Origin: Myxococcota bacterium
GTDB taxonomy: Bacteria > Myxococcota_A > UBA9160 > PR03
DNA: 64,000 bases
Reading direction: 5' to 3'
Assembly (NCBI GenBank): GCA_041611735.1
Contig: JBFIML010000007.1
Location: 55,997-119,996 of the forward strand
The position numbers and the translations under genes are program-made. The notes beneath the pieces were generated by a model that saw only the letters and a program-made list of their open reading frames with translations, had not been told where the DNA came from and did no database searches. Numbering within the stretch: the stretch's first letter is position 1; each line of letters begins with the position of its first letter. Positions 1 to 64,000 of this stretch are shown here, piece after piece.

Positions 1-292
1 TCCACATGGCCAGGTGGGTGTGCAGGTCGATCCCGGCGGGCGGCTCGTCCAGCACGAGACGCAGCCGCTTGGCTTCGTCCAGCTCGAACCAGGGCAGCTC
101 GGCGAGGCCCCGGTAGCCGCGGAAGCGCAGCACGCCGTGGGGCCCGCGCCCGGAGCGCGCTGCCTCGTCGGCGCGCTGGCGGGCGAGCGCCGCCTCGTCG
201 GCCTCGCCGTAGTCGCCCTCGCCACAGCCCAGGGCGGAGCCGGCCGCCGCGGCGAAGGCGAGACGCAGCAGGTCCCGGCGGCCCAGCCGCAC
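1..292 (-). CDS. Partial (runs off the window edge) Tat-exported lipoprotein, amidohydrolase-family-like
   Basis: Not in the ORF track. Read manually from GTG at 292: MRLGRRDLLRLAFAAAAGSALGC...PPAGIDLHTHLAMW. Shows a twin-arginine RRDLL motif, a lipobox-like ALGC and an IDxHxH amidohydrolase metal motif. Lies 10 bp downstream of the acnA stop. Confidence 0.65.
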   Translation of the reverse strand, partial: MRLGRRDLLRLAFAAAAGSALGCGEGDYGEADEAALARQRADEAARSGRGPHGVLRFRGYRGLAELPWFELDEAKRLRLVLDEPPAGIDLHTHLAMW

Positions 293-302
293 CTCCAGGG
301 CC

Positions 303-3101
<2,799 letters not shown>

Positions 3102-3179
3102 GGTCCCCCTCCCGCGCCCGGCAGCGCGTCCGAGCCAAGAAGCTAGCCGAGCGGCGGCGCGACGCCGGCGGACGACGCC

Positions 3180-3857
3180 CTACAGCCAGGCGTAGGCGGC
3201 GCGCAGCGCCTCGCGGCCGCCGCTCTCGAGAACCTCGCCGTGGGTGAGGAGCACGCGGTCGAAGTCCCAGGCGAGCAGCCGGTCGATGGATCGGCGCAAG
3301 GCCGCGCGGTCGCGCACCAGGGAGCGCAGCATCCGGCTCGGCCCGAAGCGCTGGTAGGCGCCGTTCGCACGCAGGAAGAGCCGCGCGAGCAACGCGTCGG
3401 CGTGCTGGACGTTGAAGGCCAGGTCCGTGAGCACCAGCGTGCGCGTGGGCCGGTGCCAGAGCGCCACCTCGTTCAGGTACGGGATGCCCCGCACCAGGTG
3501 GGTCTCCAGCTCCCCCTTCCACTCCGGCGGCGGCTGGTCCTCGAGGAGGGCGTGGAAGGCCAGGTCGCTGCGCTTCTCCGGAAGCCCCGGGGCGCCCAGG
3601 CGTCGCGCGTCGGGATAACGCTCGGCCGCCTTCGCCAAGAACAGGTGGTGCACCCGGTTCGGCGCCACCAGGAAACGCACCGGGCCGAGGGCGTCCAGCC
3701 GTTGCCCGAGCTCCGCGTCCAGGGCCACGGGCGAGTGCAGCAGCAGGCCTCCGTCCGCCAGGCGCACCACGGTCATGCGCGTCCCGAGCGGGATGAAGCC
3801 GGCGGCCCGCAGGGTGCGCGTCTCGCTCCAGAGGCCCTGGCCGTGCTGGGTCCACAC
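3180..3857 (-). CDS. DUF4336-type metallo-beta-lactamase-fold protein
   Basis: TRMTVVRL..GGLLLHSPV, LVAPNRVHH, EVALWHRPTRTLVLTD and WDFDRV..HGE motifs. Confidence 0.75.
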   Translation of the reverse strand: MWTQHGQGLWSETRTLRAAGFIPLGTRMTVVRLADGGLLLHSPVALDAELGQRLDALGPVRFLVAPNRVHHLFLAKAAERYPDARRLGAPGLPEKRSDLAFHALLEDQPPPEWKGELETHLVRGIPYLNEVALWHRPTRTLVLTDLAFNVQHADALLARLFLRANGAYQRFGPSRMLRSLVRDRAALRRSIDRLLAWDFDRVLLTHGEVLESGGREALRAAYAWL

Positions 3858-3961
3858 GGCGGGAAGGCTCTCCGATCCGGAGGGCGAGCGTCAAGCGGGT
3901 CCGGCCCCGTCCCACCCGCGCTTGACGCCGCTTTCGAAGCCCCGTTAGCGTCTCGCTCGAA

Positions 3962-5098
3962 GTGACCGATTCCCCTCTGGAATCCGTGCGAGCGCGCTAC
4001 CGCCTGGCGGTGGGCGCCGAGGCCGCCGCCGCCCGCGCCGAGGCGCTGCGCTACGAGCAGACGGTGGAGCTCCCGCCCGAGGCGGTGAGCGACCCCTTCG
4101 TGGAGAAGGAGATCCTGCCGCGAGTCGAGGCGCTCGGGCCGGCCGCCGGCGGGGGCTTCGAGCTGGTGCTGGCCTACCCGCCCGGCGTGGCCCGCGCCGA
4201 ACCGGCGTCGCTCCTGGGAGTGCTGTTCGGGAACTGCTCGCTGCAGGACGACGTGTCGCTCACGGCCGTGGAGCTTCCGGAGCCCGTCTGCCGCGGCCTC
4301 GGCGGTCCGCGTCTCGGGAGCGCGGGCCTGCGGCGCCTGGCCGGCGTGCCAGAGGGCCCCCTCACCTGCACCGCGTTGAAGCCCGTGGGGCTCGCTCCGG
4401 ACGCCCTGGCCGAACTCTGCGCGGTCTTCGCCCGGGCAGGGATCCACGTGGTGAAGGACGACAACGGCCTGGCGGACCACCCCTTCTGTCCCTTCGCCGA
4501 GCGGGTTCGCGCCTGCCAGGCGGCGGTCGAGCGCGTCGCCCGGGAGACGGGTCGCCGCACGCTGTACGCTCCCAACGTGACTGGGAGCCCCGCGGCCGTG
4601 GCCCGGCAGATCGACCTGGCCGGCGCGCTCGGCGTACGCGCCGTGATCCTCGAGCCCATGCTGGTGGGACTCCCGCTCCTGCACGAGCTGGCGCGAGGCG
4701 AACGCGAGCTCGCACTGCTGGCGCACCCGTCCTTCGCGGGCGCGCCGCGCATCGCCCCGGAGGTCCTGCTCGGCACCCTGTTCCGGGCCTGCGGAGCCGA
4801 CGCCGTGATCTTTCCCCATGCCGGGGGCCGCTTCGCCCGCTTCGATCTTGCGACCTGCCGCCGCCTGGGCGACGCCCTGGTCGGCCCCACGGGCGGACTG
4901 CGCCCTGCCCTGCCGGTGCCGGGGGGCGGCATGGAGGTGGAGCGCGTGGAGGAGCTGCTGCGCTTCTACGGGCCCGACGTCATGCTGCTGGTGGGTGGGA
5001 GCCTGTACCGGGCGGGAGCGGCGCTCGGCGAGCGCACCCGGCGCTTCGTGGACGACGTCCGACGTGCGGCCCAGCGTCTGGCCCGGGAGGCGTCGTGA
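3962..5098 (+). CDS. RuBisCO-like protein (form IV), Rhodospirillum rubrum-type methylthioribulose-1-phosphate isomerase-like
   Basis: EQTVE, LFGN, ALKPVG, VVKDDNGL, LAHP, GADAVIFP, PVPGGGM and LVGG motifs; 378 aa; translationally coupled to a cupin. Confidence 0.88.
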   Translation: MTDSPLESVRARYRLAVGAEAAAARAEALRYEQTVELPPEAVSDPFVEKEILPRVEALGPAAGGGFELVLAYPPGVARAEPASLLGVLFGNCSLQDDVSLTAVELPEPVCRGLGGPRLGSAGLRRLAGVPEGPLTCTALKPVGLAPDALAELCAVFARAGIHVVKDDNGLADHPFCPFAERVRACQAAVERVARETGRRTLYAPNVTGSPAAVARQIDLAGALGVRAVILEPMLVGLPLLHELARGERELALLAHPSFAGAPRIAPEVLLGTLFRACGADAVIFPHAGGRFARFDLATCRRLGDALVGPTGGLRPALPVPGGGMEVERVEELLRFYGPDVMLLVGGSLYRAGAALGERTRRFVDDVRRAAQRLAREAS

Positions 5099-5538
5099 GG
5101 CCGCTCACCCGCCATCGCGGGGGCTTTCGCTGGGAGCACGTCCCCGTCCGGGCCTACAAGGGCGAGGGCACCCACTTCCGGGACGTGACCCGCCAGGTGC
5201 TCTTCGGGGCCGAGGCCGGCCTGGCCGGCGAGCTGCGTTACTTCGAGGTGGCGCCGGGCGGTCACACCACCCTCGAGCGGCATGCGCATCCCCATGCGGT
5301 GGTGGTGGTCCGCGGTCGGGGCCGCGTGCTGGTGGGCTGCGAGATCCACGACGTGGACCCGTACGATCTGGTCCACGTGCCGCCCCGAACCTGGCACCAG
5401 TTCCGGGCCGCCGACGACCAGGCGCTCGGCTTCCTCTGCCTGGTGGACGCTGCCCGCGACCGGCCCGAGCGCCCGGACGAGAAGCAGCTCGCGGCGCTGC
5501 GCCGCGAGCCGGTGCTGGCCGCGTTCCTGCGCGCCTAG
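5095..5538 (+). CDS. Cupin, methylthioxylulose-5-phosphate methylsulfurylase-like
   Basis: W..V.V.AYK..GT.F..VTRQVLF, LRYFEVAPGGHTTLERHAHPH, WHQFRA and LGFLCLVD..RDRP motifs; GTGA overlap with the RLP stop. Confidence 0.82.
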   Translation: MRPLTRHRGGFRWEHVPVRAYKGEGTHFRDVTRQVLFGAEAGLAGELRYFEVAPGGHTTLERHAHPHAVVVVRGRGRVLVGCEIHDVDPYDLVHVPPRTWHQFRAADDQALGFLCLVDAARDRPERPDEKQLAALRREPVLAAFLRA

Positions 5539-5586
5539 GCCCCGGGAGCACCACGCGGGCAGCAGTCGGGGTCCATGAGATGGCCT

Positions 5587-6609
5587 CTAGCCGAGCACCC
5601 GGCCGAGGACGCGCTCCACCAGCGCCGCCCCCAGCCACGACCCCACGCCCAGCATCACGTAGAGCGTGAAGCGCAGCAGCGTGGACACGTCGAAGGGCCA
5701 CTCGCGAACGTCCTCGACCAGCGAGCGGTAGGCGATCAGGTTGGCGAGGCGGGGGCTCTCGCGGCCCGGCGGCGCATCGAGCAGCCCCTCCCGGGCTTGC
5801 CGGATGGCTTCCGTCACGCGCGCCAGCTCGGCGCGTTTCACCGCGCGGATGCGCCCGTGCACGCCGCGCACCGGGAGGATCAGGGCCGCCACCGCGACTG
5901 CCAGGAGCGGCAGCAGCCCGAGGGCGTTGCTCCAGTGGGACTCGGGCCCCAGCCAGAAGGCCGCCATGATCGCGAACCAGATCGCCCACAGGAGCACCAG
6001 GCGCAGCCCGAAGCGCACCAGGGGCTGGAGCGGCCGCAGATCCAGCAGATCGATCTCGACCCATCGCTCGCCCACGCTGGAGAGGGCGCGCGCCGCGTGC
6101 AGGTGCGCAGTGAGGGCGCGGCCCACCAGCCAGCCGAAGAGCACGAGCCAGAACACGGCCCCCGGCGGGTAGGGGACGAGCACGACCGGCGCCATCGAGA
6201 AGCCGAGCACGAGCATCGCGAGCACCCCGCCACATCCCGCCAGGCGCAGCCGGCTGCGACCGACCCGAAGCGGCCACGCCAGGGCGTCTTCGACCTCGGG
6301 CCCCTGCTCCGGGATGGCCGGTCGCAGCGCGCCGGCCTGCCGCTCCGCGGCGCGCAGCCCCAGGGCCGCCAGGGTGAGCGTGTAGCCGAGCATGGCGGCA
6401 CGGATGCCGACCTCGGTCCAGCTCCCCGGCCCCCAGCGTGGGAGCGCGGCGAGGTCGACTTCGGCGATCACCCGGAGCATGGCCAGCCAGCCGGCGACGA
6501 ACCCCGCGGCCAGGGCGATCCCGAGCGCGGCGAGGCGGAGAGGATGGTCCCGGGCCACGCGGAAGGTCCAGACGCACGCCTCGGGCGCGACCGCCTCGAC
6601 GGTCGTCAA
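5587..6609 (-). CDS. Hypothetical multi-pass membrane protein
   Basis: About 6-7 hydrophobic helices and a C-terminal VREWPFD motif. Start estimated at TTG 6609; the upstream ORF extension overlaps the riboswitch and thiC. Confidence 0.6.
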   Translation of the reverse strand: MTTVEAVAPEACVWTFRVARDHPLRLAALGIALAAGFVAGWLAMLRVIAEVDLAALPRWGPGSWTEVGIRAAMLGYTLTLAALGLRAAERQAGALRPAIPEQGPEVEDALAWPLRVGRSRLRLAGCGGVLAMLVLGFSMAPVVLVPYPPGAVFWLVLFGWLVGRALTAHLHAARALSSVGERWVEIDLLDLRPLQPLVRFGLRLVLLWAIWFAIMAAFWLGPESHWSNALGLLPLLAVAVAALILPVRGVHGRIRAVKRAELARVTEAIRQAREGLLDAPPGRESPRLANLIAYRSLVEDVREWPFDVSTLLRFTLYVMLGVGSWLGAALVERVLGRVLG

Positions 6610-6802
6610 CCGGCTCGTGCCCCGCGCGCATCGCGCGTGTACCACCAGGCCCAGGCAACGAGGACCGCTTGGAACGGAAGCCGCACCCAGTTCCAGATCC
6701 CGAGTCCCTCCTGGGCGCCCAGCATGGGCAGGTCGTTCACCGCCACGTGAGCCTATCACCGCGGCTTGAGTGCCGAGCGGCGATCTCGTACGCTCTGCCT
6801 CG

Positions 6803-8760
<1,958 letters not shown>

Positions 8761-8767
8761 GTTCTGC

Positions 8768-9646
8768 CTAGATGCTCTCGCTCACGCCCGGCTCGAACAG
8801 CGGGCGCATGGCGAAGCGGGCCACGTCGGCCCGCAGGGCTGCCTCGGCGGGCGCCTCCGGCGGCGCGCTGGCGGCCTCCAGGGTGGCCAGCAGCAGGCTG
8901 GCGTCGCTCGAGCTGACGAGGAACACGCCGGGGCGAGCCAGCACGAAGTGCACGGCGCGGCGGATCGCCTGGGGATCGCGGAGCGGCTCGTACCAGCTGA
9001 AGCGACGGGCGGGCTCCCCGGTCCAGCGCCGGCGGGCCACGGCCTTGATGGTCTGGACCGCGACGTCCCGCTCGCGGCACGTGGCCAGCAGGGCCTCGAA
9101 GTCCGCCCGGTAGGTGGGCTGTGCCAGCATCGGGTAGTTGCAGGGCAGCAGGACCGAGTCGAAGGGGAAGCGCTCGAGGCTGCGCCGGTGCATGGCCGCG
9201 ACCCGGGTGCCGTGGCCCGTGACGCCCAGGAAGCGCACCAGCCCCTGCTCGCGGGCCTCCACCAGGGCCTCCAGGGCGCCCCCCGCTCCGAGGGCCGTCT
9301 GCCAGTCCGCCTCCTCCACCAGATTGTGGAGCTGGAGCAGGTCGATGCGGTCCACGCCGAGGCGTTCCAGGGAGCGGTGCAGGCTCTCGCGCGCGCCCCG
9401 ACGAGTGCGCTCGCCGGTCTTGGTGGCCAGGAAGAAGCGCTTCCGGTGCGCCCGCAGCCAGGGCGCCAGGCGCAGCTCCGATTCGCCGTAGGCGGCGGCC
9501 GTGTCCAGGTGGTTCACGCCCTGCTCGAGCAGGAGCTCGAGCAGGGGGTCGGCCTTCTCCTGGCGCATGGCGGCGAGGGCCGCCGCGCCGAAGATCACCC
9601 GGGAGCTCCGGTGGCCGGTCCCGCCGAAGGGCTGGCGCTCGAGCAC
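8768..9646 (-). CDS. Aldo/keto reductase
   Basis: [42 protein letters not shown] and [11 protein letters not shown] start with GGAGG RBS. Confidence 0.88.
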
Positions 9647-9781
9647 GGGCAGGACCTCCGCGCCCGAGGATGACGCGTCGGGCGCGGAGGAGCACCCACT
9701 TCCGGAGCCGGGGTCAGCGTGCACGGCAGGTTGTCCGCATCGCTTCCCACCCTGCGGGAGCTTCCGCAACAGCGGCTGCGC

Positions 9782-10111
9782 TCAGGGCTTCCGGCAGCGG
9801 TAGACGTCGAAGACCTGGCGGCCCTCCACCCGGGGGCCGGCCGCCACCACCGTGTCGCCCCCCATGTCCGCCGCCTCGTTGCGGGCCAGGTTCTGGAGCT
9901 CCTGGCTCATCTTGCGTTCCGTGCGGGCGAAGATCACCACCCGGTCCGCCGTCTTCGAGGTGGTGCGTCCGAGCTTCTGGCACTCGGCCACCGCCGCCGG
10001 CCGCGCCACCCGCACGTCCTCCCCACCGCTGGTGAGCGGCACCCAGGTGCAGGCCAGCAGCGTCCCCGCCAGCAGCCCCGCAGCCCCGCAAAGAGGGCTC
10101 CTCCGATGCAT
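9782..10111 (-). CDS. DUF4156-type small lipoprotein
   Basis: Lipobox LLAC, then WVPLT.GG..V, CQKLG, ARNEAA.MGGDTVV and VYRC; AGGAGG RBS before ATG 10111. Confidence 0.75.
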   Translation of the reverse strand: MHRRSPLCGAAGLLAGTLLACTWVPLTSGGEDVRVARPAAVAECQKLGRTTSKTADRVVIFARTERKMSQELQNLARNEAADMGGDTVVAAGPRVEGRQVFDVYRCRKP

Positions 10112-10276
10112 CGTCCTCCTCCCTTCGGCTGGGCGGCGAACTCGGGCGGGACTCCGGGCGCACCGGACCGTGCGCCCCGTGTTCCCGGGGCAAGGGTACC
10201 AGCGGGCACGGCCGCGCACCGCGGTGGAAGCAGCCGTCCCTGGCCCGGTCCGGGCGCTGGCCTAACCTCCGGCGCC

Positions 10277-10942
10277 GTGGCATCCCAGCCTTCTCCCCTG
10301 CCCCCCGCCCGCCTCGAGGTGCCGGGGGCCTCGGGGCCGGCGACCCGGCGCGGCCCCCTGCGGTGGCTCTACGCCTGGGTGCTCGGCTGGGCCGACACGC
10401 GCTACGGCACGCCTGCCCTGGCCGGGATCTCCTTCGCCGAGAGCAGCGTCTTCCCGATCCCACCGGACGTGCTCCAGATCGCACTCTCCATGGCGCGACC
10501 GCGGCGGTCCTTCTTCTATGCAGCCGTGAGCAGCGTCGCCTCGACGCTGGGCGCCCTGGCCGGCTGGGCGATCGGCGCGGGCCTGTGGAGCGCGGCCTCC
10601 GGCCTGTTCTTCGTCTGGATGCCGGGCGTGACGCCGACGGCCTTCGCCCACGTCCAGGACCTGTATCGGGAGAACGCCTTCCTGGCCATCGTGACCGCCG
10701 CCTTCACGCCGATTCCGTTCAAGGTCTTCACCATCGCGTCGGGGGTGTTCGGCGTCACGCTGCCCACGCTCGTGTTCGCCTCGGCGCTCGGCCGCTCCGG
10801 GCGCTTCTTCGGCGTGGCCACCTGCATCTTCTGGTTCGGCCCGGGCGTAAAGCGACTCCTGGACCGCTACCTGGAAGTCGCGACCGTCGTCCTGCTGGGC
10901 ATGGCGCTGGCGGGCTTCTGGCTCGTCCACCGGCTCGGCTGA
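10277..10942 (+). CDS. YqaA/DedA (VTT-domain) membrane protein
   Basis: LYAWVLGWA, SFAESSVFPIPPD and AAFTPIPFKVFTIASG; start estimated. Confidence 0.85.
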   Translation: MASQPSPLPPARLEVPGASGPATRRGPLRWLYAWVLGWADTRYGTPALAGISFAESSVFPIPPDVLQIALSMARPRRSFFYAAVSSVASTLGALAGWAIGAGLWSAASGLFFVWMPGVTPTAFAHVQDLYRENAFLAIVTAAFTPIPFKVFTIASGVFGVTLPTLVFASALGRSGRFFGVATCIFWFGPGVKRLLDRYLEVATVVLLGMALAGFWLVHRLG

Positions 10943-10944
10943 GC

Positions 10945-11334
10945 GTGGTCGTCGCACGCCCCGCCGCCCTGCTTCGGTCCGCAGGAAGGCGCCGCATCCT
11001 CGCGGCGGCGGCCCTCGCCCTGGCCTGCGCGGGCCCGCCTCCCCACTCCGAGCTCGCCTTCGTGACCACCCGGCCCCAGGCCGTGCGCGCCACGCTGCTG
11101 CGCCCGGGAGTCCAGGGCCGCTGGTGCTTCCACGTGGATCTGATCACGGCCTCGCTGCGCCCGCCCTGGCGGGCGCGGCTCGCGGACCACGGCATGGCGT
11201 TGCGACGCGCCATCGAGAGCGTTCCGGGAGCCGACGTGCTGGTGAACGCTTCGGTGGACGTACGCGTGGAGCAGTACCTGCTGTTCCAGCGCATCTGCGC
11301 CGTGGTGAGCGGCGACGCGGGGCGTGTGGAATGA
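10945..11334 (+). CDS. Small putative lipoprotein (TRL/YbjQ-like fold)
   Basis: RRR plus hydrophobic stretch plus ALAC lipobox; G.WC...AIE..PGADVLVN...C.VV.G pattern; start estimated. Confidence 0.55.
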   Translation: MVVARPAALLRSAGRRRILAAAALALACAGPPPHSELAFVTTRPQAVRATLLRPGVQGRWCFHVDLITASLRPPWRARLADHGMALRRAIESVPGADVLVNASVDVRVEQYLLFQRICAVVSGDAGRVE

Positions 11335-11639
11335 GGCGGCTCGCGGGCCTGGCGCTCCTGCTCCTGCTCGCCACGGGCTGCGCCACCTACCATCGCGGCC
11401 GCCTGGCCGCCGCGTCGTCCGTGGCCCTGCCAGTGGCGATGCGGGCGCTCGGCCCGAGCGTACGCGGGGTCTCGTGCGGCCAGTGGAGCGGCCGCCGCCT
11501 GCAAGCCGCGGTCGAGGACGCCTTGCGCCAGGCGTCCGGGGCCGACGCGCTCGTGGACGTCAGCTTCCACTTCGAGCGCCTCTGCCTGGTGGTGCGGGGA
11601 ACGCCGGTCCAGCTGCCCGCGCCGGCCGAGGTGCGCTAG
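11331..11639 (+). CDS. Small putative lipoprotein, apparent paralogue of the upstream gene
   Basis: MRRLAGLALLLLLATGC signal and lipobox; G.SC...AL..ASGADALVD...C.VV.G pattern; ATGA overlap. Confidence 0.65.
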   Translation: MRRLAGLALLLLLATGCATYHRGRLAAASSVALPVAMRALGPSVRGVSCGQWSGRRLQAAVEDALRQASGADALVDVSFHFERLCLVVRGTPVQLPAPAEVR

Positions 11640-11694
11640 CTCCCCGTCGCGACGGTCCGCGGGCTGCTAGTGTCCGGGATCCGGGAGCGCTGCC

Positions 11695-12471
11695 ATGTCC
11701 GCCCAGCACTTCTGCACCGCCGAGCGAGACGGCCGCCTGCTGACCGTCACGATCTGCCGCCCGGAGGTGCGCAACGCCCTGCATCCGCCCGCCCATCACG
11801 AGCTGGCCGCGGTCTTCGACGCCTTCGAGGCGGACGCAGACCTGTGGGTGGCCATCGTGACCGGCGCCGGCGAGGCCTTCTGCGCGGGACAGGACCTCAA
11901 GTGGCTGGCGGAAGGCGGCGCGCCGGAGGTTCCGCCGTCGGGCTTCGGCGGGCTCACCGCACGCTACGACCTGGTCAAGCCGGTGATCGCCGCCGTGGAC
12001 GGCGTGGCCATGGGCGGGGGCTTCGAGATCGCCCTGGCCTGCGATCTCGTGGTGGCCTCCGAGCGGGCGCGCTTCGCACTGCCCGAACCCCGGGTGGGCC
12101 TGGCGGCCCTGGCCGGCGGGATCCACCGCCTGCCGCGCCAGATCCCGCTCAAGCACGCCATGGGCATGCTGCTCACCGGGCGCAGCGTGGACGCGGCCGA
12201 GGGTGTGCGCCTCGGCTTCGTGAACGAGGTCGTAGCCCCCGAGGAGCTGCTCCCCGCCGCGCGGCGCTGGGCGGAGGCGATCCTCGCCTGCGCGCCCCTG
12301 TCCGTGCGCGCCACCAAGCAGGCGGCGCTCGGCGGCCTCGACGCGCCCAGCCTGCGCGCCGCCCTGGAGGGTCACTACGAGCAGCTGCGGGCCATGGTGC
12401 GCAGCCGCGACTTCCGCGAGGGGCCGCGCGCCTTCGCCGCGAAGCGCAAGCCGAGCTGGGAGGGCCGCTGA
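11695..12471 (+). CDS. Enoyl-CoA hydratase/crotonase family protein
   Basis: [38 protein letters not shown] and FALPE. Confidence 0.92.
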
Positions 12472-12509
12472 GGCGACGTCGACGCCGGGGCCTCCGCCTG
12501 CGGCGGGCC

Positions 12510-13163
12510 GTGGCGGGCGTCGTCCTCGCGGCCGTCGCGCTGAGCGCGCTTCCCACCCTCGCCCTGCGCTGGCTCCCGCCCCCGGCCACCTCCTTCATGG
12601 TCCAGCGCGCCCTGGAGCGCCGCGAGCCGGTGCTCTACGCCTGGCGCGACTGGCCGGCGATCGCTCCGCCCCTGGGACTCGCCGTGGTGGCCGCCGAGGA
12701 CCAGCGCTTCCCCGAGCACCGGGGCTTCGATTTGGTCTCCATCAGCGACGCCCTCGCGGAACGCGAAGCGGGCGGCCACGTGCGGGGCGCCAGCACCATC
12801 ACCCAGCAGGTGGCCAAGAACCTCTATCTCTGGCCGGGACGGAGCTGGGTGCGCAAGGGGCTGGAGGCCTGGCTGACGCTCTGGATCGAGCTGCTCTGGC
12901 CGAAGCGCCGCATCCTCGAGGTCTACCTCAACGTGGCCGAGTTTGGCGACGGCGTCTTCGGCGCCGAGGCGGCGGCCCACACCTTCTTCGGCAAGCGCGC
13001 CGCGGAGCTGGGGCCGGACGAGGCCGCACTCCTGGCGGCGGTGCTCCCCAATCCGCACCGCCTGCACGCCGACCGCCCTTCGGACTACGTGCGGGGTCGG
13101 GCCGCCGAGATCCGGGGCGCCATGGAGCGCCTGGGCGGGCTCGCCTGGCTGCGAAACCTGTGA
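12510..13163 (+). CDS. mtgA: Monofunctional peptidoglycan transglycosylase
   Basis: [44 protein letters not shown] and LPNP; start could be slightly upstream (about 12468). Confidence 0.92.
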
Positions 13164-13212
13164 GACGCTCTCGGCGCTCTCGGGCTACCTTGGGAAGGCG
13201 ACGGAGGGAACC

Positions 13213-14217
13213 ATGTCCGACGTCCACCGCATCTTCGGCGCCGAGGTCTCACCCTACTCGGTGAAGGTCCGCTCCTACTTGCGCTACAAGGGGATCCCGC
13301 ACCGGTGGATCGTGCGGAGCCTCGCCACCCAGGCGGAATTCCAGAAGTACGCGAAGCTCCCGCTCATCCCCCTGGTGGTGACGCCCGAGGAGCGGGGCCT
13401 GCAGGACTCGACGCCCATCCTCGAGACGCTCGAGGCGCGGCACCCGAAACCCGCGCTCCAGCCCGAGGACCCGACCCTCGCCTTCCTCTCGACGCTGCTG
13501 GAGGAGTTCGCCGACGAATGGGGCAACAAGTGGATGTTCCACTACCGCTGGGCGCGCAAGGTGGACCAGGACTCGGCCGCGGAGCGCATCGCCAAGACGA
13601 TGGCGCCGGGCCTGGCGGGCGCGGAGCTGGCCAAGATGGCGGCGGGCGTGGCGCAGCGCATGGTGGAGCGGGTCTGGTTCGTGGGCTCGAGCGAAGCCAC
13701 CGCCCCCCGGATCGAGGCCTCCTACCGGGAGGCGCTGGAGCTCCTGGAGAAGCACCTGGCCGCCCACCCCTATCTCTTCGGCCAGCGTCCGGCCCTGGCG
13801 GACTTCGGCCTGTCCGGTCAGCTCTTCTGCTGCTCCACGGACCCGACCCCGGGTCGCATCCTGCGCGAGCACGCGCCCTCGGTGGCCGCCTGGGTGGAGC
13901 GCATGCTCTCGCCCGGCGCCGCCAACGGCTTCGCCACCTGGGAGAGCCTCGCCGCCACCCTGGAGCCCCTGCTGGCCCGCCAGGTGGGCCGCCTCTTCCT
14001 GCCCTGGTCCGATGCCAACGCCCGGGCCATCGCGGCGGGCCGGGAGGAGTTCAGCGTGACGCTCGATGGAGCGCCCTGGACGCAGAAGCCCCAGAAGTAT
14101 CACGCCAAGTCCCTGGCGGAGCTGCGCCGGAAGTACGCGGCGGCAAGTCCCAACGCCGCCCTCGACGCGATCCTGGAGCGCACCGGCTGCCTGCGCTGGC
14201 TGCGTCCGGCCTCCTGA
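13213..14217 (+). CDS. Glutathione S-transferase family protein
   Basis: SPYSVKVRSYLRYK, LIPLV, LQDSTPI, EEFADEW and PALADF; GGAGG RBS. Confidence 0.85.
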   Translation: MSDVHRIFGAEVSPYSVKVRSYLRYKGIPHRWIVRSLATQAEFQKYAKLPLIPLVVTPEERGLQDSTPILETLEARHPKPALQPEDPTLAFLSTLLEEFADEWGNKWMFHYRWARKVDQDSAAERIAKTMAPGLAGAELAKMAAGVAQRMVERVWFVGSSEATAPRIEASYREALELLEKHLAAHPYLFGQRPALADFGLSGQLFCCSTDPTPGRILREHAPSVAAWVERMLSPGAANGFATWESLAATLEPLLARQVGRLFLPWSDANARAIAAGREEFSVTLDGAPWTQKPQKYHAKSLAELRRKYAAASPNAALDAILERTGCLRWLRPAS

Positions 14218-14289
14218 CCCTCGCTGCGTCCAGCGCGTGGTAGATTCTCGCGCTCGCGCCCCGTCCGGGGCCGGACCCGGAGGATCCGC

Positions 14290-15573
14290 TTGAGCCACGA
14301 CCGCTACCGGGAGAGCGTCCGCGAGCTCTCCGATCGCATCGTGGCCGCCCAGAAGGGGATCCGGATCCTCGATGCCATCAAGTGGGACGATCGGATCCGC
14401 GAGGCCTTCTTCGCGGGCGGCTGCCGCGCCCTGCCGCCGGTGGATCGCGGGTATTACGAGCGGAACCGCCTCGGCTTCGACGTGGACACGCTGCGCGACG
14501 CCTTCGATCGGATCGAGCGCGACGTGGTCGCGCGCCTCGGCCCGGTGAATCCCGCCGGACAGCTCATGATCCGCATGGCCCGCGAGTACCGCACCGTGCT
14601 GCGCATGCTCGTGGCGCGCGGCACGCCGGAGTTCTCGCGGCTCGCCCAGGAGCTGTACGGCCGCTCCACGGACGCCTTCCACGCGGGGGGCCCCTCGGTG
14701 GCGGACCTGGCCGCGCTCCTGGACGGAGCCCTGCGTGGGATCCACGCCGGGATGTTCCTGGAGGAGGAGCCGCGCACCATCCCGATGGACCGCGCGGTGG
14801 GCCTGCTCCAGGAGCGGCTCGACCGGGTGTTCGACGATCCGGCCGCATCCGTGCGCGTCACCGTGAGCGATGGGATCGTCGCCGACGCGGCGGCGGGGTC
14901 CGACTACATCAAGCTCCGCAAGGACGCGCTCTTCAGCGAGCGCGAGCTGCGGCTGCTCGAGGTACACGAAGGCTGGGTGCACGTGGGAACGACCCTGAAC
15001 GGGCGTGCGCAGCCCTGCTGCACGTTCCTCAGCAAGGGGACACCCTCCACGTCCATCACCCAGGAGGGGCTGGCCCTGCTGATCGAGGTCATCTCGTTCC
15101 GCTCGCATCCGGCGCGGCTGCGGCGCGTGACGGACCGCATCCGCGGCATCCACCTGGCGGAGCAGGGCGCCACGTTCGTGGACGTCTTCCGGCAGCTGCG
15201 CGAAGAGGGGCGCGGCGAGGACGAGGCCTACACGGCCTGCGTGCGCATCTTCCGCGGCAGCACACCGGACGGAGGCCCGTTCACCAAGGATCTCTCCTAC
15301 AGCAAGGGCTTCGTCCAGATCTACAACTTCATCCGGCTGGCGGTGCGGCGCGGCCTGCTCGACCGCATCCCGCTGCTGTTCTGCGGCAAGCTCAAGCTCG
15401 AGGACGTGGGTACGCTGGCGGAGCTGCGCAGCCAGGGCCTGGTGGCGCCGCCCCGTTACCTGCCGCCCCCGCTCCTGGACCTGAACGCGCTCACGGCCTG
15501 GATGGCCTACTCGAACTTCCTGAACCGCCTCGACCTGGCCCAGGTGGAGGCGGACTTCGCGCACCTGTTCTAG
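14290..15573 (+). CDS. Flavohemoglobin expression-modulating QEGLA-motif protein (DUF1704-type metallopeptidase-like)
   Basis: HEGWVH metal motif, TQEGLA and FTKDLSY; TTG start. Confidence 0.85.
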   Translation: MSHDRYRESVRELSDRIVAAQKGIRILDAIKWDDRIREAFFAGGCRALPPVDRGYYERNRLGFDVDTLRDAFDRIERDVVARLGPVNPAGQLMIRMAREYRTVLRMLVARGTPEFSRLAQELYGRSTDAFHAGGPSVADLAALLDGALRGIHAGMFLEEEPRTIPMDRAVGLLQERLDRVFDDPAASVRVTVSDGIVADAAAGSDYIKLRKDALFSERELRLLEVHEGWVHVGTTLNGRAQPCCTFLSKGTPSTSITQEGLALLIEVISFRSHPARLRRVTDRIRGIHLAEQGATFVDVFRQLREEGRGEDEAYTACVRIFRGSTPDGGPFTKDLSYSKGFVQIYNFIRLAVRRGLLDRIPLLFCGKLKLEDVGTLAELRSQGLVAPPRYLPPPLLDLNALTAWMAYSNFLNRLDLAQVEADFAHLF

Positions 15574-15661
15574 CCCGGATCATTCGCGAAGGTTCGGGCT
15601 GGCGATCCTGCACGGGATGCCCGTAAGCTCCAGGCCGCGTTCCCCCGGGGGCGGATGCGTC

Positions 15662-18046
15662 ATGAGGGTCGCGAGAGCCCGCTTCGGACATCCCGTCCTG
15701 GTCCTCACCGTCGCCTCGACGCTGATGAGCGCGTTCGTGTTCTGGGACTTCGTCACGTTGAAGAAGGCTTTCCTCTTCGATGACGTCGGTGCCGACGGAC
15801 TCAGCTTCGTCTACCCGAGCCTCTACCACTTCCTGAGAACGGGCGGTCTCGCGAGCCCGGAATGGTCGTTCCACATGGGAACGGGCACGCAGGCCTATAC
15901 CTGGTACACGCTGATACACGGTCCCGACCCTCTCAACCTCGTCCTGCACCTGGTCCCGCCTGCACTCCTTGCCCACGCCATGATCTTCTCGCTGGTCGCC
16001 AAGCTGGTCGTGGCGACGCTTTCGATGTACGCGCTGCTCCGCGGCCACCGCCTCGAGCGCTCGGCCGCCCAGGTCGGCGCCATCCTCTACGCCTTCAGCG
16101 GGGCTCTCATCGCGCTGACCTCCTGGGTTTGGGTGTGGGCCTCCTACTTCGCGCTCCTCCCTCTACTCCTCCTCGTCCTCGAACCGCTTGCGCGCTCGGG
16201 TCGATGGCTCCACCTGCCCTTCGTGTTCCTGGTCTACGGCAGCACCGTGACCAGTCTCTTCTCCCTCTACCAGACCGGTCTGTTCCTCGGGCTCTACCTC
16301 GCCTTCAGATACCTCGATACGGCCGAGCGCCCTCGCCTCGGGCTACTCGGAACGCGCCTCGCCGCGCTGACCGCGGCGTTCGCCCTCGGCATCGGGATGC
16401 TCTCCTTCCTCCTCGCACCACAGCTCCAGACACTGCTCTTCGGGCATGCCCGGGGCGATATAGGCTCCTACGGTCTGTGGCCCCTCGAGCTCGTCTCCTC
16501 GACCGAGCTCCTGACTTCCTTCTTTCGGCTGTTCTCCAACGACATCAGCGGGACCGCCCGATTGGGCTACGACCCTCGCTTCTTCGGCAACTACTTCGAG
16601 GCGCCGTTCTGGTACTGCGGCGTGTTGACCCCTCTCCTCCTACCGTTTGCGCTGACCGCCCTCCGCGGCCGAAGGCGATGGGTTTTCGCGCTCTTGCTCG
16701 CGATCCTCGCCACCTACGCGCTGGTTCCGAACATGCGCCACCTGGCCAACGGCCTTTCGGCGGCCACTTACCGGACGAGCACGATCTACGTCACCTTGCT
16801 GCTGGTGGTCGTCACGAGCCGCACACTAAGCGCCCTGTTGCGGGAAGAGGGCCCGACGCCCCGACGGCTCCTCGGCGTGACGATAACCTGCCTGTTCGCG
16901 CTATGCCTCGCGACTTGGTGGATCTCGAGGGCGAATCCCGCTCGGATCCCGGCCCTTCCCCTGCTTTGCGCCCTCTTCTTCGTCATGGCGCAAGGCGCGC
17001 TCCTCGTCGGATTGACCCGGCGCCCGCAGTGGCAAGGCGCTTTGCTGCTCGCCGTGTGCCTGGAGATGTCCCTCGCGTCCTGGTTCACGATCAACTACAG
17101 CCGCCAACCGGTCGATCTGGCCGGGACCCACCATGCCTTCGTCGACGGTCGTGCGCTCGCCGCCGTGGAGCGCATTCAGAGCGTGGACCGGGGGATCTAC
17201 CGTGTCCGCAAGACCTCGGCGCACCCGCAGCTGAACGATCCGATGCTCTACGGCTACCTCGGGACGACGCTCTACTACTCGTTCCTCCCGTCGAGCTACA
17301 CGGAATTCCTGAGAGTCCTCGACGCGAAGTACTTCCCGCCGAACTGGATTCCCGGACTCGGGGAGCGATATCTCCTGGATTCCTTCCTCGGCGTGAAGTA
17401 CTACGTGCAGATGCGGAGCGAGCCGACGCCACCGTACGCGACGAAGATCCAGAGCATGGGGGTGGAAGCGTTCCGCAACCAGCTCGCTCTTCCGATCCTC
17501 TTCACCAGCGACTCCTACATGACGCTCGAGGAGTTCCAAGGGCTCTCCAACGGGCAGAAGGATCGCCTCCTCATGACGTCCTGTGTCCTCGACCTCGAGG
17601 CGGAGGCGGCGAGCCGGCTGGTGGGAATCCGACGCCTGGGCATCAGGGACGCGCGGGGCGTCGACGACGACGACGTCCTCGCGGCCGCCGAGCGGAGGCA
17701 GAAGGGCTCGCCTTTCATCACGCGCTTCGACCACGAGTCCCTCGAGGCCGAGGTGCACCTGGATCGACCAAGCGTCCTGATCCTCACGACTCCCTTCGAT
17801 GAAGGCTGGGAGATCCGCTCGGGCGACGACATCTTGGAGACGTTCGCAGTGGACGTCGGTTTCCTGGGCTGCCTCCTCCCCGCCGGGGATCACGTGATTC
17901 GCTACGAGTACCGGACGCCATGGCTCGCGGAGGGAATCGCGCTCAGCCTCGCCTGCGTGGTGGGGTATCTGGTGATCCTCGCGGCCGCGAGGACGAGGCG
18001 GCACCGAAGAGTGAGAATCCACAGCGACGCGCGAGTCGGCCCATGA
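15662..18046 (+). CDS. YfhO-family membrane protein (GT-C glycosyltransferase-like)
   Basis: Many TM helices; D..ADGLSFVYP, WSF.MG.G, LYAFSG, FLGVKY and PFDEGW motifs; C-terminal TM helix. Confidence 0.78.
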   Translation: MRVARARFGHPVLVLTVASTLMSAFVFWDFVTLKKAFLFDDVGADGLSFVYPSLYHFLRTGGLASPEWSFHMGTGTQAYTWYTLIHGPDPLNLVLHLVPPALLAHAMIFSLVAKLVVATLSMYALLRGHRLERSAAQVGAILYAFSGALIALTSWVWVWASYFALLPLLLLVLEPLARSGRWLHLPFVFLVYGSTVTSLFSLYQTGLFLGLYLAFRYLDTAERPRLGLLGTRLAALTAAFALGIGMLSFLLAPQLQTLLFGHARGDIGSYGLWPLELVSSTELLTSFFRLFSNDISGTARLGYDPRFFGNYFEAPFWYCGVLTPLLLPFALTALRGRRRWVFALLLAILATYALVPNMRHLANGLSAATYRTSTIYVTLLLVVVTSRTLSALLREEGPTPRRLLGVTITCLFALCLATWWISRANPARIPALPLLCALFFVMAQGALLVGLTRRPQWQGALLLAVCLEMSLASWFTINYSRQPVDLAGTHHAFVDGRALAAVERIQSVDRGIYRVRKTSAHPQLNDPMLYGYLGTTLYYSFLPSSYTEFLRVLDAKYFPPNWIPGLGERYLLDSFLGVKYYVQMRSEPTPPYATKIQSMGVEAFRNQLALPILFTSDSYMTLEEFQGLSNGQKDRLLMTSCVLDLEAEAASRLVGIRRLGIRDARGVDDDDVLAAAERRQKGSPFITRFDHESLEAEVHLDRPSVLILTTPFDEGWEIRSGDDILETFAVDVGFLGCLLPAGDHVIRYEYRTPWLAEGIALSLACVVGYLVILAAARTRRHRRVRIHSDARVGP

Positions 18047-18192
18047 GACGAACCGCTTCCTTCCCGGCCTGTTCCTCGGGCTCGCCGCCCGGCCAGCGGA
18101 GCCTCGCTTTGGCACGGTGGTATTCCGGAGCTGCAGTCCTCACCTCGACCCGGGAGAGGCCCGATCGAGATCCACGAGCGTGAGCCGAGTGA

Positions 18193-19539
18193 TCAGCGCG
18201 CCCCGATGCGCCGCCGCAGCGGGATCGCCCGGCCGGAGCCGATCAGCCCGGCCCCCACCAGCACGAGCCCCACGTGCACGATGCGCAGGCCGCTTCCGTC
18301 CGAGTGTCCGATCCCGCCCAGGGCGAGGGCGGCGAGTCCCACGCACACGGCCGTGGCCGCCGCCACGGAGCGCCAGGCCGAGGGCGGCGCATCGGGCCGC
18401 ACCCGGCCCATCTGCTCGAAGCGACCGAAGATCGCCACCAGGGCGGCGAGCGCGACCCCCAGCAGCAGGAGCCAGGCCGGTCGCTCCGCCCACCAGTCCC
18501 CGCTGCCCGGCGTGGAGCGCAGGCCCACGCCGCCGGCCCAGTAGGCGAGCCCCACCAGCAGGACCATGGCGGTGGCGTGCCAGAGGTAGAGGGTCATGAT
18601 GGTTCCGTTCACGAAGACCGTGGCGGTCCAGGTGCGGCCCCCTTGCAACCAGCGTCGGGCGGGAGCCTCCGCGGCCAGCACCAGGCCCGCGTGGAATACG
18701 CCGAGGGCCAGGAGCGCCAGCGTCGGCGGGCGGCTGTTCGACATCTCCTCGCCCGGCACGGTGATCATGCTGAGCGGGTAGGAGGCGGCCGTGACCAGGA
18801 CGACCAGGACGCCGAGGCCGCCGGCGGCCCACAAGAGGGCCCGCGCCGGCCCGGCGATGCGGCCGTCCCGCCAGAGGTAGCCCACGTGGTGCACCCCGAG
18901 CCAGACGAAGGCGTAGTTCGCCCAGCGCAAGAGACCCCAGCCCGTGGAGAAGGCCAGCGCGTCGACGGCCACCGCGCCCCCGGCCAGGACCCAGAACGAG
19001 ACCATCCCGTAGCGGCGCCACAGCCAGTGGGTCGCGGGCGCAGCGACCACCACCATCACGTAGACGGCCAGGAACCAGGTGGGGATGAAAGCCACCTGCG
19101 AGCCGATCCGGATCATGGCCTCGGGGACGGCGAGCCAACGCCCCGCCACGGCGAGAGCGCTCCACACCACCAGGAGCGGCACCACGGGGAGGACGAGGCG
19201 TTGCAGGCGCGCGGCGATCCAGGCGTCGTAGCCCCGCCCGGCCCGGCGGGTGGCCTCCCAGGAGACCCCGTTCGCGTAGCCGCCCACCAGGAAGAAGAGC
19301 GGCATCACCTGGAAGAGCCACGTCAGCCACTGGCTCCACGGCGCCACGCGCAGCATGTCGCCCAGGCTGAAGGTGCCGCCCCCCACGGAGGGCGCCGCCA
19401 TCAGCCAGTGACCGATCACGACCACGAGGATCGATGCGGCCCGGAGGAAGTCCACGTAGCGGTTGCGGGTGGCGGGCGTGCGCTCCGCCAGGGCCCGGGC
19501 CTGGGCCCAGGCGCCCGATCGCACCGCTGCCTGGCTCAT
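18193..19539 (-). CDS. Acyltransferase-3 (AT3) family membrane O-acyltransferase
   Basis: RNRYVDFLRA..I.VVV.GHW, FQVMPLFF.VGG, RL.RL..P, WFL and MTLYLWH. Confidence 0.85.
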   Translation of the reverse strand: MSQAAVRSGAWAQARALAERTPATRNRYVDFLRAASILVVVIGHWLMAAPSVGGGTFSLGDMLRVAPWSQWLTWLFQVMPLFFLVGGYANGVSWEATRRAGRGYDAWIAARLQRLVLPVVPLLVVWSALAVAGRWLAVPEAMIRIGSQVAFIPTWFLAVYVMVVVAAPATHWLWRRYGMVSFWVLAGGAVAVDALAFSTGWGLLRWANYAFVWLGVHHVGYLWRDGRIAGPARALLWAAGGLGVLVVLVTAASYPLSMITVPGEEMSNSRPPTLALLALGVFHAGLVLAAEAPARRWLQGGRTWTATVFVNGTIMTLYLWHATAMVLLVGLAYWAGGVGLRSTPGSGDWWAERPAWLLLLGVALAALVAIFGRFEQMGRVRPDAPPSAWRSVAAATAVCVGLAALALGGIGHSDGSGLRIVHVGLVLVGAGLIGSGRAIPLRRRIGAR

Positions 19540-19679
19540 GGACGCTCCGCTCCGCGCCCGGGCCCTCCGACCCGGAGACGGCAGGAGGCTCGGCCGCATT
19601 CTCGCCGGCCGCCAGCCCCGGGGCCACAGTCCCACGGCCGTGGCTCAATCGCCCCCGGCGCCCTGCCGATCCGTGCGTC

Positions 19680-20945
19680 GTGGAGACGCCCACCCCGAGT
19701 CCGGCGCCGGGCGCGCCCTCCCCCGTTCGGCTGGGGGAGAGGCTCCCCGCCATCGCCGAGCGCTTCGCCACCAGCGGCCTGCTCGGGCTCGTCGTGATCG
19801 ACGGTGCGCCGCTGGCGGGGATCGAGCGCAGCTTCGGTCACGACGCCTACGCCGGCTGCCTGGCGGCGCTGGCCGAGCTGGCCCAGCGGGTGGCGGCGCA
19901 GCACTGGGGCGGCGACGCCCTGGTCTCCCTGGGCGACACGGGCCGTCACGAGGTCCTGATCCTGCTCTTCCGCAGCCAGGCGGAGAGCAGCTTCTATCGA
20001 CGCGATCTCCCGCGCTTCTGCCGGGAGCTTCGGCGCGAGCTGGCCTGGCACGGGCAGCGGGTGGTCTATCCGTATCACCGGCAGGCGCCGATCTTCGGCG
20101 TGGGCTACGCGGCGGCGCTGCGCAACCCGCTGCTGGGAGCCGAGACCCAGCTGCTCGACACCTTCCGCGAGGCGCGCGACGACGCCCGCCTCGCGGCGCG
20201 GGTCGAGGCGCGCCGGCGCCGCAAGGAATTCGTGAGCCTCGTACTGGCCGGGGAGGTGACGTCCGTCTACGAGCCCATCGTCGAGGTCACGAGCAAGACC
20301 GTCTTCGGCTACGAGGCCCTGGCGCGCGGACCCGCAGACAGCGACTTCCACTCGCCGCTCGCGCTGTTCCAGACCGCCATGCAGGAGAACCTCGTCTTCG
20401 AGCTCGATTGCCTGTGCCGGCGCAGTGGCCTCGAAGGGGCGGAGGAGCTGCCCACCGGCACCAAGCTCTTCCTGAACGTACGACCCACCACGATCCACGA
20501 CCCGAGCTTCCAGCCCGAGGCCCTGATCCGCACCCTGGCCCGCAGCCGGCTCCAGCCGAGCGACCTGGTGTTCGAGATCTCCGAGCAGGAATCCATCGAG
20601 AGCTTCGACCTGTTCCGCGAGGTGCGAGACGAGTACGGAAAGCTCGGCTTCCAGTTCGCCCTCGACGACACCGGCGCCGGCTACGCGAGTCTGCAGGCGG
20701 TGATGGAGCTCGCCCCCGAGTTCATCAAGGTGGACCGCGCGCTGGTCAGCCAGATCGACCGGGACGAGGCCCGCCAGACCCTGCTGCGCGCGCTCCACGA
20801 CGTGGCCGGCCAGATCGGCTCGCGGATCATCGCCGAGGGCCTCGACCGCCTCGAGGAGCTCGAGACCCTGGGCGAGCTCGGCATCCCCTTCGGCCAGGGC
20901 TGGCTGTTCGGAAAGCCGACCCCGCTGCGGGGCTCCTCGCGCTAG
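19680..20945 (+). CDS. EAL-domain c-di-GMP phosphodiesterase with a degenerate N-terminal GGDEF-like region
   Basis: YEPIV, YEALARG, LFLN, FEISE, ALDDTGAGY, IKVDR, AEG and GQGWL motifs; start estimated. Confidence 0.85.
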   Translation: METPTPSPAPGAPSPVRLGERLPAIAERFATSGLLGLVVIDGAPLAGIERSFGHDAYAGCLAALAELAQRVAAQHWGGDALVSLGDTGRHEVLILLFRSQAESSFYRRDLPRFCRELRRELAWHGQRVVYPYHRQAPIFGVGYAAALRNPLLGAETQLLDTFREARDDARLAARVEARRRRKEFVSLVLAGEVTSVYEPIVEVTSKTVFGYEALARGPADSDFHSPLALFQTAMQENLVFELDCLCRRSGLEGAEELPTGTKLFLNVRPTTIHDPSFQPEALIRTLARSRLQPSDLVFEISEQESIESFDLFREVRDEYGKLGFQFALDDTGAGYASLQAVMELAPEFIKVDRALVSQIDRDEARQTLLRALHDVAGQIGSRIIAEGLDRLEELETLGELGIPFGQGWLFGKPTPLRGSSR

Positions 20946-20994
20946 CCTGCCGGCGCACGCCCCTGGCGGGTGAGCGGTGGCGCGAGGAGGTCCC

Positions 20995-22065
20995 ATGGAC
21001 GAGATCCGTCTGACGACGCTCGTTCCGGCCGGCGGTTGAGCCCGCAAGCTGGGTGCCCAGGACCTGGTCCAGGTCCTGAAGAAGATCGGGCCGGTTCGTC
21101 ATCCGTGGGTCCCCGAGCAGGCGGCTCCCATGGAAGACGCGGCCCTGCTGCGCCCGCCGTCCGGACCGGGGCTCGTGTTCACGGTGGACTTCATCACGCC
21201 GATCGTGGACGACCCGGAGACCTTTGGCGCCATCGCAGCAGCGAACTCGCTGTCGGACGTCTACGCCATGGGCGGCGACCCCATGGCCGCACTGGCCGTG
21301 TGCGGATTCCCGGAGGACCGGGTCTCCACGGCGATCCTCGAGCGCATCTTCCGCGGGGGCCGCGACAAGGCCGCCGAGGCGGGCTGTGCCGTGGTGGGCG
21401 GCCACACGGTGGTCGATCCGGAGCTCAAGTACGGCCTGGCAGTGATCGGGGTGGTGGACCCGGAGCGGGCCCTGATCCAGACCCGGGCGCGGGTCGGAGA
21501 TCGACTCGTGCTCACCAAGCCGATCGGGTTCGGGATCGCCGCCCAGGCCATCAAGGCCGGGCGACTGCCCGCGCCGGCCCTGGCCGAGGTGGCGGGCCTC
21601 ATGACGACCCTCAACCGGGGCGCCAAGGACGCGGCACTCGCCGCCGGCGCCCACGCGGCCACGGACGTGACTGGCTTCGGCCTGCTCGGGCACCTGCGGC
21701 ACCTGCTGCTCGGGGCCCGGGCGGCGGCGCGGCTGGTGGCCCGGGCGGTGCCGGTGATCCCCGCCGTGCGCCCCTTCGCCGAAGAGGGGCTGCTGCCGGG
21801 CGGAACCCGGAAGAACCTCGCCTACGTGGAGCCCCACGTGCGCTGGGACCCGGGAATCACGGAGGCGGAGCGCCTGCTCCTGTGCGACGCCCAGACCTCG
21901 GGGGGGCTGCTGCTCGCCGTGGCGCCGGATGACGTCGCGGCGCTGTGCAGCGAGCTCGCGCGCCGCGGCGCACCGGCCCGGGCCGTAATCGGGGAGATCG
22001 TCCCCGGCCCCCCCGGCACCCTCAGCGTCGAGACCGGTCCCCCTATTCGCGGGGCTCGGGGGTGA
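20995..22065 (+). CDS. selD: Selenide, water dikinase (selenophosphate synthetase), selenocysteine at codon 15
   Basis: GGAGG RBS and ATG 20995 give MDEIRLTTLVPAGG-U(TGA 21037-21039)-ARKL, in frame with the ORF at 21130 (EDAA, TVDFITP, ANSLSDVYAMGG, GGHT, LTKPIG, TDVTGFGLLGH, DAQTSGGLL). Confidence 0.95.
21058..21078 (+). other. Bacterial SECIS-like hairpin
   Basis: Perfect 9-bp stem CAGGACCTG/CAGGTCCTG with a G-starting loop (GTC) 28 nt after the Sec TGA. Confidence 0.7.
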
Positions 22066-24967
22066 TGCGGAGGGGGAGGCGGCGACCGGCGCGCAGCACG
22101 ACGACCTCCACGTCGCGCCCGGCGACGAGCGCCTCGATGGCGTAGGTGTAGTCGTACACGTTCTCCACGCGGCGGCCCGCCAGCTCGACGATCACGTCGC
22201 CCGCCCGCAGCCCCGCCCGGGCTGCGGGGCCGCCCTCCACGACCCCCGAGAGGCGCAGGCCGCCCGCTTCCGCCTCCACGTAGTCCGGGATCGTGCCGAG
22301 ATAAGCCCGCAGGCCCGCGCGGCCCCGATCCCCGGGCGGCGGCGCCTTCGCCACGTAGACCGGCGCCTCGGGTCGCGAAGCCACCTCCTGCGCCAGACGC
22401 GCCACGAGCGTCGCCACCCGGGCCAGCTCCGGGTAGCGGAGCTTCTCGGCGGTGTCCCGGGGCGTGTGGTAGTCCGCATGCGCTCCGGTGAAGGCGCTCA
22501 GGAACGGGACCCGCTTCAGGTAGAAGGCGGTGGAGTCGGTGGGCAGATACGTCTCGTCCTGGGTGCGGATCGGAAGGCCGACCGGCGCGGCGACGCGCTC
22601 CAGAACGGCGGGCCAGCGCGGGCTCGACCCGACACCCTGGAGCACCAGCGCCCGCTCCAGGCGTCCCACCATGTCGAGGTTCAGGTAGGCGGCGACGCGG
22701 TCCGAGCCGTCGTCCCCCGGAACCAGATTTCGCACGAAGTGCTCGGCCCCGAGCAGCCCCAGCTCCTCGCCGGACCAGGCCGCGAAGATCACGTCGCGCG
22801 CCAGGACGAGCTCCCCCCGCCCACGCGCCTCGCTCAGCTGGCGCGCGATCTCGAGCAGGGCGGCCACGCCCGACGCGTTGTCGTCGGCGCCGGGATGCAC
22901 CCGGCCCCGCTCCTCTTCCCGGGCCATGGAGCTTCCGCCGAGGCCGCGGCCCAGGTGGTCCACGTGGGCGCCGATCACGAGGGCGGGGCGCCCGGAAGCC
23001 GGGCCCTCGGCGGGGAGCCGGGCCAGCACGTTGCGCCCCTGGCGCCGCTCCTGCACCAGGGCGACGCGCGCTGCGAGCGTCGCACCCGGCAGCGGAAAGG
23101 CCGGGAGCGGCTCGCCCCGGTCGAGGGCCTCCTGCAGGCTCGCAAGATCGCGTCCCGTAGCGGCCAGCAGCGCCTCCGCCACCGGATCGGCCACGCTGAG
23201 CGCCGCGATGCCTGCGGTCGCCGCCGATCCGTCGATGCGAAGCGGGACGAGCGGGTCCCGCACCGGAGTCCGCGGCCCGCTCGCTACCAGCAGACCGAGG
23301 GCGCCCCGGTCCCGGGCCAGCGTGGCCTTGTGGCGCAGGCTCGCGAAGCGGCTCCAGTGCTCGCGCACCTCGGGTGCCACGTCCGAGGGCAGCTGGCGCA
23401 GGACCAGCACCCAGCGGCCCGCCACGTCGAGGTCCCCGTAGGCGTCCAGGGCCTCCACGCCCTCGACCGCAGGCGCCACGATCCCGTAGCCCGCGAAGAC
23501 GACGGGAGCCGGCCCGGCCTCCCCGCTGCGCGAGAATCCGAGGGGCCGCCAGTCCGCATCCACGGCGAACGCCCGTGGCGGCGCCCCGGACCGCTCCAGC
23601 ACGAGCTCGTTGCCCGGCGCCAGGGAGACCCCCGCCGTGAAGTCGAAGGGCTGCAGCCAGCCGCCCTCCGCGCCCGCCGGCTCGAGCCCGAGAGAGGCGA
23701 AGACGCCCGCCACGTACGCAGCGGCGCGCCGCTCGCCGTCGGTTCCCGTCTCGCGGCCCGCCATCTCCGGGGCGGTGAGCCGCACCACGTGCGCTCGCAG
23801 GGGCCCGGCCTCGGGCGGGCTCGTCGGGCCCGCCGGCGACGCGGGCGACCGGGCCGCGGGCGCCAGGCCGAGAGCCCGCCGCGCCGCGACCTCGTCCCAG
23901 GCGGCCAGGAAGATCTGGGACGAGGCGTCCCCACTGCGCTGACTGGTCCAGGCAAGCTGCCTGCCGTCCGGCGCGAAGGCCGGAAGCCCGTCGAAGCGAT
24001 CCTGGAAGGTGACCCGCACGGGCTCTGAAATTCCAGCGGCATCCACCAGATAGAGCTCGAAGTTCGCGTGACCCAGCAGGTTCGTGGCGAAGACCACGTA
24101 GTCGCCGGAGGGGTGGAAGAACGGCGCCCAGGAGAGCGCCCCGAGGCGAGTGAGCGGCCGCTCCGGACCGCCGTCCACGTCCCGGACCCAGATCTCCGCC
24201 CGGGTCCCGTCCGGGCTGAAGCGGCGCCATACGATGCGTCGCCCGTCGGCGCTCCAGAAGGGGCCCCCGTCGTAGCCGGGCGCGTGGGTCAGCCGTCGCA
24301 CGACACCGTCCGCCTCGCGCACGTAGAGCTCCATGGCGACGGAGGGATCCGCTTCGAACCGCTCCGCCTCCTCCGGCGCGAGCGAGCCCCCAAAGGCGTG
24401 GCGATTGGAGGCGAAGACGATGCGGCGGCCGTCCGGTGACCAGGCCGCCTCGGCGTCGTAGCCGGGTGCCCGGGTGAGGCGACGCAGCGCCCCGCTGGCG
24501 AGGTCCCGCTCCCAGAGCTCGAACTCCGGATCGAAGTCCCAGGCATAGCGGCGGCCGGTTCCCGCAGCGCGCTCCGCGAGCTCCGCTTCCTGCTTGGCGG
24601 GCGCCTGGGGGTCGTGGTGCGTGGAGGCGAAGAGCACCCGACTGCCGTCCGGATGGATCCAGCCGCAGGTGGTCTTGCCAACCCCGGGCGAGACGCGCTC
24701 CAGCGCACCGGTCGCCAGGTCCATCAGATAGATCTGATAGAAGGGGTTGCCCGGCTCGCGCTCGCTCTGGAAGACGAGCCGGTGCCCGCTGGCGTCGAAG
24801 TAGCCTTCCCCGGAGCGGCGGCCGGCGAAGGTGAGCTGCCGCACCCCCTGCAGCAGGGGCTCCGGGTCGGCCGCGGGTCCCGGGGCTCCGCCGTGCCCCG
24901 CACAGGCGGCCGCCGCGGCCAGAGCCAGGCCGGCTCCCACCCGACGAAGCGTGCCCGGCATCCCCAT
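22043..24967 (-). CDS. Lipoprotein M28-family aminopeptidase with TolB/PD40 propeller, PA and PDZ domains
   Basis: Signal AAAAC; PD40-like repeats (SGEGYF, GYDAEAAWSPDG, GYDGGPFWS); GAHVDHLG, GADDNASG, WSGEELGL, NLDMVG, TDS and HADYH; C-terminal YLGTIPDY PDZ. Confidence 0.9.
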   Translation of the reverse strand: MGMPGTLRRVGAGLALAAAAACAGHGGAPGPAADPEPLLQGVRQLTFAGRRSGEGYFDASGHRLVFQSEREPGNPFYQIYLMDLATGALERVSPGVGKTTCGWIHPDGSRVLFASTHHDPQAPAKQEAELAERAAGTGRRYAWDFDPEFELWERDLASGALRRLTRAPGYDAEAAWSPDGRRIVFASNRHAFGGSLAPEEAERFEADPSVAMELYVREADGVVRRLTHAPGYDGGPFWSADGRRIVWRRFSPDGTRAEIWVRDVDGGPERPLTRLGALSWAPFFHPSGDYVVFATNLLGHANFELYLVDAAGISEPVRVTFQDRFDGLPAFAPDGRQLAWTSQRSGDASSQIFLAAWDEVAARRALGLAPAARSPASPAGPTSPPEAGPLRAHVVRLTAPEMAGRETGTDGERRAAAYVAGVFASLGLEPAGAEGGWLQPFDFTAGVSLAPGNELVLERSGAPPRAFAVDADWRPLGFSRSGEAGPAPVVFAGYGIVAPAVEGVEALDAYGDLDVAGRWVLVLRQLPSDVAPEVREHWSRFASLRHKATLARDRGALGLLVASGPRTPVRDPLVPLRIDGSAATAGIAALSVADPVAEALLAATGRDLASLQEALDRGEPLPAFPLPGATLAARVALVQERRQGRNVLARLPAEGPASGRPALVIGAHVDHLGRGLGGSSMAREEERGRVHPGADDNASGVAALLEIARQLSEARGRGELVLARDVIFAAWSGEELGLLGAEHFVRNLVPGDDGSDRVAAYLNLDMVGRLERALVLQGVGSSPRWPAVLERVAAPVGLPIRTQDETYLPTDSTAFYLKRVPFLSAFTGAHADYHTPRDTAEKLRYPELARVATLVARLAQEVASRPEAPVYVAKAPPPGDRGRAGLRAYLGTIPDYVEAEAGGLRLSGVVEGGPAARAGLRAGDVIVELAGRRVENVYDYTYAIEALVAGRDVEVVVLRAGRRLPLRITPEPRE

Positions 24968-25003
24968 CGCCGCGGATCCTAGCAGGCGCTCTTCCCATCT
25001 ATT

Positions 25004-25056
25004 ATATAGATGCTGATCGATATATATTCGCTGAACATATAGACATGGGTCGATAT
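25004..25056. promoter_or_regulatory. Two tandem ArsR-type operator inverted repeats, ATATAGA-N6-TCGATAT
   Basis: Copies at 25004-25023 and 25037-25056, in an AT-rich patch between the divergent peptidase and ArsR genes. Confidence 0.75.
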
Positions 25057-25435
25057 GTTGCCTAGGCTGCTGCGCATGCCGCGGCAGAAGCCGGAGGCCG
25101 CCGCCAGCGCCCTGCTCCCGGTGGAGGCCTGGCGCGCCCGGGAGCGCGAACGGCTGCTGGCGGCCTTCCAGGCCCTGGCGGATCCGACCCGGCTCGAGAT
25201 CCTGCGCCTGCTGGCGGGGCAGCGGACGGCGGTGTGCGCCGGCGACCTGGTGGAGCGGATCGGCTCCAGCCAGCCCACCGTCTCCCACCACCTCCGCATC
25301 CTGCGCGAGGCCGGGCTCGTGACGGTGTCGAGAGCCGGGATCTGGCGGCTCTACGAGGCGCGTCCCGACGCCGCGGTGCTGCTGGCCGCGGCCCGGACCG
25401 CTACCGCCCGGCCTCCCGGAAGTCGGCGGGGCTAG
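25055..25435 (+). CDS. ArsR/SmtB family transcriptional repressor
   Basis: FQALADPTRLEIL, VCAGDL, SQPTVSHHLRILREAGLV and winged-helix beta hairpin; alternative start at 25076. Confidence 0.9.
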   Translation: MLPRLLRMPRQKPEAAASALLPVEAWRARERERLLAAFQALADPTRLEILRLLAGQRTAVCAGDLVERIGSSQPTVSHHLRILREAGLVTVSRAGIWRLYEARPDAAVLLAAARTATARPPGSRRG

Positions 25436-26682
25436 CCGCCCTGCCCTGGGCGGGGCGGAGCGGGAGGTGGCAGCAGCCAGGGCAGCAGCGCGGTCAGCAG
25501 GAGCGCCAGGGCTCCTCCCGCCAGGTAGGGAGCGCTCGACCCGAGGCGCTCCAGCAACACGCCGGCCAGCAGGTTCGAGGCGATGCCTCCGATCCCGATG
25601 CCGAGCATGCCCAGCAATCCCTGGGCGGTGGCTCGCAGCTGGGGCGGCACCACCCGCTCCACGTAGAGCGGCAGGCCGAGCACCAGGGCGGCCACGGTGA
25701 CGGCGTGCAGGGCCTGGGCGGCATAGAAGACCGGCATGGCGTCCACCAGACTGCACAGCGTCCAGCGCAGCCCGCCGGCCCCGAGCCCCACCGCCAGGAG
25801 CCGGCGGGGACCCAGGCGTGCGAGCCCCTGGCCGAGGAAGGCCACCAGCAGGATCTCTGGCAGGAGCATGACGACCCACAGGTCGCGCACGGTCTCCAGA
25901 TCGCCACCTCGGGAGCGGACGAGGATCGGGAAGAGCTCGATGGGCGCCTGTAGCGCCAGATAGCTGGCGAAGCCGAGCAGGACGGCGCGCCGGAAGGGCC
26001 GGTGGTCCAAAAGCTGCCTCCATTCCCCGGGCGCGGCCCGCAAGGCCACGGCACCCCGGTTCGGCACCCAGAGGGCAGCGACGGCCGCTGCGGCGAGCAA
26101 CCACGCGGCGACCGGGAAGATCAGTCCGAGCCCTGGCTCCTGGGCGGTCACCGCCGCCGGTGCCCGCCCAGGGGCCGCCGGGTGCCGGTCCAGGAGCCAG
26201 GGAAAAGCGAGCATGGCGGCCAGGAACCCGACCGTTCCCCAGACGCGCACCCAGCCAAAAGCGTGCCGGTGTCCGGGAAAGGCGGCGAGGCTCGTCGCGA
26301 CGGTCATGGGAATGATCGAGCGGCGGAACACGTCGAGCAGGACGGCGGCGCCCATCAGCGCCAGGAAGCCCGTGGCTCGCGCCAGGATCAGGTGCCCGAG
26401 CGCCGCCCCCACCGCCAGCACCACCAGGATGCGGGCACGCAGCCCGGCGCGGTCTGCCACGACGCCCCACAGCGGCTGCGCCAGGAGCCCGGCCGCCTGC
26501 ATGGCGGCCAGCAGCACACCCACCTGGATGCCGGAGAGGCCCGCGTTCTCGCGCAGGTAGAGCGTGTAGTAGGGCAGGAAGACACCGAGAGCGCCGAGCG
26601 CCAGGAACCAGAATGCAGCAAGGGGAACCCCTCGCCGCGCCCAGGAGTCCCCCCCCGGTGCGGCGGCTTCGTTGGGCTGCAT
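25432..26682 (-). CDS. MFS transporter (MFS_1-like, HcaT/nucleoside-symporter-like)
   Basis: About 12 TM helices; FLPYYTLYL, QPLWGVVADR, FGWVRVWGTVGF and LRATAQG. Confidence 0.82.
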   Translation of the reverse strand: MQPNEAAAPGGDSWARRGVPLAAFWFLALGALGVFLPYYTLYLRENAGLSGIQVGVLLAAMQAAGLLAQPLWGVVADRAGLRARILVVLAVGAALGHLILARATGFLALMGAAVLLDVFRRSIIPMTVATSLAAFPGHRHAFGWVRVWGTVGFLAAMLAFPWLLDRHPAAPGRAPAAVTAQEPGLGLIFPVAAWLLAAAAVAALWVPNRGAVALRAAPGEWRQLLDHRPFRRAVLLGFASYLALQAPIELFPILVRSRGGDLETVRDLWVVMLLPEILLVAFLGQGLARLGPRRLLAVGLGAGGLRWTLCSLVDAMPVFYAAQALHAVTVAALVLGLPLYVERVVPPQLRATAQGLLGMLGIGIGGIASNLLAGVLLERLGSSAPYLAGGALALLLTALLPWLLPPPAPPRPGQGG

Positions 26683-26750
26683 CTGGCTGGATATACTCGC
26701 TGGCCGCTTCGGGGGCACGGGCACCCCGAGCGAACCGGAGACCCGCAGGC

Positions 26751-27638
26751 ATGTGGCCGCGTCGCAGCCGTTCCCGGGAGCTCGAGGACGTGAGAAGGCG
26801 CTTCGCCGAGGAGTTGCGCAAGCACCACGATCTGCGCTCCGAAGCCCTGGTGCGGGCCTTCGCGGCGGTGCCGCGCGAGCGCTTCCTCGGGCGCGGTCCC
26901 TGGCTGCTGCTGGCCGGCGCCGAGGGCTATACCTCGTCCACCGACGCGGACCCCGCCCACCTGTACCAGGACTGCGCGGTCGCCATCGATGCGCCCCGCG
27001 TACTCAACAACGGCCAGCCGGGTCTCCTCGCCATGGTGATGGATGCCCTGGAGCTGACTCCCGGAACCCGGGTGGTGCACGTGGGCTGTGGCACCGGCTA
27101 CTACACCGCGATCCTTGCCGAACTGGTGGGCCGGCGCGGCCGCGTGGTCGCCCTCGAGCTCGATCCCGAGATCGCCGTCCGCGCCCGGCGCAACCTGCGG
27201 GGCCTGCCCCAGGTGGAAGTGGTCGCGGCGGACGCGCTGGAACACGACCCGGGCCCCACCGACGCCATCCTGGTGAATGCCGGCATGACCCACCCCCATC
27301 CGCTCTGGCTCGACCGGCTGCGCCCGAATGGCCGGCTCGCCCTGCCGCTCACGGCCGTGCGCCCGCCGGCGCCCGCGGTCCGCTTCGTGCGCAACCACGC
27401 CGGCCAGGTCCTGCTGGTGACGCGGCGGACCGCCGGCTTCGAGGCCCGCTTCGTGACCCGGGTCGGCATCCCGGCCCTGTTCGGCGGACGCGACCCGGAG
27501 AACCAGCGTCGCCTGGCGCAGGCCTACGCGCGGGGGGGCGGGCAGGAGGTGCGTTCCCTGCGTCGCGGCGAGCATGGTCCGGAGCCGAGCTGCTGGTGCC
27601 ATGCCCGGGGCTTCTGCCTCTCGCTCCGAAACGTTTGA
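26751..27638 (+). CDS. Protein-L-isoaspartate O-methyltransferase family protein
   Basis: AF.AVPRE.F, LYQD, LNNGQP, VHVGCGTGYYTAILAELVG and GRL.LP. Confidence 0.85.
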   Translation: MWPRRSRSRELEDVRRRFAEELRKHHDLRSEALVRAFAAVPRERFLGRGPWLLLAGAEGYTSSTDADPAHLYQDCAVAIDAPRVLNNGQPGLLAMVMDALELTPGTRVVHVGCGTGYYTAILAELVGRRGRVVALELDPEIAVRARRNLRGLPQVEVVAADALEHDPGPTDAILVNAGMTHPHPLWLDRLRPNGRLALPLTAVRPPAPAVRFVRNHAGQVLLVTRRTAGFEARFVTRVGIPALFGGRDPENQRRLAQAYARGGGQEVRSLRRGEHGPEPSCWCHARGFCLSLRNV

Positions 27639-27686
27639 CGGTCGGCGCGGAGCGCGCCTACCCTCCCCCACGGGATCCGACACCGC

Positions 27687-30245
27687 ATGAATCCCTCGGC
27701 GACCCTCCGTCTGCGCCAGGGAACGGCCGCTCTCGCGGTCGCCTGGGCGGGGGCGGCCCTGGCGCTCTCCCTCTCCGCCCAAGTGCTGAGCTCGCCCGCC
27801 TTGCACGAGCCGCTGCGCACCACCGTCCTGGCCGGCGACGTGAACGTCTACCGGGCGTCCCCGCAAGCGGCCGCCGCCGGGGTGGAGCGGGGCGATCGCC
27901 TGCTGGCGGTGGACGGCGTGCCGGTGCTGCGCTGGCTGCGCACGGCCGAGTCCGAGCGGCTGCGGCCTGGAATCCCGAACACCTACCGCATCGAGAAACG
28001 GGATGGGCCGGTGCTCGAGCTGGCATTGCGGCCCGAGCCGGCGCCGACCGTTCCGACCCTGGCCCTGCCCCTCTACCTGGCCCTGCTCGCCGTCGGACTC
28101 GCGTACCTGCTGGTGGGGATCGTCGTGTGGCGCCTGCGTCCCGCCCGCGCCGACTCCCACGCCCTGCTGCTCTTCTGCGCGGCCATGGCAGCCCAGCTCT
28201 TCTCGAGCGTGGAGAGCTACCGGGCCTGGTACGGGCCCGAGCGGCTGCTGGTGAACCTGCCCTTCCTCGGCGCCACCATCTTCCATCTGTTCACGATCCA
28301 CCCCTTCGAGCCACCGTGGGTGGTGCGGCATCCTCGCGTACGTTGGTTGCCCTACGCCGGCGCGGCGCTGCTCGGGCTCGGAGTCCTGTCGGCGAACCGG
28401 GCCGGCCTTTCCATGGCCTTCACCTCCCAGGTCAACTTCCACTACGCCATGACGCTGGCCGTCGGCAGCTTCGCCGTGCTGCTGCGCGAGAGGCATCGCC
28501 ATCGGGAGGGGGAGCTGGCGGCGCGGGCCGACGTGGTGGTGCTCGGAGCCTGCCTGAGCTTCCTGCCCGTGATCGTGCTTTTGCTGCTCCAGATCTTCGC
28601 TCGGGTCGCCTTTCCCATCGAGCTCGCCCTGATCTGGTGCGCCCTCTTCCCCGTGGCCATGGCCTGGGGAATCGTGCGCCGCCAGCTGTTCGACATCCGC
28701 ATGGTGGCACGCTCGTCGGTGGCATACGGCGCGGCGACGCTCTTCATCACGGGCCTGTTCGCCCTGCTGATCACCTTCGCCGAAGCCGCTTTCGTGCGCT
28801 TCAACGTGAACGCCCGCTCACCCTGGTTCTCGGTGGTCTTCCTGTTCCTGGCGATCCTGGCCTTCAATCCGCTGCGGGTCTGGCTCCAGGGCTTCGTGGA
28901 CCGCGTCTTCGACCGCGACCGGCTCGCCTACCGCCAGGCCGTACGCGAGATCTCCGAAGCCATGGTCTCGATGCTCTCGATCCGCGAGATCGTGGACCGG
29001 ATCCTGACCGCTCTCACGGACACCATGGGGGTCGAGCGCGCCATGGTGATGCTGCTCCACGAGACCGACGCGACGCTCCGGCCGGAGTCCTGGCGCGGCA
29101 CCTGGGACCCCGACGCCCTGGCCCTCGAGCTCCCGGCCCACCACCCCGTGGCCAAACGTCTCTGGATGCGGCGCGAGGAGCTGTCCCGGACCGACTTCGA
29201 CGAGGAGACGGACCCGGAGGTACGCGAGGTCTGCCGCGAGGTATTCGACCGCCTGGAGGTGGAGCTGCTCGTCCCGATCCTGTTCGGTGTGGACGTGCTC
29301 GGCGTGATCGCGGTCGGCCGCAAGCTAGCCGGCGAGCGGCTCGGCGCCGACGACCGCCAGCTCCTGCGCACCCTCGCCAACCAGAGCGCCATCGCGATCG
29401 AGAACGCCCGGGCCTTCGACGAGATCGCTCAGCTCAACGAGACCCTGGAGGCCCGCGTGGAGGAGCGGACTCGCGAGCTGCGCGAGACCCAGGACCAGCT
29501 CGTCCACAGCGAGAAGATCAAGTCCCTGGGCCAGCTCGTGGCGGGGATCGCCCACGAACTGAACAACCCGATCGGGTTCGTGCACGCCAACCTGAAGCTG
29601 CTCGACGAGTACGTGCAGCGCCTGCTGGACGAGCGCGCGCGCGGTGCGGACACCACCCGCACCCGCCGCGCGATCGAGCGGCTGCTCTCCCGCAGCCGCG
29701 AGGGGACGGAGCGGGTCAAGAAGATCGTGGAAGACCTGCGGGTCTTCTCCCGCGCCGACCACGCGGAGCTCCAGGAGGCGAACCTCAATCGCGAGATCGA
29801 CCGGACGCTCACGCTGATGGAGCCACGCCTGAAGGACGGGATCCGGGTGGTCCGCGACTACAGCCCGCTGCCGACCGTGCGCTGCCACCCGGGCCAGCTC
29901 GCTCAGGTGTTCATGAACCTGGTCATGAACGCCTGCGACGCCATGGGACGTCAGGGCGAGATCCGCGTGCGCACCGGCAAGACCGCCTGGGGGGTGCGGC
30001 TCGAGTTCGAAGACGACGGGCCCGGCATCCCGCCGGAGGCGCGAAGCCGGATCTTCGACCCCTTCTTCACCACCAAGCCGGTGGGCCAGGGGACGGGCCT
30101 CGGCCTCTCCCTCTCCCACGGCATCGTGGAGCGGCATGGGGGCCGCATCCGGGTGGAGGACGCAGCGTCCGGGGGAGCGCGCTTCGTGGTGGAGCTGCCG
30201 CTCGAAGCGCCCGAGGAGGAGGCGCCGCCCGCAGCCGCGGGCTAG
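27687..30245 (+). CDS. Membrane sensor histidine kinase (PDZ-like, multi-TM, GAF, HisKA, HATPase)
   Basis: GVERGDRLLAVDG PDZ-like segment; TM bundle; GAF ending LANQSAIAIENA; AHELNNP H-box; N, D (DDGPG), F and G boxes. Confidence 0.92.
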   Translation: MNPSATLRLRQGTAALAVAWAGAALALSLSAQVLSSPALHEPLRTTVLAGDVNVYRASPQAAAAGVERGDRLLAVDGVPVLRWLRTAESERLRPGIPNTYRIEKRDGPVLELALRPEPAPTVPTLALPLYLALLAVGLAYLLVGIVVWRLRPARADSHALLLFCAAMAAQLFSSVESYRAWYGPERLLVNLPFLGATIFHLFTIHPFEPPWVVRHPRVRWLPYAGAALLGLGVLSANRAGLSMAFTSQVNFHYAMTLAVGSFAVLLRERHRHREGELAARADVVVLGACLSFLPVIVLLLLQIFARVAFPIELALIWCALFPVAMAWGIVRRQLFDIRMVARSSVAYGAATLFITGLFALLITFAEAAFVRFNVNARSPWFSVVFLFLAILAFNPLRVWLQGFVDRVFDRDRLAYRQAVREISEAMVSMLSIREIVDRILTALTDTMGVERAMVMLLHETDATLRPESWRGTWDPDALALELPAHHPVAKRLWMRREELSRTDFDEETDPEVREVCREVFDRLEVELLVPILFGVDVLGVIAVGRKLAGERLGADDRQLLRTLANQSAIAIENARAFDEIAQLNETLEARVEERTRELRETQDQLVHSEKIKSLGQLVAGIAHELNNPIGFVHANLKLLDEYVQRLLDERARGADTTRTRRAIERLLSRSREGTERVKKIVEDLRVFSRADHAELQEANLNREIDRTLTLMEPRLKDGIRVVRDYSPLPTVRCHPGQLAQVFMNLVMNACDAMGRQGEIRVRTGKTAWGVRLEFEDDGPGIPPEARSRIFDPFFTTKPVGQGTGLGLSLSHGIVERHGGRIRVEDAASGGARFVVELPLEAPEEEAPPAAAG

Positions 30246-30255
30246 TCGCTCGGAC

Positions 30256-30699
30256 CTAGCCCCGCGGGCCGGGGACCGGCTCGCTGCGCACCTGGATCGC
30301 GCGCAAGAAGTCGACCAGGAGCTGGATCTCCGCGGCCACGGCGATCTCGCGCTGGCCGCGCGCGCCGATCTTCTCGGCCAGCACGCGGCCCCAGACCGGC
30401 ATGTCGCGCGGGCCGTGGGCCGCCACGTCCCGGCGCCCGTCGATGTACTCGGCGATCTCCCCGGCCGGGAAGATGCCGCTCCGCCGCGCGGCGATGCGGG
30501 TCAGGTCCGCGGGCCGCGTATTGAGGGCCGACGCCACGGGCCCGTTGCCGGTTCCGTCCCCGCCGTGACACGAGGCGCAGTAGAAGCCGAAGAGCTCCCG
30601 GCCCGGCGTTGCGCCGGCGCCCTCGCCATGGGAGTCCGCGGCGGCGGCCCCGCCCGCGAGCGCCGCAGCCACCGCCAGCCCGATCCATCGACTCGGCAT
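30256..30699 (-). CDS. Monoheme c-type cytochrome
   Basis: Signal peptide, CASCHG..G.G.GP, PADLT and HG.RDMPVWG. Confidence 0.88.
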   Translation of the reverse strand: MPSRWIGLAVAAALAGGAAAADSHGEGAGATPGRELFGFYCASCHGGDGTGNGPVASALNTRPADLTRIAARRSGIFPAGEIAEYIDGRRDVAAHGPRDMPVWGRVLAEKIGARGQREIAVAAEIQLLVDFLRAIQVRSEPVPGPRG

Positions 30700-30958
30700 C
30701 GGCGTCCCCCCTTCCGCCTCCGAAGGCGCCCAAGCTAGCGAACGCCGCGGCGGTGGGGCCCGTCCCCCGGGGCAGAGCCGGCCGGCCCGAAGATTCCCTG
30801 CTTGCGCCGACCCGCCGGGTTGTACAATCCGGGCGCGCTCCCGGTCGGACGTCGAGCCGTTGCGGCGAGGGCGTCCCCTTCGGTCTAGACCTGGGCCGTA
30901 CGAGGGTCCACACATTCCGATCGCTTCGGCCTGTTTGCGAGGGTCGCGGGCGGTGCGC

Positions 30959-31798
30959 GTGAAGGCGCAGGGCGGCGCTTTGCCGCGGCGGCGGCCCCTG
31001 CGCCGCGCTGCCGCGGCCTTCGGGATCCTCGTCTGCTGCACCCAGTCCAACTTCGGCAACCCCAACTACGTGCCCAACGTTCCGGACCCGCCGTATGCGC
31101 CGGGCGCCGGGCCCGTGGTCTGGTTCGACGCCTGGCACGACAACGCCCATCGTCTGGACGCGACCTACCGGCCCTTCGCCCGCCTGCTGGAGGCCGCCGG
31201 CTACCGCCCCCAGATCTTGCGCGCTCCTCTGGACGCCGCTCAGCTCCAGGGTGGCCTCCTGGTGCTGGTCCTGCCCCGCACACCGCTCTCCACCGCGGAG
31301 ATCGCCGAGGCGGAGAGCTACGTGGCAGCGGGAGGCGGGTTGATGCTGGTGACCGATCACCCGAATTTCCCGGTGCAGGTGCAGCCCCTGGGGTTCGTGC
31401 TGGGCATCGACTTCGTGAACGTGGGCGTCGCAAACGCCCTGTCTCCGTACCGGCGCTTCCTGATCACGCCGGCGGCGCACTTCACGAGCTCCGGGATCCC
31501 CTTGGTGAAGACCTACGACGGCTCGGCGGTGACCTCCTTTCCCGGCGCCGCCGCGACCACCGTCCTGCCCTTCGGTGTCGAAGCCGTGGACGACGCCGGC
31601 CAGAGCCTGGCCGGTCTCGGCCGCAGCGTGGCCGTGCAGCACGGCCTGGGGCGCGTCTACGCCGCGGCCGATGCCCAGATGTTCAGCTCCATCTGCTTCC
31701 TGAGCTGCAACAACGTGAGCGGGTTCGGTGACGAAGGTGCGGAGCACAACGAGGCCCACCTGCTCCGCGTCATGCGCTGGCTGGAGGGCGAGGGGTAG
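30959..31798 (+). CDS. Exported GATase1-like/DUF4350-type protein
   Basis: VWFDAWHDN.H, Y.PFA.LL, GGGLMLVTDH and GLGRV.AAAD.MF; start estimated. Confidence 0.55.
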   Translation: MKAQGGALPRRRPLRRAAAAFGILVCCTQSNFGNPNYVPNVPDPPYAPGAGPVVWFDAWHDNAHRLDATYRPFARLLEAAGYRPQILRAPLDAAQLQGGLLVLVLPRTPLSTAEIAEAESYVAAGGGLMLVTDHPNFPVQVQPLGFVLGIDFVNVGVANALSPYRRFLITPAAHFTSSGIPLVKTYDGSAVTSFPGAAATTVLPFGVEAVDDAGQSLAGLGRSVAVQHGLGRVYAAADAQMFSSICFLSCNNVSGFGDEGAEHNEAHLLRVMRWLEGEG

Positions 31799-31832
31799 CG
31801 GCTGCGCTAGCCTCCCCGGTGGAGCCCGGGAA

Positions 31833-32183
31833 ATGAAGCGGCCGGCATCCCGACGACTGGCACTCTCGCTCCTGGCCGCGGCCGGCCTGGCCCTGGCGCC
31901 GGCCTTGGCCTCGGCGGGGTCGCGCGGTCACGGCAGCCATCTCGGGATGCGGAGCGCTCCCAAGCCCGGTTTCCACCTGCGAGCCCACCCGTCGCATGGG
32001 CACGGCTTCCACCACGCCGTGGTGCCGCGGCGCCATCGACCGCCCGCCGGTCTGCACCGCGTGGTTCCGCCGCCTCGTCACCTGCACCGTCGTCACCGGG
32101 GACCCGGCACCGTCGTCGTGATCGGGAACTCGGCCCGCACCATCTACGTCTCCGACGGGGTCGTGATCCTGCTGCTGGACTAG
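31833..32183 (+). CDS. Small secreted His/Arg/Pro-rich hypothetical protein
   Basis: MKRPASRRLALSLLAAAGLALAPALASA signal, His-rich middle and hydrophobic beta-type C-terminus; GGAG RBS. Confidence 0.5.
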   Translation: MKRPASRRLALSLLAAAGLALAPALASAGSRGHGSHLGMRSAPKPGFHLRAHPSHGHGFHHAVVPRRHRPPAGLHRVVPPPRHLHRRHRGPGTVVVIGNSARTIYVSDGVVILLLD

Positions 32184-32202
32184 GTGGGGCTGGCAACACC
32201 GG

Positions 32203-34152
32203 CTACCGGACGTAGCCGAGGGCGCGCAGCGCTCGTTCGGCCTCCGGGGATACGCGGGACGCGGGGCCGGAGCCCGCATCCAGGGCGGGAAGTCGGCCCC
32301 GCAAGCGCTCGGCGAGGGTTCGCTCCAGATCGAACCGATCGTGGCGCTCGTAGGGGTCGCCGGCGAGGCGGTAGACCTCGATTCCGCCCGCCTGCTCGAT
32401 CAGCTTCACATCCCCCTGGATCACGGCGCGCGCCGGCTCCGCCGTGAGGCGGCCGAAGTCCTCGACCTTGCGCACCCGATGGCCGAAGAACTCGATCTGC
32501 GCCTCCGGCTCGCCCGCGGCCGGGCGGCGCAGATCGCGGCCGATGCCCAGGGATTCCCCGCCGCCGACCGCGCCGAGCGTGGCCGCCACGTCGAGCAGGC
32601 TGACGGCTCCGGGCTCCGGGGGTAGGCGCACGCCGCGCGGGGGCTGGATGAGGAGAGGGATCTGCGTCACTTCTCCATAGACCGTGGTCCCGTGCTCGGT
32701 GACGCCGTGCTCCCCGAATGCCTCCCCGTGGTCGGAAGTGATGACGAGCCAGAGGTCGTCGAGCACCTTCCGTGCTCGCAGGGCATCGATCAGTTCGCCC
32801 AGGGCTGCGTCCAGGCCGAGAATCTCCTCGTCGTAGCGATCCACCAGCGCCTGCATCGTCTGCGGGTCGTGCCAGATCTTGGCCGGTCCGAGCTCCGTCG
32901 CCTCACCCGTCGCGAAGGTTCCCGCGTGGGGCGGCGCAGGAACGTAGGGCGCATGCGCCTCCATGTAGTTCGCAACCACGAAACACGGCGCCGGCTCACA
33001 GGCCGACAGGAAGCGCAGGACCCTCTCGTTGATGGCGCGGGCCGTCGGCATCCCGAACGCGTACTTGGCGTGCCACGAGGGGGTGAGGCGCTGGCGCAGC
33101 GTCTCGCCCAGCCCGGGCAGGGCCGCGGAGGCCAGCGGAGCCACGGTCCAGTCGAAGCCCCGCTCCAGGCCGGGCAGGTGAACCAGGGAGAAGTTCGCGA
33201 GGATCGCCGCGGTCCGGTAGCCCTGCGCTCGCAGCAGCTCCGCCAAGGTCCGCTTCGATCGCATCGGCCGCAGGCGCAACCCGTCACCCGCAAAGAGGGT
33301 CCCTTCGTGAAGGCCATGCTCGGAAGGCAGCGTGCCGGTGAAGAGCGAAGCGTGGGCCGGGAAGGTCCACGTCGCCGGGGAATGGGCCAGGGGATAGAGC
33401 ACCGCCCGGTCGCTGCGGGCCAGGAACTCGGTCAGGCGGGGTGTAGTCTGCCGCGCATAGCCGTACATCGGCAGGTGCTGCGCCCCCACCGTGTCCAGGA
33501 TCAGAAGCAGGATCGTCGCTGCCGTCTCCGCTCCGGGCGCCGCCCCGTAGCCGGGCATGTTGCGGTCCGGATGCCCGCGGCCCGTCCCGTAGCTGGCCGC
33601 CAGCAGGACCCCCAGCAGCAAACCCGCCAGGGCCGGCGTCCCGGGCATCCAGCGCCGCCGGGAACGAAGACCGCTCGCCGAGACCACTCCCAGACCGAGC
33701 AGCAGGTAGACCGCCGCGGGCACCAGACCCTGTCGCAGCAGCGGAGCACCCGGCAACGGCAGGTTCGGGGCCGCCGCGGGCCAGAAGACCAGGACGGCTG
33801 CGAGCGCGAAGCCGACGGCCACGGCGCGGGACACCACGCCGGCCGGGCGACGGTGGGACGCGACCAGCCCGGTGGCCGCCGCCATGCCGAGCCCCGCCCA
33901 CGGGTCGAGGGCCAGGGCCCCGTACAGACCGACCCATCCCGCCAGGGCCAGGCCAGGGGACAGCGAGAAGGTCGCCGCCAGCGCGGCCACGAGGCCAGCC
34001 GCGCCCAGCGCGAGCCCCGTGCAGAGCGCGACGTAGCCGGCATCGCGCTCGGGAATTCTTGCGCAGTAGTCCAGCAACTCCACAGCGGAAACGAGCGCCG
34101 CGGAGATGGGAACCGCCATCCACGGCGCAACCGTGCGGCGGCGCGGCATCAT
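32203..34152 (-). CDS. Membrane-anchored sulfatase-fold (alkaline phosphatase superfamily) protein with Thr at the nucleophile position
   Basis: N-terminal TM helices; LILDT, WTFPAHASLFTG, NYMEAHAPY, YDEEI, TSDHGE and EHG motifs. Confidence 0.8.
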   Translation of the reverse strand: MMPRRRTVAPWMAVPISAALVSAVELLDYCARIPERDAGYVALCTGLALGAAGLVAALAATFSLSPGLALAGWVGLYGALALDPWAGLGMAAATGLVASHRRPAGVVSRAVAVGFALAAVLVFWPAAAPNLPLPGAPLLRQGLVPAAVYLLLGLGVVSASGLRSRRRWMPGTPALAGLLLGVLLAASYGTGRGHPDRNMPGYGAAPGAETAATILLLILDTVGAQHLPMYGYARQTTPRLTEFLARSDRAVLYPLAHSPATWTFPAHASLFTGTLPSEHGLHEGTLFAGDGLRLRPMRSKRTLAELLRAQGYRTAAILANFSLVHLPGLERGFDWTVAPLASAALPGLGETLRQRLTPSWHAKYAFGMPTARAINERVLRFLSACEPAPCFVVANYMEAHAPYVPAPPHAGTFATGEATELGPAKIWHDPQTMQALVDRYDEEILGLDAALGELIDALRARKVLDDLWLVITSDHGEAFGEHGVTEHGTTVYGEVTQIPLLIQPPRGVRLPPEPGAVSLLDVAATLGAVGGGESLGIGRDLRRPAAGEPEAQIEFFGHRVRKVEDFGRLTAEPARAVIQGDVKLIEQAGGIEVYRLAGDPYERHDRFDLERTLAERLRGRLPALDAGSGPASRVSPEAERALRALGYVR

Positions 34153-34201
34153 GCGACCCGGTCGAGCGAGCTCCCGCGTCGGCGGGTGCCGCGCGGATTG
34201 C

Positions 34202-34230
34202 TTGCGTGGAGCAAGGCCCGCGGTGATACT
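34202..34230 (+). promoter_or_regulatory. Putative sigma-70-type promoter
   Basis: TTGCGT-N17-GATACT upstream of the 34287 gene. Confidence 0.35.
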
Positions 34231-34286
34231 CGCGCTCGTGATGTGCCCGGCTGGATGGGAGAGGCGCGGCTCACGCGAAAGCCTCG

Positions 34287-35333
34287 ATGCGAGTGGCAGT
34301 GTCGACCCTCGGGCATCCTAGCGCTCCGGCGATCACGACTCCGCTCCTCGACCTGCTCTGCATCGGCGGTCTCTCGATCCTCGCGATCACTCCCTTCCTG
34401 TTCCTGAGCCCCGACGAAGCGAGCTTCATCCTCCTGCCGCAGCTGCTTCTGGCGGCAACGTTGTTGAACGGCGCCCACTTCATCGCGTCGTACCGCCTGC
34501 TCTACTCCTCCCGGACCCACGTGGCCCGCTACCGTGCGGCCTCGATCTACGTTCCGGCGGCCCTGGTACTGTACTGCTCCTGGGCCGCCCTCACCGCGGG
34601 CAAGGATCCGAACCAATCGCTCTACGTGCAGGGCTTCCTGATCTTCACGGCCTTCTACCTGGCCTTGCACTACACCGGCCAGACGTGGGGGATGATGGCG
34701 TCCTTCTCCCATCTGGAGGGGGTTCGCATCGCCGACCGGGAGCGCCGGTTGTTCCGCGCCTGCCTGTACGTCCTGGTCGGCTGGCAGGTGGTCTGGTCGC
34801 TGAACCTGATCTCGGAACCACCCCGTTGGCTGGCGACCCATCTCGGCACCTTGAACGGCGTCAGCCACGCCGCGGCGGTGGCGACCATTCCTGTCGCCTT
34901 CTTCACGTTCGTCTCCCTGGCCCGGCGCACGGCCCGTCCGCCTCCCCCGCGCGTGTGGATCCCCCTGGCTGCCTTGTACTTCTGGTACGCCCTCATCTGG
35001 AAGTTTCCGGGTGCTCTGATGGGCGTCCAGATCGCCCACGCCCTCCAGTACATCATCTTCCCGCTCCGGGTGGAGGCGAACCGCCACGTGCGGAAGTCGG
35101 CCTCCGGGCCAGGCCGGCACATGCTGTTCTACCTTTGTACGCTGAGCGTCCTGGCCTGGCTCGTCTTCGTCTCGCTCCCGGGCTGGGCCGGGCAGGCAAG
35201 CAGCGGCTTGGGGATGTATGTCGCATTGCTGATCACGGCCATCAACGTGCACCATTTCTACATCGACGGCTGTGTCTGGAAGCTTCGCAACCCGATCGTG
35301 CGGGACGACATCTTCGCGCATCTTCCGAGGTAG
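34287..35333 (+). CDS. Hypothetical multi-pass membrane protein with spaced His motifs
   Basis: About 9 TM helices; AHFIAS, LHYTGQ, AHALQY and VHHFYIDG..WK. Confidence 0.6.
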   Translation: MRVAVSTLGHPSAPAITTPLLDLLCIGGLSILAITPFLFLSPDEASFILLPQLLLAATLLNGAHFIASYRLLYSSRTHVARYRAASIYVPAALVLYCSWAALTAGKDPNQSLYVQGFLIFTAFYLALHYTGQTWGMMASFSHLEGVRIADRERRLFRACLYVLVGWQVVWSLNLISEPPRWLATHLGTLNGVSHAAAVATIPVAFFTFVSLARRTARPPPPRVWIPLAALYFWYALIWKFPGALMGVQIAHALQYIIFPLRVEANRHVRKSASGPGRHMLFYLCTLSVLAWLVFVSLPGWAGQASSGLGMYVALLITAINVHHFYIDGCVWKLRNPIVRDDIFAHLPR

Positions 35334-35365
35334 CCGGGTCTTCGCCGAGTCACAGGAGGCTCCCC

Positions 35366-36670
35366 ATGCCGGCCGACGCGCTCGATCTGGCCACGCTCGA
35401 CATCGCCACCCCCGAGCACTACGAGCGCAACGGCTATCCCTACCGCGAATGGGCCTATCTCCGGAAGCACGCTCCGGTCTTCTGGTACCAGCGGGACAAC
35501 GTAGAGCCCTTCTGGGCGGTGACGAAGCACGCGGACATCATCGAGCTCGGGAAGCAGCCCGGGCGCTTCCTCAACTCGCCCCGCCTGGCGGTCTTCACCC
35601 GCGACCTGCCGCCGCCGCCGGAGGGCTCCACCCGGCACCTCCTCACCATGGATCCGCCGGACCACGCCCGCTACCGCCAGGTCACCAGCAAGCGCTTCAC
35701 GCCGCGGGCAGTCACCGGCTGGGAGGCCAAGATCCGGCGCATCACCCGTGAAGTGATCGACGAAGCGGGCCAGCGGGAGCGCATCGACTTCGTGCGCGAC
35801 GTCTCTGCCCGGATCACGATCGCCGTCATCGCGGAGATGCTGGGAGTGCCCCGCGAGGACCGGGAGCTTCTCTTCCGCTGGACCAACGAGATCATCGCGC
35901 CCCAGGACCCGGATTTCGCCCAGGGGACGCCGGACCAGACCCTGGAGCGCGCCCGGACCGAAGTCTTCGAGTACTTCCAGCGCATGGCCGAAGAGCGGCG
36001 ACGCGAGCCCACGGACGACATCGTGAGTGTCGTCGCCAATGGAACGGTGAATGGCAGACCCCTGCCGCCCGTGGAACTGCTTTCCTACTACTTCCTGCTG
36101 GTCGTCGCCGGGAACGAGACCACTCGCAACGCCATGACCGGCGGGCTGCTCGCCTTCCTGGAGAACCCGGGCGAGTGGCGCAAGCTGAAGCAGAACCGGG
36201 AGCTGATCGGTCCCGCCGTCGAGGAGATCGTGCGGTGGACCACGCCGGTGATCCAGTTCTGCCGCACGGCCACCGAGGACTACGAGCTGCGCGGCCAGAA
36301 GATCCGCGCCGGCCAGAGCTGCTGTCTCTTCTACCCGTCCGGCAACCGCGACGAGGAAGTGTTCCCGGACGGCGACCGCTTCCGCGTGGACCGCGATCCC
36401 AACCACCACATCGCCTTCGGCCGAGGCGAGCACGTGTGTCTTGGTGCGCACCTGGCACGCCTCGAGATCCAGTGCGCCTTCGAGGAGCTTCGCGAACGCC
36501 TGGGGCAGGCGGAGCTCGCGGGTCCCGTGGAGCGGGTGCGCTCGTCCTTCGTGGGCGGAATCAAGCGCGTGCCGCTGCGTTGGGAGATCGCACCGGCCCG
36601 AGCTGGCGGCCTCGGGCGACCGGGAAGGACGGCTTCCCGGAGGTTTACTAAGGGACGGCATTCGGGGTAG
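35366..36670 (+). CDS. Cytochrome P450 (CYP125/142-like)
   Basis: MDPPDH, AGNETT I-helix, EEIVRW (ExxR), NRD and FGRGEHVCLG heme motif; AGGAGG RBS. Confidence 0.93.
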   Translation: MPADALDLATLDIATPEHYERNGYPYREWAYLRKHAPVFWYQRDNVEPFWAVTKHADIIELGKQPGRFLNSPRLAVFTRDLPPPPEGSTRHLLTMDPPDHARYRQVTSKRFTPRAVTGWEAKIRRITREVIDEAGQRERIDFVRDVSARITIAVIAEMLGVPREDRELLFRWTNEIIAPQDPDFAQGTPDQTLERARTEVFEYFQRMAEERRREPTDDIVSVVANGTVNGRPLPPVELLSYYFLLVVAGNETTRNAMTGGLLAFLENPGEWRKLKQNRELIGPAVEEIVRWTTPVIQFCRTATEDYELRGQKIRAGQSCCLFYPSGNRDEEVFPDGDRFRVDRDPNHHIAFGRGEHVCLGAHLARLEIQCAFEELRERLGQAELAGPVERVRSSFVGGIKRVPLRWEIAPARAGGLGRPGRTASRRFTKGRHSG

Positions 36671-36771
36671 CCTCGGGGGTGGCCCCGGGGGGAGGGGGCT
36701 CCACTCAGCCGCCCTGGGCCGGGAGCCGACAGCTCGGGTCTCAGCGCTCGGCTGAGGTGGCAGGGCGGAGC

Positions 36772-38820
36772 GTGTCGAGGACCGAGCCCCAGGGCAGTGC
36801 AGCGTCGGCGACAGCCGGAAGCGGGATCGCGACCGCCGTGCTGCTCATGCTGCTCGCCGCAGTGCTGCGCCTCCACGCTCTCGGCGAGCTCGGCTTCGCG
36901 GGCGCCGAATACTACGTGGTGCTCTCCGCCCGCGGCATCCTCGCCCACGGCGTGCCGGAGTTCCCGTCCGGACTGGTGTATCCGCGTGCGCTTCCGTTCT
37001 CCTACGCGACGGCAGCGATCGTCCGCATCTTCGGCGAGAGCGAGTTCTCGGTCCGGCTGCTCGGCGCCCTGCTCTCCACCGTCGCCGTCGGCGCCGTCTA
37101 CGGCTTCGCCCGGCGTAGCTTCGGTCCCGAGGTCGCCCTGGTCGCCGGCCTGGTCATGGCTGTGTCCGCCCTCGAGATCACCCTGGGCCGGACGGCGCGC
37201 ATGTACGGGCCGTTCTCGTTCTTTGCGTTGCTCGGGCTCTGGTTTCTCCATCGCGCCGTCTACGAAGGAGACCGGCGCTATCGGATTCCGACCCTCATCG
37301 CACTTGCCATCGCCACGTCACTCCACGCCACCGCGGGGACGTTGCTGTTTCCCGTCGCGGCATTGTGGATCTTCTCCGACACGCGCGCGCGCCATCGCGG
37401 CTTCGTCGTCCTGTGCGGCGCGTTGATCGTCGCATCCTGGGTGGCCCAGGCAGCCCTGAGTGTCCACCATTACGACCACTGGAAGCGCCGGGTCGCGGAA
37501 GCCCGAGCCCTGGATGGCGATGGCGCTGCGTCTGCCGCGCTCCTCGCCGGCTCCAGGGACTCCGCCATCCGCGAGCACTTCGCGCTCCTCGCCCGAGCCA
37601 ACCAAACGCTCGGACTCCAGCCCCCGGCGTTGATCGGGGCGATCGGGCTGGTCGCTACCGGCGCGGCGGTCCTTTCCCGATCCGTCGCGGGTCCGGGCGT
37701 CCTGCTCCCCCTGGTGACGTTCGCGACCGTTGCGGCTCTGTGCCTTCACCAGATCATGGCGGCCCTCTACGCCGCGAGCGGCTTTGCGCTGCTCGCCTTC
37801 TTCCGGCCCGGGATTGCCGGCCGGGGCCCCCCGCTGGTGCTCCTGGCGCTGGTCGCCCTGGGGACGGTCGCCTGGCTGGCCTTCGGGATGCGGGAAGCCG
37901 AGGCCCTCTCCCTCGGCGGCACCCTGGTCGGCTATCCGAAGAACTTCCTGCTGCACTACGTCCAACGGTCGCCGGCGATGGCCGTGGTGGTGGCGATGGG
38001 AGCTCTCGAGATTCTTCGCGCGTATCGGAATGAAGGCCGGGACTCGAGGCGCGTCTACGTGCTGGCTGCGCTGATCCTGCCCGCCGTCACCATGGGCCTC
38101 CATCCCGACGCCCCGTCGCGCTTCTTCGAACGCTACTCGGATTTCTTGAACCCCTATTTCGTCATCCTCTATGCCTACGGGATCTGTTGGCTGTCCCGCG
38201 GAGCCCTGCAGCTGTTTCGACTGCATGGGCGTCGGGAGCCGATGGGCCCCCTCGGGTATGTGCTGGTGGCGGTCCTTCTGCTGCTCACGAACGGCGTCGA
38301 CCCGCGCGCGGCGATCGCCGCGGCGGCGCCGCACTACGGACCCAACCAGCGGCTGCGCGAGGCCTCCGGAAAGGCTCGGGTCCGTGCAGATTATCAGGGC
38401 CCGTCCCGGTTCGTTTGCGCCCGGGCCGCGGCCCAGGACGTGATGATCGTCACGAACATCCTGGCCCACTACCTCTACTGTGGACGTGCCGACTACCATT
38501 TCACCATCGAGAATGGAAGCCGTGACGCAGAGGGATGGATCGGCTCCGCCCGCACGCTTCACAGCGTGCAGGAGCTGCTGGCGGTAATGGAAGCCGAGGG
38601 GACGCAGCGATTCTGGCTGGTGCTCTCCCAGGACGAGGTCCGCCGCAGACGGAACCGGGGCCGCTTCCACGAGCTGGAGGCGCTGCTTCGGGCGGACTGC
38701 GTGCGTCTGGAGCACGCGGGGCGGGACGGCGTGTCGGCGGTCTACTCCTGGCAGGGCTCCTGCCTGGCGGCGCTGCAGCGGGGAGCCCGCTCGTCGTCCA
38801 GTGCGGGCCGCGGCCCCTGA
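36772..38820 (+). CDS. GT-C membrane glycosyltransferase (ArnT/PMT_2, GT39/83-like)
   Basis: LRL..LG...F.GAEYY, FGESEFSVRL and ARMY motifs; many TM helices; start may be 36679. Confidence 0.75.
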   Translation: MSRTEPQGSAASATAGSGIATAVLLMLLAAVLRLHALGELGFAGAEYYVVLSARGILAHGVPEFPSGLVYPRALPFSYATAAIVRIFGESEFSVRLLGALLSTVAVGAVYGFARRSFGPEVALVAGLVMAVSALEITLGRTARMYGPFSFFALLGLWFLHRAVYEGDRRYRIPTLIALAIATSLHATAGTLLFPVAALWIFSDTRARHRGFVVLCGALIVASWVAQAALSVHHYDHWKRRVAEARALDGDGAASAALLAGSRDSAIREHFALLARANQTLGLQPPALIGAIGLVATGAAVLSRSVAGPGVLLPLVTFATVAALCLHQIMAALYAASGFALLAFFRPGIAGRGPPLVLLALVALGTVAWLAFGMREAEALSLGGTLVGYPKNFLLHYVQRSPAMAVVVAMGALEILRAYRNEGRDSRRVYVLAALILPAVTMGLHPDAPSRFFERYSDFLNPYFVILYAYGICWLSRGALQLFRLHGRREPMGPLGYVLVAVLLLLTNGVDPRAAIAAAAPHYGPNQRLREASGKARVRADYQGPSRFVCARAAAQDVMIVTNILAHYLYCGRADYHFTIENGSRDAEGWIGSARTLHSVQELLAVMEAEGTQRFWLVLSQDEVRRRRNRGRFHELEALLRADCVRLEHAGRDGVSAVYSWQGSCLAALQRGARSSSSAGRGP

Positions 38821-38948
38821 GCCCCGTGGGGAGGAAGTGCCGAGTCCGTGCCTGGCCGACCCGATCTCCGGAGCGTGAGCAGAATCACGCCCCCCTCCTG
38901 GCGAGTGCCGATGCGACCTGAGGAACGAAGCTCCAGGAGCGAGTGCCC

Positions 38949-40076
38949 ATGCGAACCATCCGTCCGAGCCTGCTGACGCTGTGCCTGTGCCTCTTCTGGT
39001 CCACGGGGGGGCTGGCCTTCGAACATCCGGGTGGCGTCCACACACGCGCCCAGATCCAGAAGGCCCGACAGGAGCTGCTTGCGGGCGCCGCGCCCTGGAC
39101 GGCCGCCCATGCGCGCCTGATCGATCGCGCCAACGCCGGGCTTTCCGAGGCGCCCTCCGCCGTGGAGGACTATGACGTTCCCGGCTACTACGAGAACGCG
39201 GCGGCCCACACCGCAGCCAAGACCCGTCTCCGAGACGACGCGAACGCTGCCTACAGCTGCGCACTCGCGTTCCAGATCAATTTCGGGCTCTCCAGCCAAG
39301 CACGCACGCAGTACGCCGAGAAGGCGAAGGCCATCCTCAACGACTGGGCGTACACCAACAAGAGGATCTCCGGACACGATGGAGATCTCGTGATGGCCTA
39401 CGTGGGCACGACGCTCGCCCTCGCGGCAGAGCTGCTCTGGGACCATCCCGGCTGGTCCGAGACGGACAAGCGCCAGTTCCGTTCCTGGACGCAATCCGTG
39501 CTGCGCGGCGCCTCTGCCATCCAGAGCCGGAGCAACAACTGGGCGGATTGGGGGATCTTCGCTGCGCTGGTGGCAGATCATCTGCTCGACGATGCGTCGA
39601 GCATGCAAGCGCACGTATCCAGACTGCAGAGCCTGATCGACGACCAGATTGCTCCGGACGGCTCTCTGCCCAGCGAGTTGAGGCGTGGTGAGAAAAGCCT
39701 CTGGTACACGTACTTCGCCCTGGCTCCTCTCACCAACGCCGTCGAGCTGGTCCGGAACGCCACGGGAACCGACCTCTATACCTGGACGCCGCCCAGCGGC
39801 GGCACCCTCCGACAAGCCGTCGCCTTCTTCTTCCGGGGGGCCAGCAGTCCGGCCGCATGGCCCACCGAGGTCGCCAGCAGCCCCGAACCCGATGGATGGG
39901 GGGGCGACCTGCTCTACGCCATGGGCCTGGTCTACGAGGATCGTTCGTTCCTGGACTGGGCCCGGCCCCCCTTCGGACCCAGCAACGCCGCCTGGGAGAG
40001 CCCCGATCTGCTGCTGCCCGCCCCTCTGAACAGCCTCTCGCTCAGGCCGCCGGGTCGCCCCAAGCTCGTGAACTGA
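38949..40076 (+). CDS. Secreted alginate-lyase-family (alpha/alpha barrel) polysaccharide lyase
   Basis: Signal peptide; FEHPG, YAEKA..IL..WA, NNWADW, DGSLP.ELRRG and WYTYF; AGGAG RBS. Confidence 0.75.
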   Translation: MRTIRPSLLTLCLCLFWSTGGLAFEHPGGVHTRAQIQKARQELLAGAAPWTAAHARLIDRANAGLSEAPSAVEDYDVPGYYENAAAHTAAKTRLRDDANAAYSCALAFQINFGLSSQARTQYAEKAKAILNDWAYTNKRISGHDGDLVMAYVGTTLALAAELLWDHPGWSETDKRQFRSWTQSVLRGASAIQSRSNNWADWGIFAALVADHLLDDASSMQAHVSRLQSLIDDQIAPDGSLPSELRRGEKSLWYTYFALAPLTNAVELVRNATGTDLYTWTPPSGGTLRQAVAFFFRGASSPAAWPTEVASSPEPDGWGGDLLYAMGLVYEDRSFLDWARPPFGPSNAAWESPDLLLPAPLNSLSLRPPGRPKLVN

Positions 40077-41202
40077 TCGATCCCTCGAGGATCCGCTCGT
40101 AGAGCTCGGCGTAGCGCTCCGCGATCGACTCGCTGCAATGGTCGCGAAGCACCCGCTCCTGGGCCCGCTTCGCCCGCGCCTTCACATCTTCCGCATGGCT
40201 TCTGGCCCAGGCCAGCTTCTCGGCCAGATCCAACGCATCCCCTGGCTCGAAGTAGACGACCTCGCTCTCGTCGAAGATGGCGCTGTTCTCGGGGATGCGG
40301 CTGCAGACCACCGGGACTCCCAAGCTGGCCACCTCGAGCAACATGATCGACATGCCCTCGGTGAGCGATGGAAATACGAAGAGCTCCGCCTTCTCGATCA
40401 TCGCTATCAGGACCTGCTTCCTCCTCACGTAGCCCACGAAATGCACGTCGAGCCCTTCTGCCAGAGCCCGGAGCTTCCGCGTGTACGCCGGCACCTGCCC
40501 GAGGTCACCGATCACGACCACCCGCTCCGACCGCTCGAGCAGGCGCAGCGCCTCCAGGAGCGTATGGCAGCCCTTGGTCGCAATGATGCGGCGCGCGGCG
40601 AACAAGACGAATCCGCTGGGAATCCCGCTGGCAGCCAGGATCCCGTCCGCCCCCGCCTGGTCTCGCTCCAGATCCCTGCGGACCCCGTTGGGGATGAACT
40701 GGACCTCTCGCCCGTACTGCTGGCCGTAGTACTCGGTCAGCGGTCGGGAAATGCACGTCAACTGCGCCTTCGAACGCACGAAGATCCTCTCTGCCACGCG
40801 GAAGTACGCCTTCGCCACCCGCGACCACTTGTCTCTGCGATACGGCGCCTCGTGGGAGGTGGCCACACACGGGAAGCGCCAACTGATCAGCGGCAAGAAC
40901 AGGGCCGCATCCGTCTTGTGCACGTGCACCAGGTCGTAGCGTCCGCGCAGGAGCACGTGTACGCAGCAGAGCAGGTAGAATAGGAAGACGCCCAAGGAGC
41001 CGAGTGGCAGGCTCGGAAAGGTCACGACCTCGACGTCCTCGATGCGTGTTCCTGGCGCTCCGGCTTCGTGGCAGTACACGGTCAGGTGATAACGGTCCTT
41101 CAGGGCGAGGATCAGGTCCTCCACCACCCGCCCGGTCCCCCCTCGCGATGGCAGGTACCGGATCCCGATGATTGCGATCCTCGGCCGCTCCCCGCGCCTC
41201 AT
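40042..41202 (-). CDS. Glycosyltransferase family 4
   Basis: IAIIGIRYLP..GG, IPNG, KG and FVFPSLTEGMSIMLLE (Ex7E). Confidence 0.88.
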   Translation of the reverse strand: MRRGERPRIAIIGIRYLPSRGGTGRVVEDLILALKDRYHLTVYCHEAGAPGTRIEDVEVVTFPSLPLGSLGVFLFYLLCCVHVLLRGRYDLVHVHKTDAALFLPLISWRFPCVATSHEAPYRRDKWSRVAKAYFRVAERIFVRSKAQLTCISRPLTEYYGQQYGREVQFIPNGVRRDLERDQAGADGILAASGIPSGFVLFAARRIIATKGCHTLLEALRLLERSERVVVIGDLGQVPAYTRKLRALAEGLDVHFVGYVRRKQVLIAMIEKAELFVFPSLTEGMSIMLLEVASLGVPVVCSRIPENSAIFDESEVVYFEPGDALDLAEKLAWARSHAEDVKARAKRAQERVLRDHCSESIAERYAELYERILEGSISSRAWGDPAA

Positions 41203-42266
41203 GTGAGACTCTCCACCAGCTCGAGATATCTGCTCTGGAAGCGGTCGAACGAGTATCCCGAAACCAGCTCCAGGCTACGCTGCCCGCATGCCGCGCGGCG
41301 CTCTCCGTCCTCGATCAGGCCCAGCAGCCGCTCGGCGATGGCCTCGTCGTCGCCCACCGGCACCAGATGGCCGTTGACCCCTTCCTGGACCAGCAAACGA
41401 TTGTCGCCGGCGTCCGTCGCGACCACCGGGAGGCCGGACGCCATGGCCTCCAGCAGCGTGTTGGAGAGGCCTTCGAAAAGCGAGGTGCAGAGGTACACAT
41501 CCGCATCCCGGTAGATCGACTCGACCTCCCGGGGATCCACGCGCAGCTCCACGTCCTCCTCCAGGGCCAGATCGCGGATCCAAGCGCGGCATCTCTGCTC
41601 CAAGGGACCGAGGCCCGCGATCACGTAGCGAATACGCCGGCGCGGCCCGAGCCGCCGCTTCACCCGTGCGATGCTCTTCAGCGCCGTCCGGTAGTCCTTC
41701 TGCTTCACGAGGCGGCCCACAGAGGCGACGCGCACCTCCTGTCCCGGGGCGCTGCGCCCCCCGGGCTTGCAGATCTCGATCCCGTTCGGGATCACGACGA
41801 GCTTCTGCGGGGCGAAGCCGCGGGCCACCAGAGCGGCGCGGCCAGCATGGGAGTTCGAGATCGAACACCGCAGCACCCGGTTGTGAAGCACTCGGAGCAC
41901 CGCTCGTTTGTGGACAGCGATTCGCGCGTTCCGAATCCCGCCACAGATGACGGGCACACCGCCCAGGGTGCCCGCCGCTGCCGCCATCAGGATATCCCCC
42001 GGAAGGTGGGCAAACAGCAGCTCGATCCGCTTCGATTTCAGGAACGAGGCGAACCAGCGCAACTTCTGACCCGGACTCCCGCGCAGGAAGATGGGGTCGA
42101 TCTTCGCCTGCGCGAGCGTATTTCGATGTCGCTGGTGACAGGGCCGATCTCGCATGGCCACGTAGTGGGTCTCGTGGGAATCAGCCAACGCCTTGGCGAG
42201 CAGGGCGCTCTGCTTCTCGGCTCCGCCCACACCCAGGGACCCGATCAGGACGCAGATTCGCCTCAT
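41199..42266 (-). CDS. Glycosyltransferase family 4
   Basis: SLGVGGAEKQ, IPNG, VGRLVKQKD and EGLSNTLLEAMASGLPVV. Confidence 0.92.
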   Translation of the reverse strand: MRRICVLIGSLGVGGAEKQSALLAKALADSHETHYVAMRDRPCHQRHRNTLAQAKIDPIFLRGSPGQKLRWFASFLKSKRIELLFAHLPGDILMAAAAGTLGGVPVICGGIRNARIAVHKRAVLRVLHNRVLRCSISNSHAGRAALVARGFAPQKLVVIPNGIEICKPGGRSAPGQEVRVASVGRLVKQKDYRTALKSIARVKRRLGPRRRIRYVIAGLGPLEQRCRAWIRDLALEEDVELRVDPREVESIYRDADVYLCTSLFEGLSNTLLEAMASGLPVVATDAGDNRLLVQEGVNGHLVPVGDDEAIAERLLGLIEDGERRAACGQRSLELVSGYSFDRFQSRYLELVESLT

Positions 42267-43654
42267 CCGGATCGGCCCGCTTCGCCCCGGCCCATGGCCA
42301 CCCGGTGCGCCGGGGGGTGCAGCGGGTACACGCAGACGGCGGCCAGGACGGCGTAGATCGGCTCGTAGCACATGTTGCCGTACACGAAGTAGGAAAGCGC
42401 CAGAAAGGCGAATGCACGCCGCACCTGAGTGTGTTCCAGCGGCTCCAGACCCCGGCCGCCGGGCCTCCAGGCGAAGATGGCCAGCAGGAACAGCACGTTC
42501 AGCCCGACGCCCACGAAGCCCGTCTCGGCCAGAATCATGCTCAGGGCCACCCGGTCGATCTCCCAACCCGGGTAGCGAACGCTCAAGGCCCCTGAAGCCC
42601 CGGGGAGCCGGCTATCCGAGGTGGCTCCGGGTCCGCGCCCGAGCAGCAGGTGCGCGGGATCCGTCGAATTCAACTCGTAGGCAAAGAGCACCGCACCGCC
42701 GCGCAAGAGTCGCCCGGCCGGCGTAAACTGGACGTTCTCGTCCCCGAACAAGTACCGGCTGATGTACTCTGGATCCAGGATGGAGCGCGCATAGGACGTC
42801 TGAGCAGTCCGTTTGTAGCTCATGTTGTAGATGGGCGTGAAGATGAGCAAGGCCACGGCGGGAAGAGCCACCGACGTGAGCACCACCTTCGGCCAGGCTT
42901 CCCGCCCGGCCTGCCACGCCCCCTGCAGCCCCAGGAATCCCAGCAGCGCCACCAAGTAGGGCACCGCAGCCTTCTGGTTTCCAACCCCGAGCGCCAGCAC
43001 CAGGAGCAGCAGCACCAGCACGGGAGGGGCGGCGATCACCCGGCGGCCGTTCATCCAATAGGCCAATACGATGCCGATGCAGTTCAGATGGAAGAAGAGC
43101 GTGATCGAGCCTACGAAGAAGAGACCCGTAACCCGGTCGCCGGGGTCGGGATCGTCGACGAACGGAACGACGGCAAGTCTCTGGACCACGCAGATCAGTG
43201 CCGACAACACACCGGCCGTCACCAAGAACGCATGAAGCCGGTCGCGGCCGTAATACCCGTAGACGCACTTCAGCGCCACGATGGCGCAGAACACCAGGAC
43301 GTAGCCTCGCTGCGCCACCAGAAACGAAGCCACGGTCGAGCCGTTCAGGAGCAGCGAAAGCCCCGACGTGACGAGGATCGCCGCGTAGATCCAGAGCAGG
43401 CTGCTGGGGATCCGCGGCCGCACCCGGGGCATCAAGAGGGTAACGGCCCCGGCGGCAAATGCGATGCACAGGAAGGGCAGCCACTTGACACCCGCTGGTA
43501 GACGGAAGTGGTAACGATCCACGTACGCAATCGGCACCAGCACGGGGACGAACGCCAGCCAGAAGGCGGCCCTTCGATGGCGGAGCGCCACGGCGGTGAG
43601 CATGATGAGAGCGGCTGTCGCCGCCAGATAGAGCAGCACCCGAGGCATCCCCAT
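42263..43654 (-). CDS. Probable Wzy polymerase / O-antigen-ligase-like membrane protein
   Basis: About 10-11 TM helices; DRVTGLF, LLLGRGPG and LAETG.VG; coupled to flanking GT genes. Confidence 0.65.
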   Translation of the reverse strand: MGMPRVLLYLAATAALIMLTAVALRHRRAAFWLAFVPVLVPIAYVDRYHFRLPAGVKWLPFLCIAFAAGAVTLLMPRVRPRIPSSLLWIYAAILVTSGLSLLLNGSTVASFLVAQRGYVLVFCAIVALKCVYGYYGRDRLHAFLVTAGVLSALICVVQRLAVVPFVDDPDPGDRVTGLFFVGSITLFFHLNCIGIVLAYWMNGRRVIAAPPVLVLLLLVLALGVGNQKAAVPYLVALLGFLGLQGAWQAGREAWPKVVLTSVALPAVALLIFTPIYNMSYKRTAQTSYARSILDPEYISRYLFGDENVQFTPAGRLLRGGAVLFAYELNSTDPAHLLLGRGPGATSDSRLPGASGALSVRYPGWEIDRVALSMILAETGFVGVGLNVLFLLAIFAWRPGGRGLEPLEHTQVRRAFAFLALSYFVYGNMCYEPIYAVLAAVCVYPLHPPAHRVAMGRGEAGRSG

Positions 43655-44808
43655 CACGCAACCCCGAGAGCCGCCAGGATCGTGGCAGCACGCTCTCGCC
43701 AGGTATAGCGGGCCAGGAAATCCTCCCGAGCGCTTCGTCCCAGCCTTGCGCCCAGCTTCGGCTCCTCCCGCAACGCTTCGATTCGGGCGACCCAGGCATC
43801 TAGATCGGCCGGTGATGCCAGCAGCGCGTTGGCTCCATCGCGCAGAACCTCTCTCAGCACTGGCAGGTCCGAGACGACCATGGGCTTGCCCGCGGCCATG
43901 TACTCGAAGACCTTCAACGGGGACATCCACCCCGCCACATTCACTCGCTTGCGGCCCACCAGGACGCGATTCTGATACGGTGCCAGCATCGCGTCGAACC
44001 GACCCAGATAGGCGTGCACCGAACCGGGCAGCACGTAGCCGTGGAACACGAGGTTGGCGAAGGGGGCGCGGCGTCGCCACGCGCGGACCTCGGCAGGAGA
44101 TCCACCCACCACGTGGAACTGGCAGCTCGGCAGCCGGGGCGCCAACTCGGCGATCAGCTCCATGCCCTTGCCGGGCGCCAGGCTCCCGATGTACCCCAGC
44201 TGGAACGCGGCGTTGCGCTTCGACAACTCGGCCCCCGCGGCCGAATCCAGTTGGCTCGCGCAGTCGATTGGGTCCGCCCCATCGGGTGCCACGAGGATCC
44301 GCTCTTCCAGGAGGTGCCCGAAGAGCCGCCTGTACTCGTCCCGCAGGGCAGCCGAGATCACCACCAGCCGCTCGAAAGTCCGGCTCTCGAAGATGCGTTG
44401 CTGCAGGAATCGCTCCAAACGATTCGAGGGCGGCTGATGCGCCTCGAGCACCATCGGAGCGCCCGCCCCGGGCGCCCGGGTCAGCAGAGCCAGTGCGTAG
44501 GAATCGCGCCCGTAGAAGAGGGTCGGGGGGGGCGCCCGGAACAGTCGCGCCTGAGTGCTCATGGCATAGAGCGCGCGACCCGCCACTGGAATCTGCGGTA
44601 CGGCCGCGCTGCGGACTTCGAAGCAGGGCCGGACTCCGTAGTACGCGAATACGTCCGGGAACGACTTTGCCTTGCGGCGGCAGAAGAGCACGACCCGATC
44701 GAAGCGCTCCGCGAGCGCCTCGCACATCTTCATGACCTGGATGCTGTTGGCCGTTCGCGACGGAACCAGGGAATTACTCAGATAGTAGATGCGTGTGGCG
44801 ACGCTCAA
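43654..44808 (-). CDS. Glycosyltransferase family 4
   Basis: PSRTANSIQVMKMCEA, YIGSL..GKG and SPLKVFEYMAAGKP; TTG start estimated (ORF extends to 44886). Confidence 0.88.
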   Translation of the reverse strand: MSVATRIYYLSNSLVPSRTANSIQVMKMCEALAERFDRVVLFCRRKAKSFPDVFAYYGVRPCFEVRSAAVPQIPVAGRALYAMSTQARLFRAPPPTLFYGRDSYALALLTRAPGAGAPMVLEAHQPPSNRLERFLQQRIFESRTFERLVVISAALRDEYRRLFGHLLEERILVAPDGADPIDCASQLDSAAGAELSKRNAAFQLGYIGSLAPGKGMELIAELAPRLPSCQFHVVGGSPAEVRAWRRRAPFANLVFHGYVLPGSVHAYLGRFDAMLAPYQNRVLVGRKRVNVAGWMSPLKVFEYMAAGKPMVVSDLPVLREVLRDGANALLASPADLDAWVARIEALREEPKLGARLGRSAREDFLARYTWRERAATILAALGVA

Positions 44809-44845
44809 CGGTGTGCTTCTGCGCGGGGGCGGTCTCGAGCGGGTG

Positions 44846-45955
44846 CTATCTGCCGCCGGAGGCCAATACGGATCGAATCGTTGCAAGCAGGAGCTTCAGG
44901 TCGTTCCAGATCGAGAAGCCCCGGTCGACGTACTCCAGATCGCTCCGCATCCACTCGACGAAGTCGGTCTCGCTCCTCCGGTGCGCCTGCCAGGTGCACG
45001 CGATGCCCGGAGTCACCGCAAACCTTCTGAGCTGCCAGGCCTCGTACTCGGACGGCAGCGGGGAGAGCGCACGAGGCCCGATCAGGGTCATTTCGCCCCG
45101 GATGACGTTGACCAGCTGGGGCAGTTCGTCGAGGCTGGCTTTGCGTAGTAAGCCGCCGATCGGGGTGAGCCGCGGATCGCCTTCGACCTTGAAGAGCGGT
45201 CCGGTCATCTCGTTGATTCCCTGGAGCTGGCCCTGCTTCTTGTGGGCGCCTCGACGCATGGTCCGGAACTTGTAGATCCGGAAGCGCCGGAGCCCTCGTC
45301 CGGTCCGTTCCTGCCTGTAGAGGACGGGGCCCGGCGAGGTCGCCTTCACAGCCGCGGCAATCCCCACCATCAGCGGGGAGAGCAGAGCGAGGCCGATCAG
45401 GGCCAGACAGATGTCCATGGCGCGCTTCCAAGCCGGCAGGGGTCGCTCGATCAGGGCGAGGGCTCCCCGGGAACTGCACGAGACCTCCGCGCGGCGCAGC
45501 GCGGGCGCCCGGCGAGCTGCGCGGGCCGACTCGCCGCGCCCGGCGGCGAAGCGGCGACCCTGCGTCGGGGTGTAGACACGCAGGGCCTCTTCGAGCCTTG
45601 CATTCGGAATCCTGGCTGCAACCCTACTGCGGATTCTGAACGAGAGTCGTCGAGCGCCGGCACCCGGGGTATTGGGCAGGAGGATTCCGAGCTGGTCGGC
45701 GCCGATTCGCCCAACCCGGTCCGTGGAGCGAACCAGCTTCGGCGCCTGCTGGGCCACGAACCGCTGCCAACCCGGCTTCGCGGGGCCCTGCGCGTTGCGC
45801 AGGATGAGCAGGGAGAGCTCGTAGCGACCGCGCTCCGCGCGAGCTCGCTCCGCTTCGAGCACCCCGCGAAAGGAGGCTTCGGAATGCGTTTCTTCCACGC
45901 TCTCGACGGCGGGACCCGGAGGGACCCGCAAGGTTTCTTCCCCTTGGGGCGCCAT
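44846..45955 (-). CDS. Priming sugar-1-phosphate transferase (Bac_transf) with an N-terminal degenerate GGDEF-like domain
   Basis: C-terminal KRAMDI, SPGPVLYRQER.G, KFRTM, DPRLT, SLDELPQL.NV..G.M.LIGPR, PGI and DL.Y; N-terminal F...LE.E.ARA.R...LSL...VRSTDRVGRIGADQLGILLP.T. Confidence 0.88.
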   Translation of the reverse strand: MAPQGEETLRVPPGPAVESVEETHSEASFRGVLEAERARAERGRYELSLLILRNAQGPAKPGWQRFVAQQAPKLVRSTDRVGRIGADQLGILLPNTPGAGARRLSFRIRSRVAARIPNARLEEALRVYTPTQGRRFAAGRGESARAARRAPALRRAEVSCSSRGALALIERPLPAWKRAMDICLALIGLALLSPLMVGIAAAVKATSPGPVLYRQERTGRGLRRFRIYKFRTMRRGAHKKQGQLQGINEMTGPLFKVEGDPRLTPIGGLLRKASLDELPQLVNVIRGEMTLIGPRALSPLPSEYEAWQLRRFAVTPGIACTWQAHRRSETDFVEWMRSDLEYVDRGFSIWNDLKLLLATIRSVLASGGR

Positions 45956-46245
45956 TGCGAGGAGCTCCTGGAAAATGAAACGCGTTGGAGGGAAATCACT
46001 ATACAATACGTTTTCGAAAAGCCGAGTCTGGTAGTTCCGGCGGACCATCGCCCGATCGTGCAATTCCAGAGATCCGGCGAGGGAGTACGCAGAGAGCTGC
46101 ACACCAGCGATGATCGCGGTGGGCCTCCGGAAGACCCGGAGTGAAGGCTCAATCCCGGTTCTCGCCCTGCCGTCCGAGCGGCCGGGACGTGCCGTGGTCG
46201 ACGTGGAACCGGAGCCGACGCGGAGCGAGAGCGTTCGAGATCCCC

Positions 46246-46731
46246 ATGCCCCGGTCCTGGCTGTCTGGATTGCGCTTGCGACGCGCCCGTGCTCCTGCCC
46301 TTCCGGGCGTCACCGGCCCGCAGCAGTTCCGGCGCGTGCTCGACCGCGAGGTCGCGCAGGCGGCCCGCACCCGCCACGCCATCGCCATCCTGGCCTTCGC
46401 GGTCCCCTCGTTCGGCCCTGCACTGCCCGAAGTCGTGAAGCTCATCACGACCCGCGTCCGCAGCACCGACGCCATCGGCTGGCTTGGGCCGAAGCAGCTC
46501 GGCGTCCTGCTTCGTTACGTCGAGGCAGAAGATGCCCTCCAGGTTGCCGCAGAACTCTGCAGCCAACTCGAGCGAGACACCCACCCGACACGCTGCACGG
46601 TCTATCCCTATCCGCCCGTCAGCCCCGCGGCCTCCCCGGAGCGCCAGCCCGAGCAGCTGGAGGGCCGGCGCGCGTATGCCTTCTCGCCCGCCACCTTGCA
46701 CCCCTCCCCCTCCGAGCCGGCGCTCGAATAG
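46246..46731 (+). CDS. Stand-alone degenerate GGDEF-like protein with an RxxD I-site
   Basis: F...LDREVAQA.R..H.IAIL...VRSTDAIGWLGPKQLGVLL, paralogous to the N-terminus of the divergent transferase. Confidence 0.7.
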   Translation: MPRSWLSGLRLRRARAPALPGVTGPQQFRRVLDREVAQAARTRHAIAILAFAVPSFGPALPEVVKLITTRVRSTDAIGWLGPKQLGVLLRYVEAEDALQVAAELCSQLERDTHPTRCTVYPYPPVSPAASPERQPEQLEGRRAYAFSPATLHPSPSEPALE

Positions 46732-46748
46732 CCGCCGCCCTCCAGCCC

Positions 46749-48221
46749 ATGAAGAAGTTCGTCACGGACACCCTGTTCGTCACCGGCGCCGGGCTGCTCA
46801 ACCGGTCCAAGGGCATCCTCTTCATCCCCCTGATCATCGCGGCCGTGGGCTTCGATGGCTACGGCGCCTTCGTCCAAATCCTTCTCACCCTTCGCATCGT
46901 CAGCAGCCTCTCCACCCTCGAACTGGGGATGGGCTTTCCGCGCTTTGTCGCGCAGGTTCCGGCTCAGAATACTCGGGAGCTGGGCCGGCACTTCCACTCC
47001 GTCCTGCTCCCGACCCTCGTCTCCTCCGCCCTGGGCGGGTTGCTCTTCTATGCCGCTGCCGACGTCCTCAGCGCCCTCTTCTTCGACCATGGCTACCAGC
47101 AAAGCCTTCGTATCGCGGCTGTCGTGGTCTTCTCGAACAGCTGCTTCGCGACGGCTCGCAACTACCTTCGCGCCCGTGCCGAGTTCAAGCAGGAGTCCCT
47201 CCTCACGCTCTGCTACGAGATTCTGCCCTACCTCGGCTTCGTCCTGCTGGCGACGTCACGCGGGAATCTCCATTCCGGCATGCTTGCCTACGTCGCCATC
47301 GACGTAGCCGTCGCCCTCGGGATTCTCCTGTCCGTGCTTCGCAGTCTCTCCTGGGCCGCCCCGTCCTTCGCGCTTTCGAAACAGTACCTGCGCTACTCCT
47401 TCCCTCTCGCCCTCAGCCTGGTCGAAGGGGGCCTGCTGGCCCGGGCCGACCTCTATTTCATCAGCTACTTCCTCGGCCTCTCGGCGGTCGCCACCTACAA
47501 CGTGATCTATCGGGTCACCGAGCTGATCAGCTTCGTCAGCATCCCCATCCACGTGCAGCTCCTGACCTACCTGTCCCGGACCTGGGACCGTGGGCACCTC
47601 GAAGCCTCCCGCGAGATCATCCGAAAGACGCTGCTCTTCTTCCTCCTGCTGACCATGGGCATGCTCGCCTGCCTGGCGCTCTACTTCGAGCCCCTCTTCG
47701 TGCTCTTCCTGGGCAAGCCGCCGTCCGAAGCGCACCTCTGGCTCATCGTGATGCTGATCGGAGTCGGCATGATGGCCAATACCGCACGGCGCTTCCTGTA
47801 CGTGCTGATCCGCCTCCATCGCACGACCCAGCACGAACTCTTCTACCAGTTGGCGGGCCTGACCCTGAACGCCACCTGCAACTACTTCCTCATTCCGATC
47901 TATGGCCTGGCGGGAGCCGCATTCTCTACGCTGGTCAGCTATGCTCTCATGTTGCCGCTCATCAGTCTGCACTATCCGCTCGGTTTGAAGCGGGCGTTCG
48001 TGGGCCATGCCCTCTCGTTCGCGGTTCTGGCCCTGGTGATCGTGCCGCTGCGCTACGCAATCCCCCCGGACAGCCTGCCGCTGTTGTGCTTGAGCGCTGG
48101 GGTGGCCTACGCCGCTTATCTGGCGCTGGTCGGTTTCTTCAAGAGGAAGCTTCTGATTTCGCTGAAGGACGAGCTGCTCGAATGGAGAAGGCTGACCTAC
48201 TCGGCACCGGTGTCCACCTGA
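46749..48221 (+). CDS. Wzx-type oligosaccharide flippase
   Basis: About 14 TM helices; G...YG, ELG.G..RF, YLRYSFPL, D..FI..FLG...V..Y and LIPIYGLAGAA.ST. Confidence 0.85.
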   Translation: MKKFVTDTLFVTGAGLLNRSKGILFIPLIIAAVGFDGYGAFVQILLTLRIVSSLSTLELGMGFPRFVAQVPAQNTRELGRHFHSVLLPTLVSSALGGLLFYAAADVLSALFFDHGYQQSLRIAAVVVFSNSCFATARNYLRARAEFKQESLLTLCYEILPYLGFVLLATSRGNLHSGMLAYVAIDVAVALGILLSVLRSLSWAAPSFALSKQYLRYSFPLALSLVEGGLLARADLYFISYFLGLSAVATYNVIYRVTELISFVSIPIHVQLLTYLSRTWDRGHLEASREIIRKTLLFFLLLTMGMLACLALYFEPLFVLFLGKPPSEAHLWLIVMLIGVGMMANTARRFLYVLIRLHRTTQHELFYQLAGLTLNATCNYFLIPIYGLAGAAFSTLVSYALMLPLISLHYPLGLKRAFVGHALSFAVLALVIVPLRYAIPPDSLPLLCLSAGVAYAAYLALVGFFKRKLLISLKDELLEWRRLTYSAPVST

Positions 48222-49417
48222 ACTCGTTCCTCCGTCTCGGGTTCTTCCTGGACTATCGGCCGAAGCTCACGCTCGACCTCTCTTCGGTGGATCCGGAGCG
48301 GTATGCCGGGACCCACGTCGAGGATCTCCTGCGCCGCCAGGCCGAACTCTTCCGTGCGGCGGTGGTCAGCCGCTTCGAGAGCCATCGCCGACACCTGATC
48401 CCGTTGAGCGGAGGCCTGGACAGCCGGGCCATTCTGGCCGTCCTGGTCGAGTGCACCGAGGCGCGGAACCTCCACACCTGCACGTTCGGCACGCCGGGGA
48501 CCTACGACTACGATCTGGGCTGTCAGGTCGCCCAGCGGCTCGGCACCCTGCACGCCTGCTACCCGCTCACCGAACACGTCTACACGCTCGCCGAGCTGCT
48601 GGACGTGTCCTCTCGAATCGAGCACCAGACCATCCTGTTCCACCACCCACCGCTGGCCGACATGGAGCGCCGCTTCGGCGGCCACGTGGTGTGGTCGGGC
48701 TTCCTGGGCGACAAGCTCGCCCTGCCGCCGGAGACGACCGTGGGCGACGAGCAGGCCAAGCTGAACTTCCTGGGCAAGAACACCTACGTGCGCTCCACGG
48801 ATCTGACCCGCCCGGGCGGAGCCGAGCTCTCGGCGGCACTCGCGATCCAGCCGGCGGTCCGGTCGCGACTGCTGCTCGAAGAGGAGCTCAACCTCCGCTA
48901 TCGCCAGCTCAAGTTCATCGCGCCGCACGTGCTGGCGGCGGGATTCGACTACCGGACCCCGTTCCTGGATCGAGAGCTGGTCGACTTCATGCTGAGCGTC
49001 CCGCTCTCCATGCGACGCGGCGCCCGCTTCTATCGCCAGTTCCTGTCGAGGACCTTTCCGGGGCTCTTCGACCTCGGGACCAAGGCCAACGAGGGCCTCC
49101 CGCTGGGCGCCCGCAAGCCGCGGGTCCTGTACCGGAAGGTCCGACGCAAGCTCCAGGGCGCCATGGGGACGCACTGGACCCGAGGCCTGGATCCCATGCT
49201 CAACTACCTGGATTTCGGCCCGGCGCTCCGGAGCCGCCCGGATCTCCGGAACCTCGTCTCATCGAGCCTCGCCGATCTCGAGAAACGCCGGGTGGTGGAT
49301 TGGATCGATCTGGGTTCGCTCTGGAAGCGTCACCTGACTGGCGCCGTCGATCACAGCGACGCCCTCATCGTCCTGACCTCGCTCGAAATCCACCTGAAGG
49401 CAGGCATGAAGCTCTAG
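48182..49417 (+). CDS. Asparagine-synthetase-like ATP pyrophosphatase/amidoligase, synthetase domain only
   Basis: PLSGGLDSR PP-loop, TFG, GFLGD and RTPFLD; no Cys1 glutaminase domain; start 48182 or 48210. Confidence 0.75.
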   Translation: MEKADLLGTGVHLNSFLRLGFFLDYRPKLTLDLSSVDPERYAGTHVEDLLRRQAELFRAAVVSRFESHRRHLIPLSGGLDSRAILAVLVECTEARNLHTCTFGTPGTYDYDLGCQVAQRLGTLHACYPLTEHVYTLAELLDVSSRIEHQTILFHHPPLADMERRFGGHVVWSGFLGDKLALPPETTVGDEQAKLNFLGKNTYVRSTDLTRPGGAELSAALAIQPAVRSRLLLEEELNLRYRQLKFIAPHVLAAGFDYRTPFLDRELVDFMLSVPLSMRRGARFYRQFLSRTFPGLFDLGTKANEGLPLGARKPRVLYRKVRRKLQGAMGTHWTRGLDPMLNYLDFGPALRSRPDLRNLVSSSLADLEKRRVVDWIDLGSLWKRHLTGAVDHSDALIVLTSLEIHLKAGMKL

Positions 49418-49444
49418 CGCCTGCCCTCCACGGGAACCCGAACG

Positions 49445-51175
49445 ATGTTCGTCCTCGCTTGCCGCAAGACAGAACAGCAGCTGGGCTGGCCGGCCTTCGC
49501 GGAACGCCGCTGGACCGCGGGCGGCTTGCACCTTCTGTTTGCCAGCGACTCGGGGTCCGGTCGGTACCAGGACGCTCCCGGCGGCTTCTCGTACGTCGAG
49601 TCACCGGCCGCGCTGGATCCCTCGGATGGGACGCCCCCGTATACCACCATCCGGTACGACGGCCGGGGCAGCGGCGTCCTCGAGGTCTCGGCCGGGCCCA
49701 GCTCCGGCTCGACCGTCTACTACCACCTGGACGGGGCGGGAGGCTTCCATTGCGCTTCCCACGTGCGCCTGCTCGGCGCCCTGGGCATTGCGCTGGAAGA
49801 GAACACGGAGCTCCTGCCGGACTACTTCCTGTACCGCTACGTGACGCCCCCTCACACGCTCTACCGGGGCATCCAGCAGCTCGCCAAGGCGGATCTGGAA
49901 GTGAGCTTCTCCGGGGACCGTTGCGTGATCCGGAGCGTGCGGCCCTACCCGGTCTTCCCTGCCGGGGAAAGTGCGGCGACGGACGAGGCCGGAATCGTCG
50001 AGGGTGCGCTGCGGATCCTGGACGCCTCGTTGGAGCGCTTGCGGAAGAGCCGGGAACGCTTGTGTGTGCCCTTGAGCGGGGGAATGGATTCTTCCGTGCT
50101 GTTCCGGTTGGCGCAGAAGAAATTCGGTCTGAACGAGTGCTACTCGGCCGGCTATCCCTTCGAGGCCGATTCCGACAACGTGGAGAAGCAATACGCCGTG
50201 TCGGCGGCCGCTGCCCTGGGGGCACGGCATCGCTACTACGCGGCGACCCACAACGAGTATCTCGAAGCCGTCGTGCGTTCCATCGCGGCGGCGGAGGAAC
50301 CGATCCATCATCTCCAGTCCGCGATGTTCTATCTGCTGTTCCGGGACGCGGTGCCGCAAGAGAGGGATCGGGTGATTCTGGGTGTCGGCGCCGGAGGGGT
50401 GTTCGGAACGCCCCTCCAGCAGCTGGTGCATGCATACCGCACGCGCCAGGCCGCGTACGATGCATTGGCCAGGAGGCCCGTGAAGCAGGCCGTGGAGATC
50501 GCTTCCCGGCTCACCGGAAGAGGACGCAGGCTCGTCAAGGCAATCGATCTGAGCGGACGGCTCGAGCTGCCCATGGAAGACGAACGAAACGTCGTCTGGT
50601 CCGTCGATGCCTACGGCTCTCCCGAATGGATCCGCGAGCGTTTCCGGTGCTCTGCCGCCTCGCTGGTGAGGAGCCGGACCGACTTGTTGCGGCCCCATGA
50701 AGAGCGGGGACTGCTGGCGCAGATCGCGGTCATCGACCTCTTCGACAAGACGCAGTTCATCTGGGCGAAGCTGCTCCAGAGCCAGGGACGGGTGGCCTAC
50801 TACCCCTTCATGCAGCAGGACCTGCACCACCACCTGCTGGCGAGCCCCTGGCCGCTCCGGCTCCAGTCGAACAAGCACATCCTGGCGGAGGTGGCGCGAC
50901 GACTCGAGGTTCCGGAGTTCATCCTGCGACGGGCGAAGTCCGGCTTCGGCGTGCGTCGCAAGGATTGGGCCTTGCGAAACGGCCCACTCGAACCGCTGGT
51001 TCCCCTGGCAACGAAGGTGGTGGGCGAAGAGGCGCTCCGATCGATGCAGTCCGCCCAACCGCAACGGGCCATGACGTTCTGGTGTCTGCTCAACTATGGG
51101 CTCTGGAAGCGGCTGTGCATCGACCGGGAGCCGGCCGACGCGCTGGTGGCGGAGCTCCGGGAGCGGCTGGATTGA
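49445..51175 (+). CDS. Asparagine-synthetase-like protein with a degenerate Ntn domain
   Basis: PLSGGMDSS, EEPI, G.GA, YPF, KHIL and R.KSGF; the N-terminus lacks the catalytic Cys1 (MFVLAC). Confidence 0.78.
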   Translation: MFVLACRKTEQQLGWPAFAERRWTAGGLHLLFASDSGSGRYQDAPGGFSYVESPAALDPSDGTPPYTTIRYDGRGSGVLEVSAGPSSGSTVYYHLDGAGGFHCASHVRLLGALGIALEENTELLPDYFLYRYVTPPHTLYRGIQQLAKADLEVSFSGDRCVIRSVRPYPVFPAGESAATDEAGIVEGALRILDASLERLRKSRERLCVPLSGGMDSSVLFRLAQKKFGLNECYSAGYPFEADSDNVEKQYAVSAAAALGARHRYYAATHNEYLEAVVRSIAAAEEPIHHLQSAMFYLLFRDAVPQERDRVILGVGAGGVFGTPLQQLVHAYRTRQAAYDALARRPVKQAVEIASRLTGRGRRLVKAIDLSGRLELPMEDERNVVWSVDAYGSPEWIRERFRCSAASLVRSRTDLLRPHEERGLLAQIAVIDLFDKTQFIWAKLLQSQGRVAYYPFMQQDLHHHLLASPWPLRLQSNKHILAEVARRLEVPEFILRRAKSGFGVRRKDWALRNGPLEPLVPLATKVVGEEALRSMQSAQPQRAMTFWCLLNYGLWKRLCIDREPADALVAELRERLD

Positions 51176-51402
51176 TGCGAGGTCCCCGGGGGTGGCGCGA
51201 TGCCCCGGAAACGGGCGATCCCTGGGGGGCGCAGCCCCTCACCGGAGCGACCTGCAGGGGTCCGAGACCCGGCCTCACCGAGGCTCCTTCGGGCCTCTCC
51301 CTGCCCCCCTGCTGCGGCTTCCTGGATCGTCCAGGCGCCGGGATTCCCTTTACAGGACATGCCTTTTCCACCAGACTCCACGGTTCGGGCATCAATCTCC
51401 GT

Positions 51403-52455
51403 TTGAGGATCCCCCACCCCGTGTCCCTGCTCCTCCTCCTGCTCTTCGGACTGGGCGGCTGCGCCTCGGCGCCGGCGCCGGCTCCGGCGGTCGCCCCGGG
51501 CCCCGAAGCCCACAGTCCGGCCAACGACCTGCGCCTCGCCCGGCTCTGGCAGGAGCGCACCGATCCGGCCAGCGCGTCCGACTTCTCGATCGGTCCCGGC
51601 GACCTTCTGGAGATCTCGGTTCCGGGGCTGGTGGAGCTCGAGAAGCACACTTCGCGGGTCTCCAGCGAGGGGACCATCTCGCTGCCCCTGCTCGGCACGA
51701 TCCCCGCCGGGGGACGCACCGAGGACGAGCTGGCCGAGGACATCCGGCTTCGACTCCAGGCCTCGGTGATGTACGACCCCTCCGTCGTCGTGTTCCTGGC
51801 CGAGTCCCGCCACCGCTCGATCGGGGTGACGGGTGCCGTCTACAAGCCCGGCTTCTACGACGCCGCGAGCCAGCGCGACACGATCCTCGACCTGATCTCC
51901 CTGGCGGGCGGCACCACGGAGACCGCGGCGTCGCGCGCCCTCCTGATTCCGGCTGCCCGCACGTCGGGAAGCCCGGGCATCGCTCCAGCCGCCCTGGAAA
52001 CAACGTCCCCGGAACCGCTTCGGCGCAGTGACGCCATCGCCATCGAGTTCGATAACGCGACCCACGCGGGCCACCCCTCCTACCTCAATCTCCCGGTCCG
52101 CCCGGGTGACGTGATCGTGATTCCGGAGCGCGGCCATGTCCTCGTCAAGGGCTGGGTGCACCAACCGGGCTCCTACGAGATCTCGGCCGGCCTCACCGTG
52201 CTGGGCGCCGTGACGGCCGCGGGAGGGATGCGCTATGCGGCGGACAAGAGCGCCGTCGAGCTGATCCGCAAGCAGGACGACGGCCAGCTCATTTCTCACC
52301 GCTTCGACCTCCGGAGGCTGCAGAGCGGCGCGGAGGCAGATGTCCCGGTGCAGTCGGGAGACGTCATCGACATCTCCCATTCGACGCCGAAGCTGATCGC
52401 CTTCAGCTTTGTGGACTTCCTGACGCGCGTCTTCAGTCTCGGCGCGCGTCTCTGA
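51403..52455 (+). CDS. wza: Polysaccharide export lipoprotein (Wza/OPX) with SLBB domains
   Basis: LGGC lipobox; IGPGDLLEISV, GTISLPLLG, VTGAVYKPG.Y and V.GWV..PG.Y; TTG start estimated. Confidence 0.85.
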   Translation: MRIPHPVSLLLLLLFGLGGCASAPAPAPAVAPGPEAHSPANDLRLARLWQERTDPASASDFSIGPGDLLEISVPGLVELEKHTSRVSSEGTISLPLLGTIPAGGRTEDELAEDIRLRLQASVMYDPSVVVFLAESRHRSIGVTGAVYKPGFYDAASQRDTILDLISLAGGTTETAASRALLIPAARTSGSPGIAPAALETTSPEPLRRSDAIAIEFDNATHAGHPSYLNLPVRPGDVIVIPERGHVLVKGWVHQPGSYEISAGLTVLGAVTAAGGMRYAADKSAVELIRKQDDGQLISHRFDLRRLQSGAEADVPVQSGDVIDISHSTPKLIAFSFVDFLTRVFSLGARL

Positions 52456-52465
52456 TCGAGATCCC

Positions 52466-54745
52466 ATGCCGGACTACCCTCCGCTGACACCGCTCGACTC
52501 CCGGCTGCCCCAGCGCCACGAGGACCCCCGGGCTCCCGCGCCGTGGACCCCTCCCTTCGACGAGCCGCTGCTCCGCGACTACGCGCGGATCCTGAAGAAG
52601 CGCAGGGGGTTGATCGCGGGCGTGTTCCTGGCGACGCTCGCCCTGGTGGCCTCGGCCACGCTGCCTTCCACTCCCATCTACACTGCGGAGACCCTGCTTC
52701 TCATCGAGCCCCAGAACCCGCAGATCATCGACATCCCCCAGGTGCTTGGGGACACGCTCGGCAAGGCCGACTACTACGAGACCCAGTACGAGATCCTGAA
52801 GAGCCGCAGCCTCGCCGAGCGCGTGATTCGCCAGCACGGGCTGAGCGACGCGGAACTCGGCGGCCGCAGACCGAGCGCGCTCGCCAGCGCCATCCGGCTG
52901 GTCCGGACGATCCCGAGCTCGCTGTTCTCGAACGGAGCGGGCAGCGCCGAGGATCCGACCCCCGAGCAGATCGCTGCCAAGCGCGTAAACGCCTACCTCG
53001 ACGCGCTCTCCGTCGGACCCTCCCGGGACACCCGTCTCGTCAAGCTCAGCTTCCGCAGCCCCGATCCGCTGCTGGCCGCCCGCTTGATCAACGCCCATGC
53101 CCGGGCCTACATCGAGCAGGGCCCGCTGATGCGCGCGCGGGCCAGCGAAGAAGCCCGTGCCTTCCTGGAGGAGAAGCTGCAAGAGCTCAAGGATCGAGTA
53201 GGCGGCGCGCAGGCCGATCTGAATGCCTACAGCCGTGAGGAAGGCATCGTCTCCCTCGACGACAAGGCCAACGTGGTCATCGAGCGCCTGGCCGACCTCA
53301 ACGCACGACTGACCGCGGCCGAAGCGGAGCGCGTCGCCCGCGAGGCCGAGTTCCGCCTCATCCAGGAACGGAGGCCAGGGTCCCTGCCGGCCGTGCTCGC
53401 CAGCCCCCTGGTCACGACCTTGAAGCAGGAGCTGGCGCGACTCGAAGGCGAACAAGCCTTCCTCTCCACGCGATTCTCCCCGGGTTATCCGAGGCTGGCG
53501 CAGCTCCAATCGCAGATCGCCGAGAGCCGACGCCGCCTCAGCACCGAGATCCGCACCATCGTGGACGGGATCGAATCCTCCTTTCTGGCCGCCAAGGCGC
53601 AGGAAGAAGACCTGCGGGCGCGGGTCGACCTGCAGAAGATCGAGGCCCTCCGGCTCAAGGATGCTTCTGTGGAGTATGCGATGCTGGAGCACGACCTCAA
53701 GGCCAGCCGCCAGCTCTACGAAAACGTACTCGGGCGCATCAAGCAGACGGAGATCGCCGTGGAGCTGCGCGACTCCAACGTCTTCATCGTGGACCCAGCG
53801 CATCCTCCCCTTCGGCCCAGCGGTCTGAGCACCAAGCTGATCTTCGCGCTGGCGGGGGTGCTCGGGCTGATCGCCGCCATCGGTCTCGCCCTGATCGCGG
53901 AGTTTCTGGACAGTCGGATCCGGAACACCGAGGACGTCGAGCGACAGCTGGGTCTTCCCAGCCTGGGCGCGGTGCCGGACTTCCTGAAGAGCGCAGCGGC
54001 CCTGCCCACCGCAGCCCGGCGCCAGCTGCTCGCCGCACGCAGCGCCGAAGGCGGGGCCCCTCGACCCGGACTCCTGCACAGCCCGGCGCCCGGCACCCCC
54101 TCACCCAACCCGGTGGCCGTCGAGGCCTACCGGACCGTGCGAACGAACATCCTGCTCTCCCAGGCCGGCCGCTCGCCGCGCACGATTCTCTTCACGAGCG
54201 GCGCCGCTTCCGAAGGCAAGACGGTCACCACCGTCAACACCGCTGCGATGTTCGCCCAGCTCGGCGGTCCCGTCCTCGTGATCGACGCCGACCTGCGCAA
54301 GCCTGGCTGCCATCGGCTGCTGGGAATCGAGAACCTGGCCGGCCTGACCGAGATCCTGACCGGAGGCGACCTGACCCCGGACTTCCTCAAGTCGATCGAT
54401 GCGGGCTTCTCCTTCCTCTCCAGCGGGAAGAAGCCGCCCAACCCGACGGAGCTGCTCGGTTCGACCCGCATGCGGCAGTTCCTGGCCAGCGCCCGGGACC
54501 GCTTCGAATACATCCTGATCGACGGCCCGCCCATGCTGCCGGTGAGCGACAGCGTGGTGCTTGCCACGCTCGTCGATGGCGTCGTGTTGGTGGCCGATCA
54601 ACAGAAGACGCCGCGCCACGTGCTGCGGAGCGCCCAGGCGCGGCTCACCTACGCGCGAGCCAAGGTGCTCGGGGTCGTCCTGAACCGCGCCGACGTGGAG
54701 AACGAGGACTACTCCTATTTCGTCGGGTGGCAGCCCTCCGCCTGA
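52466..54745 (+). CDS. wzc: Polysaccharide co-polymerase / BY tyrosine kinase
   Basis: Two TM helices flanking a coiled coil; EAYRT.RTN, TSG..SEGKT, IDADLRKP, PPNP.ELL and IDGPP. Confidence 0.92.
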   Translation: MPDYPPLTPLDSRLPQRHEDPRAPAPWTPPFDEPLLRDYARILKKRRGLIAGVFLATLALVASATLPSTPIYTAETLLLIEPQNPQIIDIPQVLGDTLGKADYYETQYEILKSRSLAERVIRQHGLSDAELGGRRPSALASAIRLVRTIPSSLFSNGAGSAEDPTPEQIAAKRVNAYLDALSVGPSRDTRLVKLSFRSPDPLLAARLINAHARAYIEQGPLMRARASEEARAFLEEKLQELKDRVGGAQADLNAYSREEGIVSLDDKANVVIERLADLNARLTAAEAERVAREAEFRLIQERRPGSLPAVLASPLVTTLKQELARLEGEQAFLSTRFSPGYPRLAQLQSQIAESRRRLSTEIRTIVDGIESSFLAAKAQEEDLRARVDLQKIEALRLKDASVEYAMLEHDLKASRQLYENVLGRIKQTEIAVELRDSNVFIVDPAHPPLRPSGLSTKLIFALAGVLGLIAAIGLALIAEFLDSRIRNTEDVERQLGLPSLGAVPDFLKSAAALPTAARRQLLAARSAEGGAPRPGLLHSPAPGTPSPNPVAVEAYRTVRTNILLSQAGRSPRTILFTSGAASEGKTVTTVNTAAMFAQLGGPVLVIDADLRKPGCHRLLGIENLAGLTEILTGGDLTPDFLKSIDAGFSFLSSGKKPPNPTELLGSTRMRQFLASARDRFEYILIDGPPMLPVSDSVVLATLVDGVVLVADQQKTPRHVLRSAQARLTYARAKVLGVVLNRADVENEDYSYFVGWQPSA

Positions 54746-55857
54746 AGGCGCTGGCCAGGAGCGTGCGGACCCAAGCTGGCCTCGAACGCGGCCAGGAAGC
54801 GCCCCACGTCCCGCTCGTCCATGGCTCCCATCACCGCCACGCGGAAGATCTGCCCGAGCAGCCCCCGCTGCCCCGGATAGACCACGAAGCCGGCCTGCTT
54901 GAGACGCGCGTGGAGCAGGTCGTAGCCGATCCCCTCGGGCAGCTGGAAGGAGGTGAGGCTGCTCGCATACTCCCGCTCGCTTCCGAGCAGCAGGCGGGCC
55001 CCCCGCGCCTGGAGCCCCGTCCGCAGCAGGCCGGACAGGGTCCGATAGTGCCGCCTCCGCCCTTGCCAGCCACCGCCCTCCTCGAGCTCCGCGAGGGCCT
55101 CGCGCAGTGCGTAGGTGGGGTGGACGGCAGGCGTGAAGAGAGGGTGTGCCTGCTCTTGAGCTCGATAGTGTGCGAAGAGATCCAGATACAGCCCCACGGC
55201 GCCGGATTGCCGCGCCTCCAGGGCAGCGCGTCTCGCCACCACGAAGGCCACCCCAGGCGCTCCGTGCAGGCACTTGTTGGCGGTGGCCGCGCAGGCCTCC
55301 AGGTTCCAGCCGGCAAAATCGATCTCCTCGGCCCCGAAGCTGCTCACCGCGTCGACCAGCAGCCGGACGCCTCGGCGCACACCGATCTCCCCGAGCGCCG
55401 CCAGATCGTTCAGCCGGCCCGTCGTCGTCTCGTGATGCACCGCCAGGATCCACCCGATGTCCGGATCCCGGTCGAGAGCCTGCTCGATCCGGGCGAGGTC
55501 CGGAGGCTCGGTCCAACCCGCCTGGATCAGGGTGTGGGCCCGTCCCACGCTCCCGAGCATCGCGGCGATCCGCTCGCCGTAGGTCCCGTTGGCAACGACG
55601 AGGGCCTTGCCCTCCCGAGGCACGAGCGAGGTGGCCATCGCCTCCACCGCGGCGGTTCCCGAGCCGGTCAGCAGCACCGCCGTGAAGTCTCCGGCCGCGC
55701 TGGCGTAGACGCTCTCGAGCCCGCGGCGCACCTCGCCCTGGAGCTCGGCGAACTCCGGCTCCCGGTGGCAGACGTCGGGCGACAGGAGAGCCCGACGCAC
55801 CCGCTCCGAGAGCACCACCGGGCCTGGATTCATCAGGACACGGCGCGCGGTCTGCAT
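54715..55857 (-). CDS. 2-aminoethylphosphonate transaminase (biosynthetic, PhnW/AepZ-type)
   Basis: LMNPGPV, CHRE.EF, GSGTAAVE, NGTYGER, VHHETTTG.LN, DAVSSFG, NKCLHG.PG and FTP. Confidence 0.9.
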   Translation of the reverse strand: MQTARRVLMNPGPVVLSERVRRALLSPDVCHREPEFAELQGEVRRGLESVYASAAGDFTAVLLTGSGTAAVEAMATSLVPREGKALVVANGTYGERIAAMLGSVGRAHTLIQAGWTEPPDLARIEQALDRDPDIGWILAVHHETTTGRLNDLAALGEIGVRRGVRLLVDAVSSFGAEEIDFAGWNLEACAATANKCLHGAPGVAFVVARRAALEARQSGAVGLYLDLFAHYRAQEQAHPLFTPAVHPTYALREALAELEEGGGWQGRRRHYRTLSGLLRTGLQARGARLLLGSEREYASSLTSFQLPEGIGYDLLHARLKQAGFVVYPGQRGLLGQIFRVAVMGAMDERDVGRFLAAFEASLGPHAPGQRLQAEGCHPTK

Positions 55858-56996
55858 GGGCTCGTCTCCAGCCAGCTTCGGAAGCGCAGGGCCACCTCGG
55901 CAGGCGGGATGGCCGGCCGGGGCAGGCGGCGGTCCTGGCGCGGCTCGGTCAGGGCGTGCACGAAGGTCGGGCCGGGCTCGTCCCGGCTCACGCTCTCCTC
56001 CAGCTCCTCGGCACTCCCGGCGCGAACCACCCGACGGTAGCCGCAGGCCTGGGCCACCGCCGCCAGATCCAGGGCCGGCGAGACCGTGGACTGGGCTCCC
56101 GTCGAATCGTGGACTCCGTTGTCGAGGACCACGTGCACCAGATTCCGGGGGCGCTCGAAGCCGATCGTTCCGAGCGCGCCCATGCGCATCAGCACGGCAC
56201 CATCGCCGTCGATCACCACGAAGCGGCGCTCCGGGCGCACCTTCGCCAGGCCCAGGCCGAGGCTCGACGCGCAGCCCATCGACCCGACCATGTAGAGCTG
56301 ATTGGGCCGGTCTCCCAGGCGGCAGAGCGCGCGTCCCGTGAACCCGGTGGTGGCCACGATCCCGCAGGCCTCCCCGGCTCCCGCGCGGACGGCCGCCAGG
56401 GCCTCGTCGGCAGGCATCGGACGCAGAGCCGCCCCAGGCAGGGGCGTCACGGGGGGCAGTCTCCGCTCCGGGGGCCGGGACCGCAGCGCGTACGGCTCCA
56501 GGGACCCCTTGGGCACCATCAGCGCATAGGGGGTCCCCTGGCTGCGCATGTGGTCCAGGGCTCTTTCGACGACCGCACGCACCTCGGACTCCTGGCGCGG
56601 GAAAGCCTCCCAGGGGATTCCCATCAGCTCCAGCAGGCCGGGCGTGATCCCGCCCATGACCCCGTGCTGGGGCTCGTCCGGCGGGCCCTGCGGCGTCCCC
56701 CGGCGGGTCACGATCACGAGCACCGGGATCCGGAACGGGAGCGCCAGGGAGGTGAGCGGATTCACCGCGTTCCCGAAGCCCGAGTTCTGGAACAGGACGA
56801 CGCCGCGCTGGCCGCCGAGCTCGGCGCCGCAGGCGATGGCCACGGCGTCCCCCTCGTTGGCAGCGCCCACGTAGTCCGCGTCCGGCGAGTCGATCACGTA
56901 GTTGATGAGGGGCGTCAGGTACGAGCACGGAACGCCCGCGTGCACGCGGAAGCCGCGCTCGTGTAGGGCCGTGACGAAGCTGCTGGCGGAGATCAT
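55833..56996 (-). CDS. ppd: Phosphonopyruvate decarboxylase
   Basis: GVPCS, ANEG.AV, QNSG.GN.VNPL.SL, DEPQH, TTG...R, YMVGSMG and DGDGA.LM. Confidence 0.95.
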   Translation of the reverse strand: MISASSFVTALHERGFRVHAGVPCSYLTPLINYVIDSPDADYVGAANEGDAVAIACGAELGGQRGVVLFQNSGFGNAVNPLTSLALPFRIPVLVIVTRRGTPQGPPDEPQHGVMGGITPGLLELMGIPWEAFPRQESEVRAVVERALDHMRSQGTPYALMVPKGSLEPYALRSRPPERRLPPVTPLPGAALRPMPADEALAAVRAGAGEACGIVATTGFTGRALCRLGDRPNQLYMVGSMGCASSLGLGLAKVRPERRFVVIDGDGAVLMRMGALGTIGFERPRNLVHVVLDNGVHDSTGAQSTVSPALDLAAVAQACGYRRVVRAGSAEELEESVSRDEPGPTFVHALTEPRQDRRLPRPAIPPAEVALRFRSWLETSPCRPRAVS

Positions 56997-57018
56997 GCTG
57001 CGCGGGGGCGGAGCGGCC

Positions 57019-58659
57019 CTAGGCGAACTCGCCGCTCGCCAGAAGGTCGTCGACGCTGTCCACGTCGAGCCAGTTTCCGGTGGTGTAGATCACCCGGATC
57101 CTCTCCCCCCGCGCAATCAGGGCGTTCATCAGCCCGCCCATGTCCAGATGCGCCTTCTTCTCCGGGTCCTCGGCCACCTCGGCCAGGAGCGTGCGGAGAA
57201 CCGTGCAGCCTCGGCTCGAGGCCTTGAGGAAGCCCATCCACTCGCCGTGGATGCGGTCCGGGGAAAGCTCGTTGGACACCTCGGCCAGCTCCACCTCGGA
57301 GAAGCTCGTGGTTCGCGAGAAGGGCAGCGAGCAGCTCGCGAAATCCGCATAGCGGTCGCGGTTCCGGCTCTCCCGCCAGTTGGCGTCGATCATCACGGCG
57401 AAATCCGCGTCCACGTCCATGAGCTGCTGCACCACGTACTTCCGGAACAGGACGTCACCGTAGGAGATCAGGACCGGACCCTCGAGGGCCGGGATCGCTC
57501 GGGACAGCGAATACGCCTCGTGCGTGGTCTCCGGCTCCTCGTTGTCGAAGTACTCCAGGCCATCGAGGTCGATCACCTCCCGCCGATAGCCTCTCACCAC
57601 CGCCAGGTCGCGGATTCCCGCGGCCCGATAGGTCCGCACGATGTGGGAGAGAATCGGCTCCCCGGCCAACGGAACCATGCACTTCGGGCGGTCGCGGGTC
57701 ACTTCCCCGAACTCCGGTCCGCGGGCCGCTCCGAGGATCACGGCGCGGACCGGGCTGCCCGGCAGGTAGCGACGCTCGGCCTCGGCCAGCTCCTCGGCTC
57801 CCTGGAGCCGGAAGACCTCCGCCAGCGGCGCGACCCGATCCTCGATGGCCATGAGCGACTGGTCCCGGAAGATGCGACGGGCGGTCTGCTGCATGGCCGA
57901 GATCGAGCTGCGCATGGTGTGGTTGGCCCAGATCACCACCGAGAAGCCCGCTTCGCGGAACACCTGGGTCGGCGTGGCGTAGCACTTGGTCGGGACGATC
58001 ACGACCGGAAGCCGACCTCCCCACTCCCGCTGGAACGCCAGCAGCTCGTCCGGGAACGACTTGGCGGTGTGGATCAGGATGGCGTCGGCGCCCGCCTGCC
58101 GGTACGCCTCGGCGCGCTTCAGAGCCTCGGCGAGGCCCCAGCCTGCGATGAAGGCCTCGACCCGGGCCACGATCACGAAGGCGTCGATGGTCTGGGCGTC
58201 CTTCCCCGCCTTGATCCGCCCGGCGAACTCGTCGATGTCGGCCAGGGGCTGGGTCGTGCCCCGGATGAAGCTATTGGTCTTGGGGAAGATCTTGTCCTCG
58301 ATGCAGACGCCGGCGATGCCCCGCTGCTCGAGCTTGCGCACCAGGCGTCGCATCGTATTGAAGTTCCCGTACCCCGTGTCCCCGTCCACGAGGATCGGGA
58401 TGCGCGTCGCATCGCTCATGAACTCCAGGGCCTCGAGCACCTGGGTCCAGGAGGCCTCGTTGGCGTCGCGGACGCCCAGGGCGGCGGAGATGGAGAGCCC
58501 GCTGGCCCAGACGCCCGCAAAGCCCGCCTCTTCCACGATCTTCGCGCTCAGGCCGTTGTGCGCCTCCATGAGGAAGCTCAGCTCCGGGCTCTGGACGAGG
58601 CGGCGGAGCTGCGCGGCTTTGGCGTGGGCGCTCGTGTCGTGCGGTAGCGGCGGCTGCAA
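57019..58659 (-). CDS. pepM: Phosphoenolpyruvate mutase fused to a C-terminal nucleotidyltransferase (PntC-like)
   Basis: [16 protein letters not shown] and the diagnostic [11 protein letters not shown]-terminal VILGAARG...RPKCMV, VVRGY, YGD and W.DVD; start uncertain (58659-58779). Confidence 0.95.
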
Positions 58660-58889
58660 GGTGTCCGACCTGCGTCGAGGGGAAAGCGAAGCTTCGGAAT
58701 GGGCGACGGCTGATCGTACCACAGGCGCCCTGGCGCGCGTCCGGTCCCGCCGCGCAGCCGAAAGCGTCATGGCGCGCAAGGCGTTGCGCGGCGGATTGCA
58801 CGGGAGGTGCGCGTTGGCCTGGCGATCCGCTGCGGGAAAGCTCCGGCTGCCGGGAATCCCCTCGGGGCTCCGTCCCCGCCGAAGAGTCC

Positions 58890-59675
58890 ATGCCTCCCGC
58901 GCTCCCTGCGAGCTACCCTGCGCGCGCCTTGAGTCGCCTCTTCCGCTCCGGACACGCCTACGACGAGATCCGCGCCCTGCTGGCGGGGATCGAGAAGAAG
59001 GGCCCCTGCCTGGACATGCCCGGCGGGAGAGGCCCCAACGCGCGCGGCATCCGGGAGGCAGGCTTCGAGCCCGTGAGCGGCGACCTCTCCCCGGAGCGCT
59101 CCCACGCCGCGGGGGTCCCGAGCGTGCGCATGGACTGGAACGCGCCGCTCCCCTTTGCGGACGGGCGCTTCGCGGCCGCCCTGTGCAGCGAGGGCATCGA
59201 GCACCATCCGGCCCAGCTCGGACTGATCACCGAGTTCGCGCGCATCCTCCAGCCGGGCGGGAGCCTGCTCCTCACCACGCCGAACGTGCTCAACCTGCGA
59301 GGCCGCCTGGCCGCGGCCCTGAACGGCCACTACTCCTTCAAGCGCGCCCCCATCAGCGAGGTGACCGCGCTCTGGAAGTCGGGCGACAAGACCCGGCCCT
59401 ACGTGGGACACGCCCACATGATCGACTACTTCGAGCTGCGCTTCGTGCTGCGCCAGGCAGGCTTCACGCTCTTGCGCGTCACCAGCGCCAAGTATGCGCT
59501 CTCGGCGCTGCTGCTGGCGCCACTGCTCTGGGCGCCGGTGCAGCTGGCCACGCGACGGCTCTTCGCTCGTGTGCGCCGCAGCGACCCCGCCATCTACCGT
59601 GAGATCTGCACCCACGCCCTCTCCCCGGACCTCCTGTTCGGGAAGAAGCTGATCGTGCTGGCCCGCAAGGGCTGA
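58890..59675 (+). CDS. Class I SAM-dependent methyltransferase
   Basis: [20 protein letters not shown] and RILQPGG.L.LTTPN. Confidence 0.82.
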
Positions 59676-59761
59676 GGAGTTCCGGCCGCGAGCCGGGCGC
59701 CATCGGTCGGGCAGCCGCCTGCCGGACCCGCCTCCAGCCGCCTCCGGCCCCCCGCACCGGC

Positions 59762-59775
59762 ATGACCCCGGTCAT
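59762..59775. promoter_or_regulatory. Palindrome ATGAC-N4-GTCAT (CRP/FNR-family-like box)
   Basis: TGA-N6-TCA spacing in the intergenic region upstream of the radical SAM gene. Confidence 0.4.
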
Positions 59776-59840
59776 ATAGTCTTGCGAAGCCCTGGCCGAT
59801 ACCAGGGATGCAGGAACGCCCCCCATCGGGAGAAGAACCC

Positions 59841-60758
59841 ATGGAGGCGGAACCTCGGCACCCCGTGCCCCGCCGCCGGTTCCAGCGGGGCGACGACGGC
59901 CAGCCGTTGCCGGGCACAGGAACCCGGATCCGGCTACCGACCTTCCTGGAGAGGATGGGCTGGCCGGCGGGGGCCGGCTTTCCCGGCCCCCATCCAGCCC
60001 GCCCTCCCGCCCTGGGCGCGGCTCGCGCTCGCCCCTTCGGCCGCTCCGTCTACGGCCCGGTTGCGTCGCGCCGTCTCGGGCGCTCGCTCGGCGTGGACCT
60101 GACCCCGCCCGGCCCCCGCGTCTGCTGCTTCGATTGTGTGTACTGCGAGCTCGGCCGGACGCCCGGCGCCGGCACGGCCCAGACCTGGCCGCGACCCCAA
60201 GAGGTGGGGGAAGCCCTGGCGCAGGCACTCTCCCGGGTGGGGCCCATCGACTCGATCACCCTCTCCGGTCACGGGGAGCCGACGCTGCATCCGCGCTTCG
60301 CGAGCGCCGTGGCGTGCGTGCTGAGAGAGGCGAGACGCGCCCGCCCCGACGTGCCCGTCCGCATCCTCACCAACGGAGCGGGCGCCATACGACCCGACGT
60401 CCGTCGCGCCCTCGACGCCCTGGACGCGCGGATCGTGAAGCTCGATGCGGCCTCTCCGCGCGTCAATCGTCCGGACCCCAATCGACCTCCCGGGGGGCTG
60501 CTGCTGGCGCTGTCCATGCTGCGGGACATCACGATCCAAGCCTGCTTCATCGAAGGCTCCGTGGCGAACACGGACCCTGCCACGGTTCGCGCCTGGGCCG
60601 AGCTGCTCTCCGAGATCCGACCGCTCGCGGTCCAGATCTACACCATCGATCGCAGACCCGCCCGGGCGGGCGTCCGTCCCGTGGCGGCCGAACGGCTGCA
60701 AGAGATCGCGTGCCTGCTCCGCACGCAGATGGGGATCGAGGCCCACGCCTATGCCTGA
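59841..60758 (+). CDS. Radical SAM protein (Tyw1-like/COG0731-type)
   Basis: VYGPV.SRRLG.SLGVDL, CCFDCVYC (CxxxCxxC), SGHGEPTLHP, LTNG and QIYTIDR; start uncertain (59808-59955). Confidence 0.85.
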   Translation: MEAEPRHPVPRRRFQRGDDGQPLPGTGTRIRLPTFLERMGWPAGAGFPGPHPARPPALGAARARPFGRSVYGPVASRRLGRSLGVDLTPPGPRVCCFDCVYCELGRTPGAGTAQTWPRPQEVGEALAQALSRVGPIDSITLSGHGEPTLHPRFASAVACVLREARRARPDVPVRILTNGAGAIRPDVRRALDALDARIVKLDAASPRVNRPDPNRPPGGLLLALSMLRDITIQACFIEGSVANTDPATVRAWAELLSEIRPLAVQIYTIDRRPARAGVRPVAAERLQEIACLLRTQMGIEAHAYA

Positions 60759-60825
60759 GCCGCCACGGGTCACGCAACCGGCCAGGAGCCCCAGATGACG
60801 CTCGCGCGCCCGTGATCGCGTCGGC

Positions 60826-63783
60826 TCAGGTGCCCCGCCGCCGCCGGTGCAGCCAAAGCAGCGCCGGCAGGAGCAAAACCAGCTCGAAGCCAAGGCCGCA
60901 CCCGCCGCAAGACACGCGCTCGCAGTCGCGGTAGGGCTGAGCGCAGTTCGGGTCCGCACCCGCCGGATCGGGCGGACGACCGGCGTCGAGGCCGCCATCC
61001 CAGTCGGTGCCGGCCTTCTCCGGATCGTTCGTCGCCGCGTCGTTGTCGATCCCGTCCTGGCAATGCGGACTCTCGCTGAACGAGCCCGGACCCGCGCAGC
61101 CGCGGTCCCCGCCGCCCGCCGACCAGCCGTTGGCCCCGTCGTTGAAGGTCACGAGCTCGAAGTCGGCGCGGCCGTCGCCATCGTTGTCGATCCCGTCGTC
61201 GCAGGCCAAGTGGGCCGCTCGCTCGCCCAGATCCGAGGCCGAGCTACAGCCGGGATCTCCGCCCGCGAAGTCCGTACGCCCGTCGCCATCGTTGTCGATG
61301 CCGTCCTGGCAGGCGGGCACCGTCGCCACGCTCTGGAACTGCCGCATCATCTCGTGGTCCTCGTGCTCGAGAATGTGGCAGTGGTACGGGAACAGGCCGG
61401 CGTAGTTCTCGAAGCGCGCGATCACGCGCACGATCTCGTTGGGACCCACCTGCACCGTGTCCTTCCAGCCCGCCTCATGGGGCGGCGGCGGCACCGGCGA
61501 CCCGATGGGTACGATGTTCCCGCCCACGACCTCGAAGGCCTGCCGGTCGAGCACCTGGAACATCACGAGATGCATGTGCATCGGGTGCGTCATCCCGGAC
61601 TTGTTGACGAACTTCCAGACCTCGGTGTCACCGAGTTCCGGGAACTCCGTGAGGTCCTCCCAGTGCTCGCCCACTACGGTGCCCCCGACCACGGAGCGGA
61701 TGAACCAGAGGAACGGGCTGCAGGCGTCGCCCGGGCCCTTCTCCAAGTGGAACTCGCGGAACTGCGTGGCATCCGCCTCCTGGAGCACCTCCATGGGACG
61801 CAACGTGGCCGGCAGGGCCGCGGTGTAGCCCGTCTGGTTCGTCACGATGAACTTCATCACGTTCGGGACCACGCCGACTCCCGGCTCGCCGGGGAAGGGT
61901 GCCGGCGCCGAGTTCCGGAGCACGATCTCGGTGTTGGTCGAATACGGCGCAAAGTTCACGATGGCGTCGGCTCGCTCACCGGGTCCGAGCGTGATCTTGT
62001 TGAGGGTGACGGGGGCCGGGAGCAGCCCGCCCTCGGCGCCGATCTGCTGGAAGGAGGCCCCGTTCGACAGCGTGAGCGCATAGGTGCGCGAGGTCGAGCC
62101 ATTCAGCAGCCGGAAACGGTACTTCCCCTTCTTCACGTTCAAGTACGGCCAGGCCTTGCCATTCACCAAGATCGTGTTGGCGAAGAAGACCTCCTGCCAC
62201 CAGGCCGGATACTGGAGCGATCCGTCGGGGTTGAAGCTGCGGTCCTGGATCGCGAGCGGGATCTCGAACTCGCCCGAGGGCAGCGGCAGCGACTTCTCGT
62301 AGGCATCGCGCAGCAGGTAGAAGCCCGCCAGGCCCATGTACACGTTCAGGCGCGTGATGCCGAGCGCGTGGTCGTGGTACCAGAGCGTCGCCGGGAGCTG
62401 CCAGTTCGGATACGTATACGCGGCGAACTGGCCGGGCGGGTAGGTGGCGTCCGGGTGGCCGTCGAAGGCGCTCTGCACGTGCGCGCCATGCAGGTGCACG
62501 ACCGTGCGGGCGTCCGCGTTCGCCAACGCCCCGTGGGGGCAGGTGTCCACGGGCAGATAGTGCGTGGTGCGGAGCGGTGGCGGATTCCCGCCGGCGCTCG
62601 TATTGCGCAGGTCGTTCACCCAGTTCACCGTGACCGACTTGCCCACAGCCGCCTCGATGGTCGGGCCGGGGGAGCTGGCCCCGCTGGCACCGGTGCCCCA
62701 GCCCCAGACGGTCGTGGGCGGCAGCTGCGCGTGGAGCTGCTGCTGCACCTCGCGCATGGAGATCACGTAGGTCGCGCTCCCTCCGGAGAACCCGATCACG
62801 GGAGTTGCCACGGCGGGAATCGGGAGCGGATCCAGGAACGGCGTCAGCACCACCGGGCACTGGGCGGTGACGCAGGAGCTGAAGGCCCCCTGGAAGGTCC
62901 CGCCGAGCCCGGTGCAGTTGCCTTCACTCTCCGCCTGGCAGGTCGCCGCGGCGTCCGGGAGGCAGCACGCACCAGTCGGCTGCGGACACGGGTTCGGAGT
63001 ACACAGGCTGTCGGAGCCCTGGTAGGTCCCGCTGCACGAGCTGCCCGGGTCGAGTACGACGCTGCAGCTCCCATCCGTGGCGCAGCAGGCTCCGGTGGCG
63101 GCCGGCGGCGTGAAGTCGACCGTGAGCATGGGGCGCCGGGCGGTGGTCGGGTTGGTGCGGCTGTCGAAGCGCTTCACGACCCGCGTATCCGTCTCGTTGC
63201 TGCGCACGATCCATCCATACTCGGGCTGGGTTCCGTTCAGCCAGGCCTGCACGTCGGCCACCATGCTCGCCGACGACCACGTGTAGAAACCGGTCTGGTT
63301 GCTCACCACGGAGGTCGCCCTCGCGGTCGCGGCGAAGTCGCCCCCTGCGCTCGACCAGACCAAGGAGGGGTACTTGCGGTGGGTCCAGGTGGCGTCGTGG
63401 GTCGCGGCCGCGCTTCCGGTGCCCTCCTCGCCGCTGGCGTGAGAGGTGCCCTCGCCCCAGTCGGAGAGGACGCGATACAGGGAGACATTCTGGTTCCCGG
63501 TCCGCGTGCGCGAGAGGTGAAGGGTCAAGGTGACGCTGTTGATCTGGGAGCCCGCGGGAACCGCGGCGTCCACGTCGAAGGCGAGGAGGCCGCGCCGAAG
63601 GAAGCCATCCTTGGTGCGTCCCGCGAAGAAGTGGTCGCCCGCCCCGTTGCTGGAGGCCCCGTTCTCCGAGAAGATCGTGTTGTCCTGGCTCGCGCCGATG
63701 GTGACCACGTCGGCGGCGCCGGCCATGGGCCCGGCGGTCATTCCGAGCAACAGCGTCAGGAAGATGGGCCGATGCGTGCGCAT
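60826..63783 (-). CDS. Secreted multi-domain multicopper oxidase (CotA/bilirubin-oxidase-like) with a DNRLRE-like domain, Cys-rich repeats and a C-terminal anchor
   Basis: Signal peptide; VHLHG, WYHDH, HPMHMH and YHCHILEHEDHEMM Cu ligands; GACC repeats; CxDGIDND repeats; CGLGFEL + hydrophobic + RRRR tail. Confidence 0.9.
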   Translation of the reverse strand: MRTHRPIFLTLLLGMTAGPMAGAADVVTIGASQDNTIFSENGASSNGAGDHFFAGRTKDGFLRRGLLAFDVDAAVPAGSQINSVTLTLHLSRTRTGNQNVSLYRVLSDWGEGTSHASGEEGTGSAAATHDATWTHRKYPSLVWSSAGGDFAATARATSVVSNQTGFYTWSSASMVADVQAWLNGTQPEYGWIVRSNETDTRVVKRFDSRTNPTTARRPMLTVDFTPPAATGACCATDGSCSVVLDPGSSCSGTYQGSDSLCTPNPCPQPTGACCLPDAAATCQAESEGNCTGLGGTFQGAFSSCVTAQCPVVLTPFLDPLPIPAVATPVIGFSGGSATYVISMREVQQQLHAQLPPTTVWGWGTGASGASSPGPTIEAAVGKSVTVNWVNDLRNTSAGGNPPPLRTTHYLPVDTCPHGALANADARTVVHLHGAHVQSAFDGHPDATYPPGQFAAYTYPNWQLPATLWYHDHALGITRLNVYMGLAGFYLLRDAYEKSLPLPSGEFEIPLAIQDRSFNPDGSLQYPAWWQEVFFANTILVNGKAWPYLNVKKGKYRFRLLNGSTSRTYALTLSNGASFQQIGAEGGLLPAPVTLNKITLGPGERADAIVNFAPYSTNTEIVLRNSAPAPFPGEPGVGVVPNVMKFIVTNQTGYTAALPATLRPMEVLQEADATQFREFHLEKGPGDACSPFLWFIRSVVGGTVVGEHWEDLTEFPELGDTEVWKFVNKSGMTHPMHMHLVMFQVLDRQAFEVVGGNIVPIGSPVPPPPHEAGWKDTVQVGPNEIVRVIARFENYAGLFPYHCHILEHEDHEMMRQFQSVATVPACQDGIDNDGDGRTDFAGGDPGCSSASDLGERAAHLACDDGIDNDGDGRADFELVTFNDGANGWSAGGGDRGCAGPGSFSESPHCQDGIDNDAATNDPEKAGTDWDGGLDAGRPPDPAGADPNCAQPYRDCERVSCGGCGLGFELVLLLPALLWLHRRRRGT

Positions 63784-63850
63784 GGCGATCCCCCTCCGCT
63801 TTGCGAGCCACGGTATCGCTTCGATCTCCAACGCCTCGCCGAATTGGAGA

Positions 63851-63865
63851 GCAAGCCGCGTGCCA
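63851..63865 (-). promoter_or_regulatory. Sigma-54 (-24/-12) promoter for the multicopper oxidase
   Basis: Minus strand reads TGGCAC-GCGGC-TTGC, a perfect TGGCAC-N5-TTGC match, about 70 bp upstream of ATG 63783. Confidence 0.75.
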
Positions 63866-64000
63866 GACTCGAGCGCCTGGGAGCATCCCACGCATCCCGA
63901 CAGGCGAGGCTCCGGGCCCGAGTGAGGCGAGCCGCCACAAGCGCCAGGCAGGGCTGTCCCAGCAGGGCAGGTTCGAAGCCCGGGCGCATCCCGGGCGCGA

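Follow-up and report, generated by a model that had tools for sequence, protein, structure and literature searches.

Amide ligases of the AsnB superfamily and of surface glycans

Glutamine-dependent enzymes of the AsnB type, including E. coli AsnB, human ASNS and the XrtA/PEP-CTERM amidotransferase (TIGR03108), share a synthetase fold with an SGGxDS motif and are also found in polysaccharide loci; WbpS is a glutamine-dependent amidotransferase of this type encoded in such a locus. Beta-lactam synthetase and CarA consist of two domains, the N-terminal one being inactive and Cys-less; after adenylation, an amine other than ammonia released from glutamine attacks, and a single small molecule of an antibiotic pathway is cyclised to a lactam. 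The hydroxyamidotransferase TsnB9 (PDB 7ylz) acts in trichostatin biosynthesis. On glycans, amide formation is described for Cj1438 of the C. jejuni HS:2 capsule, a GT2 with a fused C-terminal TupA-like ATP-grasp ligase; the ligase amidates GlcA while the chain is growing, a step on which the next glycosyl transfer depends (PMC11800379). Here we report two further members of the AsnB superfamily, AsnL1 and AsnL2, for which we estimate, judging from sequence, a probability of about one in two that they act as distinct ATP-dependent amide ligases in the cytoplasm, within Wzx/Wzy exopolysaccharide assembly.

Two AsnB-like proteins without a glutaminase

The window, a stretch of 64,000 nucleotides from a Myxococcota bacterium (contig JBFIML010000007.1), encodes both proteins in adjacent plus-strand ORFs, delimited as in the first-pass annotation. 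AsnL1 (P0001; 48182..49417, +) comprises 411 aa and a synthetase domain only, with SGGLDS at residues 76-81, whilst the 576-aa AsnL2 (P0002; 49445..51175, +) has two domains, a Cys-less (Met-Phe) Ntn-like N-terminal domain and a synthetase domain with SGGMDS at 211-216. The start of AsnL1 overlaps by 40 nt the gene of a Wzx-type flippase (46746..48221, +), and AsnL2 is followed by genes for a Wza-type outer-membrane exporter with Poly_export and SLBB domains (50965..52455, +) and a Wzc-type chain-length regulator and tyrosine kinase (52466..54745, +). The Wza ORF as called overlaps AsnL2, its real start lying later. A priming polyprenyl-phosphate sugar-phosphate transferase is encoded on the opposite strand (44846..46102, -; Bac_transf 189 bits; TIGR03025 226 bits, below the cut-off of 295.55).

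Both proteins match the Pfam family Asn_synthase (PF00733; 58.7 bits for AsnL1 and 85.1 bits for AsnL2, cut-off 21), and they score far under the equivalog cut-offs of TIGR01536 (44.6 and 70.7 versus 267.1) and TIGR03108 (24.6 and 33.5 versus 816.9). The first-pass annotation had noted that each retains SGGxDS and that one lacks the Ntn domain and the other Cys1, and Pfam, alignments and models bear this out. S76, G77, G78, D80 and S81 are invariant among 40 aligned members of the AsnL1 family, as are S211, G212, G213 and D215 among 42 members of the AsnL2 family; H154, H155, R241, H249 and K301 of AsnL1 and H288, H289, Q291 and K498 of AsnL2 are likewise invariant or nearly so. Pfam identifies no GATase domain in AsnL1, the AlphaFold (AF2) model of which is a single synthetase domain, and the ORF is not truncated because its homologues begin at the same place. 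The N-terminal domain of AsnL2 is beta-rich and folded, and the protein begins with MFVLAC; in the 21 rows shown of the 42-member alignment Met-Cys occurs at the start in none and Met-Phe in 19, and M1 and F2 are invariant across the 12 closest members. With a pLDDT of 93.6 for either protein and pTM values of 0.91 and 0.93 for AsnL1 and AsnL2, respectively, the models predict that both are intact and confidently folded.

The structural relatives of the two proteins are confined to AsnB, ASNS, beta-lactam synthetase, carbapenam synthetase and TsnB9. The top Foldseek matches of AsnL1 are ASNS, AsnB, beta-lactam synthetase, TsnB9 and CarA, and the best match of AsnL2 is TsnB9 (E 1.6e-13, TM 0.62), with which AsnL1 and AsnL2 share 14-16% identity and which belongs to a natural-product rather than a glycan context. 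Beta-lactam synthetase and CarA, the N-terminal domains of which resemble that of AsnL2 in lacking the cysteine, are among its best sequence and fold matches (~13-16% identity; for CarA E 1e-05 with a single sequence and 4.9e-18 with a profile, TM 0.57). The RRAKSGFG segment of AsnL2 places K498 opposite K449 of AsnB, the family motif RpKSGFG aligning with RQKEQFS of AsnB and RKKIGI of CarA; a profile search did not align K301 of AsnL1 with K449. Two further motifs depart from the AsnB pattern in AsnL2: HHxQ stands where AsnB has the substrate loop TTxR, and the SGEGSD motif reads GVGAGG, its acidic residues being lost in AsnL2 and its closest clade (GVGAGG, GTGATG, GHGSGG) while the family consensus retains GxGAD. 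Given the altered SGEGSD motif, catalytic details of AsnL2 may differ.

Conserved subfamilies linked to glycosyltransferases

Sequence comparison indicates that neither protein is a decayed copy and that the two represent separate conserved subfamilies, both uncharacterised. AsnL1 has 436 matches at E<=1e-3 among 8000 scored candidates, and nearly all of the 120 matches listed measure 397-435 aa (family ~400 aa); AsnL2 has 211 cluster representatives at E<=1e-30, and the closest homologues of the two share 50-62% identity with them. Relatives of AsnL1 reside in polysaccharide loci of many phyla, archaea included, and the AsnL1-AsnL2 pair recurs in the same order in two Ignavibacteria genomes. 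Our literature search found no paper on either subfamily, and since no characterised member was found, the chemistry proposed below is taken from superfamily membership.

The window encodes three GT4 glycosyltransferases on the minus strand, GT4a (40042..41202), GT4b (41199..42566) and GT4c (43654..44886, the true start probably lying some 30 codons inside the ORF). In phmmer searches of 79 AsnL1 loci, GT4c was matched in 37, GT4b in 36, the priming transferase in 10, Wza in nine and Wzc in eight; the neighbours recognised by Pfam include GT2, Wzx, Wzy and hexapeptide acyltransferases. Among 44 loci, the gene that immediately follows AsnL1 encodes a GT4 in 18, and counting neighbours on both sides brings the number to 22; the two ORF calls often overlap slightly. 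The best window match of these downstream GT4s is GT4c in 16 of the 18 and GT4a or GT4b in none; the 16 proteins are 24-40% identical to GT4c, 12 of them 31-40%. In the window itself the two genes are not neighbours: 3.3 kb separates AsnL1 from GT4c, which is encoded on the other strand. Two proteins combine AsnL2 and GT4 in a single chain, one as GT4 plus AsnL2 (P0181, 1154 aa) and one as AsnL2 plus DUF362 plus GT4 (P0200, 1541 aa), and AsnL2 is directly followed by a GT4 gene in three further loci (L083, L084 and the Ignavibacteria locus L029). Three of five AsnL2-linked GT4s best match GT4b of the window, weakly (26-31% identity, 82-103 bits), so that the AsnL2-GT4b link is suggestive only. 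Full-length AsnB-type amidotransferases adjoin AsnL1 in three loci (L008, L019 and L021).

In their coupling or fusion to a glycosyltransferase, the AsnL1-GT4c pairs and AsnL2-GT4 fusions resemble Cj1438, and the job, ATP-dependent amidation of a sugar carboxylate as the chain grows and ahead of the next transfer, is likely to be the same. The folds, by contrast, are unrelated, Cj1438 being an ATP-grasp enzyme of acyl-phosphate chemistry and AsnL1 and AsnL2 PP-loop adenylating proteins; the amine donors of Cj1438 are ethanolamine-P and serinol-P.

A proposed role in repeat-unit amidation

By analogy with the chemistry of the family, each ligase would convert a carboxylate into an acyl-adenylate by means of the SGGxDS PP-loop and a conserved lysine, and an amine would then attack the adenylate. 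As neither of them can release ammonia from glutamine, the nucleophile would be either free ammonia or a preformed amine, for instance an amino acid. The functional partner of AsnL1 would be GT4c, and that of AsnL2 probably an enzyme resembling GT4b; since each ligase would thus be coupled to a GT4, the repeat unit most likely receives its amide while lipid-linked, after one glycosyl transfer and before another. The first-pass annotation had likewise proposed glutaminase-less ligases that place an amide on the glycan from an amine other than glutamine-derived ammonia, a reasonable reading that the polysaccharide loci and the pairing and fusion with GT4 strengthen.

We infer that the carboxylate is most likely that at C6 of a uronic acid belonging to the repeat unit. 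No UDP-sugar 6-dehydrogenase is encoded on the contig of the window, two being found elsewhere in the genome, and such a gene lies within 10 kb in only 10 of the 79 AsnL1 loci. Locally, uronate is hinted at only by an AlgL-like polysaccharide lyase (PF05426; 38943..40076, +), which suggests uronic acids in the polymer, and by GT4a and GT4c, which weakly match TuaC/TuaH; elsewhere, an archaeal AsnL1 has a heparinase II/III-like gene next to it, similarly hinting at a uronate polymer.

The polarity of the amide might be reversed, the carboxylate of a small acid or amino acid being adenylated and joined to the amine of an amino sugar, so that not a uronamide but an N-acyl or N-aminoacyl sugar would result. 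We regard this as possible though unlikely. AsnB (with aspartate), beta-lactam synthetase and CarA all adenylate a carboxylate of their small-molecule substrate, as this polarity would have it, and the coupling to GT4 suits any modification on a growing unit. That the local signs of a uronate supply are weak does not count against it, and ATPgrasp_ST genes directly upstream of AsnL1 (two in locus L011, and again in L012) suggest a multi-step amino-acid decoration. Against it, the locus of the window shows no recognisable sugar aminotransferase or deacetylase from which a free sugar amine could come, and the lyase gene and TuaC/TuaH-like hints point to an acidic polymer.

Aminoethylphosphonate as a possible amine

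The first-pass annotation had also proposed that one or both ligases join the amine of 2-aminoethylphosphonate (AEP) to a glycan carboxylate, yielding an amide-linked phosphonate with a free phosphonate group. A complete AEP pathway does lie ~3.5 kb downstream of AsnL2, with only wza and wzc between: an AEP aminotransferase (54715..55857, -; TIGR03301 364.9 bits, cut-off 360.8), the phosphonopyruvate decarboxylase Ppd (55833..56996, -; TIGR03297 390 bits, cut-off 312.5) and a PEP mutase with a C-terminal MobA-like NTP_transf_3 domain of the PntC type (57019..58779, -; TIGR02320 376 bits, above cut-off; PF12804 41.8 bits). AEP is the C-P analogue of ethanolamine phosphate. The amine used by the Campylobacter GlcA ligase is given as ethanolamine phosphate or serinol phosphate (PMC11800379), and the CapA-like (PGA_cap) gene directly upstream of AsnL1 in five of 44 loci would, speculatively, fit a phospho-amine donor that is subsequently dephosphorylated. 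No CMP-AEP transferase is recognisable, which also favours an amide link: as the annotation had observed, the window holds no recognisable LicD or CDP-alcohol transferase, and the wider search agrees, with LicD (PF04991) unmatched in the genome, the seven genome matches of PF01066 all lying off the window's contig, and no homologue at E<=1e-5 of the CDP-alcohol transferases that adjoin pepM in two relatives. At 95% completeness and in 118 contigs, however, the genome may carry such a transferase unassembled or from an unrecognised family.

The comparative evidence lends no support to AEP as the amine. Neither ppd nor the AEP aminotransferase was found in any of the 79 AsnL1 loci, and pepM-pntC gives one match (L042, a search match alone). 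PEP mutase exceeds its cut-off in three of 48 AsnL1-bearing genomes, with one further fragment, and never inside the locus; this is close to background, the phosphonate pathway being put at about 5% of bacterial genomes in PMC8942020. In six other AsnL2 loci (L025, L029 and L081-L084), no annotated gene was seen to be pepM. Conversely, a pepM-pntC/ppd cassette occurs without an AsnL1 or AsnL2 orthologue in four of 60 relatives, three of the four having the aminotransferase too. Finally, the mutase is fused to a PntC-type nucleotidyltransferase, an enzyme that produces CMP-AEP for phosphonoester transfer (PMC6697681); this points to the ester route that the annotation had left open, and CMP activation would be superfluous for an amide ligase. 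A link between the ligases and the phosphonate genes is thus possible but not supported, and AEP as the amine is doubtful indeed; the adjoining genes would most likely supply a separate, CMP-AEP-dependent phosphonoester decoration.

Non-glycan and non-catalytic readings

Lactam formation or peptide macrocyclisation, with a location in the exopolysaccharide locus by chance, appears very improbable. CarA and beta-lactam synthetase, likewise devoid of Cys1, do rank among the best structural matches of AsnL2, and there are weak NCBIfam matches to macrolactam and lasso cyclases (NF033561, 33.8 and 26.6 bits; NF033535, 20.7 bits, AsnL1 only), but the scores lie far under the cut-offs of 300 and 525 bits. 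Moreover, members of each subfamily turn up repeatedly in polysaccharide loci of different phyla, paired with and fused to GT4, and no lasso-peptide or beta-lactam genes were recognised among the annotated neighbours. That AsnL1 and AsnL2 have lost ligation and act as scaffolds or regulators of a partner GT4 is the most remote reading of all: the tight association with GT4 and the loss of the SGEGSD acidic residues in P0002 and its closest clade would suit it, but the PP-loop is invariant in the 40 AsnL1 and 42 AsnL2 family members, together with many further invariant or near-invariant polar residues, a pattern typical of active enzymes.

Two AsnB-like ligases in an exopolysaccharide locus

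Genes in the window were called by combining third-position G+C with Pfam and NCBIfam matches. The first-pass annotation had described two AsnB-like genes that both keep an SGGxDS ATP-pyrophosphatase loop, one product being devoid of the Ntn domain and the other of Cys1, and this description is confirmed. AsnL1 (411 aa) is encoded at exactly 48182-49417 (+) and consists of the synthetase domain only; AsnL2 (576 aa) follows at 49445-51175 (+) and starts with MFVLAC. Both genes are located inside a Wzx/Wzy-type exopolysaccharide (EPS) locus that comprises a PMT_2 protein (36679-38820), an AlgL-like lyase (38943-40076, +), the three glycosyltransferases GT4a (40042-41202, -), GT4b (41199-42566, -) and GT4c (43654-44886, -), a Bac_transf priming enzyme (44846-46102, -), Wzx (46746-48221, +), Wza (50965-52455, +; the start of this ORF is uncertain) and Wzc (52466-54745, +). 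Immediately beyond the locus lies a full 2-aminoethylphosphonate (AEP) cassette on the minus strand, made up of an AEP aminotransferase (54715-55857, -; TIGR03301, 364.9 bits against a cut-off of 360.8), Ppd (55833-56996, -; 390 bits) and a PEP mutase with a C-terminal NTP_transf_3 domain (57019-58779, -), the pepM-pntC fusion.

The G+C content of the window is about 70%; it falls to 65-68% in the stretch from 34 to 54 kb and amounts to 69-76% in the flanks. None of 60 related genomes encodes an orthologue of AsnL1 or of AsnL2 (the best other match to AsnL2 scores 133 bits compared to 739 for the self-match), and AsnL2 was not found at E ≤ 1e-60 in any of 400 other genomes of the phylum. On account of its lower G+C and of these two genes without orthologues in relatives, the EPS locus (34000-54000) looks horizontally acquired. 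A sequencing-run look-up found the window DNA in marine and sediment metagenomes, and listed no RNA runs containing it.

A cytochrome P450 gene (35363-36670, +), with the haem motif FGRGEHVCLG and a Pfam p450 score of 74 bits, lies at the edge of the EPS locus. It does not show up in plain ORF lists, where longer ORFs in other phases cover it, and came to light when third-position G+C was plotted by frame; to find a P450 next to an EPS locus is unusual. Shortly past the phosphonate genes there is a gene for a 1021-aa multicopper oxidase (60826-63891, -).

AsnL1 and AsnL2 define two glutaminase-less subfamilies

Fold, Pfam score and PP-loop all place AsnL1 and AsnL2 in the AsnB superfamily. Against the Asn_synthase model PF00733 (cut-off 21), the two score 58.7 and 85.1 bits, respectively. 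The PP-loop reads SGGLDS in AsnL1 (residues 76-81), where the S, G, G, D and final S are invariant in a 40-member alignment, and SGGMDS in AsnL2 (residues 211-216), where the S, G, G and D are invariant and the final S nearly so in a 42-member alignment. The AlphaFold model of AsnL1 (pLDDT 93.6, pTM 0.91) is a synthetase domain alone and that of AsnL2 (pLDDT 93.6, pTM 0.93) has two domains. Foldseek returned 23 matches at E ≤ 0.001 for each of them, all AsnB-superfamily chains, including ASNS, AsnB, beta-lactam synthetase, TsnB9 and CarA for AsnL1; the nearest folds to AsnL2 are TsnB9, CarA, beta-lactam synthetase and AsnB, at TM 0.50-0.62. The kinship between the two proteins is remote, with a BLASTP alignment limited to the PP-loop region (E 0.011).

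The AsnL1 family is uniform in length. Among 8000 scored candidates 436 relatives were retrieved at E ≤ 1e-3, and the best 120 of these share 40-58% identity with AsnL1, all except one being 397-435 aa long; the nearest homologues, P0004-P0012, share 51-57%, and P0009 is encoded on a 138-kb contig. They have a common start at one N-terminal helix (NLNSFLKLGYFLDY), the glutaminase N-domain is absent from AsnL1, and the 8000 candidates include no longer forms, which is weak evidence. Invariant motifs of the family are SGGxDSR, TFGTPG, QTxLFHHPP, WSGF, APHVL and SLEIHLKA; K301, a candidate counterpart of the catalytic lysine K449 of AsnB, is nearly invariant and lies beyond the end of the profile alignment of AsnL1 with AsnB. 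The AsnL1 homologue P0063 is found in the Protein Atlas solely in clusters of 'asparagine synthase domain-containing protein'.

AsnL2 retains the N-terminal domain. Since the protein starts with MFVLAC, the N-terminal nucleophile Cys of class II glutaminases is missing, and 19 of the 21 printed rows of the 42-member alignment begin with Met-Phe and none with Met-Cys; the 12 closest members all have M1 and F2. Within positions 1-190 the only conserved polar residues are E119 and T138, and with hardly any polar conservation in this domain the glutamine site has not been kept. In a profile alignment with solved structures, the family motif RpKSGFG aligns with RQKEQFS of AsnB (K449) and RKKIGI of CarA, which provides AsnL2 with an equivalent of the catalytic lysine K449, while HHxQ falls on the TTxR substrate loop of AsnB. 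A word-based search detected just eight AsnL2 relatives; an exhaustive phmmer search raised this to 2029 (E ≤ 1e-3), and at E ≤ 1e-30 there are 211 cluster representatives, mostly 560-600 aa long. The nearest homologues, P0123-P0126, share 51-62% identity with AsnL2.

Judged from their sequences, neither protein is a decayed asparagine synthetase. Both differ from the glutamine-hydrolysing asparagine synthases (TIGR01536, cut-off 267.1) in scoring just 44.6 (AsnL1) and 70.7 bits (AsnL2) and in having no Cys1, and they also fall far short of the XrtA/PEP-CTERM EPS amidotransferase (TIGR03108; 24.6 and 33.5 bits, cut-off 816.9). Glutaminase-less AsnB homologues have been described in antibiotic and peptide pathways, and AsnB-type amidotransferases in polysaccharide loci. 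AsnL1 and AsnL2 stay well below the models for macrolactam cyclases (NF033561; 33.8 and 26.6 bits, cut-off 300) and, matched by AsnL1 only, lasso-peptide cyclases (NF033535; 20.7 bits, cut-off 525), and they have polysaccharide genes as neighbours.

Both families occur in polysaccharide loci

A scan using one genome per species identified 249 stretches with AsnL1 relatives, of which 79 loci, from many bacterial phyla as well as Halobacteria and Thermoplasmata, were kept. Cultured strains with an AsnL1 homologue include Catalinimonas sp. 4WD22 (L001), Shouchella xiaoxiensis DSM 21943 (L003), Bacillus sp. 1P02SD (L006) and Heliorestis acidaminivorans DSM 24790 (L034). When the window proteins were compared with the six-frame ORFs of these loci using phmmer, GT4c was matched in 37/79 and GT4b in 36/79, followed by the priming transferase (10), Wza (9) and Wzc (8). 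A neighbour census by clustering and Pfam in the best 48 loci yielded GT4 in 35, hexapeptide acyltransferases in 10, Wzx in 10, GT2 in 8, PGA_cap in 5 (6 including one unclustered member) and a full-length glutamine-type AsnB in 4.

AsnL2 resides in the same type of locus: L083, L084 and the Ignavibacteria locus L029 contain GT2, GT4 and hexapeptide transferase genes. The metagenome scan for AsnL2 used a narrow alignment of the closest members, with generic patterns, as a broader alignment had no conserved stretch, and five of the 53 loci listed (L080-L084) are true members by HMM score. Two Ignavibacteria genomes (L025 and L029) share the AsnL1-then-AsnL2 order of the window, and matching contig sizes suggest that P0010/P0124 (15 kb) and P0012/P0125 are probably further instances of the pair, each on one metagenome contig. 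Near AsnL1, phmmer gave six 'AsnL2' matches; the family HMM confirms those in L025 and L029, and the remaining four come from different AsnB-type proteins. An obligate AsnL1-AsnL2 heteromer as a general rule can be dismissed, given that AsnL2 is absent from 77 of the 79 AsnL1 loci and stands in L081-L084 without a neighbouring AsnL1.

Two kinds of upstream neighbour deserve mention. A PGA_cap (CapA-like) gene directly precedes AsnL1 in five of 44 loci (L005, L008, L016, L017 and L023), with overlapping ORF calls in several of them; by analogy with Campylobacter, and speculatively, PGA_cap would, if it were a phosphatase, fit phospho-amine donors. In the Bacteroidales polysaccharide loci L011 and L012 the gene directly upstream encodes a PF14397 'Sugar-transfer associated ATP-grasp' protein (two in tandem at L011:7592-9974, one at L012:8757-9974), so that putative amide ligases of two unrelated types are direct neighbours there.

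The ligases are tied to GT4 glycosyltransferases

The main new result is the tie between these ligases and GT4 glycosyltransferases, which for AsnL2 is physical. Adjacency was counted in 44 of the 48 AsnL1 loci, omitting four with no gene call over the match (L009, L027, L028 and L045) and scoring L038 and L046, centred on an overlapping ORF, as 'other'. A GT4 gene lies directly downstream of AsnL1 in 18/44 loci and adjoins it on either side in 22/44, often with a slight overlap of the ORF calls. GT4c of the window is the best match for 16 of the 18 downstream GT4s, with 31-40% identity (181-299 bits) in 12 cases and 24-27% in four; GT4a or GT4b is never the nearest, and two of the 18 match none of the three. 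Because of this preference, AsnL1 and a GT4c-type transferase constitute a conserved module, both halves of which are present in the window locus at a distance of 3.3 kb. A complex prediction for AsnL1 and GT4c (score 0.00, mark 0.32) gives no verdict.

AsnL2 is fused to GT4 in two proteins, P0181 (1154 aa; GT4 and AsnL2) and P0200 (1541 aa; AsnL2, DUF362 and GT4), and the gene after AsnL2 encodes a DUF362-GT4 protein in L083 (L083:6922-9633) and a GT4 in both L084 and L029. AsnL2-DUF362-GT4 is a recurring unit (L083 and P0200). Three of the five AsnL2-linked GT4s are nearest to GT4b of the window, at just 26-31% identity, and these alignments point weakly to a GT4b-like partner. A literature search returned nothing on glutaminase-less AsnB subfamilies paired with or fused to GT4; the pairing names a candidate partner glycosyltransferase for each ligase.

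A proposed role in amidation of the repeat unit

AsnB-type enzymes work in two steps: their PP-loop domain first activates a carboxylate as the acyl-adenylate, which is then attacked by an amine. By extension, AsnL1 and AsnL2 would adenylate a carboxylate for subsequent attack by an amine; as neither can make ammonia from glutamine, this would be either free ammonia or an amine formed beforehand. Given the coupling to GT4, the reaction most likely takes place while the lipid-linked repeat unit is being assembled. Based on this coupling and on the functional analogy with Campylobacter Cj1438, we propose that AsnL1 and AsnL2 would each add a single amide to the repeat unit, at the stage handled by the partner GT4. 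For the C. jejuni HS:2 capsule, Cj1438 joins a GT2 to a TupA-like ATP-grasp ligase, and the latter uses ethanolamine phosphate or serinol phosphate to amidate GlcA while the chain is being extended; Cj1435 then strips the phosphate, and the next transferase takes the amidated sugar only (PMC11800379). The likeness is functional and organisational only and denotes no evolutionary kinship: the AsnL1 and AsnL2 models are PP-loop AsnB folds, in contrast to the TupA-like ATP-grasp ligases of the Cj1438C type.

We infer that the carboxylate is the C6 of a uronate. The locus contains an AlgL-like lyase, a heparinase II/III-like gene neighbours AsnL1 in an archaeon, and GT4a and GT4c weakly resemble TuaC/TuaH, all of which are hints in this direction. 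Counting against a uronate, no UDP-sugar dehydrogenase is encoded on the window's contig, although two are found elsewhere in the genome; among AsnL1 loci this enzyme occurs in 3/48 of the best by clustering and Pfam, and in 10/79 by a wider search. A possible alternative to amidation of a uronate is the reverse polarity, in which the enzyme would adenylate a free amino acid and the nucleophile would be an amino sugar.

On many surface glycans of bacteria and archaea, uronic acids bear amino acids or amines in amide linkage, and the ATP-grasp domain of Cj1438 is the sole well-studied ligase of this kind that our literature search found. Methanococcus AglU may be an AsnB-domain threonine ligase; the search returned no matches for AglU and MMP1084. 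Glycine is amide-linked to guluronate of the Vibrio cholerae VPS and threonine to mannuronate of a methanococcal N-glycan, and the relevant passages of PMC12993940 and PMC11407970, respectively, do not name the ligase. The AsnL1 and AsnL2 subfamilies make good candidates for a further class of glycan amide ligases, unrelated to that of Cj1438. On a bolder reading, of low probability, the AsnL1-GT4c module, which spans bacterial and archaeal phyla, would represent the missing enzymes that load amino acids and amines onto surface-glycan uronic acids.

Is AEP the amine?

The first-pass annotation had suggested that the ligases could join the amine of AEP or of an amino acid to glycan uronates, and had listed co-occurrence with pepM as a check. 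Such a reaction would make this the first exopolysaccharide with an amide-linked phosphonate, free and non-hydrolysable, and the genome offers some grounds for it. The AEP cassette adjoins the EPS locus, and AEP is the C-P analogue of ethanolamine phosphate, the amine of the Campylobacter ATP-grasp ligase. As that annotation had remarked, neither LicD nor a CDP-alcohol transferase is recognisable in the window: LicD has no match in the whole genome (95% complete, 118 contigs), none of the seven genome matches to CDP-alcohol transferases is on the window's contig, and the transferases linked to the cassette in relatives have no homologue in this genome. A full AEP pathway thus sits beside an EPS locus in a genome without a recognisable LicD or cassette-linked CDP-alcohol transferase.

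Comparative genomics nevertheless makes AEP an improbable substrate, and the expected co-occurrence did not materialise. Ppd and the AEP aminotransferase were each matched in none of the 79 AsnL1 loci and PepM-PntC in a single one (L042). PEP mutase exceeds the cut-off in three of 48 AsnL1-bearing genomes, plus one fragment, which is close to the figure of roughly 5% of bacterial genomes that PMC8942020 gives for the phosphonate pathway. Conversely, four of the 60 relatives possess the pepM-pntC/ppd cassette, three of them with the aminotransferase too, and have neither AsnL1 nor AsnL2; their cassette is found beside CDP-alcohol phosphatidyltransferase and CTP_transf_1 genes or within a Wzx/Wzy locus. 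The fusion itself had been taken to favour a CMP-AEP route, in agreement with the account in PMC6697681, which describes Ppm fused to PF12804 as the commonest form of the mutase and associates it with CMP-AEP formation. Support for AsnL1 and AsnL2 as a phosphonate-attaching system is consequently low.

A sulfatase-family membrane protein (32203-34152, -) and a 348-aa protein (34287-35333, +) were considered as an AEP transferase and rejected, seeing that this genome and four relatives have 18-38 sulfatase matches each and that in two relatives (G038 and G040) both proteins lie near each other and near other sulfatases, and not near pepM. The former is extended at its N-terminus by a long stretch and shows weak local similarity to EptA/MCR; the latter has no Pfam match.

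Directly past pepM-pntC lie genes for a Methyltransf_23 methyltransferase (58890-59675, +) and a radical SAM protein (59808-60758, +), which may modify AEP (by methylation, for instance) instead of the sugar chain. CTP_transf_1 and an FGGY sugar kinase come after the pepM-pntC/ppd/aminotransferase cassette in L152 (G038) and L154 (G033), two loci of related genomes, and L154 also has a recognisable CDP-alcohol phosphatidyltransferase; this arrangement looks like a phosphonolipid-type module, unlike that of the window.
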